Virus record (IMG/VR): IMGVR_UViG_2737471824_000005 | Coordinates: 1 to 17,145 of that record | Direction: 5' to 3' (one strand) | Length of the DNA stretch: 17,145 nucleotides | Source of the DNA: a virus | Taxonomy: Duplodnaviria > Heunggongvirae > Uroviricota > Caudoviricetes | Shown here: positions 1 to 17,145 of the stretch, piece by piece | Numbering within the stretch: the stretch's first letter is position 1 | Layout: every line of letters starts with the position of its first letter | Notes under the pieces: model-generated | Databases searched by the model: none | The model's input: only the letters and a program-made list of their open reading frames with translations | Told to the model about the DNA's origin: nothing | Position numbers and translations under genes: made by a program

Positions 1-573
1 ATGTTTTGCGAAGAAAAAGTAGCTCAAATGGCTGCATACCTACTTCTTAAGCGAGGTGGGCGCATGGCATATCTGAAATTGATGAAGCTGCTCTATCTGT
101 CTAACCGCAAGTCGATTTTGAAGCATGGCAGGATGATCGGCGAAGATAGCCTTTACTCTATGAAATTTGGTCCAGTCATGTCGAATACGCTGAACTTGAT
201 TCGTGGTAAGGCTGAAGGTATTGGTGACTACTGGTACAACCTGATAGAGACGAACGGGCATGATGTGTTGTTGCGTTCAGATCCGAGGGAAATGGATGCA
301 GACGAGGTCTTTGATGAGTTGAGCCGTGCAGATATCCGGATTTTAGATGAAATCTATTCTCTGTATGGGCATATGAACCGATTTGATCTCGCAAACATGA
401 CGCATTTAGAAAGCGTTTGTCCAGAGTGGCACAATCCTGGCAATTCTCGTAAGCCTATAGACCTGAAAGAAATGCTGATCAGTGAGGGTAAAAGCGAGGA
501 TGAGGCTAATCGTATAATTGGCAAAATGGAAGAATCTCAGAAACTTAAGGAATTTTCTTTGCAATTATCATGA
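1..573 (+). CDS. Panacea/DUF4065-like protein (SocA/PanA-type putative antitoxin); may be N-terminally cut by window edge
   Basis: ORF starts at base 1; N-terminal signature 'AAYLLLKRGGRMAYLKLMKLLYLSNRKS' resembles the conserved helix pattern of DUF4065/Panacea proteins; stop overlaps next start (ATGA at 570-573). Confidence 0.5.
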   Translation: MFCEEKVAQMAAYLLLKRGGRMAYLKLMKLLYLSNRKSILKHGRMIGEDSLYSMKFGPVMSNTLNLIRGKAEGIGDYWYNLIETNGHDVLLRSDPREMDADEVFDELSRADIRILDEIYSLYGHMNRFDLANMTHLESVCPEWHNPGNSRKPIDLKEMLISEGKSEDEANRIIGKMEESQKLKEFSLQLS

Positions 574-989
574 CGGATTATCAGCCATACAGGAAAGGAA
601 CTGTGCTTGCCCCAACTGGGCCATGCAATCATCTTCATGTGATTTGTAATGATCCTGTTTATTACCCCGTTAACGATTGTTATTGTGTTTTAGTTGTTAA
701 TATTTCTAGTATCAAGGATGGTGTCCCCCACGATCCGTCTTGCGTCTTGAATTCTGGTGATCATCGCTTTATCAAGCATCCAAGTTATGTTGTTTACGCT
801 GAAGCTATAATTTGGCGAGTGGATAACATGGTTAGAAAGCAGCGATCGGGTGAGATTTCCGTTCATGATGATATGCCAGAAGCTACATTCAATAGAATTC
901 TGGACGGTTTTGATATATCTGATGAAGTTACGCCAAAGAACCTTAAATTTAAAAATAAATATTGCGTATCATCTATTGATGATGAGTAA
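570..989 (+). CDS. hypothetical 139-aa protein, translationally coupled partner of the Panacea-like gene (candidate toxin)
   Basis: ATG at 570 overlaps upstream stop (ATGA); no domain recognised by eye. Confidence 0.4.
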   Translation: MTDYQPYRKGTVLAPTGPCNHLHVICNDPVYYPVNDCYCVLVVNISSIKDGVPHDPSCVLNSGDHRFIKHPSYVVYAEAIIWRVDNMVRKQRSGEISVHDDMPEATFNRILDGFDISDEVTPKNLKFKNKYCVSSIDDE

Positions 990-1028
990 ACAACAGGAAT
1001 TGTTTCGGTATAGCTTCTGGAGTTTTCT

Positions 1029-1202
1029 ATGGAAGATCAAAAAGCAACCAAGCCACAGGTTAAGTTCGACACAATGAAAGCATTCGCAGGTATGGGTGCT
1101 GCTGTTGAAGTTCTGATGAAGGCTGCTCCTAATGCGTTCACTCACGCTACTGTCTCTGGTAAAGAGCAGCAGGGTAAGCTTCGTCGTCGCAAAGCAGCAT
1201 GA
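1029..1202 (+). CDS. small hypothetical protein (57 aa) 'MEDQKATKPQVKFDTMKAFAGMGAAVEVLMKAAPNAFTHATVSGKEQQGKLRRRKAA'
   Basis: Below the ORF-track length cutoff; GGAG 6 nt upstream of ATG 1029; codon choice biased to GCT/GTT/CGT/GGT; followed by a strong hairpin plus T-run. Confidence 0.35.
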   Translation: MEDQKATKPQVKFDTMKAFAGMGAAVEVLMKAAPNAFTHATVSGKEQQGKLRRRKAA

Positions 1203-1221
1203 TCATAGCTGGTGCTTTTTG

Positions 1222-1250
1222 AAAACCCGCCTTTAGGCGGGTTTTTTCTT
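1222..1250. terminator. putative bidirectional rho-independent terminator between convergent genes
   Basis: AAAACCCGCC-ttta-GGCGGGTTTT hairpin (1223-1246) followed by T-run on + strand; lies directly after the PrtN-like stop on the - strand. Confidence 0.6.
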
Positions 1251-1531
1251 TAGTGATGTTCTTTGCCCTTCTGTTTGCCTGTTCTGACCTGTTCCCACTC
1301 GATACGTCCTTCTTCTCGTCTTTTGTCTATGTATTCCGCAAGATCCTGAATATTGATGCAACGTTTTGCTTTTTGTGATGCACCGATGCGATATGTAGGT
1401 ACAGGCAACTTACAAGCGTTTGCTTTTGCTTCTGCTGTGGCTGGACTCATACCAAAGTATTTTTGACTAACTGCTGAGAGTTCAATGTTTGGGGTATTGA
1501 ATTCAGCCATCAGTAAAAACAAGGTATTCAT
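1250..1531 (-). CDS. PrtN-like (pyocin-activator family) small DNA-binding phage regulator
   Basis: 93 aa; segment 'YFGMSPATAEAKANACKLPVPTYRIGASQKAKRCINIQDLAEYID' matches the PrtN/excisionase-like HTH family pattern as I recall it; GGAG 8 nt upstream of ATG. Confidence 0.55.
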   Translation of the reverse strand: MNTLFLLMAEFNTPNIELSAVSQKYFGMSPATAEAKANACKLPVPTYRIGASQKAKRCINIQDLAEYIDKRREEGRIEWEQVRTGKQKGKEHH

Positions 1532-1567
1532 ATCATTTCTCCATCATAACCGGCTGCACCCGGTGAG

Positions 1568-2383
1568 TTACTTATTCATTTCAATAATATTATTTTCTAT
1601 CATTGATTTATTTAAAACCAAAGAAGGAGCAAGATGGTTGTCTATTTTAAACAATGCATAACTTTTAAACTGTTGGTGATATCCGTAACTAATAAGGATG
1701 CTAGAAAAATCTCTTAATTCATCTTCTTTTAAAAAATTAAAATGAAATGGGTTGTCACCATTTATGAACAATGAAACATCTATTATGCAGTATTTCTCTC
1801 CGTTGTCATTTGCATAGAAAAAAATATAAGACATTCTGTTTGTTAAGACAATGCCATTAAATTTTCTTATGTCTGTAGCTATTTTGTTTTCCATGTTTGG
1901 TGCTACATATTTATTTTCAGAAATACATTTAATTTCATCTCCAGATGTCGTGATTATATAAAAATGAAACTTATCAGAAATATCTAACTTAACTACGCCA
2001 TCATTATTGTAAAGGCTGCTAAATTTTGGTGGTTCAACTTTTAAAGAATCATAGTTCTTTAAAAGAAGAGGGGAGTCAAATTTAATAACTTGTAGTATCC
2101 CTTTACCTTCAACCTCCATATTGATTGAAGATATAGCAATTGCATTATCTCTTTTATTATTCAGGATTATGGTTGATATATGCATGTCATATATTCTACT
2201 TGCATTTGCTGAATACGACACTGTCACCTTTTTTGATATTTTTTGCACGCCAAAATATATAGTGAAGGCAGCGGCAAGAATAGATAAGAATTTAATGTCA
2301 AATAAGGACCATAGCCACATTAGTTGCTCAATTGCTTCAGAGTTAATCATTTGCTTTACCATTATCGCTGTAATACAACACAT
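1568..2383 (-). CDS. AT-rich hypothetical protein with N-terminal transmembrane anchor (candidate moron)
   Basis: ORF open to 2401 but that codon is TTG; first ATG at 2383 (others at 2362, 2350); hydrophobic segment 'LMWLWSLFDIKFLSILAAAFTIYFGV'; visibly lower GC than flanking genes; no recognisable domain. Confidence 0.5.
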   Translation of the reverse strand: MCCITAIMVKQMINSEAIEQLMWLWSLFDIKFLSILAAAFTIYFGVQKISKKVTVSYSANASRIYDMHISTIILNNKRDNAIAISSINMEVEGKGILQVIKFDSPLLLKNYDSLKVEPPKFSSLYNNDGVVKLDISDKFHFYIITTSGDEIKCISENKYVAPNMENKIATDIRKFNGIVLTNRMSYIFFYANDNGEKYCIIDVSLFINGDNPFHFNFLKEDELRDFSSILISYGYHQQFKSYALFKIDNHLAPSLVLNKSMIENNIIEMNK

Positions 2384-2504
2384 GTGTGTATATATACGCA
2401 ATGCAATTATTTTGCAAGTGCTTCATTTACTATCAATAGCTACGTCACGTTATTGTTTAATGGTTCTTTATAGGGGCGGCAATAGTTAAAATTATCGCTT
2501 CCGT

Positions 2505-2526
2505 AAATGCCCCCGCAGGGGCATTT
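2505..2526 (-). terminator. hairpin downstream of the DUF2303-like gene (possible terminator or RNA stability element)
   Basis: AAATGCCCC-cgca-GGGGCATTT 9-bp stem; no clean U-run on either strand. Confidence 0.3.
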
Positions 2527-2538
2527 GCAGTAATGAAA

Positions 2539-3363
2539 TCAGGCGGTGAAAGTACCAATAAAGGTTTCTACTTTGCTGTCTTTGAATTTCTCAACAAGCA
2601 GATCACGAAATTCGTTAGCCATTTCTTCCTGTACCGCTTCCAGCTGAATAATGCGCAGAACCAGTACAGGACGATCGCCAGTGATAATGCTGAGGCGTAA
2701 TTTAAACGGACGTTCTTTCAGACCTTCAAACGGAACGCATTTAAATTCAAATGCCACTGGCATAATGTCTTTGGTCTTCGCTTCGACAGACTCCATCAGG
2801 GAGCGTTTGCCGCTGAAGTCATTATCTTCAAAATCAGCGGTCTGGTTCGCTTCAATTGTGATTTTACGGATCGCCGCAGCCGCTTTGGTTGCCTGAATGG
2901 CGTCACCATTAGCATCAAAGCCCACAAGGTAGTCGGCCCAGTCTTCAATCCATTCTGCCAGTGACTTCTGGGAGTTACGCTCGCCATTAACAGACAACAG
3001 AGCAGAGAACGGAGCTGTCTTTTTCAGTTTGAGAGTGGCGGTGTTATCTGCGTGACCTGGTTCATCAATAGTACCCAGGTTAAGAACACTGACGGCACGC
3101 ATATTATCAGCATCGATAAAGCAGCGGGTGCCTTCATCTGCAAGATCTTTAGAATAACGAGTAAAGTCATCGATGCTGGCAGTGGAAAGCGCACCACGGA
3201 AACGGAAACGATTTAAATTTAATTTTTCCAGATCATGAATGCGGAAATTCTCAGGCAATGCCACAGCATCGGCACCAATCTTACTGATAATTTCATTAAC
3301 ACCCTGAGCAGAAATAAGGGCATGGATTTGATTAATTGCGGTTGCGTCTAAGTTCTGAGACAT
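2539..3363 (-). CDS. YfdQ-like prophage protein (DUF2303 family), 274 aa
   Basis: ATG at 3363 with GAGGA upstream; length and position downstream of a 120-aa gene match the yfdP-yfdQ pair of enterobacterial prophages; assignment from memory of family length and context, not an alignment. Confidence 0.55.
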
Positions 3364-3428
3364 AATAAGTCCTCACTATATAAAGATATTCAGTGATGAG
3401 ATAAATAATCGGTTAATTAAGAACGATA

Positions 3429-3791
3429 TTAATGACCTGCTGCGCGGAGTTTTCCGTCAGGTTCACCGGCAAGAGTCAGTAATTGTCCCTGGTCTTCCTG
3501 CAGAATAGTCAGGCGACCACCGCGATTGACATACATCGGCGTTTCGGTGGTGTCTTCTTCGGAAATTTTCCCGCGGTTAGTCGGGCGAACATATGAGAGT
3601 TTGTGTTTGATTTTCACACGGTTCTCATCAAATGGTTCGATTTCCAGGTTGAGTGAGACCTTACCTTTGGTTTTCGTATTCATCACACCGGAAGCGACTT
3701 CACTGAGAACTGCGCCGATTTTGGTTTCAAATACGCCGCCGTCCAGCTCCCCAATAAATGCCTGCACATCAGTACTGCGTTCGCTAGCCAT
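3429..3791 (-). CDS. YfdP-like prophage protein, 120 aa
   Basis: Track ORF extends to 3977, but ATG at 3791 is preceded by AGGAG 8 nt upstream; product 'MASERSTDVQAFIGELDGG...' is 120 aa. Confidence 0.5.
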   Translation of the reverse strand: MASERSTDVQAFIGELDGGVFETKIGAVLSEVASGVMNTKTKGKVSLNLEIEPFDENRVKIKHKLSYVRPTNRGKISEEDTTETPMYVNRGGRLTILQEDQGQLLTLAGEPDGKLRAAGH

Positions 3792-4406
3792 TTTGCTGCT
3801 CCTAATCATATCGACCCTGCAAGGTCGGTTGGTTTCTCCACAAAACAGAGAAGAACACCTGCGGTGGCAGCCGCCCGGATGGATTTGGTTATGAGCCCGT
3901 CGTCCGGTGATGCTCTTCTCTGTTTTGTAAAAAGAGCGGTACCAGCCGGAAGCAAGTGTACAAACTGGTACCGCCAAAGCAGTGGCTGTTGTGGTGACCG
4001 GTGCTGATCTCCGGCTTGCGGTTATTTCAGACTCTCACGGGCGTTTAATTGCCCCGCCGAACAGCTCTTTTCCGCATTAGCTGCAATGTCTTTCGCGCAT
4101 CAGCCTGCGCATTCACCACAACGCTGAGAGCACTTAGCCAGTTACGGCACCACACTTTGTCGCGGTTCCATAAATGTCCTCATCGTTGCACCCTGGTCTC
4201 TTCCCAGGCGTCAAACCGAATCGCCACGCTGGTTAGGCGTCTTATCAGCATCATCATTGACTTGCACATTCCGGCTACCTGGTTTGTTTGCCCGAGCAAG
4301 GAGTGGATTGTCCCCTTTAACGTCCCCAGACCGCTAACGACGCATGTGCCATACGCCGTGTTACAACCAAATTTTGTTTAATCTTGCCTGTGCTGTGTTT
4401 CTTTTA

Positions 4407-4439
4407 GATACATTATGTATCCCAAAGGTACATTGTCAA
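4407..4439 (-). promoter_or_regulatory. putative leftward sigma70 promoter (pL-like) overlapped by a perfect 15-bp palindrome operator
   Basis: On - strand: TTGACA (4434-4439), 16-nt spacer, CATAAT (4412-4417); palindrome GATACATtATGTATC at 4407-4421. Confidence 0.45.
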
Positions 4440-4442
4440 GTA

Positions 4443-4466
4443 TAAAAAAACCTGCCGAAGCAGGTT
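4443..4466 (-). terminator. rho-independent terminator after the repressor gene
   Basis: AACCTGC-cgaa-GCAGGTT hairpin followed on the - strand by a run of 7 U; sits 12 nt past the cI stop. Confidence 0.6.
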
Positions 4467-4477
4467 ATAAATATTGA

Positions 4478-5152
4478 TTAGGCCTTTATTATGTATCTTC
4501 TTGGTTTTCCTGAGAAAATCACTGTACCAATTATAGAGCAATTACCGTTAATCTTAATGTAAGGCTCAGGCCAGTTTGGGTTTAATGCTTTGAGATAACG
4601 CTGTGTTCCATCTTCTATCAACCGCTTGAAGGTGGTTTCGCCTGTATCGTGCATCAATGCAATAACGTCGTCACCGTGGCAGGCAGGGACTTCAGGATCA
4701 ACAAAAATCATGTCTCCCGGGCGGTACTCATCAATCATTGAATCACCAATCACCCGCAAGATATAAGTCATTTCGCCACAGGGTACAGGGCAGGGATAAG
4801 TTTCTGCTGTGCTCAAATCAACCTCAGAATAGCCAACTTCTTTCCATGCTCCGGCCTGTACCCATGATATGACAGGGACTAACGTTATTTGTTTGTTAGT
4901 GATTGAAACGTCAGGTTTTTTTGTGATGTTCGTTGTCTGGTGTTCTTGATCAAGCCATCCGACAGGCAGGTCGAAACATTTTTCGATGTGCCGTGCCATG
5001 CTGTCACCGATATTTTTAGTTGCACCATCTCCCATAAACCTGCTGGTCTGGGTTGGCTCGCGATCAATCATGGTGGCAAAGGAAGAATTCCCGCCAACAC
5101 CATCTCTCAGTTTTCTGGCGTTAGACCGCCGGATGTCATGGACTGTTTTCAT
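4478..5152 (-). CDS. cI: CI-type prophage repressor (N-terminal HTH, C-terminal S24 LexA-like autopeptidase)
   Basis: 224 aa; S24 motifs 'VIGDSM' (Ser) and 'FKRL' (Lys); divergent to a Cro-like gene; start 18 nt from an operator palindrome. Confidence 0.8.
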   Translation of the reverse strand: MKTVHDIRRSNARKLRDGVGGNSSFATMIDREPTQTSRFMGDGATKNIGDSMARHIEKCFDLPVGWLDQEHQTTNITKKPDVSITNKQITLVPVISWVQAGAWKEVGYSEVDLSTAETYPCPVPCGEMTYILRVIGDSMIDEYRPGDMIFVDPEVPACHGDDVIALMHDTGETTFKRLIEDGTQRYLKALNPNWPEPYIKINGNCSIIGTVIFSGKPRRYIIKA

Positions 5153-5169
5153 AAAGAAATTAAAACCTT

Positions 5170-5186
5170 TGTACCGATAAGGTACA
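5170..5186. promoter_or_regulatory. 17-bp operator palindrome in the divergent cI/cro control region
   Basis: TGTACC-gataa-GGTACA, perfect 6-5-6 inverted repeat; a second imperfect copy is centred near 5229 overlapping the cro Shine-Dalgarno. Confidence 0.55.
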
Positions 5187-5242
5187 AGTATCTTGAAGGT
5201 TCATCTCAATCATGTAATATGTATACCGGAGGTACATATTGT

Positions 5243-5443
5243 ATGAAAGCGTATTGGGACTCTTTAACCAAAGAACAGCAGGGTGAGTTGGCCGGAAAAG
5301 TTGGCTCAACACCAGGCTACTTACGGCTGGTTTTCAATGGTTATAAAAAAGCCAGTTTTGTGCTGGCTAAAAAACTTGAGCAATGCACGTCAGGTGCAAT
5401 TACGAAATCTGACTTAAGACCGGATATCTATCCGAAAGATTAA
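5243..5443 (+). CDS. cro: Cro-like small HTH regulator (66 aa)
   Basis: Real start is the internal ATG 5243 with GGAGG 10 nt upstream; product 'MKAYWDSLTKEQQGELAGKVGSTPGYLRLVFNGYKKASF...'; divergent to cI. Confidence 0.6.
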   Translation: MKAYWDSLTKEQQGELAGKVGSTPGYLRLVFNGYKKASFVLAKKLEQCTSGAITKSDLRPDIYPKD

Positions 5444-5474
5444 CAGAACACCTTCAATTTTTAACCACAGAACG

Positions 5475-6038
5475 ATGAGGCTAACCGTGGGTAAGCATCA
5501 CTGGAAAGTAGAAAAACAGCCTGAGTGGTACGTGAAAGCTGTCAGAAAAACTATCGCGGCGTTGCCGGGGGGTTACGCTGAAGCTGCTGAGTGGCTGGAT
5601 GTAACAGAGAACGCTTTATTCAACCGCCTTCGTGCAGATGGCGATCAGATTTTCCCGCTGGGATGGGCAATGATTTTACAGCGCGCGGCTGGCACTCACT
5701 ACATTGCGGATGCTGTCGCACAGTCTGCTGGTGGGGTGTTTGTATCGCTTCCTGAAATTGAGGAAGTAGAGAACGCCGATATAAACCAGCGCCTGCTGGA
5801 AGTCATCGAACAGATCGGGAGTTACTCAAAGCAGATTCGTTCGGCAATCGAAGATGGGGTAGTGGAGCCACACGAGCAGACAGCAATTAATGATGAGTTG
5901 TATCTGTCAATTTCGAAGCTCCAGGAGCATGCAGCACTGGTCTACAAAATCTTTTGCGCTCCAGAAAAGAGTGACGCCCGCGAGTGTGCAGCTCCGGGCG
6001 TCGTGGCGTTTTGTGTCTGTGGAGAAACTAACGCATGA
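5475..6038 (+). CDS. CII-like / phage regulatory protein (family uncertain)
   Basis: Positioned immediately after cro; alternative GTG start at 5487 has GAGG upstream; stop overlaps next start (ATGA). Confidence 0.4.
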   Translation: MRLTVGKHHWKVEKQPEWYVKAVRKTIAALPGGYAEAAEWLDVTENALFNRLRADGDQIFPLGWAMILQRAAGTHYIADAVAQSAGGVFVSLPEIEEVENADINQRLLEVIEQIGSYSKQIRSAIEDGVVEPHEQTAINDELYLSISKLQEHAALVYKIFCAPEKSDARECAAPGVVAFCVCGETNA

Positions 6039-6871
6039 ACAGTTTAACGGCAAATAACCGTTTGTCGCAACAGCTGGTGGTCAGCGTCGCTGAACACCTG
6101 TTGTTACGGCATGAATGCAGATTACCAAATCACCTGGCTGTAAGTAACCACAGAGAACTTTACCTGACTGTGGGGGGCGAGTTGTGCAGGAACTTAACCG
6201 CTGGTTTCGTGACGGAAGAGGACTTTATGTTCATGTTATTCGTTAGGAGCCAGAAACACAGCGCGTTATCTATCTTCGCAAAGACTACCCGCATGAGTGC
6301 TTTAGTCCTTTGTGGAAATTCAGGCGTGATTTTGTTGAGTGTGAAGGACCACCAGCACATTGATTCTGCCATTCCGGGACGTTACACTGTTCAGGCACCT
6401 TATAAAGCGGGTGCCGGGATTGGCGTCCTGGAATTGATCAAGGCGATATATGACGCGCCAGCGTCTTTTTTATCGTCCGCATTTGCTCACATCAAAGTTA
6501 TGGTGGGCTGGGCGGGGGCATCGAAAGATGCGCCGGTTTCCTTGATCACCGGTTACGCCAACCCCGTTCAGTTCACCACCAGCGAAATTGGCGTTTCCGG
6601 TGGTGGAAGTATTTCACCGATCAAGGAGGCTGCCATCATGGCTACTGTCCCAGCCCTCACTCGTCTGAATGATGAAGACTTACATAAACTCAGTTATGTA
6701 ACAACTGCACTACGTGCTCTGCGCAAGGTAACTCTTTCGGATCCGCAGGCACATCAGGTTCTGGTAGAAACCCTTCTTAACTTGCAAGCTGAACGTATTC
6801 GTCTGGCGGATAAGGCTAATTTTCATATTCACCGTCTCCTGAATATCAGCGGAGGGCATCGTCATGCTTAA
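6035..6871 (+). CDS. hypothetical 278-aa protein; C-terminal part may derive from a tape-measure gene
   Basis: GGAG 9 nt upstream of ATG; coupled to flanking ORFs; segment 'LLNLQAERIRLADKAN' resembles my recollection of an internal lambda H segment (unverified). Confidence 0.4.
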   Translation: MNSLTANNRLSQQLVVSVAEHLLLRHECRLPNHLAVSNHRELYLTVGGELCRNLTAGFVTEEDFMFMLFVRSQKHSALSIFAKTTRMSALVLCGNSGVILLSVKDHQHIDSAIPGRYTVQAPYKAGAGIGVLELIKAIYDAPASFLSSAFAHIKVMVGWAGASKDAPVSLITGYANPVQFTTSEIGVSGGGSISPIKEAAIMATVPALTRLNDEDLHKLSYVTTALRALRKVTLSDPQAHQVLVETLLNLQAERIRLADKANFHIHRLLNISGGHRHA

Positions 6872-7100
6872 TCCGTTGATCCTCAATATTTGCCGTTTGC
6901 TTCAGCGTAAAAAAATATCAATTCCTACAGTTGGGCAGTGGTACACCACGCCTGCAGGGCATGTTCTACGTGTTAGCCTGGTTGACCGTGAATGCCAGAA
7001 GGTGATTTGTGAACCGCTGGGCCGTAATTACCGCGTCAGTATGCCGCTTATAGCCTTTCGCTCCGGAAAAAACATGAAGCATCTCGGAGGTGCAGCATGA
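6864..7100 (+). CDS. hypothetical 78-aa protein (possible tape-measure-derived fragment)
   Basis: GGAGGG 6 nt upstream of ATG; overlaps neighbours by 8 and 4 nt. Confidence 0.3.
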   Translation: MLNPLILNICRLLQRKKISIPTVGQWYTTPAGHVLRVSLVDRECQKVICEPLGRNYRVSMPLIAFRSGKNMKHLGGAA

Positions 7101-7327
7101 GTATGGAGCTGATGGTTAAAGCGATGAAAATTCGAGTGGGTATTGGTGGTTCAGGTATGGCGATGTTTGCCCCGCAGTACAACATCGAGATCAATAACGA
7201 TGGCACGAACGGGCAGATAGGTCCGGCTGCCCTGAAGGTGGTTTATGACCTTGGGAAAAAAGCGGCAGCGGACTTTATGCAACAGCAGGCCCGTGATGGT
7301 GGTCGGTTAAGTGGAGCATATCGGTAA
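7028..7327 (+). pseudogene. H: 3' remnant of tail tape measure gene H
   Basis: Frame opens after a stop at 7025-7027; 'INNDGTNGQIGPAALKVVYD...DGGRLSGAYR' matches the lambda H C-terminus as I recall it; an internal ATG at 7097 has a GGAGG SD; stop overlaps the M start (TAATG). Confidence 0.6.
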
Positions 7328-7656
7328 TGGAGACGTTTCACTGGAAAGTGCGCCCGGATATGAATGTGGTATCAGAGCCGAAAGTGGTGACAGTGAAGCT
7401 GGGCGATGGTTATGAACAGCGTCGTGCGGCGGGACTGAATAACCAGTTGTCGATTTACAGCGTGACGATACGTGTTCGTAAATGTGAACACCCATCTTTA
7501 AAAGCCTTTCTGGAACGGCACGGTGGCGTCCGCGCATTTCAGTGGACGCCACCTTATGACTGGAAGCCGATCAGGGTGGTTTGTCGTAAATGGTCGGCAA
7601 GCGTGGGGGCGCTGTGGGTAACCATAACGGCAGATTTTGAACAGGTCGTGGCATAG
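7327..7656 (+). CDS. M: minor tail protein M
   Basis: 109 aa, same length and clear similarity to lambda gpM (e.g. 'GDGYEQR', 'HGGVRAFQWTPPYDWKPIRVVCRKWSA'); conserved lambda gene order. Confidence 0.9.
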   Translation: METFHWKVRPDMNVVSEPKVVTVKLGDGYEQRRAAGLNNQLSIYSVTIRVRKCEHPSLKAFLERHGGVRAFQWTPPYDWKPIRVVCRKWSASVGALWVTITADFEQVVA

Positions 7657-7665
7657 GAGGCTCTG

Positions 7666-8364
7666 ATGCAGGATATTCCACAGGAAACACATCATGAGAC
7701 GACACGCCTCACTCAGTCAGCCCAGGTGGTGCTCTGGGAAATCGATCTGACAGTGGTCGGTGGAGAACGTTATTTTTTCTGTAATGAGCAGAACGAAAAA
7801 GGTGAGCCGGTCACCTGGCAGGGGCGACAGTATCAGGCGTATCCCATTCAGGGGACGGGATTTGAACTGAACGGCAAGGGCAGTGCTGCCCGTCCGACAC
7901 TGACGGTTTCTAACCTGCACGGCATGGTCACCGGGATGGCGGAAGACCTGCAGAGTCTGGTCGGAGGAACGGTGGTCCGGCGTAAGGTTTACGCCCGCTT
8001 TCTGGATGCGGTGAACTTCGTCAACGGAAACAGCGAAGCCGATCCGGAGCAGGAGGTGATCAGCCGCTGGCGCATCGAGCAGTGCAGCGAACTGAGCGCG
8101 GTGAGTGCCTCTTTTGTACTGTCCACGCCGACGGAAACGGACGGTGCCGTTTTTCCGGGACGTATCATGCTGGCCAACACCTGCACCTGGACCTATCGCG
8201 GTGATGAGTGCGGTTATCACGGTCCGGCGGTCGCGGATGAATATGATCAGCCGACGTCCGATATCACGAAGGATAAATGCAGCAAATGCCTGAGTGGCTG
8301 TAAGTTTCGCAATAATGTCGGCAACTTTGGCAGCTTCCTTTCCATTAACAAACTTTCGCAGTAA
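7666..8364 (+). CDS. L: minor tail protein L
   Basis: 232 aa; near-identical over long stretches to lambda gpL as recalled; AGGAGG SD. Confidence 0.9.
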   Translation: MQDIPQETHHETTRLTQSAQVVLWEIDLTVVGGERYFFCNEQNEKGEPVTWQGRQYQAYPIQGTGFELNGKGSAARPTLTVSNLHGMVTGMAEDLQSLVGGTVVRRKVYARFLDAVNFVNGNSEADPEQEVISRWRIEQCSELSAVSASFVLSTPTETDGAVFPGRIMLANTCTWTYRGDECGYHGPAVADEYDQPTSDITKDKCSKCLSGCKFRNNVGNFGSFLSINKLSQ

Positions 8365-8369
8365 ATCCC

Positions 8370-9113
8370 ATGACACAGACAGAATCAGCGATTCTGGCGC
8401 ACGCCCGGCGATGTGCGCCAGCGGAGTCGTGCGGCTTCGTGGTGAGAACGCCGGAGGGGGAAAGATATTTTCCCTGCGTGAATATCTCCGGTGAGCCGGA
8501 GGATTATTTCCGGATGGCTCCGGAGGACTGGCTGCAGACAGAAATGCAGGGTGAGATTGTGGCGCTGGTCCACAGCCACCCCGGTGGTCTGCCCTGGCTG
8601 AGTGAGGCCGACCGGCGGCTGCAGGTGCAGAGTGATTTGCCGTGGTGGCTGGTTTGCCGGGGGGCGATTCACAAGTTCCGCTGTGTGCCACATCTTTCCG
8701 GGCGGCGCTTTGAGCACGGGGTGACGGACTGTTACACGCTGTTCCGGGATGCTTACCATCTGGCGGGGATTGAGATGCCGGATTTTCATCGCGAGGATGA
8801 CTGGTGGCGTAACGGTCAGAATCTCTATCTGGATAATCTGGAGGCCACAGGGCTGTATCAGGTGCCGTTGTCAGCGGCGCAGCCGGGCGATGTGCTGCTG
8901 TGCTGTTTTGGTTCATCGGTGCCGAATCATGCCGCCATTTACTGTGGTGACAGCGAGCTGCTGCACCATATTCCTGAACAACTGAGCAAACGAGAGAGGT
9001 ACACCGACAAATGGCAGCGACGCACACACTCCCTCTGGCGTCACCGGGCATGGCACGCATCTGCCTTTACGGGGATTTACAACGATTTGGCCGCCGCATC
9101 GACCTTCGAGTGA
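8370..9113 (+). CDS. K: tail assembly protein K (JAB/MPN + NlpC/P60 domains)
   Basis: 247-aa ORF; JAMM motif 'HSHPGGLPWLSEAD'; Cys/His of NlpC/P60 ('DCYTLF', 'HAAIY'); the classically annotated 199-aa lambda K would start at internal ATG 8514. Confidence 0.85.
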   Translation: MTQTESAILAHARRCAPAESCGFVVRTPEGERYFPCVNISGEPEDYFRMAPEDWLQTEMQGEIVALVHSHPGGLPWLSEADRRLQVQSDLPWWLVCRGAIHKFRCVPHLSGRRFEHGVTDCYTLFRDAYHLAGIEMPDFHREDDWWRNGQNLYLDNLEATGLYQVPLSAAQPGDVLLCCFGSSVPNHAAIYCGDSELLHHIPEQLSKRERYTDKWQRRTHSLWRHRAWHASAFTGIYNDLAAASTFE

Positions 9114-9658
9114 AAACGGGGTCCGAAGCCATCCGGGCGCTGGCCATGCAGAACCCGGCGTTTCGTCAGAAACTGAGCGACGGCTGGTACCAGGTACGCA
9201 TTGCCGGGCGTGATGCAGGTGAAACCGAATTGTCTGCCCGTCTTAATGAGCCGCTGGCAAATGGTGCCGTGATCCACATCGTGCCGCGTCTGGCGGGAGC
9301 TAAAAGTGGAGGTGTGTTTCAGGTGGTGCTGGGGGCGGCGCTGATTGCGGTGGCATGGTGGAACCCTGTGGGCTGGCTGGGTGCCGCGGCTGTATCGGGC
9401 ATGTATGCGGCAGGGGCCAGTATGATCCTGGGCGGAGTGGCGCAGATGCTGGCACCGAAAGCCAGGACGCCCACGGCAGCAAGTACAGATAACGGCAAAC
9501 AGAACACCTATTTCTCCTCACTGGATAACATGGTTGCCCAGGGCAATGTTCTGCCGGTTCTGTACGGTGAAATGCGCGTGGGGTCTCGCGTGGTTTCTCA
9601 GGAGATCAGCACGGCAGACGAAGGGGACGGTGGTCAGGTTGTGGTGATTGGTCGCTGA
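9011..9658 (+). CDS. I: tail assembly protein I
   Basis: 215 aa, strong similarity to lambda gpI at both termini; overlaps K by 103 nt, which I recall is also true in lambda. Confidence 0.85.
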   Translation: MAATHTLPLASPGMARICLYGDLQRFGRRIDLRVKTGSEAIRALAMQNPAFRQKLSDGWYQVRIAGRDAGETELSARLNEPLANGAVIHIVPRLAGAKSGGVFQVVLGAALIAVAWWNPVGWLGAAAVSGMYAAGASMILGGVAQMLAPKARTPTAASTDNGKQNTYFSSLDNMVAQGNVLPVLYGEMRVGSRVVSQEISTADEGDGGQVVVIGR

Positions 9659-9676
9659 TGCAAAATGTTTTATGTG

Positions 9677-9696
9677 AAACCGCCTGCGGGCGGTTT
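9677..9696 (+). other. hairpin between I and J (possible attenuator)
   Basis: AAACCGCC-tgcg-GGCGGTTT 8-bp stem followed by TGTCATTT. Confidence 0.3.
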
Positions 9697-9718
9697 TGTC
9701 ATTTATGGAGCGTGAGGA

Positions 9719-10705
9719 ATGGGTAAAGGCAGCAGTAAGGGGCATACCCCGCGCGAAGCGAAGGACAACCTGAAGTCCACGCAGCTGCTGAGTGTGATCG
9801 ATGCCATCAGCGAAGGGCCGGTTGAAGGTCCGGTGGATGGATTAAAAAGCGTGCTGCTGAACAGTACGCCGGTGCTGGACAGTGATGGGAATACCAACAT
9901 CGCCGGTGTCACGGTGGTGTTCCGGGCCGGTGAGCAGGAGCAGACTCCGCCGGAGGGATTTGAATCCTCCGGCTCCGAGACGGTGTTGGGTACGGAAGTG
10001 AAATACGACACGCCGATCACCCGCGCCATCACGTCGGCAAACATCGACCGACTGCGCTTTACCTTCGGCGTGCAGGCACTGGTGGAAACCACCTCAAAGG
10101 GTGACAGGAATCCGTCGGAAGTCCGTCTGCTGGTTCAGATACAACGTAACGGTGGCTGGGTGACGGAAAAAGACATCACCATTAAGGGCAAAACCACCTC
10201 GCAGTATCTGGCCTCGGTGGTGGTGGGTAGCCTGCCGCCGCGCCCGTTTAATATCCGGATGCGCAGGATGACGCCGGACAGCACCACAGACCAGCTGCAG
10301 AACAAAACGCTCTGGTCGTCATACACCGAAATCATCGATGTGAAACAGTGCTACCCGAACACGGCACTGGTCGGCGTGCAGGTGGACTCGGAGCAGTTCG
10401 GCAGCCAGCAGGTGAGCCGTAATTATCATCTTCGCGGGCGCATTCTGCAGGTGCCGTCGAACTATAACCCGCAGACGCGGCAATACAGCGGTATCTGGGA
10501 CGGAACGTTTAAGCCGGCATACAGCAACAACCCGGCCTGGTGTCTGTGGGATATGCTGACCCACAGCAACACGTCTCTGGCGTGGGGAGCTGGCGTGCAG
10601 TTTAACCCGACCGAATCCGTGGCCATTGATATTGCTTATGAAGGCTCCGGCAGTGGCGACTGGCGCACTGACGGTTTCATCGTGGGTGTCGGTTATAAGT
10701 TCTGA
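9719..10705 (+). CDS. J: truncated tip attachment protein J (first ~283 aa) fused in-frame to the last ~45 codons of lom
   Basis: N-terminus matches lambda gpJ ('MGKGSSKGHTPREAKDNLKSTQLLSVIDAISEGP...') up to '...WCLWDMLTH'; then continues as Lom-like C-terminus 'AWGAGVQFNPTESVAIDIAYEGSGSGDWRTDGFIVGVGYKF'. Confidence 0.8.
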   Translation: MGKGSSKGHTPREAKDNLKSTQLLSVIDAISEGPVEGPVDGLKSVLLNSTPVLDSDGNTNIAGVTVVFRAGEQEQTPPEGFESSGSETVLGTEVKYDTPITRAITSANIDRLRFTFGVQALVETTSKGDRNPSEVRLLVQIQRNGGWVTEKDITIKGKTTSQYLASVVVGSLPPRPFNIRMRRMTPDSTTDQLQNKTLWSSYTEIIDVKQCYPNTALVGVQVDSEQFGSQQVSRNYHLRGRILQVPSNYNPQTRQYSGIWDGTFKPAYSNNPAWCLWDMLTHSNTSLAWGAGVQFNPTESVAIDIAYEGSGSGDWRTDGFIVGVGYKF

Positions 10706-10731
10706 TTAGCCAGGTAACACAGTGTTATGAC

Positions 10732-10759
10732 AGCCCGCCTGTTCAGGCGGGCTTTTTTG
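10732..10759 (+). terminator. rho-independent terminator after the J-lom fusion
   Basis: AGCCCGCCTG / CAGGCGGGCT stem followed by TTTTTT. Confidence 0.7.
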
Positions 10760-10769
10760 TGGGGTGAAT

Positions 10770-13700
10770 ATGGCAGTAAAGATTTCAGGTGTACTGAAAG
10801 ACGGCACAGGAAAACCGGTACAGAACTGCACAATCCAGCTGAAAGCAAAACGTAACAGCACCGCGGTGGTGGTGAACACGCTGGCCTCAGAAAATCCGGA
10901 TGAAGCCGGGCGTTACAGCATGGACGTTGAGTACGGTCAGTACAGCGTTATTCTGTTGGTGGAAGGCTTCCCGCCATCGCATGCCGGGACCATCACCGTG
11001 TATGAAGACTCACAACCGGGTACGCTGAATGATTTTCTCGGTGCCATGACGGAGGATGATGCCCGTCCGGAGGCACTGCGCCGTTTTGAGCTGATGGTGG
11101 AAGAAGTGGCGCGTAACGCGTCCGCGGTGGCACAGAACACGGCAGAGGCTGCTATTTCTGCCTCTCAGGCCGAAGAGTTCGCGAGCAATGCTTCTGAATA
11201 TGCGCTGAATAAGTTCACGTTCTATAAAACGCCGAGCGATCCGGACGGTACAATTGCAGGCCTTGCTGCTACTACCAGCGGGCAGTCTTTCCGTGTAGCG
11301 GAAGGCCCGGGAGCAACAGCGGCATTCAAAACCTACGAGAACCAGGATGGCGTGGCTATACTACAGGCTTCTCAGCCAGGCACAGCTGCTATAACAGGGA
11401 CAATCCGCGAATTTCCCACGCTGGAGGCGGCACAGGCTGATGCAGACGCTGGCAATATTCTTTCTGGTTCAAAATGCTGGGTAACCAGTGCTATAAATAC
11501 CTCGCTGGCTGACGAGTATGTAAATACATCCGGGGTTATGACTGCAACCGGGAGAACAATTATTTCCCAGTACAGCCTATCTTCGTCTATATCAAGAGAA
11601 GCAACCAGAAGAAAAAATGGTGATTATCAGGATTTGATTGAATTCAAATCTCTTGATGATACAGCACTACCATTACCGGAAAATTCAGTATTAGAATTTT
11701 TGTCTCTGGCAACCACTACGGATGTAAACACAAACTTCTATCGCCTTGTTTTTTCTTCGCTGGGTTCTGAGGTTGCGTCACTGGTTTTTCCTGGGACGAA
11801 CACCCAGTATTCTGATGGTAAATTCTGGTCAGCGTATCGCCTGTTCCGATTTCAGGATTTGAAGTATGTTTCCATTCTGGAAACGACCAGTAGTGTAGTT
11901 CGGGTTCGCTATGACCTGCCGGCTGGGTTTGGTGTTCCGGTAGCAGGCTCAAACTATATTGCACTTGATATTACAGGCAAGTTTTATCCGGCGCAGGCAG
12001 GCTCAGTTAACTCCGTCACAAGGAAGTCAATATCCGGGACAGCAATTGCCAACGCCATTCAGTTCGTGGTTACCATCGCTGAACTTACGGCTGCTGGTTA
12101 TACGGCGTCGACCGTTGTTGATTACATCAACTCAATAGCGCCAGATTGCCTCTTTGCGGCATATGCGGCATATGATACGACGATTGCCCAGACAGGGTTT
12201 GAAGATTTTTTCAGGATTCAGTTACCTGCTGGTGATTATACCGTTAGCCGTGATGGCTTTGCGCCTTCAGGACTGGCAGTGTTACCTGCCGGTGCGTATT
12301 CGGTATGGCGTAAAAAGCCTGTAAGGCAGGTATTTGTTGGAAACTTCCTGAGAAATGTTGCTGATGTTAAAAATCTGCTGTCGGCAGAATATAAAAACTA
12401 TCCCGTTGAGCTTAAGGTGTCGTTTGGTCCCGGCGAAGTGCCAGACTCCGATGCGCTGAAGGTGATGGACGCTGACGGCAACGTGTTTGACTGCCAGTTT
12501 GCGGATAACGTTTATCCCAATCCACGCCTGAAATCGAACACCGGATACCATGCCGACGGCTCCCTGGCATCAGGGTCTGTGTTCATCACCGATACCCTGG
12601 CATCAGGACAGCAGAAATATTACGAACTCAGGGCATACAATCGTCGCCGCCAGGACCTGGCCTCAGAGTCCTTCCCGCAGCTCGTGAGGGTGGCTGACGG
12701 GTTCACCGTTACCGTGGGCGGGTATGTGTATTTTTTCCAGCGCCAGAACAGCCTGGGGCTGACCAGTATCACCGACCCGGCAGGACAGACGCACAGTTTT
12801 GCGCATTCCTGTTACTGTACCGGGATTGTCTCCGGCGGATCCTCAAGTAACCAGATGGTGCTCGGTGCATCACTGCGCATGGTTAATACCGGGCCGGTCT
12901 TTACTGAGCTGGAGCTGACCGTCAGAAACCGGACCATCGGAACACTGGCTGAAGGGGCGTTACAGTCCACAGTACGCTACCGGATTTTCAAAAATGGCAA
13001 GGTGCTTATCCGGGTCATGACCACGGCTACGCAAGATATTCCGGCTGGAGTATTATTTGGTGCATATTCCCGTCTGAACCTGAATGATGGTGCATATACC
13101 TTTGATGCCGCTAGAGCACTGACGTACTGGACGGATTCAGTCACCGGCAAGCGATTTACGGCCACGACGGTCTTTGCTAATGGGGATATCCACCGAGATG
13201 GCCCTGCTTATGGGCCAACGCGCCCGATACGGGCAACGGCGCTGCAACCCACAGGCACAACAACTCGGCTGGACGCGGGATGGCTTTTCGTTGACCTGAA
13301 TGACGATTCATTCCTGAACTGGCCTGTGCCAAAAAACTGGACGTGGACACATGAGACATGGATTGACTGCGACAACACCATCACCAGTTCCACCTCAGAG
13401 GTTAATGCACTGCTGGTAAGTCAGGCTAACAACCGCCCGGTAGGGTTCATGGGTGATTGCAGTTATGCAGGTGTTCTGCGGCTGGACATGCTGGAGAAAA
13501 TCGCCTGTCACGTCAGGGGATCCGTTGAGTGGTGGAAAAGCACTGACGCTACTGTTTATGGTGGCGGACCCGATGTGAAAACGCAGTTCTATTGCCACAT
13601 GGCAGAGATTTTTCTGTTAGAAAAGTATGGCATCAGCACGCTGAACACAGTGTATACGAATTTTAAATCGTACATGAGGGGATTTGGCGGCATAACTAAT

Positions 13701-14504
13701 CCAGGTATTATGTTCACTGATGGATGGTGGGGGTTGCAGTTCCAGTCGCGTCTGAGTATTCCGTGCTATGAGTGGCTCTACAAAATGGCGGTGAAGGCCG
13801 GAGATACAGCCAAACAAACCGAGCTGAAGGCGGGGATTAAATCCCTCGCGGATGCCGTCATGGTGTCATATAACACCTATGGTGGCGTGGCTCTGGTGGG
13901 GACAGCCACAAACTCAGGAAACAGCAACTCTAACGCGACAGCCATGCGCGTGCTGGCGCTGGCGATTTATATGGGGCTGGATACCGGCGGGACGTACCTT
14001 GCTGCATTCAATGCGCTGGAGACCTTCATCACGAACTCAGCGACATTCATGAAAGCGGAAAACATTATTCTCGATGGCCCGTCGGATTCCACGCTGAAGA
14101 GCATGTACCTGCCGTACATGGTTTACGCCACTAATAACTACCTGCTGGCCTGCAAGCTGCTTAACCGGACACCAAAGTTTGACCTGGTGAATTTTATCCT
14201 GACAGCGTCAAACAGCGCGGGAGGATTCAGTGAGGTGGATTACTGCATCTCTGAAAGCCGACGTGGTGGCGCGAACACCATCGCGTTTGCGTTACTGCCG
14301 CTGTTTCAGTCCGCCAGGCCGTCAGCAATGATTGCCGCAAAATCGCTGTTCGGAATTTTTGAGACGCAGTACGGGCCGAAACCGGGACTACCAAAGCGCT
14401 TCTTTGATTTTGACGGCAGCAGTGCGGCTGGCAGCACGATGTATGACCCGTGCTTTGTGGCGTCAACGCTTGCCGACCTTTGGCTGTCATATGGCTACAA
14501 TTAA
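10770..14504 (+). CDS. stf: side tail fibre protein, chimeric: lambda Stf-like N-terminal ~150 aa plus ~1,100-aa non-Stf distal region
   Basis: ATG at 10770 (track starts at GTG 10764); N-terminus matches lambda/Rac Stf; the Ala/Ser-rich shaft and Gly/His-rich distal repeats of lambda Stf are absent. Confidence 0.8.
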
Positions 14505-14662
14505 TGGAAAATAGAAATCAGGATGCTGCAGATCTGGAAATCGCAACGGAGGAAGAAACCTCGTTGCTGGAAGCCTGGAAAAAGTATCGGGTGTTGCTGA
14601 ACCGTGTTGATACATCAACTGCACCTGATATTGAGTGGCCTGCGGTCCCTGTTATGGAGTAA
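14504..14662 (+). CDS. tfa: tail fibre assembly protein remnant (C-terminal 52 codons of tfa)
   Basis: '[47 protein letters not shown]' matches the conserved Tfa C-terminus; ATG shares a base with the stf stop (TAATG). Confidence 0.6.
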
Positions 14663-14676
14663 TCGTTTTGTGATAT

Positions 14677-14710
14677 GCCGCAGCAACTTGTCATGGCAGG
14701 ATACTGCGGC
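14677..14710 (+). terminator. possible terminator of the tail fibre operon
   Basis: GCCGCAG / CTGCGGC 7-bp stem with a large 20-nt loop, followed by T-rich sequence. Confidence 0.3.
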
Positions 14711-14774
14711 TGATTTGTGAATTTAAATAGTGTGTTTATTGCTTTATATATAAAGGATTTAATGGATTACATAT

Positions 14775-16145
14775 CTATGATATCCCTGAAATGTCCTCTT
14801 CAAGCTCTTTTACTGATTTCGCAATTTTAAATTTAAATTTTCTCTCTATTTCACTATTGCTAAGTTTTTTTTCATTCTCTTTCCCTATCCACATAGAAAC
14901 AATTTCTCGTTTCTGAGATATATGTAGATTGTCAAAGTTAGGTATGTATTTAAAAGTCTCCGCTCTACCCCTGCGGAGTTCATAGAAAGTTTTAATCAAA
15001 GACTTTGGTTTTATTTCTGATGAAAGGCCGAATCGGCGGATAAGATTATTGATCGTATGATTAACAGCTCGAAGTTGAGCTGTTGACGTTATTTGTGAGA
15101 AGTACGATACCCATCCCAATCGTTTACCTTCAAACACACATCCCGTAATTCTAAGATTTAGTTTCCACTGACAATATGCAACAGCTCGTTCTTTATCGCG
15201 CTTATTTTTAGCTTGTAGTAGAGCGTGTCTATATGCAGTAAAAATTTTTGCTAAGGATGACTCAAATCTAAGAATGCTCTCATGTTTTATCAATAATTCT
15301 CGATTTTTTATGTGGTAGCCCAAAAAGTTGAAACTTTCATCCAAGCTGCCTACTTTGGATTTTGAGTTCTCTTCATTTAATGGATGTGGGTTTAAATTTA
15401 ATGATTGAAGCTTATCAATGATATGAGAAGCTATTTTTGTTGCTTGATATTTTGGTGTTAAAATAAGAATGTCATCAACGTATCGCATGTACCATATGTC
15501 ATGCATTTTATTGATTTCATCATCGAAATTAGATAGTGATATTTCAGCTAAAATGTTTGATATCGCTAATCCCTGAGGTACTCCTCTGGTATTATTAGGG
15601 ATACCTTTGCTTCCTGTGGTTCCACTTACAGTAGGCACGATTAATGATGATGTTATTAACTGTCTAATTTCTTTTTTTCTAATTTTATTTTTTATTGCAT
15701 TAATTATCAATTTATGTTCAATTGAAGGATAGAAACTTTTAAGATCTATTTTTGCATATTCAGCATATAGACTGTTGTTTAATGCTTCTTTCAATGAGTC
15801 AATTACTGTATGTGGTAGTTTTAATCTGGACTTAGGATATATTTCCGTAAGGCATTCACAGAGAGCTCTAAGAGTAATTCTGTCCCTAGCAGTTGGTATG
15901 GAAATCTGTCTGGGTGTAGAGTTAGCGCCTTTAGATATTAATTTTTCTTTATATGCTGTAAATTTGTAATTGCCAGAATTAACCTTTTCAAAAATGAAAG
16001 TGATCTCATTTTTTATTGTCAAATCAAGTTTTGATGGGCGAATCCGATCTATGCCAATCGCTCCTGATTCTTTGATTTTTTCAGAGTATACTTTTAGAAG
16101 ATTTTTTTTCGAGAATGACTTTTTAAAAATTCTGCTTGCAGTCAT
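14775..16145 (-). CDS. reverse transcriptase, retron-like or UG/Abi (DRT) type
   Basis: RT motifs: 'IGIDRIRPS', 'IDLKSFYPSI' (motif A), 'RGVPQGLAISNILAEISL' (motif B), 'YVDD' at 15471-15482 (motif C), 'FLGY', and thumb-like 'RITG' at 15141-15152; track start 16151 is TTG, first ATG is 16145; overlaps the upstream membrane gene; AT-rich. Confidence 0.9.
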   Translation of the reverse strand: MTASRIFKKSFSKKNLLKVYSEKIKESGAIGIDRIRPSKLDLTIKNEITFIFEKVNSGNYKFTAYKEKLISKGANSTPRQISIPTARDRITLRALCECLTEIYPKSRLKLPHTVIDSLKEALNNSLYAEYAKIDLKSFYPSIEHKLIINAIKNKIRKKEIRQLITSSLIVPTVSGTTGSKGIPNNTRGVPQGLAISNILAEISLSNFDDEINKMHDIWYMRYVDDILILTPKYQATKIASHIIDKLQSLNLNPHPLNEENSKSKVGSLDESFNFLGYHIKNRELLIKHESILRFESSLAKIFTAYRHALLQAKNKRDKERAVAYCQWKLNLRITGCVFEGKRLGWVSYFSQITSTAQLRAVNHTINNLIRRFGLSSEIKPKSLIKTFYELRRGRAETFKYIPNFDNLHISQKREIVSMWIGKENEKKLSNSEIERKFKFKIAKSVKELEEDISGIS

Positions 16146-16674
16146 AGTCAATCCAAAGATATATTAATGGGAGTATATAAAGTGCGGCAGTAATAAATAT
16201 TCGAAGTAATATCCATAAAATAACAATTATTTTTTCTTTTTGTGTGGGGATCCTCGTCTTAAGTCCAACTTGAGTTACCCTTGAAATTTTATCATCTATG
16301 TCACGGTGATTCTCAACCTCATTGAGCAAATTAAAATATTTTTCTTTCTGTTCAAGAGATAACTGTTGACTGGTGGTAATGTCAAAATAGAGTCGCTGTA
16401 GTGCAATATAATTCCTTCTCATGGCTATTGCTCGACCACGAAAATCTAGGTTAGATACGATCAGAGAAATACCCAGTAGAGCCACTGAAAGTATCGCCGC
16501 AACGACATCTGTATTATCTCCTAGAACCTTTGGAAATCGCAACGTTACAATTGAAAGTACCGCACTCAATATAGCATACCAAACGAGGATAAATTGAGAG
16601 TGTTTTTCAAGCCATTCTAGTCGATGGTGCGCTTGGATACGTGCTTTATATGTAAACCAAATATTGTCATGCAT
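16123..16674 (-). CDS. 3-TM membrane protein, candidate effector of the RT system
   Basis: 183 aa; hydrophobic helices 'FILVWYAILSAVLSIVTL', 'VVAAILSVALLGISLIVS' and 'IIVILWILLRIFITAALYILPLIYLWI'; AAGGA SD; 3' end overlaps the RT start by 23 nt. Confidence 0.65.
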   Translation of the reverse strand: MHDNIWFTYKARIQAHHRLEWLEKHSQFILVWYAILSAVLSIVTLRFPKVLGDNTDVVAAILSVALLGISLIVSNLDFRGRAIAMRRNYIALQRLYFDITTSQQLSLEQKEKYFNLLNEVENHRDIDDKISRVTQVGLKTRIPTQKEKIIVILWILLRIFITAALYILPLIYLWIDYDCKQNF

Positions 16675-16694
16675 AAAAGATCCTTTTTAAAAGC

Positions 16695-16829
16695 GGAAGG
16701 GGCAGGATATATTGGAACCGTTGAACATCCTGCCCGGCAGGATCAGTGAGCATAAGCTCAACAGTAAAATATTACTGTTCATTATCAGAGCCGCCCTTGC
16801 ATGCGCAAGAGGAAAAACCTGCCCCATCC
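16695..16829 (-). ncRNA. candidate structured ncRNA (retron msr-msd-like) in the leader of the RT operon
   Basis: 12-nt inverted repeats (11/12 match) at 16818-16829 and 16695-16706 flank hairpins at 16796-16809, 16760-16779 and 16747-16760, and a GGCAGGAT/ATCCTGCC palindrome at 16727-16743. Confidence 0.35.
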
Positions 16830-16835
16830 CTTTGA

Positions 16836-16865
16836 ATTATTACAATTTAATGATCTTAAAGTCAA
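16836..16865 (-). promoter_or_regulatory. putative sigma70 promoter of the RT cassette
   Basis: On - strand: TTGACT (16860-16865), then TG-extended -10 (TAATAA/AATAAT, 16836-16844); predicted start falls at the first base of the upstream inverted repeat. Confidence 0.4.
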
Positions 16866-16896
16866 TACAAGTGAATGGTGTCCAGAGATGATGAAC

Positions 16897-17145
16897 TTAA
16901 TGAACAAACCACTCGTCAGCAGACTCCCAGGTATCTTTCAGAGTCTCCTGAACAAAAGTTTTAGCTGAATCTTTATCAGCGGTGCGCGTAACAGAAAGGC
17001 CATCGTTGCTGGTGGCTTTTACGATCACTTCTACATCGTCATAACGTTTACTGATGCGTCGGGTTAATTCTTCCTTTAACGCATCCACAGCACCGGTTGG
17101 CATTTTAGTCATTTTTTCTTTGGCTATGCAGATTTCAATACGCAT
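16897..17145 (-). CDS. dinI: DinI-family protein
   Basis: 82 aa, '[10 protein letters not shown]...[11 protein letters not shown]' matches the DinI termini as recalled; start codon is the last triplet of the window. Confidence 0.85.

Follow-up and report, generated by a model that had tools for sequence, protein, structure and literature searches.

We identified a gene pair at the start of the window, the 17,145-nucleotide stretch of viral DNA that was analysed, and conclude that positions 1-989 probably form a complete type II PanA-PanT toxin-antitoxin cassette carried as prophage cargo, in which a PanT of MazF-like fold is likely a translation inhibitor bound by PanA. This conclusion draws on the gene structure, the family memberships and fold of the products, their conserved pairing, the purifying selection on both genes and their genomic position, all established here (Table 1). 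In the mechanism that we propose, panA and panT would be transcribed together from a sigma-70 promoter and their translation coupled through the ATGA. Free PanT would most likely stop protein synthesis, probably through RNA cleavage, an RNase chemistry in which His21 and Ser/Thr47 may occupy the places of MazF Arg29 and Thr52. PanA would bind PanT directly and hold it inactive, with its acidic C-terminal tail as the putative neutralising element. The prophage might gain stabilisation, defence or both.

Table 1. Features of the panA-panT region and its downstream flank, by position in the window.
Feature	Position	Strand	Basis or remark
panA, 190-aa stand-alone Panacea-domain antitoxin	1..573	+	Pfam PF13274, RefSeq identity, homology to Pseudomonas PanA
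GPV signature, codons G57-P58-V59 of panA	169..177	+	PanA alignment A2
panT, 139-aa toxin candidate, PanT cluster T6, MazF/Kid/CcdB-type fold	570..989	+	Sequence homology, fold
ATGA, panA stop overlapping panT start (translational coupling)	570..573	+	Direct reading
H21-L22-H23 codons of panT	630..638	+	Conservation; placed by hhalign at MazF H28-R29-P30
S46-S47 codons of panT	705..710	+	Low-confidence hhalign alignment to MazF T52/T53
D55, C58, G63, H65, F67, S72, Y76 block codons of panT	732..800	+	Each at least 93% conserved
orf57, 57 aa, phrog_2741	1029..1202	+	Within the region covered by the earlier note, outside the panA-panT module
Terminator-like GC-rich hairpin and T-run, GAAAACCCGCC-TTTA-GGCGGGTTTTT	1221..1246		Terminator scan
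xis, PrtN-family excisionase; marks panA-panT as lying between attP/int and xis	1250..1531	-	PF11112, E 4e-23; phrog_1300 'excisionase'

An earlier note on this DNA had described two reading frames that share an ATGA, and both are present on the plus strand (1-573 and 570-989, overlapping at 570-573), as is the string CNHLHVICNDP...CYCVL that it quoted from the second product. It had assigned the first product to the Panacea family by its N-terminal helix pattern, and the HMM search bears this out: the 190-aa, ATG-initiated protein matches PF13274 (SocA_Panacea) over residues 27-137 at E 1.8e-18, with 67.9 bits against a Pfam gathering cut-off of 25.7. It is identical, start included, to RefSeq WP_000458583.1, a 'Panacea domain-containing protein'. 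The concern that the module might be cut by the edge of the window can be dropped, as the ATG at which this full-length protein is annotated to begin coincides with position 1, and only a promoter and a Shine-Dalgarno sequence lie upstream. In a 24-member PanA alignment (A2), G57 and P58 never vary and V59 reaches at least 90% conservation; the GPV motif has been named the Panacea signature and is critical for neutralisation (PMC8832971). Beyond the domain, PanA contains a further conserved stretch, CPEW..P..S..PI, and ends in an acidic helical tail (residues 155-190). The Pseudomonas PanA that is the partner of a T6 toxin is 42% identical to it (183 aa, E 4e-47). PanA scores 13.5 bits on the SocA equivalog model (NCBIfam SocA_antitoxin, NF047745), below its cut-off of 190.

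The earlier note took the 139-aa partner for a toxin of a family that it did not recognise. Homology instead places PanT in the already published cluster T6, and the protein is not the founder of a new family. Cluster T6 was described by Kurata et al. 2022 (PNAS), who predicted a MazF/PemK-like fold for it (PMC8832971). Kurata Dataset S1 names two homologues by accession among its T6 toxins, WP_025672779.1 (P0110) and WP_101821906.1 (P0063); they are 47-57% identical to PanT and were recovered with profile E values of 7.5e-47 and 9.6e-59. T6 member accessions were not found in the NetFlax paper supplements searched. PanT itself matched nothing in Pfam, NCBIfam, PADLOC or PDB, whether searched as a single sequence or as profiles of 29, 32 and 129 sequences, and weak ICMT and aminotransferase matches were discarded as noise. 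The T6 family is large, falling into about 3,000 clusters when grouped at 50% identity, with no Pfam or NCBIfam model and no solved structure.

The closest link to experiment is a Pseudomonas pair that is 42-43% identical to both window proteins and falls in the same 90%-identity cluster as the validated P. moraviensis protein. PanT is 43% identical to P. moraviensis SDU72800.1 (120 aa, E 6e-34), which we infer to be the tested WP_083201923.1 because its organism, its genome and the -1 geometry of the genes agree. The N-terminus of PanA from phage Sirocco, MIFSEQKVAQ, is exactly that restored by Kurata on PanA Pse.mor. The P. moraviensis PanT is toxic, is neutralised by its cognate PanA only and co-purifies with it in a stable complex, and neutralisation is independent of ClpXP and Lon (PMC8832971). 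The toxin selectively inhibits 35S-Met incorporation, that is, translation and not replication (PMC8832971). By analogy with this pair, the PanT of the window would be toxic, would inhibit translation, and would be neutralised by PanA through complex formation. No report of RNase activity for any T6 member was found in the literature searched.

Conservation of the pair is consistent with this reading. A PF13274 gene lies directly upstream of the panT homologue and on the same strand in all 24 loci for which upstream sequence was available, with gaps of -4 to about +60 nt, and the pairing spans Gamma-, Beta- and Alphaproteobacteria. Both genes are under strong purifying selection (panA dN/dS 0.03-0.12; panT dN 0.09 with dS saturated), and the identities of PanA and PanT co-vary across loci (Spearman 0.86, n=28). 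Because of the unbroken pairing, the low panA dN/dS, the low panT dN against saturated dS and the co-varying identities, panA-panT is not a chance pair of reading frames. Together with the identity to the Pseudomonas pair, the pairing gives good support to the toxin-antitoxin reading of the earlier note. Of 5426 complete E. coli genomes, 205 (about 4%) contain the full 1250-bp region, and the free phages SKA5 and Lys8385Vzw encode the same PanT (100% identity).

Most homologous loci show the same -4 overlap or one of -1, and so do the T6 entries of Kurata Dataset S1. PGAP places the panT start at GTG 603, giving a protein of 128 aa. This start was rejected: residues 1-11 of PanT are conserved among homologues, with G10 invariant, and Kosakonia and Serratia have GTT or GTC in place of the GTG at 603. 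ATG at 570 is therefore the real start.

An independent structure prediction gave PanT the SH3-like barrel fold of MazF, Kid and CcdB, confirming the published prediction for T6. Comparison by hhalign with a seven-sequence MazF/Kid/EndoA profile, the validity of which was checked against PDB, gave 104 co-linear columns at E 0.0025 with a probability of 12%. The profile-profile score was 22-24 over about 100 columns, about 5 SD above the values for shuffled controls (10.9±2.2 and 12.1±2.0), and none of 200 shuffled templates reached it. The signal appeared with the seven-sequence profile only, and none was seen when the PanT family was aligned by hhalign with a three-sequence MazF alignment. 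PemK_toxin (PF02452) does not match PanT, and among 129 diverse family members a single one matches, at E 0.11. Compared with MazF, PanT has two additional helices, one at 84-93 and the other, C-terminal, at 122-131. It is acidic (pI 5.6), which is unusual for an RNA-binding toxin.

The catalytic residues of E. coli MazF are Arg29 and Thr52, and Kid catalysis uses a histidine. In the low-confidence hhalign alignment the Arg29 column falls at N20/H21 of PanT, and the catalytic arginine is not conserved. H21 is present in 100% and L22 in 94% of the 129 diverged family representatives, and H21, lying in the loop that matches the catalytic-Arg loop of MazF, may have a catalytic role. Residue 47, which the same alignment sets against the catalytic Thr, is a Ser or a Thr in 98% of the representatives. 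The D55-Y76 block is family-specific and has no MazF counterpart in the hhalign alignment; within the T6 family, the His/Asp/Cys/His set of His21, Asp55, Cys58 and His65 is at least 97% conserved. Since the catalytic arginine is not conserved and the family has an invariant set of its own, the chemistry and target of PanT may differ from those of MazF. The earlier note had pointed to a Cys/His-rich N-terminal half. This holds in part: H21, C58 and H65 are near-invariant family-wide, but H23 and C26 are conserved in close relatives only.

The pair is a moron, cargo of a lambdoid E. coli prophage, and lies at the attachment-site end of that prophage. Phage Lys8385Vzw shows the order int, gap, panA, panT, orf57, xis. 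The cargo slot, bounded by the attachment site and xis, is variable: it holds panA-panT here and a different gene in mEp460. A sigma-70 promoter is predicted about 125-155 nt upstream of the window, as an island (TTGACC-N17-TA(A/G)ACT) kept amid otherwise diverged upstream regions; a search of the sequence before panA revealed neither an inverted repeat nor an operator. At the other end, the terminator-like hairpin at 1221-1246 closes the transcription unit of panA, panT and orf57, and it faces xis, which is convergent, as well. The gene orf57 was considered as a third component and rejected, for it adjoins xis without panA-panT in mEp460 and is absent after the pair in Kosakonia and Pluralibacter, in both of which xis lies directly downstream. 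Relatives of the pair occupy varied positions: inside the tail operon of Enterobacter prophages, beside int in Yersinia YeP1, flanked by the genome end and the portal gene in the P2-like Pseudomonas phage Sirocco, and terminally in a tailless Vinavirales Vibrio phage. The Pseudomonas pair is chromosomal and is scored 'NotPhage' in Kurata Dataset S1. The E. coli prophage that carries panA-panT also carries an RT_UG17 and SLATT pair. The host prophage in the window looks partly deleted.

It is possible, though rather doubtful, that the main role of the pair is anti-phage defence or superinfection exclusion, with PanA sensing infection and freeing or activating PanT, which then aborts the infection. 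This reading concerns role and not molecular mechanism and is thus compatible with a toxin-antitoxin mechanism. The variable cargo slots of unrelated temperate elements, the RT_UG17 and SLATT pair of the same prophage and the hypothesis that Panacea is a sensor (PMC10440598) all agree with it. However, the position in a cargo slot is circumstantial, neither protein matches any defence model of PADLOC-DB v2 at E up to 0.1, no report of defence by a PanA-T6 pair was found in the literature searched, and the Pseudomonas pair is chromosomal and scored 'NotPhage'. We think it unlikely that T6 PanT has turned the MazF scaffold to a non-MazF target by means of a catalytic or metal-binding set of its own (His21/Asp55/Cys58/His65/Ser72/Tyr76) and that PanA-PanT of temperate phages works as Panacea-sensed abortive infection and not simply as an addiction module. 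That the fold serves a non-RNase activity, for example CcdB-like gyrase poisoning or a metal-dependent reaction through His21/Asp55/Cys58/His65, is very unlikely. The missing MazF arginine, the His/Asp/Cys/His set at 97% conservation or more with no MazF equivalent and the unmatched PemK_toxin HMM speak for it. On the other hand, Ser/Thr47 aligns with the catalytic Thr of MazF (in a low-confidence alignment), Kid itself uses a histidine, and the P. moraviensis homologue inhibited translation selectively and not replication (PMC8832971).

The cassette might also not work as a toxin-antitoxin system in E. coli at all, PanT being non-toxic or inactive and the genes serving another phage function or decaying as cargo. 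Eight PanT candidates indeed showed no toxicity in E. coli, among them those of the prophage-borne T1 pairs of E. coli MOD1 and Salmonella phage Emek (PMC8832971), and the prophage of the window looks partly deleted. However, both genes are intact and under strong purifying selection, PanT keeps all family-wide invariant residues and is unchanged in SKA5 and Lys8385Vzw, and the full region persists in those 205 genomes, so that we regard an inoperative cassette as quite unlikely. That PanA delivers PanT to a protease, as in the type VI system SocAB, instead of inhibiting it by binding, is highly improbable. SocA is the founding Panacea protein and PanA gives a faint SocA_antitoxin match, but the score is far under the cut-off; moreover, PanA Pse.mor. 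forms a stable complex with its toxin and neutralisation needs neither ClpXP nor Lon (PMC8832971), and PanT is of MazF fold and not SocB-like.

The result bears on annotation. In the 205 of 5426 complete E. coli genomes, panT is labelled just 'hypothetical protein', and its start is probably set 11 codons too far downstream. The Pseudomonas RefSeq copies of PanT are 24 residues short, so that the invariant His is missing from them, and panT of phage Sirocco has no annotation. As the roughly 3,000 clusters are without a Pfam or NCBIfam model, thousands of genes would receive a name from a model built for the family. The E. coli prophage copy offers a native, tractable host for the study of the T6 target, of neutralisation by a stand-alone Panacea protein and of phage sensing.

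Among known systems, the PanA-PanT of P. moraviensis LMG 24280 shares with the window pair both protein families, the antitoxin-first order with overlapping genes, a stand-alone Panacea antitoxin without an N-terminal domain and the MazF/PemK-like fold prediction. It is chromosomal, whereas the window copy lies on a lambdoid E. coli prophage, and its genes overlap by 1 nt in contrast to 4 nt (ATGA) here. Enterobacterales were already represented in T6 by Proteus, Pluralibacter, Pantoea, Photorhabdus and Chimaeribacter (Kurata Dataset S1). MazEF, Kis-Kid and PemIK (PF02452) are likewise small bicistronic operons with the antitoxin first, and they share translation inhibition, known for the T6 homologue. 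However, PanT has no PemK_toxin match, the catalytic Arg is not conserved, the T6 family has its own invariant His21/Asp55/Cys58/His65/Ser72/Tyr76, and the antitoxins of those systems are AbrB/SpoVT or RHH proteins with a disordered tail, not Panacea proteins. In SocAB of Caulobacter crescentus (type VI) the antitoxin shares its Pfam domain with PanA, but the DnaN-binding toxin SocB is unrelated to PanT, and delivery to ClpXP contrasts with the probably direct binding in PanA-PanT. The PanA-PanT Esc. col. pair of E. coli STEC O31 (WP_000287252.1 / WP_000019185.1; PMC8832971) is also a Panacea-neutralised toxin in E. coli; its PanT, which belongs to a different cluster, is a small peptide that depolarises the membrane, whereas the PanT of the window is predicted to be a soluble toxin of MazF fold.

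The 190-aa product of the first ORF, PanA, matched the Pfam family SocA_Panacea (PF13274) at 67.9 bits (gathering score 25.7) and carries the GPV signature (G57-P58-V59), which bears out the Panacea assignment made in the earlier note. PanA has no DNA-binding domain, and its C-terminal tail (residues 155-190, pI 4.9) is acidic and helical. Its sequence is identical to that of RefSeq WP_000458583.1 ('Panacea domain-containing protein'), start codon included. Therefore, the module is complete in its coding sequences and not cut by the window edge as had been feared; only the GAGG ribosome-binding site and the promoter lie outside, 5' of the window.

Relatives of PanT, the 139-aa partner, were sought in one genome per species, and 26 loci were found in Gamma-, Beta- and Alphaproteobacteria, 24 of which have upstream sequence to inspect. 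In every one of the 24, a same-strand ORF matching PF13274, mostly of about 185-195 aa, lies upstream, and its end ranges from 4 nt within the PanT homologue to about 60 nt ahead of it. Across loci, PanA identity to the window copy rises and falls with PanT identity (Spearman 0.86, n=28 non-independent loci). The dN/dS of panA is of the purifying type (0.12 when compared with phage Lys8385Vzw, 0.03 with Pluralibacter); for panT, dN is about 0.09 and synonymous sites are saturated. The two genes form a conserved unit that is inherited together and under selection. The constant upstream Panacea gene and the 42-43% identity of both proteins to the Pseudomonas pair described below support the toxin-antitoxin interpretation proposed earlier, which we consider probable as a whole.

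The partner had been taken for a toxin of an unrecognised family. This view was not upheld, because two homologues recovered in the homology search, WP_025672779.1 (Salinivibrio) and WP_101821906.1 (Chimaeribacter; 'Yersiniaceae bacterium 2016Iso4' in the dataset), are by accession rows of the toxin cluster T6 listed in Dataset S1 of Kurata et al. 2022 (PMC8832971). Another T6 genome, Pantoea septica LMG 5345, was likewise recovered in the locus scan. PanT is an unannotated member of cluster T6, not a new toxin family. T6 pairs in that dataset are antitoxin-first, with a PanA that has no N-terminal domain and overlaps mostly of -4 or -1. The HMM search suggested for both proteins succeeded for PanA and gave no Pfam match for PanT, which also found none in NCBIfam, PADLOC or, by sequence, the PDB; its sole family match, phrog_19071, has no assigned function. 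When 1.84 billion cluster representatives were searched with a profile, the family numbered 2,988 clusters at E <= 0.001 (1,267 at E <= 1e-10), nearly all of 125-145 aa, and none of 129 diverse members matched a Pfam family. A second, diverged PanA-PanT(T6) pair is present in E. coli (contigs L038-L040), with a PanT variant (P0044) that is 52% identical. It lies on a different mobile element, as judged from its neighbours, a 2,791-aa MuF/LPD polyvalent protein and an AntA/P22 antirepressor gene.

Features of the panAT locus and the remainder of the prophage
Feature	Position	Strand	Remarks
panA, 190 aa	1-573	+	window begins at its ATG; TGA stop
ATGA overlap of panA stop and panT start	570-573	+	sequence
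panT, 139 aa	570-989	+	ATG start inside the ATGA overlap with the panA stop
orf57, 57 aa	1029-1202	+	3' of panT
GC-rich hairpin and T-run	1221-1246		between orf57 and the excisionase gene
xis, excisionase gene	1250-1531	-	convergent; 3' of the hairpin
AT-rich gene, 277 aa	1568-2401	-	GC 0.28-0.33; adjoins xis
isrK Hfq-binding RNA	6395-6471	+	Rfam, 64 bits
C4 antisense RNA	6496-6583	+	Rfam, 82 bits
UG17 RT and SLATT_5 (DRT-class defence pair)	14775-16674	-	3' of the tail-fibre gene; same prophage as panAT

The start of panT differs between annotations: PGAP gives a 128-aa product from GTG603, and phage records begin at ATG570. Residues 1-11 (M-T-x-Y-x-P-Y-R-K-G-T) are kept in homologues of only 46-75% identity, with G10 invariant. 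Among E. coli, Kosakonia, Pluralibacter and Serratia, nearly all changes in codons 1-11 are synonymous, and in two of the genera the codon at the GTG603 position reads GTT or GTC. These observations argue that the ATG570 start and the ATGA overlap are real, and the conserved residues together with GTT/GTC in relatives rule out GTG603. The PGAP start of E. coli panT is thus 11 codons late. Other annotation-problem sites in the family are positions 1486-1884 of L030, a DNA stretch carrying a relative, and several Pseudomonas RefSeq entries of 108 aa, which begin at Met25 and are without the invariant His21.

A confident AlphaFold2 model of PanT built from a 47-sequence alignment (mean pLDDT 93.9, pTM 0.87) was compared with known structures by Foldseek, and the best 41 matches were all MazF structures (probability 0.97-1.00); in a viral structure library, the best named matches were 'PemK-like protein' and 'Endoribonuclease'. 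A 129-member PanT profile aligned with a profile of seven MazF/Kid/EndoA sequences over about 100 co-linear columns (E 0.0025). The seven-sequence profile was validated against the PDB (E 1e-48 to 1e-37). Of 200 column- or block-shuffled templates, none reached the PanT score, which exceeded theirs by about 5 SD. On these grounds we assign PanT the MazF/Kid/CcdB fold. In contrast to MazF proper, the family has no PemK_toxin HMM match, and the model has additional helices at 84-93 and at the C-terminus (122-131).

The near-invariant residues are also the family's own: among 129 diverged representatives these are H21 (100%), L22 (94%), D55 (98%), C58 (97%), G63 (93%), H65 (98%), F67 (95%), S72 (94%), Y76 (99%), G113 (97%) and S117 (94%), and position 47 holds Ser or Thr in 98%. 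The remark that PanT is Cys/His-rich holds family-wide for H21, C58 and H65, but H23 and C26 are kept in close relatives only. A low-confidence hhalign alignment places the PanT HLH on the H28-R29-P30 loop of MazF, and S46/S47 on T52/T53. Since Kid employs a His, a His-for-Arg replacement in the putative RNase site is plausible by analogy.

The window is E. coli prophage DNA. Its first 1250 bp occur as 100% identical copies in many complete E. coli genomes, 205 of 5426 complete genomes contain at least 80% of this region, and phages SKA5 and Lys8385Vzw are 98% identical to it. Lys8385Vzw has the order int (-), a 450-bp gap, panA, panT and orf57 (+), and xis (-). In strain AR_0085 a fragment of the tRNA-dihydrouridine synthase gene lies directly 5' of panA, which places the attachment site within the int-panA gap, so that panAT comes to lie at one prophage end after integration. 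In phage mEp460, int, orf57 and xis have counterparts of 96-99% protein identity, and the panAT position is taken by an unrelated 177-aa gene; in Kosakonia and Pluralibacter, xis directly follows panAT without orf57. These arrangements mark panAT as a two-gene insertion into a variable cargo slot and rule out orf57 as part of it. The orf57 product (phrog_2741, E 8e-36, function unknown; Ala/Gly-rich middle, basic C-terminus) accompanies xis in lambdoid phages whether or not panAT is there. Relatives of panAT are found at different cargo sites: within the tail operon of Enterobacter prophages (between K-like and J-like genes), beside int in Yersinia phage YeP1, in the P2-like phage Sirocco between its portal gene and the genome end, at the genome end in a tailless Vinavirales Vibrio phage, and on the chromosome in Pseudomonas. 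In Sirocco, panT is unannotated, and a spurious 44-aa ORF is called on the opposite strand.

About 125-155 nt 5' of the panA ATG, outside the window, the promoter island TTGACC-N17-TA(A/G)ACT is kept in E. coli, Lys8385Vzw, Kosakonia and Pluralibacter amid diverged flanks; no operator-like inverted repeat was found 5' of panA. The hairpin is the predicted end of a panA-panT-orf57 unit. In the mechanism we propose, panA and panT would be co-transcribed and translationally coupled as a type II PanAT module, and PanA would bind the MazF-fold PanT and keep it silent. Freed PanT would halt translation, probably via RNA cleavage, although for the RNase chemistry specifically we see the case as evenly balanced. 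C. doosanense PanA has a Phd-C tail (PMC10440598), and by analogy the acidic helical tail of PanA may be the element that neutralises PanT; it is equally possible that the Panacea core itself neutralises PanT directly. The module may stabilise the prophage, protect against other phages, or do both. An anti-phage role is plausible because relatives are spread over cargo slots; we rate it as less likely than not.

The same prophage encodes a 458-aa RT of class UG17 (PADLOC RT_UG17, E 1e-158; Pfam RVT_1 match), preceded by an overlapping gene for a 183-aa SLATT_5 two-transmembrane effector (RTasSLATT, E 1.5e-56). The 277-aa protein encoded beside xis has an N-terminal hydrophobic segment and matches phrog_14996 (E 3e-178), with no match in Pfam or PADLOC. 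Its gene stands where AR_0085, Lys8385Vzw and mEp460 have exonuclease and DUF551 genes, and the same arrangement is found in 52 complete E. coli genomes. The isrK and C4 matches both lie within a Phage_ASH-domain ORF (6035-6871), and they resemble an antisense immunity element of the P1/P7 type within the early region of the prophage. The stretch 4478-10705 suggests an internal deletion of the prophage: tail genes L and K lie no more than about 800 bp beyond the repressor (Peptidase_S24), CII-like and Ash genes (4478-6871), and in the ORF at 9719-10705 a GpJ FNIII-A domain is joined to the C-terminal part of an Ail/Lom outer-membrane protein.

The validated representative of T6 is PanT of Pseudomonas moraviensis (PMC8832971). 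SDU72800.1, a 132-aa P. moraviensis protein encoded on a 6.09-Mb contig, shares 43% identity with the window PanT over 120 residues (E 6e-34). The Pseudomonas PanA whose gene adjoins that of a PanT in the same 90% cluster shares 42% identity with the window PanA across 183 residues (E 4e-47). We infer that SDU72800.1 is WP_083201923.1, as organism, genome and -1 gene geometry agree. The N-terminus of the related PanA of Pseudomonas phage Sirocco, MIFSEQKVAQ, is exactly the ten residues that Kurata et al. restored to the P. moraviensis PanA. The P. moraviensis PanT is toxic in E. coli, selectively inhibits 35S-methionine incorporation and co-purifies with its cognate PanA, the only one to rescue it when tested 10 x 10; PanA neutralisation in that study needed neither ClpXP nor Lon, and HHpred suggested an EndoA/PemK/MazF fold (PMC8832971). 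We found no later literature characterising T6 further. A MazF-fold family with a validated representative was thus already known, and one unannotated member is new here. The remaining novelty lies in the distinct conserved residue set of T6, its substrate and a possible role against phages, in an E. coli prophage that is tractable.

Follow-up and report, generated by a model that had tools for sequence, protein, structure and literature searches.

The DNA analysed here is a single window of 17,145 nucleotides (positions 1 to 17,145 of the IMG/VR record IMGVR_UViG_2737471824_000005, Caudoviricetes), and all the coordinates given below refer to it. It is a cryptic lambdoid prophage whose integration site is dusA, beside zur. 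The genomes that match it closely have a 5' fragment of dusA before the Panacea gene found at window position 1, and an integrase gene and an intact dusA beyond the right end of the window. The leftward early genes yfdP, yfdQ, the gene under study (hereafter the target) and xis are all encoded on the minus strand, downstream of a cI-like repressor gene, in agreement with the early-left location that had been proposed from the nucleotide sequence on its own (the sequence-only reading).

The target is flanked on the left by a PrtN-type excisionase gene (xis; 1250-1531, minus strand), which lies 36 nt downstream of it, and on the right by a YfdQ/DUF2303 gene (2539-3363, minus strand). The placement between a PrtN-like and a DUF2303-like gene, already pointed out in that reading, is supported by Pfam matches to PyocinActivator/PrtN (E 4e-23; the PHROG label is 'excisionase') and to DUF2303 (E 8e-93), respectively.

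Two other regions of the window carry genes of accessory character. The Panacea (SocA-like) antitoxin gene, together with an overlapping ORF of 139 aa, is located on the left of the target, at a distance of 0.6 kb. Apart from the target itself, the window has only one AT-rich island, a pair of genes coding for a reverse transcriptase and a SLATT protein (RT+SLATT; 14775-16674, minus strand; 33-36% GC), whose products are 100% identical to RefSeq proteins so named. In the NT1F34 copy of the prophage, which is 99.9% identical, a truncated regulatory gene is directly followed by a truncated tail gene; the element is therefore a remnant that has lost most of its lytic genes and has kept three modules that are cargo-like by composition or function.

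Gene call, composition and the variable cassette

The target is a protein-coding gene at 1568-2350 on the minus strand, with the stop codon at 1568-1570 and an ATG start codon at 2348-2350, and it encodes a protein of 260 aa that is a member of PHROG 14996. It had previously been delimited as 1568-2401 (minus strand), which is the mechanical ORF of 277 aa that opens with a TTG in the ORF list. This ORF exists, but the TTG at 2401 is not its start. The true start is the ATG at 2350, because of the extent of the PHROG profile, the RefSeq annotation and the starts of the homologues. Positions 1-260 of the PHROG 14996 profile correspond to residues 5-264 of the 264-aa translation from the ATG at 2362, so that the profile begins at the ATG at 2350 and covers the whole 260-aa protein (E 2e-178). 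The RefSeq coding sequence at the same place in E. coli O25b:H4 comprises 783 nt (WP_047654657.1). Besides, the N-termini of the homologues all coincide at an equivalent M-[IL/Y]-N start, and in two Klebsiella homologues a strong GGAGG-like Shine-Dalgarno sequence stands before that methionine. The 5' extension of the mechanical ORF (2351-2401, minus strand) is non-coding; no homologue or profile reaches upstream of the ATG at 2350.

The composition of the gene is markedly different from that of its surroundings, as had been noticed from the beginning. Its GC content is 29.0% (GC3 0.26) versus 48.3% in the rest of the window, and it constitutes the single lowest-GC stretch of 783 bp in the window (0.02% of the stretches of this size are as low). 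The bias extends to the protein, which is rich in Ile (12.7%), Ser (9.6%), Asn (9.2%) and Lys (8.5%), in accordance with its earlier description as Asn/Ile/Lys-rich; the sum of Asn, Ile, Lys, Phe and Tyr reaches 42%, versus 25-28% in the neighbouring proteins. The dN/dS ratio between two E. coli alleles (the target and an allele with 93% identity) is 0.36, and at distances greater than those of close alleles pN is far below pS. The target is under purifying selection, and it is a real gene that evolves fairly fast.

The gene forms part of a variable cassette (1564-2488) that is missing from phages and prophages sharing both flanks. When the region 1200-2600 was compared by megablast with 50,697 phage records, only the flanks were matched: homology ends at about 1563 and resumes at 2489. 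At the left junction the conserved flank starts 4 nt past the stop codon of the target. The right part of the cassette is a private upstream region of 138 bp with 34% GC (2351-2488, minus strand), after which homology to other phages is recovered at 2489; the AT-rich upstream region attributed to the gene in the sequence-only reading is thus present. Two promoter-like hexamer pairs are found in it, TTGATA-16-CAAAAT (2436-2409, minus strand) and TACACA-18-GATAAT (2390-2361, minus strand), neither of them above shuffle expectation; the promoter scan of the region gave 5 promoter-like matches where 6.4 were expected by chance. A GC-rich hairpin, AAATGCCCC-loop-GGGGCATTT (2495-2516, minus strand), is located in the conserved flank just past the yfdQ stop codon. 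It is a weak terminator candidate upstream of the cassette, it is also present in the sister prophage of strain W24, and it was not called by the terminator scan, which likewise gave no terminator-like site between the stop codon of the target and xis. No RNA family from Rfam was detected in or near the cassette, and no conservation of the upstream region was found between the contexts in which the gene occurs.

The presence/absence variation that had been anticipated in related prophages is clear at this position. The xis-yfdQ slot of phage mEp460 and of the sister dusA prophage in strain W24 is filled with 7-8 ordinary early genes (an exonuclease gene, DUF551, an Ea22-like gene, several small ORFs and yfdR). 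Both the target and the exonuclease gene of W24 end exactly 36 nt from the xis start. In sister prophages the slot is occupied by ordinary early-left genes, with no defence systems.

Protein family and predicted architecture

The target protein gave no match in profile searches against Pfam, NCBIfam, PADLOC and PDB, so the statement that no domain could be recognised is still valid after database searches. Related to this, no match to PADLOC-DB 2.0.0 was obtained at E values up to 1, no similarity was detected to SieA, SieB (Pfam PF14163), Imm or other annotated PHROG or Pfam families, and no literature naming WP_047654657 or phrog_14996 was found.

The size of the family depends on the search employed. 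A close-alignment search with the locus matched one species-representative genome, and a word-indexed search gave 11 clusters only, from E. coli, Citrobacter and Klebsiella, whereas the exhaustive phmmer search yielded 151 representatives at E <=0.001, 68 of them at <=1e-10 (representatives counted at 50% clustering). The 80 representatives that were aligned have 232-276 aa and the same architecture, and all of them match PHROG 14996. Across genera, homologues are 20-64% identical and keep length, architecture and motifs. The family has been found in Escherichia, Citrobacter, Klebsiella, Raoultella, Buttiauxella, Providencia, Vibrio, Marinomonas, Pseudomonas and Acinetobacter; all members with identified organisms come from Gammaproteobacteria. 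Pfam gave no meaningful match with the 80 relatives, and their comparison with 5,027 PADLOC models produced two chance-level matches only, with one member each.

The structure predicted by AlphaFold (11 homologues; pLDDT 80, pTM 0.63) consists of a helix (residues 4-39), a beta-sandwich (42-141), a low-confidence linker (145-151) and an alpha/beta domain (152-260). The helix contains a single hydrophobic segment at residues ~12-35 (2246-2317, minus strand), with a Kyte-Doolittle mean of 1.68 over 19 residues and no second segment elsewhere in the protein; hydrophobicity and the AlphaFold model both agree with the single N-terminal membrane-spanning helix proposed earlier. The sandwich (1928-2227, minus strand) superposes, as a predicted structure, on Ig-like or CBM-type sandwiches and carries the conserved turn motifs N65-x-[KR]-D68 and P94..K98..[DE]101. 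No structural neighbour was found for the C-terminal alpha/beta domain (1571-1897, minus strand).

The orientation of the protein in the membrane can be predicted from the charges that flank the helix. In the target the N-tail is acidic and the C-side flank is Lys-rich (K37, K40 and K41). Among the 80 family members the mean number of Lys and Arg residues is 2.4 on the C-side versus 0.6 on the N-side, the C-side has more of them in 67/80, and the N-tail is acidic and comprises ~12 residues. According to the positive-inside rule, the positively charged flank of a membrane helix faces the cytoplasm. On the basis of this charge bias, the N-tail is predicted to be periplasmic and the globular part to face the cytoplasm. 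This orientation could be wrong, as most Ig-like sandwiches of bacteria are located outside the cytoplasm. The soluble part is near neutral, with a median pI of 6.7 across the family; the possibility that the protein is a DNA mimic or a DNA binder was considered and ruled out by a net charge near zero across the family.

In the 80-member alignment K37, N65, P94, S111, a Gly and an Asn are near-invariant, and D68, K98, [DE]101, C142 and Y179 are conserved in 83-88% of the sequences. These residues are mostly located in turns, and no catalytic constellation is apparent among them. The best-conserved blocks are the membrane helix with the juxtamembrane region, residues 61-70 and residues 91-100; residues 111-130, residues 141-160 and the C-terminal helix are the most variable parts.

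Occurrence in E. coli and genomic contexts of the family

The target is present in 99 of 5,426 complete E. coli genomes with 95-100% identity, always as a single chromosomal copy in the same slot (99/99); one copy is cut by IS1 and the remaining 98 are intact. The same excisionase is encoded by 741 E. coli genomes, so that about 13% of such prophages (99/741) carry the gene. The carriers include an O25b:H4 strain, a strain named ST648 and APEC O78. In a tblastn search against 50,697 deposited phage genomes the target was absent.

Genomic neighbourhoods of the family were inspected by hand. In every one of these contexts (about 17, taken without a background control) the family gene stands alone, and nearly always it is on a mobile element; prophages, integrative or conjugative elements and small plasmids are among the carriers. 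GC content was determined in 11 contexts; in each of them the gene had 27-37% and its surroundings 5-21 points more. The horizontal acquisition and non-core nature suggested in the sequence-only reading are supported by these data: 99 of the 741 genomes with the excisionase have the gene, and homologues occupy unrelated slots of unrelated elements. Hence the target is mobile, non-core, compositionally foreign and without a partner. Accessory slots of mobile elements also house many genes that are not related to defence.

In Citrobacter the gene directly precedes a 68-aa ORF and an integrase gene, with differing islands further upstream, and in two islands (L005 and L006) Antirestrict and RadC genes are upstream of the family gene. 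In Klebsiella the prophage slot is located between an MT-A70 methylase gene and a DUF1367 gene; two alleles from this genus, 42-45% identical to the query, share the slot and have different downstream genes. A metagenomic prophage carries the gene between a PAPS reductase gene and xis-int, and at a Buttiauxella prophage end it is found near an HNH gene. In lambda-type IMG/VR prophages the gene can be located before xis-int. In L042, also of this type, RmrT/RmrA (RosmerTA) are immediately upstream, together with a hairpin resembling an intrinsic terminator, and in L045 and L046 the gene is antiparallel to its two neighbours, an antirepressor gene and a DUF4145 gene. The genes of L045 and L042 must have their own promoters, because of the opposite-strand neighbours in the former and the terminator-like hairpin upstream in the latter.

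In Vibrio, Providencia and Marinomonas a single cluster with at least 90% identity across genera is carried by an element with a type IV secretion system (T4SS), directly after the coupling-protein and LPD7 genes. Two Pseudomonas P2-like prophages have the gene directly beside the portal gene, after a gene coding for a 455-aa AAA_16/NB-ARC-like (STAND-like) ATPase, and one of them also has RnlA/RnlB. This location is the P2 gpA-gpQ defence hotspot; Rousset et al. described the cos-proximal gpA-gpQ locus, which contains old and tin in P2, as a hotspot of defence systems (PMC9122126). On the metagenomic contig L016 a 280-aa ORF and then a HamB-like (Hachiman-like) helicase gene follow, the latter two genes downstream of the member, and on the contig L050 an AAA_15/AAA_21 (OLD/Gabija-type) ATPase gene and BrnA are nearby. 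An integrative element has a HEPN_RiboL-PSP gene, a resolvase gene and an integrase gene in the vicinity, and two small Acinetobacter plasmids carry the gene, one of them together with MazEF.

Some neighbours were considered as possible partners. A two-gene system with the upstream protein of 427-477 aa found in Pseudomonas, Acinetobacter and Citrobacter was rejected, since the three proteins are mutually unrelated, and a 113-aa ORF downstream in Klebsiella was discarded since another gene occupies that position next to the second Klebsiella allele. As the upstream genes of the first three genera are not homologous, there is no conserved partner.

Proposed role and comparison with known systems

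The target can tentatively be regarded, along the lines of the sequence-only reading, as a stand-alone, non-enzymatic, membrane-tethered anti-phage or exclusion protein. It is solely from genomic context that we infer an anti-phage role: the family is spread over many kinds of mobile elements, it occupies accessory slots that include an experimentally established defence hotspot, it repeatedly has defence or toxin-antitoxin genes as neighbours, and the gene has been retained intact in a decayed prophage. The more ambitious proposal, which is put forward with somewhat greater reserve, is that PHROG 14996 could be a new single-gene anti-phage system, membrane-tethered, cytoplasm-facing and non-enzymatic, with a novel C-terminal fold. 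Such a system would intercept phages at the inner membrane, either through an entry block or through abortive infection that disrupts the membrane, and would have been spread across Gammaproteobacteria by prophages, integrative and conjugative elements and plasmids.

The following mechanism can be envisaged. The gene is stand-alone cargo, passed among the temperate phages, plasmids and integrative or conjugative elements found in Gammaproteobacteria. Its product would be a single-pass inner-membrane protein with the short acidic N-tail in the periplasm, while the Ig-like sandwich and the novel alpha/beta domain, both presumably non-enzymatic, would be held at the cytoplasmic face of the membrane. 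There the protein may protect the carrier cell, and hence the resident element, from incoming phages. By binding to part of the genome-entry apparatus it could block entry (exclusion); as a second option, the variable soluble parts could sense a phage protein and the conserved helix could then damage the membrane (abortive infection). Entry block and membrane damage both fit the architecture and are not separated by the data.

Expression in the lysogen is what we infer for the target. Genes with as little GC as the target (29%) are typically silenced by H-NS in E. coli, and silencing is likely. Given that the promoter scan did not exceed chance and that no insulation from xis is present, transcription of the gene may be confined to induction, together with the early-left operon.

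It is unlikely that the protein is membrane-anchored cargo whose benefit has nothing to do with phages, be it conjugative entry exclusion, an envelope or stress function, or lysogenic conversion. The idea is suggested by the family member found on a conjugative T4SS element directly behind the genes for the coupling protein and LPD7, by the small plasmids and by the lack of a recognisable defence domain; besides, entry-exclusion proteins have a similar single-pass inner-membrane architecture. Nevertheless, prophages account for most of the contexts, and conjugative entry exclusion would be of little use to them. The specificity of entry-exclusion proteins is limited to the T4SS they belong to, whereas PHROG 14996 moves among unrelated elements, and this explanation does not account for the repeated adjacency to anti-phage genes.

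Less probable still is a role as an early-left accessory gene of the lytic cycle, induced with yfdP, yfdQ and xis and acting in host takeover (for instance by inhibiting a membrane process or cell division) or in exclusion during lytic growth. Members of the family are also carried by non-phage elements, the gene is intact in 98/99 genomes within cryptic remnants that are devoid of most lytic genes, in L045/L046 it is oriented against both neighbours, and the Pseudomonas P2 hotspot is not within an early operon. These observations weigh against the features that make such a role conceivable: the target has the orientation of the leftward early operon, its distance to the xis start is the same as that of the exonuclease gene it replaces, no terminator follows it, the upstream promoter matches do not exceed chance, and in most phage contexts the gene is co-directional with the flanking operon.

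An anti-defence protein tethered to the membrane and neutralising a host immune system is an improbable explanation. Genes of this type also cluster in variable slots of phages and plasmids and evolve fast, and antirestriction-type genes are near the family gene in some islands (Antirestrict and RadC in L005/L006, and LPD7 on the T4SS element). However, the near-neutral soluble part excludes a DNA mimic, and membrane anchoring is unusual for known anti-defence proteins; in addition, retention in a decayed cryptic prophage suggests a benefit for the host over a benefit for an infecting phage. Finally, a chance ORF in AT-rich junk DNA, where few GC-rich stop-free constraints exist and where an antisense ORF of 122 aa is indeed found (2121-2489, plus strand), is refuted by the conservation of length, architecture and motifs in 151 homologues, by the excess of pS over pN and by the confident AlphaFold models.

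If the anti-phage reading is right, the target would be a compact single-gene system of 0.8 kb, with no enzymatic domain and with a fold absent from solved structures, that acts at the membrane where phage genomes enter, a strategy demonstrated only recently, for SNIPE. About 2% of complete E. coli genomes have the gene, clinical lineages (O25b:H4, ST648-named, APEC O78) among them, and the phage susceptibility of strains targeted by phage therapy could therefore be affected. If the protein is not anti-phage, the locus would be a clean example of compositionally foreign cargo kept by a cryptic prophage, together with the Panacea antitoxin pair and the RT+SLATT pair, after the loss of lytic genes.

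Several known systems can be compared with the target. The sequence-only reading had called it a moron, and the lambdoid morons (PMC3594210) share with it the foreign composition (29% vs 48% GC), the presence/absence variation and the dispensability for the phage life cycle. The term is appropriate in these respects and not in others. Morons are inserted between adjacent genes and followed by a terminator, whereas the cassette takes the place of the 7-8 genes that separate xis and yfdQ in W24 and mEp460, there is no terminator-like site between the target and xis, and the upstream promoter is only a candidate.

The classical superinfection-exclusion proteins P22 SieA, HK97 gp15 and T4 Imm are likewise non-essential proteins of the inner membrane, carried by prophages or phages as variable accessory genes. 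SieA prevents the delivery of DNA and does so non-enzymatically; in its 162-164 aa three membrane helices are predicted, and a large globular domain is missing (PMC10883804). In contrast, the target has 260 aa, one helix and folded domains of ~220 aa, and no sequence similarity to these proteins was detected.

The membrane effectors of abortive infection (Abi) systems, such as SLATT, Cap15-type proteins (transmembrane helices plus beta-barrel) and RexB, also combine membrane helices with a small beta-rich soluble domain. These effectors are found in defence islands and mobile elements too, but they need a partner sensor or a signal-producing enzyme, whereas PHROG 14996 has neither a conserved partner nor similarity to them. 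The membrane proteins of such Abi systems presumably cause cell death once they are activated (PMC9122126).

The last comparison is with SNIPE (PD-lambda-1), a membrane-bound nuclease that cuts phage DNA during injection (PMC13190303). The target lacks both DUF4041 and the GIY-YIG nuclease domain of SNIPE (no Pfam match for the target and 80 relatives), and PHROG 14996 has no conserved catalytic residues and no PADLOC model match. The N-terminal region is the least conserved one in SNIPE, whereas the membrane helix and the juxtamembrane region are the best conserved in PHROG 14996. On the other hand, both are single-gene systems on E. coli mobile elements with one N-terminal membrane helix. 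The topology, with the N-terminus out and the domains in the cytoplasm, has been experimentally shown for SNIPE (PMC13190303) and is predicted for the target, and both would act at the inner membrane, the site of phage genome entry. PHROG 14996 is a catalogued but uncharacterised family: membrane-protein cargo of prophages is familiar as a kind, and the protein family and its fold are new.

Neighbours of the gene family in other elements

In two Pseudomonas P2-like prophages (L020, 6584-8759, and L024, 6589-8759), a gene coding for an AAA_16/NB-ARC-like ATPase of 455-456 amino acids, whose PADLOC match to PDC-S59 is weak, lies 41-49 nt upstream of a member of PHROG 14996, the family of the AT-rich gene, within the gpA-gpQ hotspot, a defence-gene locus of P2. 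The ATPase and the family member may constitute a lineage-specific two-gene arrangement, and their adjacency counts as a single observation because the two loci are closely related. In an IMG/VR lambdoid prophage (L042, 4067-6783) the family member comes after an RmrT/RmrA (RosmerTA-like) pair, with a terminator-like hairpin between the two; the pair and the family member make up a small defence cluster, which lies before DUF1367 in the nin-like region.

Cassette edge and integrity of the AT-rich gene

The short motif AACCGGCTGCACCCGG (window 1548-1563) coincides with the left junction of the variable cassette that carries the AT-rich gene, and a similar motif, GCGCTGCACCGCGC, is located 5' of yfdR in the sister prophage of E. 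coli W24 (L019, about 10760-10775). Both could be gene-boundary sequences serving module exchange in the early-left operon. On the plus strand, a 122-aa ORF (2121-2489) lies antisense to the gene's 5' portion and upstream region; it probably arises as a side effect of the AT-rich composition there. Of the gene's 99 copies in E. coli, one, from strain E89 (NZ_CP121157.1, 4392685-4394243; hit H101), is split by an IS1X2 element; the other 98 appear as single, uninterrupted matches.

Other accessory pairs in the window

The window's only other AT-rich island (14775-16674, minus strand, 33-36% GC) is composed of two overlapping genes, each 100% identical to a RefSeq protein so annotated: a reverse-transcriptase gene (14775-16151) and a SLATT-domain gene (16123-16674). 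This pair, which looks like a reverse transcriptase-based defence pair, is flanked by tail-fibre genes and by a DinI gene, after which comes the integrase, just outside the window. At the att-proximal prophage end (1-989, plus strand), a Panacea/SocA-like antitoxin-domain gene (1-573; Pfam E-value 2e-18) shares 4 nt with a 139-aa ORF without an assigned function (570-989; PHROG 19071), and together they resemble a PanA-type toxin-antitoxin pair. W24 and the related phage mEp460 carry an unrelated 534-nt ORF at this place.

Small RNAs

Two Rfam matches above the gathering score were obtained on the plus strand, isrK (6395-6471, 64 bits) and C4 antisense RNA (6496-6583, 82 bits). Their position within or adjoining the DUF4222/Ash-family region suggests that an antirepressor in this lambdoid remnant is under antisense control of the P1/P7 type.

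Follow-up and report, generated by a model that had tools for sequence, protein, structure and literature searches.

Genetic setting of the leader

The window, by which we mean the whole 17,145-nucleotide stretch of DNA that was analysed, covers the immunity region of an E. coli prophage, a defective lambdoid element of the SfV/mEp460 type. The replication, lysis, and head genes are gone, and tail genes follow directly from about position 7327; because the prophage is defective, the elements described below may be idle here. The region of interest is framed by the following features.

2539-3363: yfdQ/DUF2303, to the left of the leader
3429-3791, minus strand: yfdP (PHROG phrog_204; yfdP is the RefSeq name)
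3791-3789, minus strand: ATG of yfdP
3803-3799, minus strand: Shine-Dalgarno sequence AGGAG
4439..4412, minus strand: pL-like sigma-70 promoter, TTGACA-16-CATAAT, 11/12 matches in a promoter scan
4478-5152, minus strand: cI-type repressor gene (Peptidase_S24)

The repressor gene faces a Cro/YdaS-like gene (5243-5443) and a CII-like gene, and the pL-like promoter adjoins the terminator of the cI-like gene on its downstream side. The promoter match is strong, in agreement with the first-pass annotation, which had placed a pL-like promoter upstream of a structured leader; transcription should start near position 4405, as predicted from this promoter. The same annotation saw no credible minus-strand ORF between the promoter and the yfdP start at 3791, and closer inspection bears this out. 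Within 3792-4405 the only minus-strand frames are 24-49 aa long, begin with TTG or GTG throughout, and each lie over conserved RNA helices, and no Shine-Dalgarno sequence was seen before any of them. RefSeq has zero annotated features between cI and yfdP. An N-like arginine-rich protein at the head of the pL operon is absent, and the leader ORFs match no PHROG family of known function. PHROG families of "unknown function" cover ORF calls on both strands of one leader hairpin (M5, below), a pattern that looks like that of spurious ORFs on conserved non-coding DNA. A protein-coding leader was considered and rejected: orf33, in the equivalent leader of SfV, is not arginine-rich, and the window leader has no credible ORF.

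The leader as a whole folds with z = -3.6. It is 99% identical in the viable phage mEp460, which keeps its elements in the same order, and that order recurs at 88-97% identity in Stx2-converting phages and in cdtI. Complete E. coli genomes that carry 80% or more of the leader number 800. Conservation of most of the leader in unrelated phages is invisible from the sequence alone.

A mosaic of five elements

The leader consists of five separate elements (module A, hairpin H, motif B, an intrinsic terminator, and hairpin M5) rather than one hairpin. They are listed in order of transcription, together with a small hairpin that lies before yfdP.

4374-4192, minus strand: module A, a ~183-nt conserved RNA, homologue of the phage P1 trnI-ban spacer
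4189-4119, minus strand: hairpin H, a stem of GCAACGAUGAGGACA with GUGCUCUCAGCGUUG around a variable insert, read from the sequences
4122-3988, minus strand: motif B, a tRNA-shaped four-way junction with kissing loops
3975-3929, minus strand: intrinsic terminator tL0, a 13-bp stem of the GGCGGUACCAGCC type, then UCUUUUU
3928-3840, minus strand: hairpin M5, a ~21-bp lower stem closing a three-way junction
3827-3812, minus strand: small hairpin CGACCU-UGCA-GGGUCG, between M5 and the ribosome-binding site

BLAST comparison with phages, plasmids, and E. coli genomes gives different parts of the leader different relatives.

3780-3977: common to SfV and SfIV
3828-3934: common to Salmonella phage ST64B
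3987-4135: common to P1-like plasmids (98%) and one phage P1 record (95%)
4195-4372: common to phage P1 (about 80%)
4089-4135, ~42-nt core: about 90% identity to Klebsiella Ackermannviridae phages (Magnus), Swiduovirus swi2, other ~47-kb siphophages, and Erwinia, Edwardsiella, and Cronobacter phages

Both pieces homologous to phage P1 sit in its C1-controlled ban operon, the order of which is Pban/Op72, a dicF-like region, tRNA-Asn, tRNA-Thr, tciABC, tRNA-Ile, the homologue of 4195-4372, and ban. The yfdP-proximal half follows another group of phages. SfV, ST64B, phiNP, Eeyore, and the window have in common the order hairpin H; motif B or a variant of it; ~20 nt; a hairpin followed by CCUUUUUACA; M5; GGAGAAAC; a small hairpin; and the Shine-Dalgarno sequence and yfdP. 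The variant of motif B in these relatives' leaders reads GUGAAUGCGGCUCAGCGCACGCGG...CACCGGGAGGCACCCGGCACCACAAC; phiNP has a more divergent junction at this position, which was left unclassified.

This partition changes how the leader should be described. The first-pass annotation took it for a single structured N-less leader encoding a cis-regulatory or small RNA. The non-coding character stands, as does a structure under selection, with compensatory changes in several helices. The hairpin on which that description centred is the last of the five elements, downstream of a conserved terminator, and module A and motif B are not specific to N-less leaders, being common to the phage P1 ban operon, PR' late leaders, and the tRNA clusters of virulent phages. 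Two perfect 10-bp inverted repeats can be added to the one already recognised: 3936-3945 with 3965-3974, which is the terminator stem, and 3988-3997 with 4113-4122, which is the closing helix of motif B.

Module A and hairpin H

Alignment of module A with phage P1 and P1-like plasmids reveals long invariant blocks. In phage P1 the module lies between tRNA-Ile, whose CCA end it directly follows, and ban; in prophages it begins about 30 nt past pL-type upstream sequences of at least four different kinds. The Stx2 phage TL-2011b belongs to a further group of phages and prophages that have it. In total, 89 distinct copies were collected from IMG/VR and other sources, and module A occurs in 1376 of 5426 complete E. 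coli genomes (25%), unannotated among the matches listed. RNAalifold predicts 43 pairs, 8 of them with compensatory changes and mostly in terminal hairpins; covariation is small because the sequence hardly varies.

Hairpin H directly abuts the closing helix of motif B. Its long stem is conserved, and in other phages its insert holds T-arm-like hairpins.

Structure and covariation of motif B

A single copy of motif B lies in the window, where it scores 93 bits (E = 1e-25) with R1, a covariance model built from 54 aligned copies. Its parts are as follows.

4122-4114 with 3996-3988, minus strand: helix P1, the closing helix; then the linker AAU
4110-4095, minus strand: hairpin 1, GCGCA-GGCUGA-UGCGC
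4094-4016, minus strand: variable arm
4015-3997, minus strand: hairpin 2, GCCGG-AGAUCAGCA-CCGGU

The GCUGA of loop 1 pairs with the UCAGC of loop 2. When minus strands from unrelated phages are set side by side, they have one layout in common: a variable 5' strand, GAAU, GCGCA-GGCUGA-UGCGC, a variable insert, CCGG-AGAUCAGCA-CCGG, CC, and the complement of the 5' strand. Helix P1 ranges from 6 to 20 bp, the middle arm from 26 to 286 nt, and the whole motif from 85 to 230 nt. Few unpaired nucleotides are conserved: AAU and the first G of loop 1, but not the base that follows hairpin 1.

The pairing was assessed in three alignments, with a control in which the 3' partners were slid by 1-3 columns.

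A1: 54 distinct sequences; 96.2% of cells paired vs 24-50% slid; compensatory changes in 9/24 pairs, including 8/9 in helix P1
A3: 77 distinct sequences; 95.1% of cells paired vs 29-42% slid; compensatory changes in 14/19 pairs, including 5/5 in hairpin 2
A5: 100 distinct sequences; 95.2% of cells paired vs 24-52% slid; compensatory changes in 14/24 pairs, including 5/5 in hairpin 1

In each alignment, none of 500 shuffles matched either the covariation score or the paired-cell percentage. The loops change together as well, with GCUGA:UCAGC replaced by GGUGA:UCACC, UGGUG:CACCA, GAUGA:UCAUC, or GCGA:UCGC. When loop 2 is fixed at UCAGC in a 3'-anchored search, loop 1 retains CUGA while the stem of hairpin 1 varies (GCGUA/UACGC, GCACA/UGUGC, GAGCA/UGCUC, GCGAA/UUCGC, GCCCG/CGGGC). 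All three conserved helices and the loop-loop pairing are thus backed by compensatory changes, and the structure is under selection. Short copies alone fold as a four-way junction by minimum free energy (z = -3.8 and -4.7). The molecule that folds is the RNA of the minus strand, as follows from the G-U pairs on that strand and from neighbouring tRNA genes, which nearly always lie on the same strand as the motif.

Distribution and neighbours of motif B

The exact 21-nt core of motif B was found at at least 119 loci in IMG/VR, representing at least 109 distinct copies, and the 3' hairpin used as a query gave 100 further loci. In a scan of one genome per species, the core occurs in 69 species, mostly Gamma-, Beta-, and Alphaproteobacteria; matches outside this majority are a Desulfocarbo genome and single MAG contigs of Nitrospira, Acidimicrobiales, and Bacillales. 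Hosts of prophages with the motif include Pseudomonas, Burkholderia, Pantoea, Serratia, and Aeromonas. The window's own copy is present by megablast in 846 of 5426 complete E. coli genomes (16%), again unannotated among the matches listed. Both module A and motif B are carried by phage P1 and by Stx2-converting and cdt-converting phages.

The genomic positions of the motif are diverse. In unrelated prophages (L110, L095, L122) it lies on the same strand behind cI-type repressor genes, directly after a pL-type promoter, and in prophages of the L110 type it starts about 10 nt past the promoter. Elsewhere it follows Q antiterminator genes in PR' leaders (L026, L027), lies between terminase and portal genes, or sits beside SSB, the last two settings being assigned by eye from translations. 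The ban operon of phage P1 has two copies among its tRNA genes, one canonical and one variant, and the motif also occurs in virulent Klebsiella and Escherichia phages and in tRNA clusters of virulent phages. Gene neighbours are too varied to indicate a partner protein.

There is a physical link to tRNA genes. A tRNA lies within 600 nt of 23 of 126 copies, on the same strand in all but one, and these 23 make up all but one of the 24 loci with any tRNA within 3 kb. At two loci (L071, L104) a tRNA-Pro is nested in the variable arm itself. T-arm-like hairpins lie near 26 of 146 copies, vs 7 and 3 in two controls, and cluster 32-55 nt upstream of the motif, inside hairpin H. Terminators are a further associate: a terminator-like site occurs within 120 nt past the motif in 27 of 119 copies (10, 13, and 5 in controls), and in 22 of the 119 it begins 21-54 nt past the motif, about two to five times the control rates.

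The terminator, hairpin M5, and the approach to yfdP

Motif B ends 12 nt upstream of tL0, which folds with -21.2 kcal/mol (z = -5.4). A generic terminator scan missed this site because its loop exceeds 8 nt. SfV, ST64B, phiNP, and Eeyore have a U-tract at the corresponding place behind stems of unrelated sequence (stems across the set read GGCGGUACCAG.., GUCGGCGUC.., and GCCCAUC..), and such conservation of position and U-tract without conservation of the stem is the signature of a real intrinsic terminator. A possible anti-terminator pairing of 3930-3940 with 4061-4071, joining the terminator tail to the variable arm of motif B, was judged to be chance, since phage P1 has the same arm without that terminator. 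A boxA-like sequence, GCUCUUUUUA (3938-3929), was likewise rejected: it overlaps the terminator tail and is specific to the window, with SfV, ST64B, phiNP, and Eeyore reading CCUUUUUA instead. A conserved boxA of the GCUCUUUA type followed by a boxB hairpin was not found in the leader.

Hairpin M5 contains the 14-bp inverted repeat that the first-pass annotation had singled out, CAAAACAGAGAAGA (3841-3854) with TCTTCTCTGTTTTG (3914-3927). The repeat is indeed present, as the core of a 21-bp stem, and the further hairpins that it was said to enclose are recovered too, the M5 stem closing a three-way junction with two inner hairpins. Only the distance from the hairpin to the Shine-Dalgarno sequence, given as about 50 nt, needs correction, to about 35 nt. 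The arms of M5 extend to 25 nt (3840-3864 with 3904-3928) at 84% complementarity, and the 93-nt fold, at -46.1 kcal/mol vs -22.6 +/- 2.9 for shuffled sequences (z = -8.2), was equalled in stability by 0 of 200 shuffles. The hairpin is conserved in SfV, SfIV, ST64B, phiNP, and Eeyore, with a few compensatory stem changes (read by eye); of the inner hairpins, the first (CGACGGGCUCAUAACCNAAUCCANCCGGG) is kept and the second varies freely. The lower stem has 21 predicted pairs including G-U, as would suit an RNase III-type site, for which a near-perfect duplex of ~20 bp or more in an untranslated leader is expected. The small hairpin downstream is, on its own, no more stable than shuffled sequence (z = -1.0), and relatives carry a different hairpin at this site.

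Relation to known RNAs

The first-pass annotation had proposed a covariance-model scan against Rfam. Such a scan with Rfam 15 covered the window and 7 related loci at gathering scores, and 3700-4500 plus a minimal copy of motif B at the looser limit of E <= 10. The leader modules matched no family; what came up was tRNAs elsewhere, isrK and C4 at 6395-6583, and noise. A full-text literature search for the core sequences found no paper containing them. Motif B is a new RNA fold, well supported by covariation and absent from Rfam 15. A compilation of 8495 unnamed candidate RNAs from IMG/VR has been published (PMC10690425), and motif B could be among them.

The closest structural parallel is tRNA. 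Like a tRNA, motif B has a closing helix, 3 nt, a hairpin, 1 nt, a middle arm, a few nt, and a hairpin joined without a linker to the closing helix; its outer loops interact, as the D and T loops of tRNA do, and it is physically linked to tRNA genes. The strand order of the four-way junction and the interaction of the first and last loops together give it a tRNA-like shape. The differences are substantial: the elbow is a Watson-Crick helix of 4-5 bp, the closing helix spans 6-20 bp, and there is no CCA end. ARAGORN detects no tRNA anywhere in the window, the leader included, and the Rfam tRNA model detects none in the window copy or in the minimal 86-nt copy. Given the variable length of helix P1 and this silence of tRNA detectors, motif B is not a close tRNA mimic.

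Among phage regulatory RNAs, the putL and putR sites of HK022 are comparable in position, being RNAs just past an early promoter, in a lambdoid phage without N, with terminators downstream. The window modules likewise begin ~30 nt after the predicted start and are followed by tL0, and an HK022-like interpretation had been put forward, as speculation, in the first-pass annotation. Comparison gives it no support. The best blastn match of the leader to the HK022 nun/PL region has only E = 0.19, and model R1 finds no match there. The folds differ too: put is a pair of tandem stem-loops spanning about 70 nt, and motif B a four-way junction whose loops kiss. Unlike put, copies of motif B are found in virulent phages and at a distance from promoters.

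The C4 RNA of P1 and the CI RNA of P4 are excised by RNase P from operon leaders. Like motif B, the RNAs of the P1/P7 C4 and P4 CI type (RF01695, clan CL00128) are structured RNAs in phage operon leaders with an end-to-end closing helix and conserved hairpin loops, but the C4 loops pair with target sites in mRNA, whereas those of motif B pair with each other. The C4 model has no match in 3700-4500 (cmscan, E <= 10) and finds a true C4 at 6496-6583 in the window with 82 bits. Phage P1 has both C4 and motif B. The DicF RNA is cut out of the leader of the dicB operon. It offers another example of an RNA gene excised from a leader, and the ban leader of phage P1 has an annotated dicF-like region; the Rfam DicF model does not match the window leader. 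The leader of lambda N contains an RNase III hairpin. It resembles the window leader as a long untranslated early-left stretch with a long duplex before the first gene, and differs in that the window leader lacks an N gene and a conserved boxA, with no boxB-like hairpin noted.

GOLLD and ROOL are large ornate orphan RNAs of phages and prophages that lie beside or enclose tRNA genes (PMC12286853). Motif B is much smaller than these (85-230 nt) and is found in Proteobacteria rather than in Firmicutes and rumen metagenomes; the GOLLD and ROOL models in Rfam do not match the leader modules. The RydB sRNA (RF00118) has one hairpin in common with motif B (CCGGAGAUAAGCGCCGG vs CCGGAGAUCAGCACCGG); in both RNAs it precedes by two bases the 3' closing strand, or, in RydB, what looks by eye like one. 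The match covers only this 17-nt hairpin, at 17.7 bits against a gathering score of 50, with no hairpin 1 and no loop complementarity, and could be due to chance or to a REP-like sequence. Other candidates were set aside: the svsR/C0293 sRNA (PMC12803456) is a different element, antisense at the cI 3' end; the Pas sRNAs (bioRxiv 10.64898/2026.05.13.724894) are late-region elements; and the mEpimmI phages are different phages, with an N-like Gp17.

Possible functions of the leader RNAs

The interpretation we tentatively prefer, while holding it somewhat short of probable, is that the leader is an untranslated early-left transcript carrying independent tRNA-like non-coding RNA genes, with a terminator and an RNase III-type hairpin gating yfdP. 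Module A, hairpin H, and motif B would be independently mobile structured RNAs occupying the niche of phage tRNA genes, a niche that would comprise strongly transcribed, untranslated early and late operon leaders as well as tRNA clusters. Upon induction, pL would transcribe A-H-B, and many of the transcripts would stop at tL0 or be excised by tRNA- and RNA-processing nucleases, giving one or more stable RNAs. Our guess is that their target, reached in trans, would be a conserved component of the host with an affinity for tRNA-like shapes. Read-through of tL0 would give transcripts with the 21-bp stem of M5; this putative RNase III-type duplex may fix or protect the 5' end of yfdP mRNA and may also set how well that message is translated. 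The placement of motif B right after early and late promoters and just before a terminator fits a role in cis equally well.

A more far-reaching proposal, about which we are distinctly doubtful, takes motif B to represent a new class of phage RNAs with the shape of tRNA, of which it would be the first to be recognised and which would be defined by a Watson-Crick kissing elbow and by a middle arm that can be nearly anything, including a real tRNA. Early expression of such RNAs would let phages of Proteobacteria engage a universal host factor sensitive to the shape of tRNA, and the N-less leader would be an operon of such RNA genes. As a member of that class, motif B could act as a decoy that draws off processing enzymes or defences aimed at tRNA; another option is that its complementary loops join separate molecules into multimers, by analogy with the phi29 pRNA or ROOL.

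The main rival to an operon of independent RNA genes is a cis-acting antiterminator, put-like in action though unrelated to put, in which motif B, possibly with A and H, would stay on its RNA polymerase and carry it through tL0 and later terminators, replacing N. The leader has no N-like ORF, motif B lies immediately before a terminator conserved in position, and it recurs in leaders known for antitermination (several pL immunity types, PR' after Q, and the C1-controlled ban operon), with a spacing of about 10 nt from the promoter in L110-type prophages. In addition, mEp460, which has 99% of the leader in common with the window, comes from a phage collection chosen for dependence on Nus. We nevertheless judge this account unlikely, given that HK022 nun/PL is unlike the leader by blastn and covariance model and differs in fold, that the boxA-like GCUCUUUUUA gives way to CCUUUUUA in relatives, and that many copies lie where antitermination makes little sense: at the ends of transcription units before a terminator, in virulent-phage tRNA clusters, and around a nested tRNA.

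The remaining explanations are less likely than antitermination in cis. One would have motif B serve as a riboswitch-like aptamer for a small molecule, tRNA, or protein, with tL0 as its expression platform, so that early-left expression tracks a host signal. A compact junction, a nearly invariant core, and pseudoknot-like loop pairing are typical aptamer traits, and the enrichment of terminator-like sites shortly past the motif is what such a device would produce. Around three quarters of the copies, however, have no nearby terminator, and the downstream genes are mutually unrelated. No alternative pairing between the 3' strand of helix P1 and the terminator was found by eye, and the sole candidate anti-terminator pairing involves a variable arm that phage P1 has without that terminator; a sensor is quite improbable. 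Small odds also attach to the idea that the modules mark cuts separating tRNAs from messages, as processing signals or self-cleaving RNAs akin to HDV-like theta ribozymes or tRNA punctuation. Motif B does adjoin same-strand tRNAs and T-arm-like hairpins, does lie between cistrons, and has a closing helix that joins its 5' and 3' ends; against this, its conserved unpaired nucleotides are limited to AAU and the opening G of loop 1, no Rfam ribozyme family matches, and its topology is, in our reading, unlike that of HDV, twister, hammerhead, pistol, or hatchet. That the leader is inert recombinational debris from tRNA-cluster DNA, in which at most the terminator and M5 matter, seems equally implausible: the prophage lacks its replication, lysis, and head genes, the leader is a patchwork of pieces with different relatives, and the 98% identity of the variable arm to P1-like plasmids points to recent transfer, but the order of elements is kept in viable mEp460, the Stx2-converting phages, and cdtI, the 800 E. 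coli genomes retain most of the leader, and the motif B family shows strong compensatory evolution.

Implications

Some gene annotations need correction in the light of these structures. The hypothetical ORFs gp36 and gp37 of mEp460, CDS 0036 and 0037 of Ayreon, and possibly plp and upl of phage P1 overlap conserved RNA structure. Phage P1 and mEp460 are easy systems for work on motif B, which is a candidate RNA-only regulator for many lambdoid phages without an N gene. A fold with ties both to phage tRNA genes and to the RNA made first on induction offers a tractable handle on the question of why phages carry tRNA clusters. Should the motif B RNA prove to work as a decoy or as a scaffold for assembly, phage-host conflict would gain a new mechanism.

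Protein calls over the leader and elements around pL

Hypothetical proteins have been annotated over the untranslated pL leader in deposited phage genomes, namely gp36 and gp37 of mEp460 (L002 among the compared loci) and CDS 0036 and 0037 of Ayreon (L001). Of these, gp36, gp37 and Ayreon 0036 are plus-strand calls that run antisense to the pL transcript, and Ayreon 0037 is a minus-strand call. The window intervals concerned are:

3864-4007, plus strand: leader interval under protein calls
4049-4381, plus strand: leader interval under protein calls

PHROGs additionally contains families for ORF calls on either strand of M5, the long hairpin preceding yfdP. The leader protein calls, PHROGs families included, are probably spurious and reflect conserved DNA that encodes RNA.

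In SfV (L231), a further conserved element, GCGAACAGGCAGGACGCCCACGAAGUAGCCGCC...GAUGAUUCGC, directly follows pL on the minus strand (~2470-2540), its ends mutually complementary. The element recurs at equivalent places on the minus strand in ST64B (L229), phiNP (L230) and Eeyore (L232). The window retains only ACAGGCAAGA of it, and module A, the conserved leader RNA, stands in its place. On the plus strand, positions 4403-4476 give weak Rfam matches to STnc370, STnc50 and STnc130 (E = 0.3-2.7), running antisense to the cI 3' end and the pL promoter; the 4449-4466 hairpin corresponds to the cI terminator on the other strand. The e14 C0293 and NC-SV svsR sRNAs have been described at the equivalent position (PMC12803456).

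Motif B in P1 and a possible chromosomal relative

The P1 ban operon (L009, AF234172) contains two copies, one canonical and one variant, of motif B, the tRNA-shaped four-way junction of the leader:

L009 3816-3921 (record ~69815-69920), plus strand: motif B copy
L009 4077-4204 (record ~70076-70203), plus strand: motif B copy

Because both copies overlap the annotated genes plp and upl on the opposite strand, these predicted genes may be miscalls. In E. coli K-12, the following sRNA gene contains CCGGAGAUAAGCGCCGG:

L402 6714-6781, minus strand: rydB, encoding RydB

In the window's motif B, hairpin 2 is identical to this segment at 15/17 positions, and the common CAGCGCC variant is identical to it at 16/17; RydB also has a GCUAAG string resembling loop 1 of the motif B variant. 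The likeness could be a chance match or REP-like, or it could mark RydB as a decayed relative on the chromosome.

RNA immunity module, prophage decay and genes at the window ends

Two Rfam matches at gathering level lie in tandem within an ORF called at 6035-6871 (Ash family):

6395-6471, plus strand: isrK (64 bits)
6496-6583, plus strand: C4 antisense RNA (82 bits)

In this lambdoid prophage, the pair forms a module of P1 immI/Gifsy-1-like type, for RNA immunity or anti-Q, within the rightward operon. The prophage is defective; it carries no replication, lysis or head genes, and tail genes directly follow the early region:

7327-14504, plus strand: tail genes, comprising minor tail protein, L, K (JAB/NlpC), I, J-Ail/Lom fusion and tail fibre
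9719-10705, plus strand: fusion of a truncated J with an Ail/Lom C-terminus
within 7327-14504, plus strand: tail fibre (1246 aa)

Towards the window ends lie:

1-573, plus strand: Panacea/SocA-domain protein
within 1-989, plus strand: 139-aa ORF with no family match, after and overlapping the Panacea/SocA gene
1250-1531, minus strand: PrtN pyocin-activator homologue
14775-16151, minus strand: reverse transcriptase, matching PADLOC RT_UG17 (E = 1e-158)
16123-16674, minus strand: SLATT_5/RT-associated SLATT two-transmembrane effector, overlapping the reverse transcriptase gene

The Panacea/SocA protein and the 139-aa ORF could be a toxin-antitoxin pair, and the RT_UG17 reverse transcriptase and SLATT effector, located at the prophage end, are an anti-phage defence pair of DRT type.

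Follow-up and report, generated by a model that had tools for sequence, protein, structure and literature searches.

The cryptic prophage e14 of E. coli K-12 (ymfK-ymfT-ymfL-ymfM-ymfN) carries a 224-aa S24 repressor, a cro-like gene and the CII-like ymfL, followed by a YmfM-like segment with a nested DUF4222 ORF and by ymfN, a "chimeric replication protein/phage terminase" (oweE'-'aaaE) that joins the 5' part of a replication gene to a late gene. Phages SfV (orf36-39) and Ayreon (genes 0040-0043) carry the counterparts of the YmfL gene, 278-aa ORF, 78-aa ORF and replication gene treated here. The dusA prophage of E. coli A14 (NZ_CP028760.1, about 336.4-380.4 kb) has all modules and carries no pseudogene flags. 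The mechanism of the P1 C4 RNA was reportedly described by Citron and Schuster in 1990 and by Biere et al. in 1992. In loci of the type of P1/P7 immI (c4 antisense RNA - icd - ant) and Gifsy-1 isrK-orf45-anrP, a C4-family RNA lies between the sites a1/b1 and a2/b2, b2 is located on the ribosome-binding site of the next ORF, and an IsrK-like sRNA with a terminator stands in front. The isrK-orf45-anrP organisation and a processed species of ~80 nt have been described (PMC4825925).

The DNA analysed here (17,145 bp, hereafter the window) comes from a single E. coli strain (GCA_000798255.1), where it forms a defective lambdoid prophage integrated at dusA. Its positions 1-7142 are 99.93% identical to the A14 prophage (5 SNPs), and 7138-10563, 10561-11145 and 14518-17145 are collinear with A14 after gaps of 22,410 and 3,181 bp. 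Identity is 99.9% over 1-7142 and 14518-17145, and the gene order and integration site are shared. Unlike the window, A14, SfV and Ayreon keep the 22.4-kb and 3.2-kb segments and a DUF4222 gene without a premature stop; A14 and Ayreon also have other side-tail-fibre C-termini, and Ayreon differs in the C4 specificity word. With e14 the window shares the type of early region and the kind of scar, but e14 has another type of replication gene, its right breakpoint is in the terminase rather than the tape-measure gene, its ymfM runs, by gene layout, directly into the replication-gene remnant with no isrK/C4 block, and it is integrated at icd, not dusA. The RNA arrangement of P1/P7 and Gifsy-1 is likewise shared, but the regulated ORF of the window appears to be one of 77 aa, not icd/ant or AnrP; an orf45-like frame is fused to it in frame, and orf38 and, originally, the replication gene come after it.

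The locus is very probably the outcome of a single internal deletion of 22.4 kb and an independent J-lom deletion, with the native early operon of the phage lying upstream of position 7097. The scar is a case of ordinary prophage decay.

The 22.4-kb deletion and the replication-tape-measure fusion

The major junction was located by a three-way alignment of the window with its left and right parents; the BLAST segments on either side overlap at 7138-7142. It is spanned by a 76-aa ORF (7097-7327), an in-frame chimera Rep(1-15)::TMP(961-1021), with the following parts.

7097-7141, plus strand: replication-initiator codons 1-15 with the native Shine-Dalgarno sequence and start, showing 100% identity to the first 15 residues of the 272-aa replication proteins of A14 and Ayreon
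7141-7142: deletion junction 1, a 2-bp TA overlap
7142-7327, plus strand: in-frame 3' end of the tape-measure gene (its last 61 codons and the stop), with 100% identity to the A14 and Ayreon proteins at residues 961-1021

The parent replication protein matched phrog_270 (replication initiation, E=2e-88), and the left end of the deletion lies 45 nt inside its gene, a homologue of SfV orf39. Tape-measure similarity was evident in 7097-7327: the 76-aa ORF was 60% identical to lambda H residues 801-853 (E=9e-16) and matched H 800-851 in PDB entry 8IYK (E=2e-14). In 8IYK and other entries, gpH residues 800-851 align to chimera residues 23-74, while the modelled 32-residue tape-measure chain of tail entry 9E7M aligns to residues 41-71. 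Unlike gpH, the chimera is without TMP_2, TMP_4 and Tape_meas_lam_C (residues 228-885 of the A14 protein), and Pfam contained no family for the 76-aa ORF. Such a tape-measure fragment cannot measure or build a tail.

Compared with A14, 22,410 bp are missing from the window, a stretch that begins in the replication genes and takes in most of the tape-measure gene. Ayreon, a complete-genome deposit, has both junction flanks, with ~21.4 kb between them in prophage order. One illegitimate-recombination event very probably removed the ~22.4 kb, from codon 16 of the replication initiator to codon 960 of the 1021-codon tape-measure gene, and with it replication, the nin-like region, the Q antiterminator, lysis, terminase, portal, capsid, tail tube and chaperones. 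The junction is clean and in frame, and contains no IS element. According to our own calculation, an overlap of 2 bp is expected by chance in ~16% of random joins, and it therefore tells little of the mechanism. The chimeric ORF retains the ribosome-binding site of the replication gene, and its 3' end is still coupled to M. Because the late promoter and Q have been lost, the cI-repressed early promoter would be the sole remaining source of transcripts of the chimera and M-L-K-I-J', and this transcription would be gated by the C4 RNA as well.

A preliminary description of this DNA had proposed that a large deletion, accompanied by loss of the replication, lysis and head modules, connected the immunity region at about 6035 to the 3' part of H. 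The comparison with A14 confirms that these modules are absent and maps the endpoints of the missing segment. A large deletion did bring the 3' end of H next to early genes, but its left end is at 7141-7142 and not in the immunity region. The 76-aa ORF had been taken for the H C-terminus; this holds for codons 16-76 but not for codons 1-15, which are the replication-initiator start. Where several H-derived fragments had been suspected, this one fusion ORF was found.

The early operon upstream of the junction

ORF calls and homology agree with the gene order given earlier: cI, cro, the CII-like gene and the 278-, 78- and 76-aa ORFs are followed by M, L, K and I. The genes upstream of the fusion are as follows.

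4478-5152, minus strand: cI-like LexA/S24 repressor, YmfK homologue, full length (Pfam Peptidase_S24, E=1.5e-26)
5243-5443, plus strand: cro-like HTH gene, YmfT homologue (Pfam YdaS_toxin/HTH_3, under the gathering score)
5487-6038, plus strand: CII-like gene, YmfL homologue (Pfam Phage_CP76, E=8.5e-15; phrog_101 CII-like activator, E=1e-72)
6035-6871, plus strand: 278-aa ORF, SfV orf37 homologue, a composite of a 5' leader, a nested DUF4222 gene, an RNA module and a 3' 77-aa ORF
6864-7100, plus strand: 78-aa ORF, SfV orf38 homologue, intact (100% identical to A14 and 98.7% to Ayreon over 78/78 aa; phrog_1153, E=5e-42)

The repressor is 99% identical to that of Ayreon over 224/224 aa and is called ymfK in the A14 annotation; the cro-like gene is 100% identical to its Ayreon counterpart and is annotated as cro in SfV. 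The three ORFs that follow the CII-like gene are indeed coupled and provided with good Shine-Dalgarno motifs, as had been noticed: GGAG (6021-6024) precedes the ATG at 6035, which overlaps the ymfL stop (ATGA); GGAGGG (6851-6856) precedes the ATG at 6864; and GGAGGT (7086-7091) precedes the ATG at 7097, again with an ATGA overlap.

Over 5200-7142, identity was 99.1% to SfV, 96.5% to Ayreon and 99.9% to A14. SfV, Ayreon and the apparently intact A14 prophage have orf37 and orf38 in collinear arrangement with the 278- and 78-aa ORFs. Both genes occur in working phages; they were found in SfV, Ayreon, 2H10 and Stx2c phages. From this collinearity with SfV, Ayreon and A14, we conclude that the two ORFs are genes unrelated to H, namely orf37 and orf38, which the preliminary description had offered as its alternative. 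Its first suggestion, resemblance of both ORFs to internal H sequence, was not sustained by the six-frame comparison that it had proposed. The six frames of 6035-7096 were compared with lambda H and with the Ayreon tape-measure protein in six frames, using tblastn, a tblastx-equivalent from six-frame translations, small word sizes, and blastn with word size 7. The best E-value, obtained in one of 12 queries, was 0.014. At default settings, the best score was 20.8 bits versus 21.6 +/- 1.9 for triplet shuffles, the observed score being reached by 40 of 60 shuffles; the positive control, 7097-7327, scored 131 bits. Thus, no tape-measure similarity was seen in any frame of 6035-7096. For the 78-aa ORF, no Pfam family was found even at E<=1, nor was a relationship to RgdR detectable.

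Judged by its sequence, the early operon of the phage family is preserved unchanged upstream of 7097, except for one nonsense mutation. The operon comprises cro, the CII-like gene, a stopped DUF4222 gene, an IsrK/C4 RNA module, the 77-aa ORF and orf38.

Composition of the 278-aa ORF

ORFs of the 278-aa type are annotated as Ash-family regulators or immunity genes in SfV-type phages, and their 5' part is homologous to e14 YmfM. In the window, this ORF contains the following elements.

6184-6363, plus strand: DUF4222 (RgdR-family) small gene in another frame, inactivated by TGG>TAG at 6244-6246
6395-6471, plus strand: IsrK-like sRNA, full length (Rfam RF01394, 64.2 bits versus a gathering score of 50)
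6496-6583, plus strand: C4-type antisense RNA (Rfam RF01695, 82.3 bits versus a gathering score of 45, model positions 1-87 of 87)
6588-6629, plus strand: target sites a2 (6588-6594) and b2 (6619-6626), the latter overlapping the Shine-Dalgarno sequence AAGGAGG at 6623-6629
6638-6871, plus strand: 77-aa ORF downstream of the C4 target, with a strong Shine-Dalgarno sequence 8 nt upstream

The A14 copy of the DUF4222 gene matched Pfam DUF4222 (PF13973, E=9.5e-14) and could be aligned to RgdR (ECs1581, E=2e-9); substitutions between lineages sit on third codon positions of the DUF4222 frame. The TAG stop, at codon 21, is present in the window copy only, and this copy, whose frame is not intact, is therefore a pseudogene. 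The window contains the sequence G GGG GGC upstream of the DUF4222 frame. A -1 ribosomal frameshift from YmfM/orf37 into the DUF4222 frame was considered and dropped, as e14 is without a slippery site at the equivalent place. In e14 the frame has its own start, AAGGAG-N7-TTG, and in the Stx1 phage it starts with ATG; internal initiation is therefore preferred over frameshifting.

The Ash family (Pfam PF10554) matched residues 117-210 of the 278-aa ORF with 68 bits, versus a gathering score of 26. The matched segment coincides with the IsrK/C4 RNAs. Substitutions in 6364-6637 are evenly distributed over codon positions (e.g. 29/30/34 and 31/36/36), and a coding pattern was not found in the Ash-matched segment. 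At the ATG of the 77-aa ORF (6638), a Rha/Ant antirepressor starts in mEp460, ST64B and Stx1 phages.

The IsrK-like sRNA contains a1 (6420-6426) and b1 (6436-6443), and its 3' end is an intrinsic terminator consisting of a hairpin and U-run (6452-6471; terminator-like site 6452-6465). A weak mir-3116 match at 6372-6433, far under the gathering score, was set aside. In the C4 RNA, compensatory changes were observed in 8 of 28 pairs (5 lineages). Complementary sites for its b' loop (6540-6548) and its a' element (6555-6561) occur on both sides, a1/b1 upstream and a2/b2 downstream, and the loops and target sites covary three-way in five lineages. Cognate Watson-Crick runs were 5-10 nt for b' (8-10 nt, except for ST64B b1 with 5) and 6-7 nt for a', versus 3-6 nt for non-cognate pairs, one run of 6 exceeding that of ST64B b1. 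The C4 RNA would mask the ribosome-binding site of the 77-aa ORF.

It may be, though we consider it unlikely, that the 278-aa ORF is largely no protein gene in its own frame, its conserved products being the nested DUF4222 small protein and the IsrK/C4 RNAs. In that case, the nested DUF4222 ORF, and not the annotated YmfM frame, could be responsible for the SOS-inducible division block of e14 (sfiC, assigned to ymfM), and the nonsense mutation in the window would be the loss of a division-block effector in a grounded prophage. The composition of this ORF bears on the true nature of the e14 division inhibitor YmfM.

The second deletion, the state of the element and alternative explanations

To the right of the fusion lies a tail-tip block that ends in a second scar.

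7327-9658, plus strand: tail-tip genes M, L, K and I, full length (94-100% identical over full length to A14 or Ayreon homologues)
9719-10705, plus strand: J'::'lom in-frame fusion, J 1-282 plus Lom 153-199 (Pfam FNIII-A_GpJ plus Ail_Lom positions 152-199 of 199)
10732-10753, plus strand: strong intrinsic terminator after lom (9-bp stem with 7 G-C pairs, then a T-run)

The individual genes are M (7327-7656; Pfam Phage_min_tail), L (7666-8364), K (8370-9113) and I (9011-9658). At deletion junction 2, with a 4-bp overlap of CCAC at 10561-10564, J is joined to lom in frame; relative to A14, 3,181 bp are missing here. The J-lom deletion is a second event, independent of the 22.4-kb deletion. Reading downstream from the early promoter region, no strong terminator-like site occurs before the one at 10732-10753.

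Host genes of the yjbJ/zur/yjbM type precede the prophage on its contig, and its left flank and that of the A14 prophage at dusA are identical. The missing segment is found between the same flanks in this collinear relative with all modules, and the genes at the breakpoints are truncated compared with full-length homologues, the retained parts being 15 of 272 aa for Rep, 61 of 1021 for the tape-measure protein, 282 of 1165 for J and 47 of 199 for Lom. Replication, lysis, packaging, head and tail-tube genes are absent from the window; lacking them, the element would be unable to replicate, lyse the host or form particles. It may persist as a carrier of immunity and defence, with cI, the Panacea gene and a reverse transcriptase plus SLATT. 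In PADLOC, there was no match for the Panacea gene, its 139-aa neighbour or a 277-aa AT-rich ORF; a PDB sequence search with the C-terminal 1101 aa of the side-tail fibre gave no match, and a tRNA scan of the whole window found none. A satellite or PICI was rejected as an explanation: the genes form a strict subset of those of one prophage, and primase, replication, packaging and capsid-size genes are lacking.

The tail-tip block is 97-98% identical to A14 versus 99.9% in the flanks, and the direct parent was therefore not A14-like throughout; the exact parent of the element was not found. The drop raises the question of recombination between two resident prophages, one of SfV/A14 type at dusA and another with a lambda-type tail. 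Identity to A14 falls from 99.9% to 97.7% exactly at the junction, and it is Ayreon that is matched instead, at 99.8%, over the first 560 bp on the right side of the joint. However, order and orientation are those of a single prophage, both modules exist in one genome (Ayreon, mEp460, cdtI), and the right end (reverse transcriptase, SLATT, DinI) is back at 99.85% identity to A14, so that a second exchange would be needed. We regard such recombination between prophages as improbable and attribute the identity drop at the tail genes to earlier homologous exchange, i.e. tail-gene mosaicism, in a prophage that then suffered the single internal deletion.

Neither deletion disrupts the reading frame, M, L, K and I are complete, and no strong terminator-like site occurs from the early promoter region to 10732. 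The arrangement might accordingly have been selected, the in-frame fusions maintaining uninterrupted translation and thereby expression of tail-tip or downstream genes from the early promoter to the benefit of the host, or the block being a reservoir for recombination with incoming lambdoid phages. We think this very improbable: two in-frame joins have a chance of 1/9, the element is private to one strain, J is without 883 of 1165 residues, so no tail tip can form, and only 5 SNPs versus A14 in 7.1 kb leave almost no time for selection.

The junction-spanning exact 34-mer had no match in the one-genome-per-species GTDB collection, none of 5,426 complete E. coli genomes spanned the junction, and the exact fusion protein was on one NCBI contig only, as would be the case for a chimeric contig. 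An assembly artefact is nevertheless hardly credible, since a separate Logan assembly of SRR2239613 (the same strain) is 100% identical to the NCBI contig across the junction, the clean, in-frame joint lies away from repeats, and a similar second deletion is located 3.4 kb away. That the immunity region was joined directly to H, and that the 278-, 78- and 76-aa ORFs are all scrambled H fragments, can be dismissed with near certainty: the 76-aa ORF alone matches H, 6035-7096 scored at shuffle level, and in SfV, Ayreon and A14 the collinear orf37/orf38 are followed by a complete replication gene.

The internal deletion thus leaves one more lambdoid prophage grounded by loss of replication, lysis and morphogenesis, with its immunity and defence cargo kept. 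The scar closely parallels the ymfN chimera of e14 and matters little in itself. It does bear on annotation: two proteins recorded as "hypothetical", KHI12376.1 (76 aa) and KHI12381.1 (328 aa), are chimeras, Rep'::'TMP and J'::'Lom respectively, and the 278-aa ORF, which phage records label "immunity region" or "transcriptional regulator", is for the most part occupied by a small gene in another frame together with two structured regulatory RNAs.

Deletions in the dusA prophage

The window was found at 100% identity in E. coli GCA_000798255.1 (contig JUCS01000097.1), and host genes of the yjbJ/zur/yjbM type that adjoin the prophage place it at the dusA integration site. The same site in E. coli A14 (NZ_CP028760.1) carries an apparently intact prophage without pseudogene flags.

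Gene order of the A14 prophage
Left part: Panacea gene ... cI, cro, ymfL, DUF4222, 'ash', orf38, replication protein (272 aa)
Middle: yfdN, dam, rusA, Q, lysis, terminase, portal, capsid, tail, tape-measure protein (1021 aa)
Right part: M, L, K, I, J (1165 aa), lom, stfR, tfa
End: reverse transcriptase, SLATT, dinI, int, dusA

Window positions 1-7142 match A14 with 99.93% identity (5 SNPs); the match ends there, and positions 7138-10563 pick up 22,410 bp further along A14, at 97.7% identity. Both flanks are present in Ayreon, a deposited complete phage genome, with ca. 21.4 kb between them when the genome is read in prophage order. A base-level three-way alignment revealed identity to the left parent through A7142 and unbroken identity to the right parent from T7141, which places the crossover at the dinucleotide TA. 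The sequences at the crossover, GGGTA versus GGATA, match at four of five positions, and an overlap of at least 2 bp is expected in ca. 16% of random joins by our own calculation. We conclude that the deletion arose by illegitimate recombination, rather than by a homologous, site-specific or IS-mediated event; the overlap tells no more than this.

The 76-aa ORF created at the junction (7097-7327) begins as the replication gene does, with the same Shine-Dalgarno sequence (GGAGGT, 7086-7091) and ATG, and keeps the initial 15 codons of that gene (MSMELMVKAMKIRVG); the 61 codons at the 3' end of the tape-measure gene follow in frame. The parent of the 5' part encodes a replication initiator, with matches to phrog_270 (E=2e-88) and to Pfam HTH_36 and DnaD_N. 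Over residues 16-76 the chimera matches residues 961-1021 of the tape-measure proteins of A14 and Ayreon at 100% identity; the three Pfam domains of the tape-measure protein are all encoded upstream of the retained part and fall within the deletion. As the preliminary description had noticed, this ORF matches the C-terminus of the lambda tape-measure protein H (residues 801-853, 60% identity, E=9e-16); H 800-851 is the matching segment in the lambda tail-tip structures of the PDB, and a 32-residue tape-measure chain in 9E7M aligns with chimera residues 41-71.

The two preceding ORFs, of 278 aa (6035-6871) and 78 aa (6864-7100), had likewise been taken to resemble internal H sequence. When six frames of lambda H and of the Ayreon tape-measure protein were compared with six frames of 6035-7096, the best similarity, from one of 12 queries, had E=0.014 and involved an antisense H frame at 21% identity. 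With default settings, the best score for 6035-7096 was 20.8 bits versus 21.6 +/- 1.9 in triplet shuffles (40 of 60 shuffles reached 20.8), while the positive control, 7097-7327, scored 131 bits. With scores at shuffle level, the proposed resemblance is rejected, and the alternative offered, that these ORFs are unrelated genes, is correct: they are collinear with SfV orf37 and orf38, downstream of which a complete replication gene is found in SfV, Ayreon, 2H10, Stx2c phages and A14. The earlier observation is thus partly confirmed and its interpretation partly supported, in that a large deletion does reach the 3' part of H (22,410 bp relative to A14), but its left end lies in the replication gene, at 7141-7142.

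A second deletion, independent of the first, removed 3,181 bp; its junction at 10561-10564 has a 4-bp overlap, CCAC. Past this additional gap, positions 10561-11145 match A14 again (96.8% identity), and positions 14518-17145 return to 99.85% identity. The product is the following fusion.

9719-10705: J'::'lom, J residues 1-282 joined in frame to Lom 153-199

Both deletions are in frame, for which the chance is 1/9; this may be coincidence or selection against polarity. Downstream of the early genes, a single strong terminator-like site was seen, at 10732-10753 past the fusion. The window retains full-length versions of the repressor, cro-like and CII-like genes, the RNA module, orf38, M, L, K and I. 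It has lost the late promoter region, Q, the replication and lysis genes, and every head and tail-tube gene.

The first junction was identical in a separate Logan assembly (run SRR2239613). No copy of it turned up among 5,426 complete E. coli genomes or, with an exact 34-mer (0 hits), in a one-genome-per-species collection; the exact chimeric proteins, KHI12376.1 and KHI12381.1, come from one NCBI contig each. We therefore conclude that the scar is no artefact, and that it is confined to one strain or lineage. It also arose recently, as divergence from A14 is just 0.07%. The scar is ordinary prophage decay: formation of a cryptic prophage by internal deletion is a well-known kind of event, and this case is new yet unremarkable.

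Contents of the 278-aa ORF

The 278-aa ORF holds three layers: a nested DUF4222 gene, two structured RNAs and a 77-aa ORF.

6184-6363, different frame from the 278-aa ORF: DUF4222 gene, 59 aa (A14 copy, Pfam E=9.5e-14; PGAP annotation in A14)
6395-6471, + strand: IsrK RNA (Rfam 64.2 bits versus gathering score 50, full length)
6496-6583, + strand: C4 antisense RNA (Rfam 82.3 bits versus gathering score 45, full length)
6638 (ATG) to 6871: 77-aa ORF

Substitutions between lineages concentrate on third codon positions of the DUF4222 frame (3/3/14 by codon position for A14 versus ST64B, 8/6/29 for A14 versus a Stx1 phage), while the orf37 frame is conserved no better than the third frame in this region (0.47 in both cases). 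The orf37 frame stays open (prior of ca. 0.04 per lineage, from E. coli codon usage), through either translation or chance. This conserved gene has a nonsense change in the window alone: TGG to TAG at codon 21 (6244-6246). It accounts for one of the five SNPs that separate the window from A14 over 7.1 kb, and comparison with SfV, Ayreon and mEp460 shows it to be the derived state. The DUF4222 family takes in RgdR, an O157 prophage regulator of type III secretion (PMC10877973); pairwise comparison of RgdR with the DUF4222 protein gave E=2e-9.

The 3' end of IsrK is a hairpin with a U-run, already flagged by a terminator scan. The C4 fold is kept in five lineages, with compensatory changes at 8 of 28 pairs. 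Its second hairpin loop carries a lineage-specific word of 8-10 nt, CCUUGAUCA in the window (6540-6548), complementary to sites b1 (6436-6443, inside IsrK) and b2 (6619-6626). Site b2 overlaps the Shine-Dalgarno sequence AAGGAGG of ATG 6638, which pairing is predicted to mask. Pairing runs of the loop element b' were 8-10 nt with cognate and 3-6 nt with non-cognate targets, except for ST64B b1 (5 nt by strict Watson-Crick pairing, 9 nt with one G-U pair). A second element, a' (6555-6561), pairs lineage-specifically with a1 (6420-6426) and a2 (6588-6594), and the loop and the a1/b1, a'/b' and a2/b2 sites co-vary across five phage lineages. The architecture is that of the P1/P7 immI region. Ayreon and the window are almost identical around the module, yet their C4 words differ (GCAUACGG and GAUCAAGG, respectively), which recalls heteroimmunity of the P1/P7 type. 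The isrK-orf45-anrP locus of Gifsy-1 (PMC4825925) also shares this organisation.

Substitutions in 6364-6637 show no preference for any codon position (e.g., 29/30/34), which means that constraint on this segment acts on the RNA and not on a protein. Since a Pfam Phage_ASH match (residues 117-210; 6383-6664) coincides with the module and codon-position bias is absent, the 'Ash domain' signal may be RNA conservation instead of a protein domain. In mEp460, ST64B and Stx1 phages, the Rha/Ant antirepressor begins at the ATG equivalent to 6638.

The chimera and tail-tip remnants would have the cI-repressed early promoter as their sole source of transcription, and the C4 RNA would gate their translation through coupled starts at 6638, 6864 and 7097. 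Such an element is probably unable to replicate, lyse or assemble, and may persist as a vehicle for immunity and defence cargo.

A parallel in e14

The nearest named parallel is the cryptic K-12 prophage e14, where an early region of the same type is followed by ymfN, annotated as a 'chimeric replication protein/phage terminase'. A nested DUF4222 ORF is also present in ymfM of e14 (4502-4681 of our e14 sequence, L014); it has a TTG start with AAGGAG 7 nt 5' of it, and ends 20 nt beyond the ymfM stop. K-12 and phage 720R4 differ at four positions in the overlap; none of these changes alters the DUF4222 protein, and each of them changes an amino acid in the ymfM frame. The sfiC function was assigned to ymfM with the ORF cloned in pBAD24 (bioRxiv 10.1101/2020.11.19.390815), and a text search of that preprint turned up neither a frameshift nor a stop-codon control. 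The nested ORF raises the question of which product gives the sfiC filamentation phenotype; that the DUF4222 product, and not the ymfM frame, is responsible is a testable alternative, not a conclusion.

Ends of the window

At the left end, a SocA/Panacea-domain gene (1-573) shares 4 nt with a 139-aa ORF without a family match; the pair (within 1-989) could be a toxin-antitoxin system. A 277-aa ORF at 1568-2401(-), in a 31-36% GC island, is 'hypothetical' in the A14 annotation; neither Pfam nor PADLOC gave a match, and the ORF has the look of a moron or accessory gene.

On the right, only the first ca. 145 aa of the side tail fibre (10764-14504) are shared with A14 and Ayreon; the other ca. 1100 aa are similar to tail proteins of Klebsiella phages (30-38% identity), with no PDB sequence match found. 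Downstream, the C-terminal ca. 45 aa of a tail-fibre assembly protein are left (14450-14662). A reverse transcriptase of defence class UG17 (14775-16151(-); PADLOC E=1e-158) overlaps the gene for a SLATT 2TM effector (16123-16674(-); E=3.5e-56), and a DinI-like gene (16897-17145(-)) adjoins the pair, which is also present in the apparently intact A14 prophage.

Follow-up and report, generated by a model that had tools for sequence, protein, structure and literature searches.

The window, that is, the whole stretch of DNA analysed here (17,145 nt), begins with a gene for a Panacea-domain protein, followed by genes for PrtN-like, YfdQ and YfdP proteins, a LexA-family (YmfK-like) repressor encoded on the minus strand, and then ymfT, ymfL and an ash-family gene. 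Downstream of these lie a 78-aa ORF, a 76-aa ORF, the tail-tip genes M, L, K and I, a chimeric ORF that we denote J'-'lom, the side-tail-fibre gene stf and a remnant of tfa (Table 1). The right end is occupied by the genes for RT_UG17, a SLATT-domain protein and DinI, all on the minus strand.

Several features of this element merit mention in their own right. The protein with a Panacea (SocA_Panacea) domain encoded at the element's left end (window 1-573) is followed by a 139-aa ORF without a Pfam domain, and the two may form a toxin-antitoxin pair; PADLOC gave no match for them. Within the early region, Rfam matches above the gathering scores were obtained for isrK (64 bits, 6395-6471, plus strand) and for the C4 antisense RNA (82 bits, 6496-6583, plus strand), both located inside the ash-family ORF (6035-6871). 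Near the right end, a reverse transcriptase of group UG17 (PADLOC E = 1e-158) and an overlapping SLATT-domain gene (14775-16674, minus strand) are, among the prophage's cargo genes, a candidate for a defence-associated RT system.

The window matches a part of the 43.7-kb contig JUCS01000097.1 of the E. coli draft genome GCA_000798255.1 with 100% identity. Over positions 1-7142 and 14518-17145, it shares 99.9% identity with an element of E. coli strain NT1F34 that lies between a 5' fragment of dusA and a DinI-integrase-dusA array. In the source contig, the 282 bp that precede the window match the NT1F34 dusA locus as well, and both flanks of the contig show 99.75-100% identity to the NT1F34 element, part of the dusA' fragment included; the integrase and dusA would lie past the contig end. 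The dusA gene is a known integration target (PMC4482086). Judged from these matches, the host element is probably the remnant of a lambdoid prophage integrated at dusA in the E. coli chromosome.

Table 1. Features of the J'-'lom locus and Pfam domains of gene product J (positions are those of the window unless J residues are given)
Feature	Position	Strand	Description	Basis
Second in-frame fusion ORF	7097..7327	+	76 aa; junction 7142/7143	Alignments with NT1F34 (L003), MS20649 (L004), lambda H and MIN12
M	7327-7656	+	Intact	Pfam Phage_min_tail
L	7666-8364	+	Intact	Pfam Phage_tail_L
K	8370-9113	+	Intact	Pfam Prok-JAB and NLPC_P60
I	9011-9658	+	Intact	Pfam Lambda_tail_I
Chimeric J'-'lom ORF	9719..10705	+	328 aa, 987 nt, ATG start	ORF list and exact-sequence look-up
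5' part of gene J	9719..10564	+	846 nt, codons 1-282	BLASTP against lambda J, Pfam, megablast
Deletion junction	10561..10564	+	4-bp microhomology CCAC	Three-way DNA alignments with lambda and USMARC-49610 (L002), and with MIN12
3' end of lom	10565..10705	+	Codons 154-199 and stop, ending GVGYKF	BLASTP, DNA match to intact-lom relative
Terminator-like hairpin	10732..10753	+	9 pairs (7 G-C), then TTTTTT; just past the ORF	Consensus scan only
stf, side tail fibre	10770..14504	+	Intact, 1,244 aa	Pfam phage_tail_N at residues 1-134; phrog_20877 at 122-1241
tfa 3' remnant	14518..14691	+	About the last 175 bp; 96.6% identical to lambda 22413-22587	MIN12 annotation and alignment
FNIII-A_GpJ	J residues 86-207		Kept in fusion	Pfam
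Phage-tail_3 (hub core)	J residues 330-498		Lost from fusion	Pfam
Ig_J	J residues 610-714		Lost from fusion	Pfam
Ig_J_second	J residues 716-818		Lost from fusion	Pfam
Phage_Tail_Tip	J residues 845-972		Lost from fusion	Pfam
Ig_GpJ_C	J residues 1001-1132		Lost from fusion	Pfam

The product of the chimeric ORF is deposited in GenBank as KHI12381.1, 'hypothetical protein PU40_22775' (exact-sequence look-up). In BLASTP searches, residues 1-282 of lambda J align without gaps with residues 1-282 of the ORF (274 of 282 identical, 97%; E = 0), and residues 153-199 of a 199-aa E. coli prophage Ail/Lom protein align with residues 282-328 (47/47; E = 6e-31), with residues 162-206 of lambda Lom matching residues 284-328 (36 of 45, 80%; E = 8e-24). 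Pfam places FNIII-A_GpJ at residues 86-207 (E = 2.4e-41) and the end of the Ail_Lom profile (positions 152-199 of 199) at residues 281-328 (E = 5e-23); in agreement, the ORF matches both phrog_31 ('central tail fiber J') and phrog_108 ('Lom outer membrane protein') in PHROGs. Among solved structures, the relatives of residues 1-287 are lambda J chains, the best being 9e7m_Ja and 8iyk_J, and the chains of Lom (9wso), Ail (3qra) and OmpX (1orm) match the last 45-51 residues only. On these alignments, the scores of both the J and the Lom matches are far beyond chance. The original prediction had read the ORF as the N-terminus of J up to about residue 283 joined to the last ~45 residues of a Lom-type protein ending in GVGYKF. 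Both halves of that reading hold, the C-terminal segment being Lom-derived and the J part well short of full length, with the last J residue now set at 282 and the Lom part at 46-47 residues.

At the DNA level, the megablast matches to phage J genes end at ORF nucleotide 845/846. The possibility that the ORF represents a natural family of short J-Lom proteins was rejected, each half being DNA-identical to a separate intact gene. Six further members of the 90% protein cluster of the fusion were inspected (P0004, P0007, P0008, P0009, P0014 and P0015), and all six are plain J fragments that have no Lom tail.

The undeleted counterpart of the locus is present in E. coli MIN12 (NZ_CP069657.1), which has intact J (1,137 aa) and lom (199 aa) genes. 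Splicing of MIN12 J nt 1-846 to lom nt 460-600 reproduces the 987-nt ORF with 0 mismatches. MIN12 and the window differ at 1 position in 3,427 nt left of the junction (window 7138-10564; 99.97% identity) and are 99.88% identical right of it (window 10561-14667); the offset between the two alignments in MIN12 is exactly 3,096 bp. The absent sequence consists of J nt 847-3414 (codons 283-1137), the 69-bp spacer and lom nt 1-459 (codons 1-153). The loss of distal J and proximal lom had been put at roughly 3 kb, and the 3,096 extra bp that MIN12 carries at the exact junction bear out that estimate. Other relatives give comparable offsets between the left and right alignments: 3,094 bp with respect to lambda (window 7189-10563 corresponding to lambda 12965-16349, and window 10578-11149 to 19458-20029), 3,096 bp with respect to WP2-S18-ESBL-08 (L012), and 3,181 bp with respect to DA33133, which carries a longer J. 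Window 10561-14520 is 100% identical to WP2-S18-ESBL-08, in which lom is intact.

Base-by-base alignment shows J running up to ...GCTGACCCAC and lom beginning at CCACAGCAAC..., with the tetranucleotide CCAC, read as ACC CAC in J and as CGC CAC in lom, shared at the junction, which places the break at 10561-10564. Beyond CCAC, the parental J and lom sequences are unrelated on either side, and the break points are abrupt; neither a long repeat nor an insertion sequence or recombination site marks them. Because CCAC is the sole sequence common to both break points, the event points to illegitimate, microhomology-mediated joining as opposed to homologous or site-specific recombination. The mechanism would have been RecA-independent illegitimate recombination at CCAC, through either replication slippage or end joining. 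The J and lom frames would have matched by chance, with an expectation of 1 in 3, and, the frames being matched, the frame opened by the J start codon continues over 46 Lom codons and closes at the stop of lom. The absence of substitutions in the ORF compared with the spliced MIN12 sequence suggests that the deletion is recent. We consider it almost certain that the ORF is a pseudogene derived from a single recent 3,096-bp deletion within the lambdoid prophage remnant at dusA in the E. coli chromosome.

Given that the source is a draft assembly and that the junction lies on a 43.7-kb contig, the question arises whether J could have been wrongly joined to lom in the assembly, both genes being intact in the strain. 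The J/lom query matches at a median of 4 places per E. coli genome, and near-identical copies are numerous among the complete genomes, which would create opportunities for such an error. Mis-joins by assemblers, however, arise where repeats equal or exceed the k-mer in length; the join in question shares 4 bp only, so that an overlap of this size is unlikely to have misled the assembler. Furthermore, the Logan assembly of run SRR2239613, the product of a different pipeline, contains a 1,973-bp contig that spans the J-lom junction with 100% identity, and the second scar at 7142/7143 is likewise present in this run. This run might derive from the same isolate as GCA_000798255.1, or even represent the same reads, in which case it provides a separate assembly and not a separate strain. 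Taken with the shortness of the overlap, the agreement of the two assemblies makes an artefact exceedingly improbable.

The exact fusion protein was found in one NCBI contig and one Logan contig only. The J-lom junction is absent from 5,426 complete E. coli genomes, where megablast yielded no single-piece match across it. Four matches with 100% coverage were two-piece matches, and the one examined (USMARC-49610, L002) turned out to be a different degraded prophage. A 35-mer spanning the junction had no exact match in the GTDB species genomes, and a 24-mer had none in metagenome contigs or viral contigs. On these scans, the junction seems confined to a single strain or clone.

A deletion within one prophage is not the only way to bring the two gene ends together: illegitimate recombination between two resident prophages, one contributing J and the other lom, would yield a similar join. 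Several lambdoid prophages are common in an E. coli strain, and the element itself is a mosaic: its early region (4107-7142) is only 97.0% identical to MIN12, compared to 99.9% for the tail region, and the part up to 7142 that so closely follows the NT1F34 dusA element gives way to a tail region that follows MIN12 instead. Both sides of the J-lom junction, however, are 99.9-100% identical to one contiguous and colinear segment of one MIN12 prophage, in which they have the same orientation and lie exactly 3,096 bp apart. E. coli 23CRST030 likewise has the J-side and lom-side segments, both 100% identical and arranged as in MIN12. Moreover, if prophages at separate sites exchanged DNA, the chromosome between them would be rearranged too. 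Recombination between two prophages is, on this evidence, a very unlikely origin of the join, and we retain the single internal deletion as the preferred explanation.

The consequences of the deletion for the encoded protein are extensive. Full-length J contains six Pfam domains, of which the fusion retains one, FNIII-A_GpJ (Pfam searches of lambda J, J of WP2-S18-ESBL-08 and the ORF). None of PF24421, PF24489, PF09327 and PF12421, which cover the Ig/FN3, tail-tip fibre and C-terminal receptor-binding parts, was detected by Pfam in the ORF; all four are present in full-length J. The original prediction described the lesion as a deletion of the receptor-binding part of J. That part is indeed gone, but the loss is not confined to it, as five of the six domains and 855 of the 1,137 J residues (75% of J) have been removed. 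In the structure of the lambda tail, J comprises hub domains, FNIII domains, a helical shaft, a central fibre and a LamB-binding receptor-binding domain (PMC11101478); set against this architecture, the pattern of domain loss indicates that, besides the receptor-binding tip, the hub core has been deleted.

On the Lom side, the remnant amounts to the last 46-47 residues, compared with intact Lom, which matches the Ail_Lom profile from 1 to 199. The Lom part of the fusion is homologous to OmpX residues 104-148, which we take to be approximately the last two strands of the eight-strand barrel, so that about two Lom strands would be left. The N-terminus of the fusion is the hydrophilic N-terminus of J (MGKGSSKGHTPREAK...), whose 12-residue Kyte-Doolittle mean peaks at 1.0, whereas that of the Lom signal peptide reaches 2.6; judged by hydropathy, the fusion product is without a signal peptide. 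The C-terminus of the ORF (...GFIVGVGYKF), with its aromatic last residue, is identical to that of intact Lom. A C-terminal strand with a terminal aromatic residue is a barrel-assembly signal. With one J domain, about two Lom strands and no signal peptide, the fusion product is predicted to be neither a tail-tip protein nor an outer-membrane protein, and would be cytoplasmic and non-functional.

The element carries a second scar, the 76-aa ORF located between the early genes and M (deposited as KHI12376.1, 'hypothetical protein'), in which codons 1-15 of a helix-turn-helix gene of the early region (its product has 272 aa in relatives) continue in frame into the final 61 codons of H, the tape-measure gene. 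The only exact sequence common to the two parents at 7142/7143 is TA. The H origin of the end of this ORF is supported by the tape-measure fragments P0017 and P0029; the H genes of lambda and WP2-S18-ESBL-08 are too divergent to place the left junction, which was settled by comparison with MIN12. Relative to MIN12, 22,568 bp (~22.6 kb) are missing at this position, including one IS3-family element, and the missing stretch encompasses the PerC, RusA, KilA-N and DUF968 genes, the antiterminator, the lysis, terminase, portal and capsid genes, the tail genes including that for the tail tube, and most of the tape-measure gene. As a result, the early genes lead directly into the end of H and then into M, L, K, I and J'. 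By comparison with MIN12, the element has undergone at least two deletions, the J lesion being one of them. It had also been proposed that the prophage cannot build a functional tail tip. The J lesion alone would indeed prevent this, but it is not the sole defect: the separate loss of ~22.6 kb of late genes implies that the element makes no particles, whatever the state of J.

Could the chimera, or the retained block from M through J' to stf, nevertheless be functional, either because a truncated hub poisons the tails of superinfecting lambdoid phages or because an SOS-controlled early operon drives the block? Such a role would fit the fact that both scars are in frame and that M, L, K, I and stf are all intact. 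Since the ~22.6-kb deletion, these genes lie on the same strand behind the early genes, their stop and start codons overlap, strong terminator-like sites are absent up to 10732, and the remnant adjoins the RT_UG17 and SLATT defence system. The block, however, shows a single mismatch to MIN12 in 3,427 nt, so that its intact reading frames reflect youth and not selection, and two in-frame joins are expected by chance in 1 of 9 cases. The junction, moreover, occurs in none of the other genomes, metagenome contigs or viral contigs scanned. Transcription gives no additional reason to postulate a function: in the promoter and terminator consensus scan, 7 promoters were predicted compared to 9.6 in shuffled controls, and 17 terminators compared to 10.7, with no significant difference. 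Consequently, we make no claim on transcription beyond the terminator-like hairpin past the ORF, which has been kept from the lom-stf spacer, in a region identical in undeleted relatives. If the fusion is transcribed at all, this would occur by read-through from the early operon, through the same-strand genes behind it and as far as the hairpin; the late promoter region is gone, and the deleted 69-bp J-lom spacer is where any promoter proximal to lom would lie. On balance, a functional role for the block is extremely unlikely. We give as little credence to a specific scenario of this kind, namely that the two deletions set M-L-K-I-J'-'lom, and perhaps stf, right behind the early operon, and that SOS induction, via the LexA-family YmfK-like repressor, would yield a truncated hub able to co-assemble with and poison the tail tips of superinfecting lambdoid phages, an assembly-interference defence beside RT_UG17 and SLATT.

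The stf gene that follows the pseudogene combines a lambda-type N-terminus with a non-lambda C-terminal body. Alleles 100% identical to it are present in the complete E. coli genomes of DA33133, WP2-S18-ESBL-08 and MIN12, where PGAP annotates the identical allele solely as a 445-bp 'partial' pseudogene, leaving ~3.3 kb of the ORF unannotated. Pfam coverage of the protein is limited to the first 134 residues; the remainder is covered by phrog_20877, a family of unknown function, and shares 30-38% identity with Klebsiella phage tail proteins. The protein has no PDB relative by sequence, and a single-sequence AlphaFold2 model of the C-terminal 955 residues was unusable (mean pLDDT 35.8). The tfa gene is a remnant after this stf in MIN12 too, indicating that it arrived together with the stf allele, and this shared arrangement suggests that fibres of this type may not use Tfa.

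In practical terms, KHI12381.1 would be better labelled a J'-'lom fusion pseudogene and the element a defective prophage. The scar represents a clean, dated case of prophage decay, in which both parental sequences are 100% identical to an undeleted relative, the microhomology is limited to 4 bp, and no later mutations have accumulated; beyond annotation, it matters little. Prophage remnants of this kind keep intact tail-tip and tail-fibre genes that are available to infecting phages by recombination.

Compared with the known systems, the fusion resembles lambda gpJ (TipJ family; PDB 8iyk) in its first 282 residues, 97% identical, and the lambda gene order M-L-K-I-J is kept; unlike gpJ, it is without everything from residue 283 to the end, that is, the Phage-tail_3 domain, two Ig domains, the tail-tip fibre and the receptor-binding domain. 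Similarly, its last 47 residues are those of E. coli Lom (153-199), with the terminal ...GVGYKF kept, but, unlike lambda Lom and the other eight-stranded Ail/Lom/OmpX barrels, it has no signal peptide by hydropathy and covers no more than the final quarter or so of the profile (positions 152-199 of 199). Judged by these features, the fusion is related to both gpJ and Lom but lacks what defines a functional member of either family. The near-complete prophage of MIN12 (NZ_CP069657.1, about 4,097,000-4,142,000) shares the order of genes, and its identity is 99.9% across M, L, K, I, the 5' part of J, the 3' part of lom, stf and the tfa remnant; it differs from the element in the window by the presence of full J and lom and of the ~22.6 kb of late genes, by its location at prfC and not dusA, and by a TIR-domain reverse transcriptase in the place of RT_UG17 and SLATT.

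Defective prophages of E. coli include e14, Rac and Qin of K-12. Such elements have been documented in E. coli, for example, in the prophage pool of O157 Sakai (PMC2669165), and, like these and the dusA-site islands (PMC4482086), the element in the window has lost structural genes but still carries immunity genes (homologues of ymfK, ymfT and ymfL), genes for tail fibres, and cargo of an accessory or defence kind. It differs from them in that its pair of junctions was found only in this strain and that both scars are in frame. The decay of this module is recurrent, as shown by different, independent lesions in other strains: in NT1F34 (L003 10097-11777), a deletion extends from the same helix-turn-helix gene into stf, in MS20649 (L004 18820-19452), J is cut at nt 633, and in USMARC-49610 (L002 5588-6407), an internal J fragment is left. 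The J-lom junction itself is undescribed, the ORF being annotated only as hypothetical, and the fusion fits a known class, the deletion pseudogenes in defective prophages that are well documented in E. coli (PMC2669165).

Follow-up and report, generated by a model that had tools for sequence, protein, structure and literature searches.

A very probable Eco3-type DRT10 cassette with a variant template allele in a degraded lambdoid prophage

Next to the dinI gene of a tailed-virus (Caudoviricetes) sequence lies a reverse transcriptase (RT) gene preceded by a small membrane-protein gene and a leader, which raises the question of what kind of RT system this is and whether it has been described before. 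The sequence, referred to here as the window, is the whole stretch of 17,145 nucleotides analysed (IMG/VR record IMGVR_UViG_2737471824_000005). The original prediction read the locus as an anti-phage system built on an RT, a structured RNA and a membrane effector, named UG/DRT systems among the candidates, and suspected an undescribed variant. We are highly confident that the cassette is an intact Eco3-type DRT10 system (UG17, class 2 UG/Abi) that rides as cargo in a degraded lambdoid prophage, at the end nearest the integrase, because the RT matches the RT_UG17 profile over its full length, the membrane protein is recognized as SLATT_5 in three libraries, the order is ncRNA-SLATT-RT, the RT is close to that of Eco3, and the ncRNA and its template are homologous to those of Eco3. 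Such a cassette is already known: the pairing of UG17 with SLATT was catalogued in 2022, and DRT10 was characterised in preprints of 2025-26.

The protein-coding part of the cassette and its flanks comprise the following features.

14775..16151, minus strand: RT open reading frame, 458 aa from a TTG, 456 aa from the ATG at 16145
14775..16145, minus strand: UG17 (DRT10) reverse transcriptase, 456 aa, named from PADLOC RT_UG17 and identity to the Eco3 RT
15471..15482, minus strand: catalytic YVDD, residues 222-225, read from the sequence
14778..14780, minus strand: codon of the C-terminal Ser456, the predicted protein-priming residue
16123..16674, minus strand: SLATT_5 open reading frame, 183 aa
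14507-14662, plus strand: tail-fibre assembly protein remnant
16897-17145, minus strand: DinI

Read along the minus strand, the cassette runs from a structured RNA through the SLATT gene to the RT gene, and the open reading frames of 183 and 456 residues (16123-16674 and 14775-16145) overlap by 23 nt, as the operon had been described. Among UG17 (DRT10) systems this order with an overlap of the genes predominates, so that an effector upstream of the RT, taken in the original prediction as fitting no nameable architecture and as a sign of novelty, is the usual DRT10 layout. The flanks are also as proposed, with DinI on one side and a tail-fibre assembly gene on the other, the latter a remnant since it encodes the C-terminal 45 residues alone (Caudo_TAP profile positions 86-130 of 131), and the cassette occupies a prophage cargo position. 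The idea of an AT-rich insert between GC-rich flanks holds in part: GC is 0.30-0.36 over 14600-16400 versus 0.53 on the tail-fibre side, whereas the dinI side, at about 0.41, is not GC-rich. With a GC of 0.49 in the ncRNA, the AT-rich part consists of the two coding sequences.

The RT matches PADLOC RT_UG17 at 1.1e-158 and 526.6 bits, with residues 1-456 aligned to profile positions 1-429 of 429, its membership of UG17 being a matter of profile scores and not of phylogeny. The next-best PADLOC family is Drt3a (5.4e-38), with Drt2 at 1e-24 and Drt9 at 6.4e-20. Compared over 399 residues, it is 98.0% identical to the Eco3 RT (OKX54664), with 8 differences. We take the ATG at 16145 as the start because M1 is invariant in 13 homologues, and an equal 2-residue correction was made to the Eco3 RT by Tang et al. 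(bioRxiv 10.1101/2025.10.16.682844). The canonical motif that had been noticed is YVDD, and its four residues, Y222, V223, D224 and D225, are likewise invariant in the 13 homologues, as is S456, on which the C-terminus (...EEDISGIS) ends. By analogy with Eco3, where this has been shown, S456 would be the priming residue. The exact protein is present on 732 contigs. Its accession, WP_039268535, was not found among the entries listed from Table S1 of Tang et al., although EEDISGIS occurs at least 28 times in the part of that table at hand, i.e. close variants of the RT are included.

Comparing the RT with retron, UG/DRT and group II models, as the original prediction had proposed, gives RT_UG17 as the best match, with the retron and group II models below their cut-offs. 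An RT/maturase of the group II intron type, or a mobile retroelement of another kind, could be suspected from a partial match to TIGR04416 group_II_RT_mat (4.4e-42) and from one identical GenBank copy named ‘Maturase-related protein’, but the 144 bits of that match fall far short of the 300-bit equivalog cut-off, no intron RNA family is found between 14300 and 17145 (Rfam, E<=1), SLATT and the ncRNA always accompany the RT, and the median of one copy per carrier genome is unlike mobile spread. We consider such an origin exceedingly improbable.

The membrane protein matches PADLOC RTasSLATT (1.5e-56), Pfam SLATT_5 (1.3e-28; 100 bits against a cut-off of 29.5) and NCBIfam SLATT_5 (136 bits against a cut-off of 60). 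A Kyte-Doolittle scan (19 residues, threshold 1.6) agrees with the three transmembrane helices expected, placing hydrophobic stretches at residues 25-52, 54-79 and 146-177, with cores at about 28-47, 57-76 and 149-173. The exact protein is present on at least 1000 contigs, and it shows 4 differences over 183 residues from that of an E. coli genome with an Eco3-type template (L005).

Upstream of the SLATT gene, the leader contains the following elements.

16836..16865, minus strand: sigma-70-type promoter-like site for the ncRNA, with TTGACT, an 18-nt spacer, AATAAT and a TG before the -10
about 16693..16829, minus strand: DRT10 ncRNA, about 137 nt, with ends placed by its register against the RIP-seq species published for Eco3
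16699..16825, minus strand: basal stem SL1, enclosing the whole structure, in which GGGGCAGG (16818-16825) pairs with CCUGCCCC (16699-16706)
16727..16743, minus strand: hairpin SL5, directly 5' of the template loop, 7 pairs, 98% paired
16707..16726, minus strand: 20-nt template loop GUUCAACGGUUCCAAUAUAU, unpaired in the supported structure
16715..16723, minus strand: predicted 9-nt template (A-B) CAACGGUUC, at the position of the published Eco3 template CAAUGAUUC
16711..16714, minus strand: realignment repeat A' (CAAU)

The promoter-like site shares the top score of the scan (10/12), is the sole site with the extended -10 TG and is invariant across 5 E. coli alleles. It puts the start of transcription near 16829, the 5' end deduced from the published 137-nt Eco3 ncRNA, and we infer from its sequence that it promotes the ncRNA. 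The segment 16690-16832 (minus strand) folds at -57.6 kcal/mol (z = -4.6), with 0/200 shuffles folding as well, into a basal stem, four hairpins and the 20-nt template loop. Covariation over 16 homologous loci supports all five helices, in keeping with the structured leader first noticed: 14 of the 34 pairs show compensatory changes, and 98.2% of cells are paired versus 45-56% when the partner is slid, values obtained on an alignment fitted to the supplied ncRNA model and thereby biased toward that structure. In SL1, all 8 pairs are formed in 100% of cases over 15 distinct sequences, and 2 of them have changed on both sides. A basal stem is essential for ncRNA stability in the related UG17-A system (Sanchez-Nieto et al., bioRxiv 10.64898/2026.04.29.721553). 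In the minimum free energy structure, CUG (45-47, numbered within this 143-nt segment) in addition pairs with CGG (113-115) in the template, next to neighbouring GG/CC pairs; these were all removed from the model because the Eco3 allele is unable to form them.

Between 14300 and 17145, Rfam 15 (E<=1) gives no family for the ncRNA, its sole matches being an IS009-like one in the tail-fibre/tfa region and a chance ‘bantam’, and we therefore built a model of our own. This model, R1, has one match in the window (187 bits) and lies upstream of SLATT in 24 of 34 homologous loci on viral contigs (those where it scored), down to an RT identity of 61%. As a minor possibility, the basal stem and the CUUCCGCUUUU after it might work as a leaky terminator and so fix how much ncRNA is made relative to SLATT-RT mRNA.

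A retron, with an msr-msd RNA reverse-transcribed into msDNA and the membrane protein as effector, bears a superficial likeness to this arrangement, since it too would combine an RT with a structured RNA and a transmembrane effector in a single operon; several homologues are named ‘retron-type reverse transcriptase’ in databases, and the a1/a2 inverted repeats have a loose counterpart in the basal stem. Against the resemblance, which the original prediction had also drawn, the RT scores 58.4 bits on NCBIfam retron_St85_RT where the cut-off is 235 bits, no retron model is among its best 25 PADLOC families while UG17 matches at full length at 1e-158, and the RNA has the DRT10 ncRNA architecture, a template ncRNA and not msr-msd, with the published template at the homologous site. 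Furthermore, the 98%-identical Eco3 system gives protein-primed tandem-repeat ssDNA and not RNA-branched msDNA. The comparison with ‘NAxxH’ is irrelevant to the UG17 clade, and we hold the chance of a retron to be negligible.

With the DRT10 reading, the template loop can be read in detail. Twenty substitutions were assayed in the Eco3 loop (Tang et al.), which fits the 20-nt length. Directly 3' of SL5, the loop contains CAA-CGGUUC-CAA, and this A-B-A' pattern, with CAA...CAA around a variable segment of 6-7 nt, is found in 16/16 aligned homologues. SL5 is likely the template-boundary element in this copy by analogy with Eco3, in which only the scrambling of SL5 fully abolished repeat products (Tang et al.). 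Another class 2 UG system of DRT3-like or DRT9-like kind would make low-complexity or homopolymer DNA and not a 9-nt repeat; Drt3a (5.4e-38) and Drt9 (6.4e-20) are among the second-best matches of the RT, the DRT10 and DRT9 ncRNAs are reported to be similar, and SLATT proteins accompany DRT3 and DRT9 too. On the other hand, the UG17 score leads every other family by some 120 orders of magnitude, NCBIfam Drt3a reaches 112.6 bits against a 200-bit cut-off, the cassette has one RT open reading frame and lacks a second RT gene (Drt3b/UG8), and the template loop has CAA-N6-CAA in place of a poly-U or ACACAC tract, which together make a DRT3-like or DRT9-like system very improbable.

Of the three bases that distinguish the ncRNA from the Eco3 allele, two lie in the template (CAACGGUUC+CAAU versus CAAUGAUUC+CAAU), while the third, at position 3 of the aligned 143-nt segment, lies just upstream of the deduced 5' end. 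In DNA form, the window has CAACGGTTC+CAAT, and the E. coli alleles L003 and L005 have CAATGATTC+CAAT, equal to the published Eco3 template, the sequence of which was taken from the text of the paper and from these two alleles. The two template substitutions lie within the 9 nt that determine the sequence of the DNA repeat, and the cDNA repeat of this allele is therefore predicted from the sequence to be 5'-GAACCGTTG-3', not the GAATCATTG of Eco3. A and A' mismatch at the fourth base (CAAC versus CAAU), so realignment would use three base pairs and a dG:rU wobble; the shortest A-A' homology reported to work is 3 nt (Tang et al.). The 47-nt template stretch of the window is exact in 154 of the 188 complete E. 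coli genomes that carry the cassette, and we infer that the remaining 34 probably have the Eco3 template, in which case the allele of the window would be the commoner and that of Eco3 the minority in complete E. coli genomes. It seems unlikely, if conceivable, that the repeat sequence is under diversifying selection, e.g. tuning SLATT recognition or escape from phage counter-measures, and not neutral.

The likeness to the Eco3 system of E. coli 703491 (Tang et al.) thus extends over every part named for DRT10, namely a UG17 RT, an adjoining SLATT_5 gene overlapping into the RT gene, a structured ncRNA, a repeat-flanked template, YVDD and S456. Both have a 456-aa RT with YVDD and a C-terminal S456, an overlapping SLATT_5 gene upstream of it, and a ncRNA of about 137 nt upstream of SLATT with five helices, a 20-nt template loop and CAAU as A'; they differ in the template and its repeat, and in the A/A' match, which is 4/4 in Eco3 versus 3/4 in the window allele. 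The UG17-A DRT10 of Escherichia sp. E3659 (Sanchez-Nieto et al.) is likewise a tripartite ncRNA-SLATT-RT system of Pseudomonadota with a basal stem closing the ncRNA and a template between short direct repeats, and it makes tandem-repeat cDNA and needs SLATT. It differs in having a 143-nt ncRNA with six stem-loops, an RT of about 445 aa and the template ACUUAUUACU, which yields a 7-nt repeat (AGTAATA). We assign the window cassette to subtype A from architecture and taxon, not from phylogeny.

Among class 2 UG/Abi systems, DRT9 (UG28) and DRT2 (UG2) likewise combine a stand-alone RT with a structured template ncRNA and iterative copying of a template that is short or bounded by repeats. DRT9 shares protein priming with DRT10, but from a tyrosine and in a hexamer, and makes poly(dA) from a poly-U template; DRT2, unlike DRT10, is RNA-primed and uses rolling-circle copying to build a concatemeric gene; and neither of them needs the kind of SLATT effector on which DRT10 depends. 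Telomerase (TERT and its RNA) also has a short template in a separate structured RNA, a template-boundary helix and repeat-addition realignment, an analogy argued together with a phylogenetic link by Tang et al. However, telomerase is a protein of about 1100 aa primed at chromosome ends, whereas the RT of DRT10 has 456 aa, is protein-primed and serves in defence with a membrane effector.

In Eco3 and two other E. coli DRT10 systems, tandem-repeat cDNA depends on the RT, and defence needs the RT, SLATT and the ncRNA (Tang et al.). Carried over to this allele from the 98%-identical Eco3, repeat cDNA, priming and phage defence may be pictured as follows. The promoter-like site (16865-16836) would drive the ncRNA of about 137 nt (about 16829-16693), independent ncRNA expression having been shown in the related UG17-A system (Sanchez-Nieto et al.), and the RNA would fold into the covariation-supported basal stem, four hairpins and 20-nt template loop. 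The RT would bind it and prime DNA from the hydroxyl of its own C-terminal Ser456, as shown for Eco3, copy the 9-nt template up to the boundary set by SL5, and re-anneal the nascent 3' end on the downstream CAA(U). Repeated cycles would yield a kilobase-long single strand of the predicted (GAACCGTTG)n, covalently held on the RT, in the telomerase-like manner of Eco3. Host ExoI (SbcB) may restrain the cDNA products, and a phage SSB-like protein may trigger the system, two results obtained with the E3659 UG17-A homologue. The two preprints (Tang et al.; Sanchez-Nieto et al.) conflict on the cDNA level upon infection, one reporting a fall and the other a rise. SLATT would be the essential effector, presumably a membrane pore leading to growth arrest or death, and abortive infection is a reasonable guess at the mode of action.

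The cassette is present in 188/5426 complete E. coli genomes, where dinI accompanies it at the end of lambdoid prophages located at two chromosomal sites; a tyrosine recombinase is associated with 2/3 of the systems tested by Tang et al. A megablast search of 50,697 GenBank phage records with the cassette found nothing, and prophages and IMG/VR contigs are the only places where it is known. The window is not covered to 80% or more by any complete E. coli genome, and the annotation was therefore drawn from partial matches. Since the window is a mosaic, cut-down prophage whose adjoining tfa is a 45-residue remnant, the cassette might be DRT10 by descent but silent or non-functional, and natural knock-outs exist, such as an IS1 in SLATT in strain 510016. 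Yet both open reading frames are full length and encode exactly the proteins found on 732 contigs (RT) and at least 1000 contigs (SLATT), the promoter-like site is as intact as the ncRNA helices, YVDD and S456, and 100%-identical cassette DNA occurs in many lineages, so that a silent copy is improbable and an intact DRT10 system remains the preferred reading.

As a discovery this adds little, because the DRT10 paper of 2025 already has a 98%-identical E. coli system as its main experimental model. RefSeq names the two proteins ‘reverse transcriptase domain-containing protein’ and ‘SLATT domain-containing protein’, and the ncRNA, absent from Rfam 15, is unannotated (‘none’) in the matches to the 47-nt template query. 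The practical value lies in the annotation of the RT, the SLATT gene and the ncRNA, and the small new points are the coordinates of the ncRNA, the template and the promoter-like site, the probable minority status of the Eco3 template, and the linkage to dinI at two sites.

The cassette is a known DRT10/UG17 system of the type of Eco3, the published DRT10 model from E. coli 703491, and it is real and intact. UG17 reverse transcriptases (RTs) with SLATT partners were described as a class 2 UG/Abi group with predicted defence function by Mestre et al. 2022 (PMC9226505). DRT10 was named and characterised in two preprints, by Tang et al. (10.1101/2025.10.16.682844) and Sanchez-Nieto et al. (10.64898/2026.04.29.721553), both describing a module with three parts, ncRNA, SLATT and RT. 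The original prediction had thus been right to see RT-based defence and a membrane effector here, while its suggestion of an undescribed, retron-like variant has to be given up.

Features of the cassette and its flanks
14507-14662, plus strand: tail-fibre assembly protein, final 45 residues only
14775-16151, minus strand: RT, 458 aa from TTG or 456 aa from the ATG at 16145 (ORF list)
15471-15482, minus strand: YVDD, RT residues 222-225, read in the sequence and the 13-homologue alignment
16123-16674, minus strand: SLATT ORF, 183 aa, overlapping the ATG-started RT by 23 nt (ORF list)
16829 to 16693, minus strand: ncRNA, 137 nt, ends predicted from the published numbering
16726-16707, minus strand: 20-nt template loop, published numbering
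16723-16715, minus strand: template A-B, published numbering
16714-16711, minus strand: realignment repeat A', published numbering
16865-16836, minus strand: sigma-70-like site TTGACT-18-AATAAT, joint top scorer in the region, with an extended -10 TG that no other site has
16897-17145, minus strand: DinI

Run against profile HMMs, the RT matches PADLOC RT_UG17 end to end (1.1e-158, 526.6 bits), with Drt3a second best (5.4e-38). A retron is rejected at 58 bits against a 235-bit cut-off, and a group II intron at 144 bits against 300, with no intron RNA in the Rfam search; DRT3 and DRT9 score far weaker, a second RT is absent, and the template has neither poly-U nor ACAC. The 183-aa protein matches RT-associated SLATT models (1.5e-56), Pfam SLATT_5 (1.3e-28) and NCBIfam SLATT_5 (136 bits, cut-off 60 bits), and its predicted three membrane helices are borne out by hydrophobic segments with cores at about 28-47, 57-76 and 149-173. 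Over the 399 residues compared with the Eco3 RT (OKX54664), the window RT shows 8 differences (98.0% identity); it shares the C-terminus ...EEDISGIS, including the final serine, S456, from which DNA synthesis was shown to be primed in Eco3. Architecture and taxon would place the system in subtype UG17-A. That the cassette is a dead copy is unlikely, as every motif is intact, the RT is identical to a protein on 732 contigs and SLATT to one on at least 1000 contigs.

The ORF list agrees with the predicted overlapping minus-strand gene pair, and the expected flanks, a tail-fibre remnant and DinI, were found. The RT start is assigned to the ATG at 16145 because M1 is invariant in the 13 aligned homologues (60-83% identity) and Tang et al. 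made an identical two-residue correction for the model enzyme (10.1101/2025.10.16.682844). The claim of an AT-rich cassette holds in part: GC is 0.30-0.36 over 14600-16400 and about 0.53 on the tail-fibre side, but only about 0.41 on the dinI side and 0.49 in the ncRNA, which confines the AT-richness to the two coding sequences.

The predicted structured leader is the DRT10 ncRNA. The segment 16690-16832 (minus strand) has a folding energy of -57.6 kcal/mol (z = -4.6), matched by 0 of 200 shuffles, and forms a basal stem in which GGGGCAGG pairs with CCUGCCCC, plus four hairpins and a 20-nt loop that stays unpaired; the published numbering (U110, C116, A117, U119) was placed on this segment. 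Across the ncRNA, the alignment of five E. coli alleles is gap-free. Two of them, from strains 510016 and CFIAFB20180511, carry CAATGATTC+CAAT, the exact published Eco3 template and downstream repeat, whereas the window has CAACGGTTC+CAAT; outside the template, the window differs from these two alleles by one base, at position 3 of the 143-nt segment.

A covariance model, built on the E. coli alleles with five confident helices only, gave one strong match in the window and, among 34 homologous loci from an IMG/VR scan, a single match at the corresponding site upstream of SLATT in 24, with scores ranging from 187 to 52 bits and RT identity falling as low as 61%; most loci lacking a match have too little upstream sequence. 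In 15 distinct sequences, pairing holds in 98.2% of cells, compared with 45-56% when the 3' partners are slid, and 14 of 34 pairs show changes on both sides, measures that no shuffle reached, although the alignment was fitted to the covariance model, which favours this structure. Each of the five helices has at least one compensatory pair. The template loop varies in sequence but keeps a CAA-N6/7-CAA pattern in 16 of 16 sequences, which follows the A-B-A' rule set out by Tang et al., with homology at their reported 3-nt minimum (10.1101/2025.10.16.682844).

The sigma-70-like site would give a transcription start at about 16829. Along 16686-16706 (minus strand), the basal-stem 3' arm CCUGCCCC is followed by CUUCCGCUUUU and the SLATT Shine-Dalgarno AAGGA. 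In the promoter scan, the minus strand showed no further promoter-like site after the ncRNA and before the SLATT start, so SLATT and RT may be transcribed by read-through of the terminator-like ncRNA end.

By analogy, the promoter-like site would drive ncRNA transcription, independent expression being reported for the UG17-A system of Escherichia sp. E3659 (10.64898/2026.04.29.721553). The ncRNA would be bound by the RT and synthesis primed from Ser456; CAACGGUUC would be copied to the boundary of SL5, the hairpin directly 5' of the loop, and the cDNA 3' end would realign on CAA(U). In Eco3, binding (by RIP-seq), Ser456 priming, and template copying with realignment were all shown (10.1101/2025.10.16.682844). 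As the fourth base of A is C and that of A' is U, realignment would create a dG:rU wobble, and the predicted product is kilobase-long ssDNA, (GAACCGTTG)n, attached to the RT. ExoI/SbcB would exert control and a phage SSB-like protein would be the trigger, as shown for E3659 (10.64898/2026.04.29.721553), with SLATT as the putative essential effector, a role shown in both systems (10.1101/2025.10.16.682844, 10.64898/2026.04.29.721553). Tang et al. proposed that cDNA restrains SLATT and drops upon infection (10.1101/2025.10.16.682844); Sanchez-Nieto et al. reported the opposite, a rise (10.64898/2026.04.29.721553).

The host element is a cut-down, mosaic dusA prophage: a Panacea-domain gene and repressor region lead directly to tail genes, the early region (LexA-family repressor, HTH, YmfL) being joined almost directly to them, and head and replication genes are absent from the window. 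The best coverage of the window by any complete E. coli genome is 63%, and none reaches 80%.

Other features of the prophage
1-573, plus strand: SocA/Panacea-domain protein (Pfam 1.8e-18)
570-989, plus strand: 139-aa ORF, overlapping the SocA/Panacea gene by 4 nt
10764-14662, plus strand: 1246-aa tail-fibre ORF, phage_tail_N at its N-terminus, running directly into the tfa remnant

The 139-aa ORF has no Pfam or PADLOC match, and the two genes at 1-989, at the attL end, resemble a PanA-type antitoxin and its possible toxin; directly upstream of them, GN4751 carries a truncated dusA fragment. The most AT-rich stretch of the window (1568-2401, minus strand; GC 0.28-0.33) encodes a 277-aa ORF without Pfam or PADLOC match, a 'hypothetical protein' in the GN4751 annotation, possibly a second cargo gene gained by horizontal transfer. 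An Rfam IS009-like match at 14440-14619 (plus strand; 90 bits, E 1.7e-20, under the 117-bit gathering score) spans the tail-fibre ORF end and the tfa remnant and is probably conserved tfa coding sequence, not an sRNA. This remnant keeps only positions 86-130 of the 131-position Caudo_TAP profile. In genomes whose RT cassette is 100% identical, the tail fibres differ and tfa is complete at 585 nt, which places a recombination joint just left of the cassette, at about 14663-14775.

Of 5426 complete E. coli genomes, 188 carry the cassette, in every case on the chromosome and at a median of one copy; a search of GenBank phage records gave no match. Among the matches listed, a DinI-like gene adjoins it in most carriers. 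In O25b:H4 and GN4751 the order is tail fibre, tfa, RT, SLATT, DinI, integrase, dusA; in other strains the block lies beside prfC. The 47-nt template stretch matches the window exactly in 154 carriers, and in the remaining 34 its identity is 95-99%. Two of these 34 are among the matches listed, both at 95.7%, two mismatches over 47 nt, and probably carry the Eco3 template. The experimentally studied Eco3 allele is therefore probably the minority one.

In E. coli 510016 (NZ_CP025851.1, 2894-5903), SLATT is split by IS1A and the RT is intact, a natural knock-out that would be consistent with selection against a toxic effector; upstream, an ImmA/IrrE and HTH gene pair lies between two DinI-like copies. 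Across E. coli loci, the dinI-ncRNA-SLATT-RT block occupies two chromosomal sites (L001, L005 and L040 versus L002, L003 and L004), adjoining an integrase at dusA at one and prfC, with no integrase between, at the other; thus, it moves as a unit among lambdoid prophages. New for this known system are the coordinates given here, the prediction of a GAACCGTTG repeat and the frequencies of its alleles.

Follow-up and report, generated by a model that had tools for sequence, protein, structure and literature searches.

Gene content and setting of the cassette

The window, meaning the whole 17,145-nt stretch of DNA that was analysed, carries a three-part system encoded entirely on the minus strand in the order non-coding RNA (ncRNA; about 16829..16693), SLATT gene and gene for a 456-aa UG17 reverse transcriptase (RT). 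The features identified are given below with the basis for each.

16836..16865, minus strand: promoter-like site TTGACT-18-(TG)AATAAT upstream of the ncRNA (consensus match only)
16693..16829, minus strand: DRT10 ncRNA, predicted 137 nt, with a basal stem enclosing four stem-loops and the template loop (fold, covariance model, covariation)
16711..16726, minus strand: template loop GUUCAACGGUUCCAAU (register of Eco_3 positions 107-119)
16715..16723, minus strand: predicted template CAAC-GGUUC, followed by the realignment site CAAU (A-B-A' repeat)
16123..16674, minus strand: SLATT_5 gene, 552 nt encoding 183 aa (profile matches, identity to Eco_3_DRT10)
14775..16145, minus strand: gene for the UG17 (DRT10) RT, 456 aa (PADLOC, Pfam RVT_1, identity to the Eco_3 RT)
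15471..15482, minus strand: YVDD active site, RT residues 222-225
14778..14780, minus strand: C-terminal Ser456 of the RT (end ...SGIS)

The SLATT open reading frame starts with ATG and has an AGGA ribosome-binding site upstream, and the RefSeq entry for the same 552 nt (WP_000543834.1) is named 'SLATT domain-containing protein'. The product matched PF18160 in Pfam (100.1 bits, cut-off 29.5; residues 2-173 on profile positions 9-190 of 192), NF033631 in NCBIfam (136.2 bits, cut-off 60) and the PADLOC model for RT-associated SLATT, RTasSLATT (1.5e-56), whereas the other Pfam SLATT models scanned fell below cut-off (SLATT_4 at 17.8 bits, SLATT_6 at 14.5 bits). The original prediction held that homology to any named family was not established; this no longer stands, as PF18160 and NF033631 both exceed their curated cut-offs and RefSeq names SLATT.

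The residues of the SLATT_5 signature (W6, T8, R18, Y33, R81, Y89, E121-N122-H123, D127 and P169) are all present in the window protein. In an alignment of 95 diverse SLATT_5 proteins T8, D127 and P169 are invariant (P169, in the third transmembrane (TM) helix, in 95/95) and the remainder, including E121, N122 and H123 of the ENH..DD motif, are at least 90% conserved. The match to the family is full-length, and 95 of 95 diverse relatives scanned have in common with the window protein the hairpin of two TM helices, the helical domain on the cytoplasmic side, the ENH..D motif and a TM helix at the C-terminus. The open reading frame at 16123..16674 is almost certainly the SLATT_5 gene of a DRT10 system.

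The RT matched the whole RT_UG17 profile of PADLOC (positions 1-429 of 429) at 526.6 bits (1.1e-158), with Drt3a second at 129 bits, and was also matched by Pfam RVT_1. Serine is the last residue in 33 of 36 related RTs. As originally proposed, the SLATT gene is tightly coupled to the RT gene, with the RT ATG at 16145 and the SLATT stop ending at 16123 giving a 23-nt overlap, and the adjacency is kept in related loci. Of 41 related loci, 36 have an RT open reading frame, mostly of 454-456 aa, that overlaps the SLATT stop or begins within a few bases of it; with tblastn an RT is found directly downstream of SLATT in 37, and four of the RTs use a different start codon or carry a frameshift.

The cassette superficially resembles a retron in combining an ncRNA, a small membrane protein and an RT, and SLATT was first defined beside SMODS nucleotide cyclases, raising the alternatives of a retron with a membrane effector or a SLATT responding to cyclic nucleotides. 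A retron reading was tried and rejected, as the RT scored 58.4 bits on retron_St85_RT (cut-off 235) against 526.6 bits on UG17 and there was no msr family match; no Rfam retron RNA family was found at E <= 1 in 14000-17145. Pfam matches to a cyclase or TIR domain were absent from the 10 larger open reading frames of the window, and the neighbours of the SLATT gene are the UG17 RT gene and a DinI-like gene, with no adjacent cyclase. A retron-type or CBASS-type effector is therefore extremely unlikely.

The DRT10 system is cargo in a degraded lambdoid prophage, located between tail-fibre genes and the DinI-like gene, with an integrase gene and dusA just beyond in matching genomes. Of 5426 complete E. 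coli genomes, 188 carry this DRT10 allele in a prophage at dusA, and a published UG17 table lists near-identical loci; the cassette had no match in a collection of sequenced phages. Identity with the sbcB-linked RT-SLATT of E. coli H120 was considered and rejected, as the H120 locus is in a P4-like satellite and has been placed in subtype B.

Relationship to Eco_3_DRT10 and the ncRNA template

Eco_3_DRT10 from E. coli 703491 (LRLX01000203.1; RT OKX54664) is the closest relative of the window system and has the same order of ncRNA, SLATT and RT. The SLATT proteins are identical at 178 of 183 positions (97%), the five substitutions being V57I, S106T, Q109R, K139T and I161T, and the RTs are identical at 389 of 397 positions (98%) over the available stretch, both being 456 aa long and ending in Ser456. 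Since a SLATT with 97% identity has already undergone laboratory testing, the window protein is genuine but not new, DRT10 having been described in two preprints.

Deletion of SLATT from Eco_3_DRT10 led to loss of phage defence (Tang et al. 2025, bioRxiv 10.1101/2025.10.16.682844). In homologues with 97-98% identity, the RT uses its own C-terminal serine as the primer and copies a short ncRNA template repeatedly into long tandem-repeat single-stranded DNA, and SLATT is dispensable for this cDNA synthesis but indispensable for defence. The tandem-repeat cDNA forms in vitro from RT and ncRNA alone, and in cells from plasmids that lack SLATT. By analogy, the window allele would also synthesise tandem-repeat cDNA and provide defence that depends on all three components, with Ser456 of its RT as the putative priming residue, priming having been demonstrated for Eco_3 alone.

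The predicted ncRNA folds at -58.7 kcal/mol (z = -5.2), and its covariance model (R1) located an ncRNA immediately ahead of the SLATT gene in 38 of the 41 loci. Across the alignment 96.1% of cells are paired and 26 of 36 pairs have changes on both sides, values reached in 0 of 500 shuffles; pairing falls to about 50% when partners are slid, figures to be read with the caveat that the alignment was fitted to the model. The ends of the ncRNA were set by the position of the promoter-like site and by register with the 137-nt Eco_3 ncRNA. In a scan of 14500-17145, that site was the joint-highest consensus match (10/12) and the sole one with an extended -10 TG.

After the last stem-loop, positions 107-119 of the window ncRNA read CAAC-GGUUC-CAAU in A-B-A' form, with A and A' agreeing at 3 of 4 bases. 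The same positions in Eco_3 are CAAU-GAUUC-CAAU (Tang et al. 2025, bioRxiv 10.1101/2025.10.16.682844), a comparison of register that is based on the motif and the numbering reported in that paper. Mutation of the fourth of the A/A' bases was tolerated in Eco_3. The window template CAACGGUUC differs from that of Eco_3, CAAUGAUUC, at 2 of 9 bases, and the cDNA repeat predicted for the window is GAACCGTTG, compared with GAATCATTG for Eco_3. A (U)CAA...(U)CAA repeat with a period of 9-11 was the best-scoring repeat in 22 of 39 ncRNAs; another five, including that of the window, have it together with a longer GUUC repeat. In the window, this competing 8-nt register (GUUC-AACG-GUUC) would give the repeat CGTTGAAC in place of the 9-nt register's GAACCGTTG.

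Predicted topology of the SLATT protein

The segments of the SLATT protein, with the basis for each, are as follows.

16597..16674, minus strand: N-terminal basic amphipathic helix, residues 1-26, predicted cytoplasmic (W6, T8, I13, R18 and L19 conserved in two family alignments)
16537..16596, minus strand: TM helix 1 (TM1), about residues 27-46 (hydropathy, family hydropathy profile, AlphaFold2 helix 2-46)
16447..16512, minus strand: TM helix 2 (TM2), about residues 55-76 (hydropathy, family profile, AlphaFold2 helix 55-76)
16237..16446, minus strand: charged helical domain, residues 77-146, predicted cytoplasmic (13 K/R and 9 D/E; model helices 78-98, 107-119 and 125-134)
16291..16314, minus strand: polar motif E121-N122-H123-x-x-I-D127-D128 (conservation across SLATT_5)
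16159..16236, minus strand: TM helix 3 (TM3), about residues 147-172 (hydropathy peak 2.63; AlphaFold2 helix 145-182)

Kyte-Doolittle windows of 19 residues reached at least 1.6 solely around residues 27-45, 55-73 and 149-167, and shuffling the protein sequence 2000 times gave three or more such segments in just 43 cases. An AlphaFold2 model built from the 95-sequence alignment (pLDDT 94.9, pTM 0.87), which superseded one from the 30 close homologues alone (pLDDT 70.6), has helices at 2-46, 55-76, 78-98, 107-119, 125-134 and 145-182. Hydropathy and the model thus agree on the layout first proposed, namely two N-terminal TM helices, a charged helical segment of about 70 residues and a third, C-terminal TM helix. 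The description of this third helix as Trp/Leu-rich was loosely right, its composition being Ile/Leu-rich with two Trp. Within it Y166 is invariant in the 30 closer homologues, and a hydrophobic segment lies no more than 25 residues from the C-terminus in 90 of the 95 diverse SLATT_5 representatives. Although the family name says '2TM', members therefore carry a third TM helix.

The family mean net charge is +2.7 in the N-terminal helix region, which is continuous with TM1 in the model, and the basic flanks of the charged domain carry +1.9 after TM2 and +2.4 before TM3. The TM1-TM2 loop has a mean of -0.75 and is therefore predicted to be periplasmic. From this family-wide distribution of hydropathy and charge, together with the confident model, SLATT is predicted to be an inner-membrane protein whose N-terminus and basic helical domain face the cytoplasm, with the TM1-TM2 loop in the periplasm and the C-terminus outside. 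No solved structure resembling the model was found, and no member of SLATT_5 has been solved.

Role of SLATT and comparison with known systems

In the E3659 DRT10 system from Escherichia sp., all three parts are needed for defence, and mutation of SLATT abolishes both defence and the lethality caused by deletion of sbcB, which also requires an active RT and the ncRNA (Sanchez-Nieto et al. 2026, bioRxiv 10.64898/2026.04.29.721553). The original prediction of a likely toxic effector of an RT system is borne out in part, its effector role being supported genetically in homologues by loss of defence and of sbcB-deletion toxicity when SLATT is lost. The DRT10 literature (Tang 2025, Sanchez-Nieto 2026) reports no membrane permeabilisation, oligomerisation or DNA binding by SLATT, and no test of SLATT by itself was found in either paper.

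The further claim was that the RT, together with its nucleic-acid product, restrains the protein. A constitutively toxic SLATT would then be neutralised by RT or cDNA in uninfected cells and freed when infection lowers cDNA, a model raised as speculation by Tang 2025 from the lower cDNA seen during infection. In Eco_3_DRT10 cDNA is constitutive and its abundance goes down on infection with Bas18, which, in the closest relative of the window system, fits de-repression better than activation. The 23-nt SLATT/RT overlap is also reminiscent of the translational coupling of toxin-antitoxin operons. However, cells with intact SLATT and a dead RT (RT-YVAA), a deleted ncRNA or scrambled stem-loops are viable and grow well enough for plaque assays (Tang et al. 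2025), and inactivation of RT or ncRNA in an sbcB deletion strain relieves the toxicity, which is lost and not gained (Sanchez-Nieto et al. 2026). These findings argue against restraint as first proposed and make it unlikely. A possible variant of this model places the restraint with the RT protein and not with its catalytic activity.

The viability of RT-dead and ncRNA mutants, combined with the requirement for active RT, ncRNA and SLATT in sbcB-deletion toxicity, points to activation by cDNA over de-repression, and it is reasonably likely that SLATT is switched on by RT-made DNA. SLATT would be inert at basal levels of cDNA until infection alters how much RT-made DNA there is or what state it is in, for instance if the host exonuclease I (SbcB) no longer trims it. 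Active SLATT would probably oligomerise into a predicted membrane-breaching assembly, and the infected cell would be stopped. Overexpression of SbcB weakens DRT10 defence, and a rise in cDNA at the time of infection has been seen in a DRT10 homologue other than Eco_3. Counting against activation, the phage trigger expressed alone with DRT10 is not toxic.

The tandem-repeat DNA might itself be the toxic agent, for instance if it titrates SSB or another DNA-binding protein, a mechanism put forward for the poly-dA of DRT9, with SLATT assisting through stability, localisation or sensing. DRT9 is related, kills via its DNA product and has SLATT_5 in some loci, the phage trigger is SSB-like, and toxicity is controlled by SbcB. 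However, in the absence of SLATT, robust cDNA synthesis continues but there is no defence and no toxicity on sbcB deletion; DNA alone is therefore not the killer, and this explanation is very improbable. It is also very improbable that SLATT acts as a conduit or anchor in the membrane, exporting the serine-linked cDNA or fixing its location, a proposal attributed to Burroughs et al. 2015, the paper in which SLATT was defined, as cited in the introduction of Sanchez-Nieto 2026. The conserved basic cytoplasmic face would be compatible with nucleic-acid contact, but the SLATT-dependent lethality of sbcB deletion suits a toxic output better than transport, a large oligomer would be needed to pass protein-linked kilobase DNA with three TM helices per subunit, and no extracellular DNA has been reported.

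SLATT homologues with 53-59% identity are found directly after the Mokosh genes MkoA/MkoB in Pseudomonas (loci L004-L006). No RT was found within 3 kb downstream of the SLATT gene in L004 and L006, the downstream flank of L005 being N-masked, and the ncRNA had no match at any of the three. The presence of such homologues without an RT would be explained if long DNA, single-stranded or protein-linked, gated SLATT_5 without sequence specificity, at one protomer per repeat, making it a general sensor-effector module that could plug into RT-less systems. The DNA-reading face would then comprise the basic N-terminal helix, the R79/R81/R86/R87 cluster and the ENH..DD motif. We regard so broad a role as unlikely.

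Retrons with transmembrane effectors (e.g. Ec48) have an RT and ncRNA that guard a membrane effector, with abortive infection as the outcome. They differ from DRT10 in producing branched msDNA from msr/msd, whereas DRT10 makes protein-primed tandem-repeat DNA and has no msr/msd. The SLATT proteins of CBASS and of type VII Thoeris (ThsH) are likewise small membrane proteins, and are thought to oligomerise and breach the membrane once basic pockets are occupied by a ligand from the cytoplasm. In those systems a CD-NTase or TIR protein supplies a small cyclic nucleotide as the ligand, whereas the partner in DRT10 makes kilobase protein-linked single-stranded DNA.

The main value of the finding is correct annotation, the cassette being DRT10 and neither a retron nor an unknown RT system. 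For mutagenesis, targets come from the ENH..DD motif as well as from the topology prediction and the confident structural model, while existing knowledge is unchanged. Like the window system, E3659 DRT10 (UG17-A) is a tripartite ncRNA-SLATT_5-RT system from a proteobacterium in which the SLATT and RT genes overlap, and the window locus is tentatively assigned to subtype A on architecture and taxonomy. E3659 has a 143-nt ncRNA, a 7-nt repeat (AGTAATA), a gene overlap of 1 nt where the window has 23 nt, and a 445-aa RT. Relative to the tested Eco_3, the window carries a natural DRT10 allele with five SLATT substitutions and a two-base change in the template, a variant relevant to how a three-helix SLATT would read the repeat DNA made by the RT and act on the membrane.

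The SLATT_5 gene and its family

The cassette lies on the minus strand, with the ncRNA first, followed by the SLATT gene and a reverse transcriptase (RT) gene:

16865..16836, minus strand: promoter-like site
16693..16829, minus strand: predicted ncRNA of 137 nt
16123..16674, minus strand: SLATT_5 gene, an ATG ORF of 183 aa in the ORF listing
14775..16145, minus strand: UG17 RT gene, 456 aa

Kyte-Doolittle analysis of the SLATT protein (19-residue averages, threshold ≥1.6) found three hydrophobic segments only, with peaks at residues 27-45, 55-73 and 149-167, and at least three such segments arose in only 43 of 2000 same-composition shuffles. Residues 77-146, between the second and third segments, include 13 K/R and 9 D/E. 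AlphaFold2 returned a pLDDT of 70.6 and a pTM of 0.41 with an alignment of 30 close homologues, and values of 94.9 and 0.87 with one of 95 diverse family representatives; helices in the latter model span residues 2-46, 55-76, 78-98, 107-119, 125-134 and 145-182. The RT ATG at 16145 is located 23 nt within the SLATT gene, and the same overlapping pair is annotated in RefSeq. As the ORF, hydropathy, model and RT overlap agree, the feature is real and the original prediction described it correctly, both as a protein with three transmembrane (TM) helices and a charged segment of ~70 residues and as a gene tightly coupled to the RT.

Homology to a named family, which had been considered not established, is in fact established. 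The protein matched Pfam SLATT_5 (PF18160; 100.1 bits, gathering score 29.5; residues 2-173, profile positions 9-190 of 192), NCBIfam SLATT_5 (136 bits, cut-off 60) and the PADLOC 'RT-associated SLATT' model (E = 1.5e-56), and is named 'SLATT domain-containing protein' in RefSeq. The downstream gene matched PADLOC RT_UG17 over its full length (526.6 bits, E = 1.1e-158), with 129 bits for the second-best RT model and 58 bits for the retron St85 model (cut-off 235). The pairing of UG17 with SLATT appears in the catalogue of Mestre et al. 2022 (PMC9226505) and was later characterised as the DRT10 defence system by Tang et al. 2025 (bioRxiv 10.1101/2025.10.16.682844) and also by Sanchez-Nieto et al. 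2026 (bioRxiv 10.64898/2026.04.29.721553). The window SLATT belongs to a named family inside a published, experimentally tested defence system, and is in that sense already known.

The 95 representatives share 22-77% identity with the window protein and all match SLATT_5. At the threshold used, three hydrophobic segments were present in 64 and two in 28, and in 90 a segment was found no more than 25 residues from the C-terminus. The family name says '2TM', but a third helix is thus characteristic of its members. Mean net charge is +2.7 in the N-terminal 27 residues, -0.75 in the TM1-TM2 loop, +1.9 after TM2 and +2.4 before TM3. As the positive-inside rule places positively charged regions inside, the N-terminus and 70-residue domain are predicted to be cytoplasmic, with the C-terminus facing outward. 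The predicted cytoplasmic face is in the same compartment as the RT and its DNA, and conserved positions concentrate on that side, namely W6, T8, I13, R18 and L19 in the N-terminal helix, R81 and Y89 directly past TM2, Y113, and the motif E121-N122-H123...D127.

The ncRNA, related loci and genomic setting

The promoter-like site, a consensus match, reads TTGACT-18-AATAAT with an extended -10 TG. Downstream of it, the predicted fold has a long basal stem, GGGGCAGG...CCUGCCCC, around four hairpins (-58.7 kcal/mol, z = -5.2), and an equally good fold was obtained in 0 of 200 shuffles. This agrees with the published DRT10 ncRNA, described as 137 nt with a central stem bearing four stem-loops (Tang et al. 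2025).

Related loci were sampled as 41 loci with SLATT relatives, on contigs of one genome per species. A YxDD RT ORF, mostly of 454-456 aa, overlaps the SLATT stop or begins a few bases away in 36 of these, and tblastn revealed a frameshifted RT in one further locus (L039), giving an RT in 37 of 41; tblastn also found the RT to be full-length in three loci for which the ORF scan had yielded truncated ORFs only. Of the remaining four, one ends at a contig edge and three are without an RT. A covariance model made from six aligned upstream regions matched 38 of the 41, in each case at the equivalent position. Standard pairs occupy 96.1% of cells in the ncRNA alignment, against ~50% with partners slid, and both-side changes were seen in 26 of 36 pairs, values reached by 0 of 500 shuffles of an alignment that was itself fitted to the covariance model. 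The UG17 RTs of two Stenotrophomonas loci (L021 and L022; 3540..4904) end in ...HTY, with Tyr in place of the priming Ser of Eco_3_DRT10 (Eco_3), the tested system of E. coli 703491.

Three Pseudomonas loci (L004, L005 and L006) encode SLATT_5 homologues at ~3001..3530 that share 53-59% identity with the window protein, directly 3' of Mokosh MkoA/MkoB genes (MkoB 313-327 bits). No RT was detected in these loci by tblastn, with 2688 N-masked bases in the downstream flank of L005, and none gave a match to the ncRNA covariance model. These SLATT genes may be used by an RT-less system, or may be relics of decayed DRT10 loci.

The cassette is flanked on one side by the last part of the tail-fibre region and on the other by a DinI-like gene, and the next genes in matching genomes are a prophage integrase and dusA. 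At least 80% of 14500-17145 is present in 188 of 5426 complete E. coli genomes. Although prophage-borne in these 188 genomes, the cassette (14775..16900) was not matched by megablast in any of 50,697 phage records. Its G+C content of 31-37% is as expected for acquired cargo, the tail genes beside it having 52-62%.

Other features were observed in the window:

14440..14619, plus strand: Rfam IS009 match (90.1 bits, below the gathering score of 117; E = 1.9e-20) covering the tail-fibre gene end and a short tail-fibre assembly gene remnant
1..573, plus strand: ORF with a SocA/Panacea antitoxin domain (PF13274, 67.9 bits)
570..989, plus strand: 139-aa ORF with a 4-nt overlap with the preceding ORF and no Pfam match
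9719..10705, plus strand: single ORF in which the FNIII-A domain of tail-tip protein J runs into the 48 C-terminal residues of an Ail/Lom outer-membrane protein
1568..2401, minus strand: 277-aa ORF without a match in Pfam or PADLOC

Similarity to the 188 genomes that carry the cassette begins at ~14518. The first two ORFs may form a Panacea-type toxin-antitoxin pair, and the J-Lom fusion looks like an in-frame deletion. The 277-aa ORF, in a region of very low G+C (1500..2500; 0.29-0.32), may be a further cargo gene. The early-region genes for the S24 repressor, CII and Ash directly adjoin tail genes, and in no complete E. coli genome was 80% of 1-14600 found together at a single site; the prophage appears to be degraded or a mosaic.

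The template loop and predicted cDNA repeat

The Eco_3 template CAAUGAUUC occupies ncRNA positions 107-115 and is followed by a realignment copy, CAAU, at 116-119 (Tang et al. 2025). With the window ncRNA numbered from 16829, seven bases past the -10 element, CAAC-GGUUC-CAAU is found at these positions. The first three template-start bases match their downstream copy, and a dG:rU mismatch is expected at the fourth; Eco_3 tolerated mutation of its fourth repeat base (Tang et al. 2025). In 22 of 39 ncRNAs the top-scoring repeat was (U)CAA...(U)CAA, of period 9-11, and in five more, including that of the window, it accompanies a longer GUUC repeat. As the register matches Eco_3 and the (U)CAA repeat recurs among ncRNAs, the cDNA repeat is predicted to be the 9-nt GAACCGTTG. 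An overlapping alternative in the template loop (16711..16726, minus strand), GUUC-AACG-GUUC, is an 8-nt register with a perfect 4-nt repeat and could be a competing cryptic realignment site; cryptic re-annealing sites reduce repeat precision (Tang et al. 2025). We infer both registers from the ncRNA sequence.

Probable activation of SLATT and comparison with DRT10

In homologues, RT and ncRNA are enough in vitro for synthesis of kilobase tandem-repeat DNA primed by the C-terminal serine of the RT, and plasmids without SLATT still yield this DNA in cells (Tang et al. 2025). Deletion or mutation of SLATT abolishes defence (Tang et al. 2025; Sanchez-Nieto et al. 2026). When exonuclease I (SbcB) is absent DRT10 is lethal, and this requires SLATT as well as RT activity and a functional ncRNA (Sanchez-Nieto et al. 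2026); surplus SbcB weakens defence, and a phage SSB-like protein is required for triggering but insufficient alone. SLATT would be an output module, inert while the DNA is at a basal level and switched on by a change in how much RT product is present or in what form. Activation by such a change is the reading we favour, as a probable one, and was also proposed by Sanchez-Nieto et al. 2026, who saw cDNA rise on infection.

The original prediction had SLATT held in check by the RT and its product. The same idea was floated by Tang et al. 2025, and in Eco_3, the closest relative, cDNA is lower during infection. However, strains carrying SLATT with a dead RT or without the ncRNA stay viable, and RT inactivation rescues rather than kills sbcB deletion cells, so that restraint was not borne out and appears unlikely. 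Less weight still is given to SLATT as a DNA conduit or anchor, and to the DNA itself as the toxic agent with SLATT as its helper. Once activated, SLATT would harm the membrane, by analogy with CBASS and Thoeris, whose SLATT effectors probably oligomerise to form membrane-breaching assemblies. The window provides a natural allele, and concrete residues to mutate, for the question of how SLATT_5 senses DNA and acts.

Table S1 of Tang et al. 2025 lists near-identical E. coli loci and was the source of the sequences of Eco_3_DRT10 (RT accession OKX54664), the main model of that study. The window SLATT is identical to that of Eco_3 at 178 of 183 positions (97%), and the RT at 389 of the 397 (98%) covered by the partial Eco_3 sequence compared. 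The NCBI record of the Eco_3 RT begins two codons too early (458 rather than 456 aa; Tang et al. 2025), and the same paired starts are present in the window, TTG at 16151 and ATG at 16145. The last residue of the window RT is Ser456, and the corresponding residue primes DNA synthesis in Eco_3.

Follow-up and report, generated by a model that had tools for sequence, protein, structure and literature searches.

The leader of a SLATT-reverse transcriptase operon in a decayed Escherichia coli prophage is very probably the non-coding RNA of an Eco3DRT10-type DRT10 (UG17) anti-phage system

The leader of the effector and reverse transcriptase (RT) genes in the window, that is, the whole stretch of 17,145 nucleotides that was analysed, was identified with high confidence as the non-coding RNA (ncRNA) of an Eco3DRT10-type DRT10 (UG17) anti-phage system; the system belongs to a lambdoid prophage, now decayed, that is located at dusA in Escherichia coli. 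The original prediction had regarded this region as the template or guide RNA of the RT system, and the role of template was supported by the UG17 class of the RT, a covarying RNA, a loop with an A-B-A' pattern and the agreement with the published numbering. The structured leader is real and functional, and it is already known: UG17 was characterised under the name DRT10 by Tang et al. 2025 (PMC12632851), Sanchez-Nieto et al. 2026 (10.64898/2026.04.29.721553) and Ramirez et al. 2026 (10.64898/2026.06.29.735271). In Eco3DRT10 a tandem-repeat cDNA is made in an RT-dependent manner, and protection against phage depends on each of the three parts of the system (PMC12632851; 10.64898/2026.06.29.735271). 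Since Rfam 15 gave no family-level match over the ncRNA, either in 14500-17145 at E-values up to 10 or in the whole window at gathering thresholds, the identification rests on a covariance model of our own and on these preprints; the DRT10 RNA appears to be absent from Rfam 15. Current interest in DRT10 stems from its being a telomerase-like enzyme of bacteria that is protein-primed and has an RNA with a template, an alignment segment and a boundary stem. The window brings no new kind of element, and the DRT10 RNA was recognisable in it from the raw sequence.

The genes and signals of the cassette are the following.

17145-16897, minus strand: DinI-family gene (Pfam DinI), which precedes the ncRNA promoter.
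16836-16865, minus strand: sigma-70 promoter of the ncRNA, with -35 TTGACT at 16865-16860, an 18-nt spacer, TG at 16844-16843 and -10 AATAAT at 16841-16836.
16693-16829, minus strand: DRT10 (UG17) ncRNA of 137 nt, delimited by the fold, by covariance model R1 and by the published length and numbering of Eco3DRT10.
16685-16681, minus strand: Shine-Dalgarno AAGGA of the effector, read from the sequence.
16123-16674, minus strand: SLATT_5 two-transmembrane effector of 183 aa, ATG at 16674 (PADLOC, Pfam and NCBIfam models).
14775-16145, minus strand: UG17/DRT10 RT of 456 aa, ATG at 16145, with YVDD at residues 222-225 and the C-terminal S456 (PADLOC RT_UG17).

The RT matched the PADLOC model RT_UG17 over its full length with an E-value of 1.1e-158, and the runner-up was Drt3a with 130 bits. 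When it was compared with part of the Eco3DRT10 RT (OKX54664), 389 of the 397 residues compared were identical (98%). Residues S456, R371, K385, Y388 and the YVDD motif (Y222-V223-D224-D225) were invariant in an alignment of 26 sequences with 59-83% identity. An identical ORF of 456 aa is annotated in RefSeq, and the mechanical ORF, which starts at TTG 16151 and has 458 aa, is two residues longer than the ATG ORF. The GenBank record of the Eco3DRT10 RT has two spurious N-terminal residues, its S458 being the true S456 (Tang et al. 2025, PMC12632851), and the two-residue extension of the mechanical ORF in the window is the same misannotation. No DRT10 entry was found in a PDB sequence search with the RT, and the best match was a group II intron RT (E 4e-14). 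The SLATT ORF was recognised by PADLOC RTasSLATT (E 1.5e-56), Pfam SLATT_5 (E 1.3e-28, 100.1 bits) and NCBIfam SLATT_5 (136.2 bits). It was 97% identical to the SLATT of Eco3DRT10 (178/183), and the RT gene overlaps it by 23 nt.

The promoter that had been proposed on the minus strand, TTGACT with a TG-extended -10, was present; it agreed with the consensus at 10 of 12 positions and was the only TG-extended site in 14400-17145. The +1 predicted from it lies at about 16829-16830. The proposed transcription start at the terminal repeat also held, for with +1 at 16829 both the 137-nt length and the functional nucleotides of Eco3DRT10 keep their published numbers (G44, G86, G104, U105-U106, C107, G111, C116, A117 and A120-U123), RNA position n being window coordinate 16830 - n. 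Furthermore, each of the 25 homologous loci that were listed has a hexamer resembling a -10, in most cases TG-extended, which ends 6-8 nt 5' of the start of the covariance-model match or of the first paired base. The ends given here for the ncRNA are putative, having been transferred by analogy from RIP-seq of the sister allele Eco3DRT10. The 3' end stands 18 nt from the start codon of SLATT, which lies about 15-30 nt 3' of the RNA in the homologous loci, and no second promoter or terminator was found between the ncRNA and SLATT in a promoter and sequence scan. Because this gap is so short and no such signal was detected in it, SLATT and the RT are probably translated from read-through of the transcript that starts at the ncRNA promoter, and leader of the operon is therefore a fair name for the ncRNA region.

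The minimum free energy (MFE) fold of the 137-nt RNA consisted of a GC-rich basal stem (SL1) enclosing SL2, loop A, SL3, SL4, SL5 and loop B, with internal stems of 4-8 bp. Its parts are as follows.

16818-16829, minus strand: 5' strand of SL1, the a1 of the original prediction (RNA 1-12; helix 1).
16794-16811, minus strand: SL2, a CCUCUUG/CAAGGG stem (RNA 19-36; fold and covariation).
16780-16793, minus strand: loop A, CGGCUCUGAUAAUG, which contains G44 (RNA 37-50; homologue alignment).
16760-16779, minus strand: SL3, AACAGUAA/UUACUGUU (RNA 51-70; helix 3; repeat search, compensatory change in 7 of 8 pairs).
16748-16759, minus strand: SL4, GAGC/GCUC (RNA 71-82; helix 4; compensatory change in 4 of 4 pairs).
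16727-16743, minus strand: SL5, AUCCUGC/GCAGGAU, the template-boundary stem (RNA 87-103; helix 5).
16707-16726, minus strand: loop B, the template loop (RNA 104-123), with G104, the linker U105-U106, the template, A' and the linker A120-U123.
16715-16723, minus strand: predicted template A-B, CAAC-GGUUC (RNA 107-115), homologous to the published CAAU-GAUUC.
16711-16714, minus strand: alignment segment A', CAAU (RNA 116-119), which matches the published A'.
16695-16706, minus strand: 3' strand of SL1, formerly a2 (RNA 124-135; repeat search and covariation).

The terminal repeat of 12 nt, said to have an 11/12 partner about 110 nt further on, was confirmed at 16695-16706 and 16818-16829, with 11 of 12 positions complementary (92%) and the arms 111 nt apart. 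This repeat was not significant as sole evidence, since an inverted 12-mer with at least 11 matches was found in 7.7% of the dinucleotide-preserving shuffles (n = 300) of the 251-nt region 16650-16900. The AACAGTAA/TTACTGTT hairpin was confirmed by the repeat search. Three internal hairpins had been counted, and four were found, the fourth (SL5, flanked by G86 and G104 as in the published structure) being built from two octamer copies. The MFE of the 137-mer (16829-16693) was -57.2 kcal/mol (z = -4.6), and none of 200 shuffles was equally stable; folding of the leader, which had been suggested as a check, gave -59 kcal/mol for 16686-16835 (z = -4.9).

For the comparison with other loci, covariance model R1 was built from six E. 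coli alleles with a structure made of the basal stem and four hairpins, and it was searched with filters off. R1 scored 178 bits at the window RNA, and its scores in the gammaproteobacterial homologues were all within 55-141 bits. Each of the 13 gammaproteobacterial genome loci (58-70% RT identity) gave a full-length match, on the coding strand and just 5' of SLATT. All of the 24 viral-contig loci retaining upstream DNA also had a match, always 5' of SLATT and on the same strand. No match of R1 was detected in seven alphaproteobacterial UG17 loci (31-34% RT identity), which agrees with the published finding that covariance models work only within subtypes, and these seven were left aside.

The covariation alignment, fitted to R1, comprised 27 sequences with 26 distinct rows. 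Standard pairs were observed in 96.5% of its cells, compared with 47-56% when the partners were slid by 1-3 columns. Compensatory change was found in 26 of the 37 base pairs among the 26 distinct homologues, with some in each of the five helices, and 0 of 500 shuffles reached any of the five covariation measures. In SL1 both partners had changed in 9 of 11 pairs, with 96.9% of the cells paired, and in SL2 three pairs had a compensatory change and 97.8% of the cells were paired. Additionally, a model-free control (MAFFT and RNAalifold) recovered SL1, SL2, SL3 and SL5 with 14 compensatory pairs. The alternative to SL4 given by RNAalifold had zero compensatory changes, compared with those in all four pairs of SL4, and SL4 was kept. 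Compensatory mutants of SL1 restore the accumulation of the RNA in the UG17-A system (Sanchez-Nieto et al. 2026, bioRxiv 10.64898/2026.04.29.721553). The frequency with which shuffled sequence equals the terminal repeat would suit a chance, palindrome-rich intergenic spacer without any function of its own. Nevertheless, the z scores of about -4.6 to -4.9 and the full-length R1 matches, which keep their position in homologues with an RT identity as low as 58%, argue against such a spacer, and the compensatory changes in all five helices refute it, so this explanation deserves next to no credence.

A small helix of the MFE fold between loop A and the template (38-39/115-116 and 42-44/110-112) was rejected; it consisted mostly of invariant bases, 393 of 500 shuffles were as good, and it clashes with the published single-stranded loops. 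Loop A was nearly invariant among the homologues, and in Eco3DRT10 it is a second RT-binding loop that yields a short abortive cDNA (Ramirez et al. 2026, bioRxiv 10.64898/2026.06.29.735271). The highest conservation of primary sequence in the RNA family, above that of the template, was observed in the 3' arm of SL2 with loop A (AGGGCGGYUCUGAUAA; window 16780-16799, minus strand) and in the junction of SL5 and loop B (GAUCC...GGGAUGUUCAA). Both stretches fit the published role of these places as symmetric RT-binding sites.

The RNA had been given the tentative label of a retron ncRNA, that is, an msr-msd RNA with terminal repeats a1/a2 in which a branching G primes and the msd stem is copied to multicopy single-stranded DNA. 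Like the retron RNA, the leader lies 5' of an effector-RT pair, has hairpins enclosed by a terminal inverted repeat and is predicted to be reverse-transcribed, although the repeat is not a retron-specific feature, and several database records label homologous RTs as retron-type reverse transcriptase. Nevertheless, the RT scored 526.6 bits with RT_UG17 and 58.4 bits with NCBIfam retron_St85_RT (cut-off 235), which was the sole retron model that registered, and there was none among the best 25 PADLOC matches. The published RT tree also places the retron RTs in a clade apart from the UG RTs. The long msd hairpin was absent from the RNA, whose largest internal stem has 8 bp and whose conserved template is a single-stranded stretch of 9 nt within a loop. 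Rfam holds a retron msr family. The scan for retron ncRNA that had been advised, carried out with Rfam 15 over 14500-17145 at E-values up to 10, gave no msr match, and the only match over the RNA was a spurious one of 15 bits to MEG8_1. Moreover, the 98%-identical RT of Eco3DRT10 uses its own S456 as primer and copies a 9-nt loop template into tandem repeats (Tang et al. 2025, PMC12632851), and DRT10 has neither the msd hairpin nor the branching-G priming nor the single discrete msDNA of retrons. The retron label was dropped as extremely unlikely, and the RNA is referred to below as a DRT10 ncRNA.

Competing hairpins had also been proposed for the leader. The octamer GGCAGGAT occurs twice on the plus strand (16701-16708 and 16736-16743) and its complement ATCCTGCC(C) at 16727-16735. 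In the swapped fold, RNA 7-12 pairs with 89-94 and 95-103 with 122-130. The alternative pairings were indeed present in the window RNA, with an enforced energy of -53.9 compared with the MFE of -57.2 kcal/mol and a share of about 2% of the ensemble, but they were neither conserved nor accompanied by covariation. Three E. coli alleles were tested for the share of the swapped fold, which was 2-12% in two of them and about 0.1% in the other one (L005), and some Pseudomonas RNAs had a different competition, which involved SL5 only. The octamer-based pairing was rejected as a feature of the family; it arises incidentally from a sequence that two GC-rich stems have in common.

These pairings bear on the possibility that the leader is chiefly cis-regulatory, the copies of GGCAGGAT and ATCCTGCC switching between two folds that control the termination or the translation of SLATT-RT. 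The swapped fold lies only 3.3 kcal/mol above the MFE and reaches about 12% of the ensemble in the Eco3-type allele, and both the proximity of the RNA end to the ATG and the failure to find a separate SLATT promoter would be compatible with such control. Nevertheless, the 76% pairing of the swapped pairs was equalled in 61 of 500 shuffles, with three double-change pairs, and the predicted share of this fold was about zero in the closest relatives from other genera. Furthermore, Eco3DRT10 keeps its defence after inversion of SL5, and SL2 and SL5 are interchangeable (Ramirez et al. 2026, 10.64898/2026.06.29.735271), while the RNA of the UG17-A system functions in trans (Sanchez-Nieto et al. 2026, bioRxiv 10.64898/2026.04.29.721553). 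A mainly cis-regulatory leader was judged very unlikely, and the region was interpreted as the template RNA of DRT10.

Loop B carried the A-B-A' pattern CAAC-GGUUC-CAAU at RNA 107-119. The comparison with the Eco3DRT10 RNA was made through its published 9-nt motif, A' sequence and nucleotide numbering, and within these parts the window had CAACGGUUC followed by CAAU where Eco3DRT10 has CAAUGAUUC followed by CAAU, the two differing by U110C and A112G. On the basis of these substitutions, and by analogy with the sister allele, the cDNA of the window allele is predicted to be (GAACCGTTG)n, replacing the (GAATCATTG)n of Eco3DRT10. The ETEC4067 allele (L003), which carries the published CAAUGAUUC followed by CAAU, differed from the window RNA by three substitutions; two were in the template and the third was C25 against U25 in SL2. 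A (U)CAA...(U)CAA repeat with a period of 9-11 was observed at the place of the template in 24 of the 26 distinct homologues. The loop base at which it begins is the third or the fourth, and the sequence of B, which separates the two copies, varied among the homologues; L019 and L012 were without a clean repeat. This pattern, a fixed (U)CAA pair and a variable B, is the published A-B-A' rule.

For the realignment of the window cDNA end (...CGTTG) we infer the pairs G:C116, T:A117 and T:A118 and a dG.rU119 wobble at the fourth A/A' position, where Eco3DRT10 has dA.rU; this position is dispensable in Eco3DRT10 (Tang et al. 2025, PMC12632851). A112G also makes a second direct repeat, GUUC (104-107)/GUUC (112-115), with a period of 8. 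An 8-nt register on it, which would give (CGTTGAAC)n, is unlikely because it needs the copying of G104-U106, barred by the published C107 boundary and by the contact of G104 with R371. A broader scenario was considered improbable, namely that the template polymorphism is adaptive, with GAACCGTTG altering sensing or degradation, that the GUUC repeat gives a mixed 8/9-nt register, and that the alternative fold in E. coli tunes the RNA between template and mRNA leader.

The mechanism proposed for the window system is taken from Eco3DRT10, whose RT is 98% identical. Two RT monomers would act on one RNA, and the monomer at loop B would prime DNA from the hydroxyl of the C-terminal Ser456, copying from C115 to C107. 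The SL5 anchor, with R371 contacting G104, would halt copying, and the 3' end of the cDNA would then re-anneal on A' and the cycle would restart as in telomerase. The expected product would be a kilobase-long single-stranded tandem-repeat DNA, and a build-up of this DNA in infected cells is believed to switch on the membrane effector, SLATT. The threshold for activation is set by SbcB together with an SSB-like protein of the phage (PMC12632851; 10.64898/2026.04.29.721553; 10.64898/2026.06.29.735271).

Eco3DRT10 (PMC12632851; 10.64898/2026.06.29.735271) was the known system closest in its traits. It has in common with the window an E. coli prophage with the order DinI, ncRNA, SLATT and RT, a 137-nt RNA with five stem-loops, loop A, 5' and 3' linkers and the G86/G104 pair, the A' CAAU, the 9-nt period, and an RT 98% and a SLATT 97% identical. 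It differs in the two template bases, with GAATCATTG where GAACCGTTG is predicted and without the G.U wobble at the fourth A/A' position. The UG17-A DRT10 of Escherichia sp. E3659 (10.64898/2026.04.29.721553) has the same ncRNA-SLATT-RT order, a tandem-repeat cDNA, a basal stem essential for the stability of the RNA and a loop template between short direct repeats. However, it belongs to another RT/ncRNA lineage, with a 143-nt RNA of six stem-loops, an ACU...ACU template and a 7-nt AGTAATA repeat.

DRT9 (UG28) is also a class 2 UG RT with an upstream RNA made of a basal stem and small stem-loops, and it is protein-primed on a loop template; according to the authors, the RNA structures of DRT9 and DRT10 are similar (Tang et al. 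2025, PMC12632851). DRT9 differs in its conserved poly-U template, which gives poly-dA homopolymers, in its priming from tyrosine and in having no SLATT partner. Telomerase RNA is alike in its template and alignment segments, its 5' boundary stem-loop and its repeat-addition processivity, and elements of this kind were found in the window RNA (A-B at 107-115, A' at 116-119 and SL5 at 87-103), the analogy being one of mechanism. Telomerase extends chromosome ends, whereas DRT10 is protein-primed with two RTs per RNA, and beyond this functional analogy a kinship of the RTs is only proposed.

The cassette was found at an identity of at least 95% in 188 of 5,426 complete E. coli genomes, in all cases on the chromosome. 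A 35-nt loop B probe split these genomes into 154 with the window template and 34 with the Eco3DRT10 template, and no RefSeq feature was annotated under the probe match in either set (154 + 34 genomes). In E. coli the window allele is the major one, and laboratory work has been done on the minor one. With its two-base change in the template, the major allele offers a simple natural way to test the published rule, which leaves the sequence of the repeat free and fixes the A/A' homology and the spacing. Since the relatives in other genera (77-83% RT identity) carry a CAACGGUUC or CAACGAUUC template, the window form may be the older one. The window cassette was 100% identical to those of E. coli O25b:H4 and two other strains, in which the order was dusA, integrase, DinI, ncRNA, SLATT, RT and prophage tail genes. 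In NZ_CP025851.1 (E. coli 510016; L014/H14) an IS1A splits SLATT and leaves the RNA and the RT intact, a natural effector knockout.

Several observations were made on the rest of the prophage. The ORF 9719-10705 (plus strand) fuses a GpJ FNIII-A domain to an Ail/Lom C-terminus, which resembles the scar of a deletion. The tail-fibre assembly ORF 14450-14662 (plus strand) has lost all but the last third of Caudo_TAP, and a distance of only about 1 kb separates the early regulatory genes from the tail genes M, L, K and I. It follows from these features that the DRT10 prophage is heavily decayed, unlike the copy in NZ_CP015085. A partial match to the Rfam sRNA IS009 was obtained at 14500-14619 (plus strand) with 98.8 bits, below the gathering threshold of 117 and cut at the 5' end of the searched stretch; this IS009-like match corresponds to the end of the tail-fibre gene and the convergent gap before the stop codon of the RT. 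Two RNAs were detected at Rfam gathering level on the plus strand inside the Ash-family ORF 6035-6871, the Hfq-binding sRNA isrK (6395-6471, 64 bits) and the C4 antisense RNA (6496-6583, 82 bits), and near them are the genes of an S24 repressor resembling CI (4478-5152, minus strand) and of a CII-like protein (5475-6038). This cluster is an immunity and antirepressor control region of the prophage. At the start of the window, the ORF 1-573 (plus strand) has a SocA/Panacea antitoxin domain (E 1.8e-18) and is overlapped by an ORF of 139 aa (570-989); the two may be a toxin-antitoxin or a second defence module of the prophage remnant.
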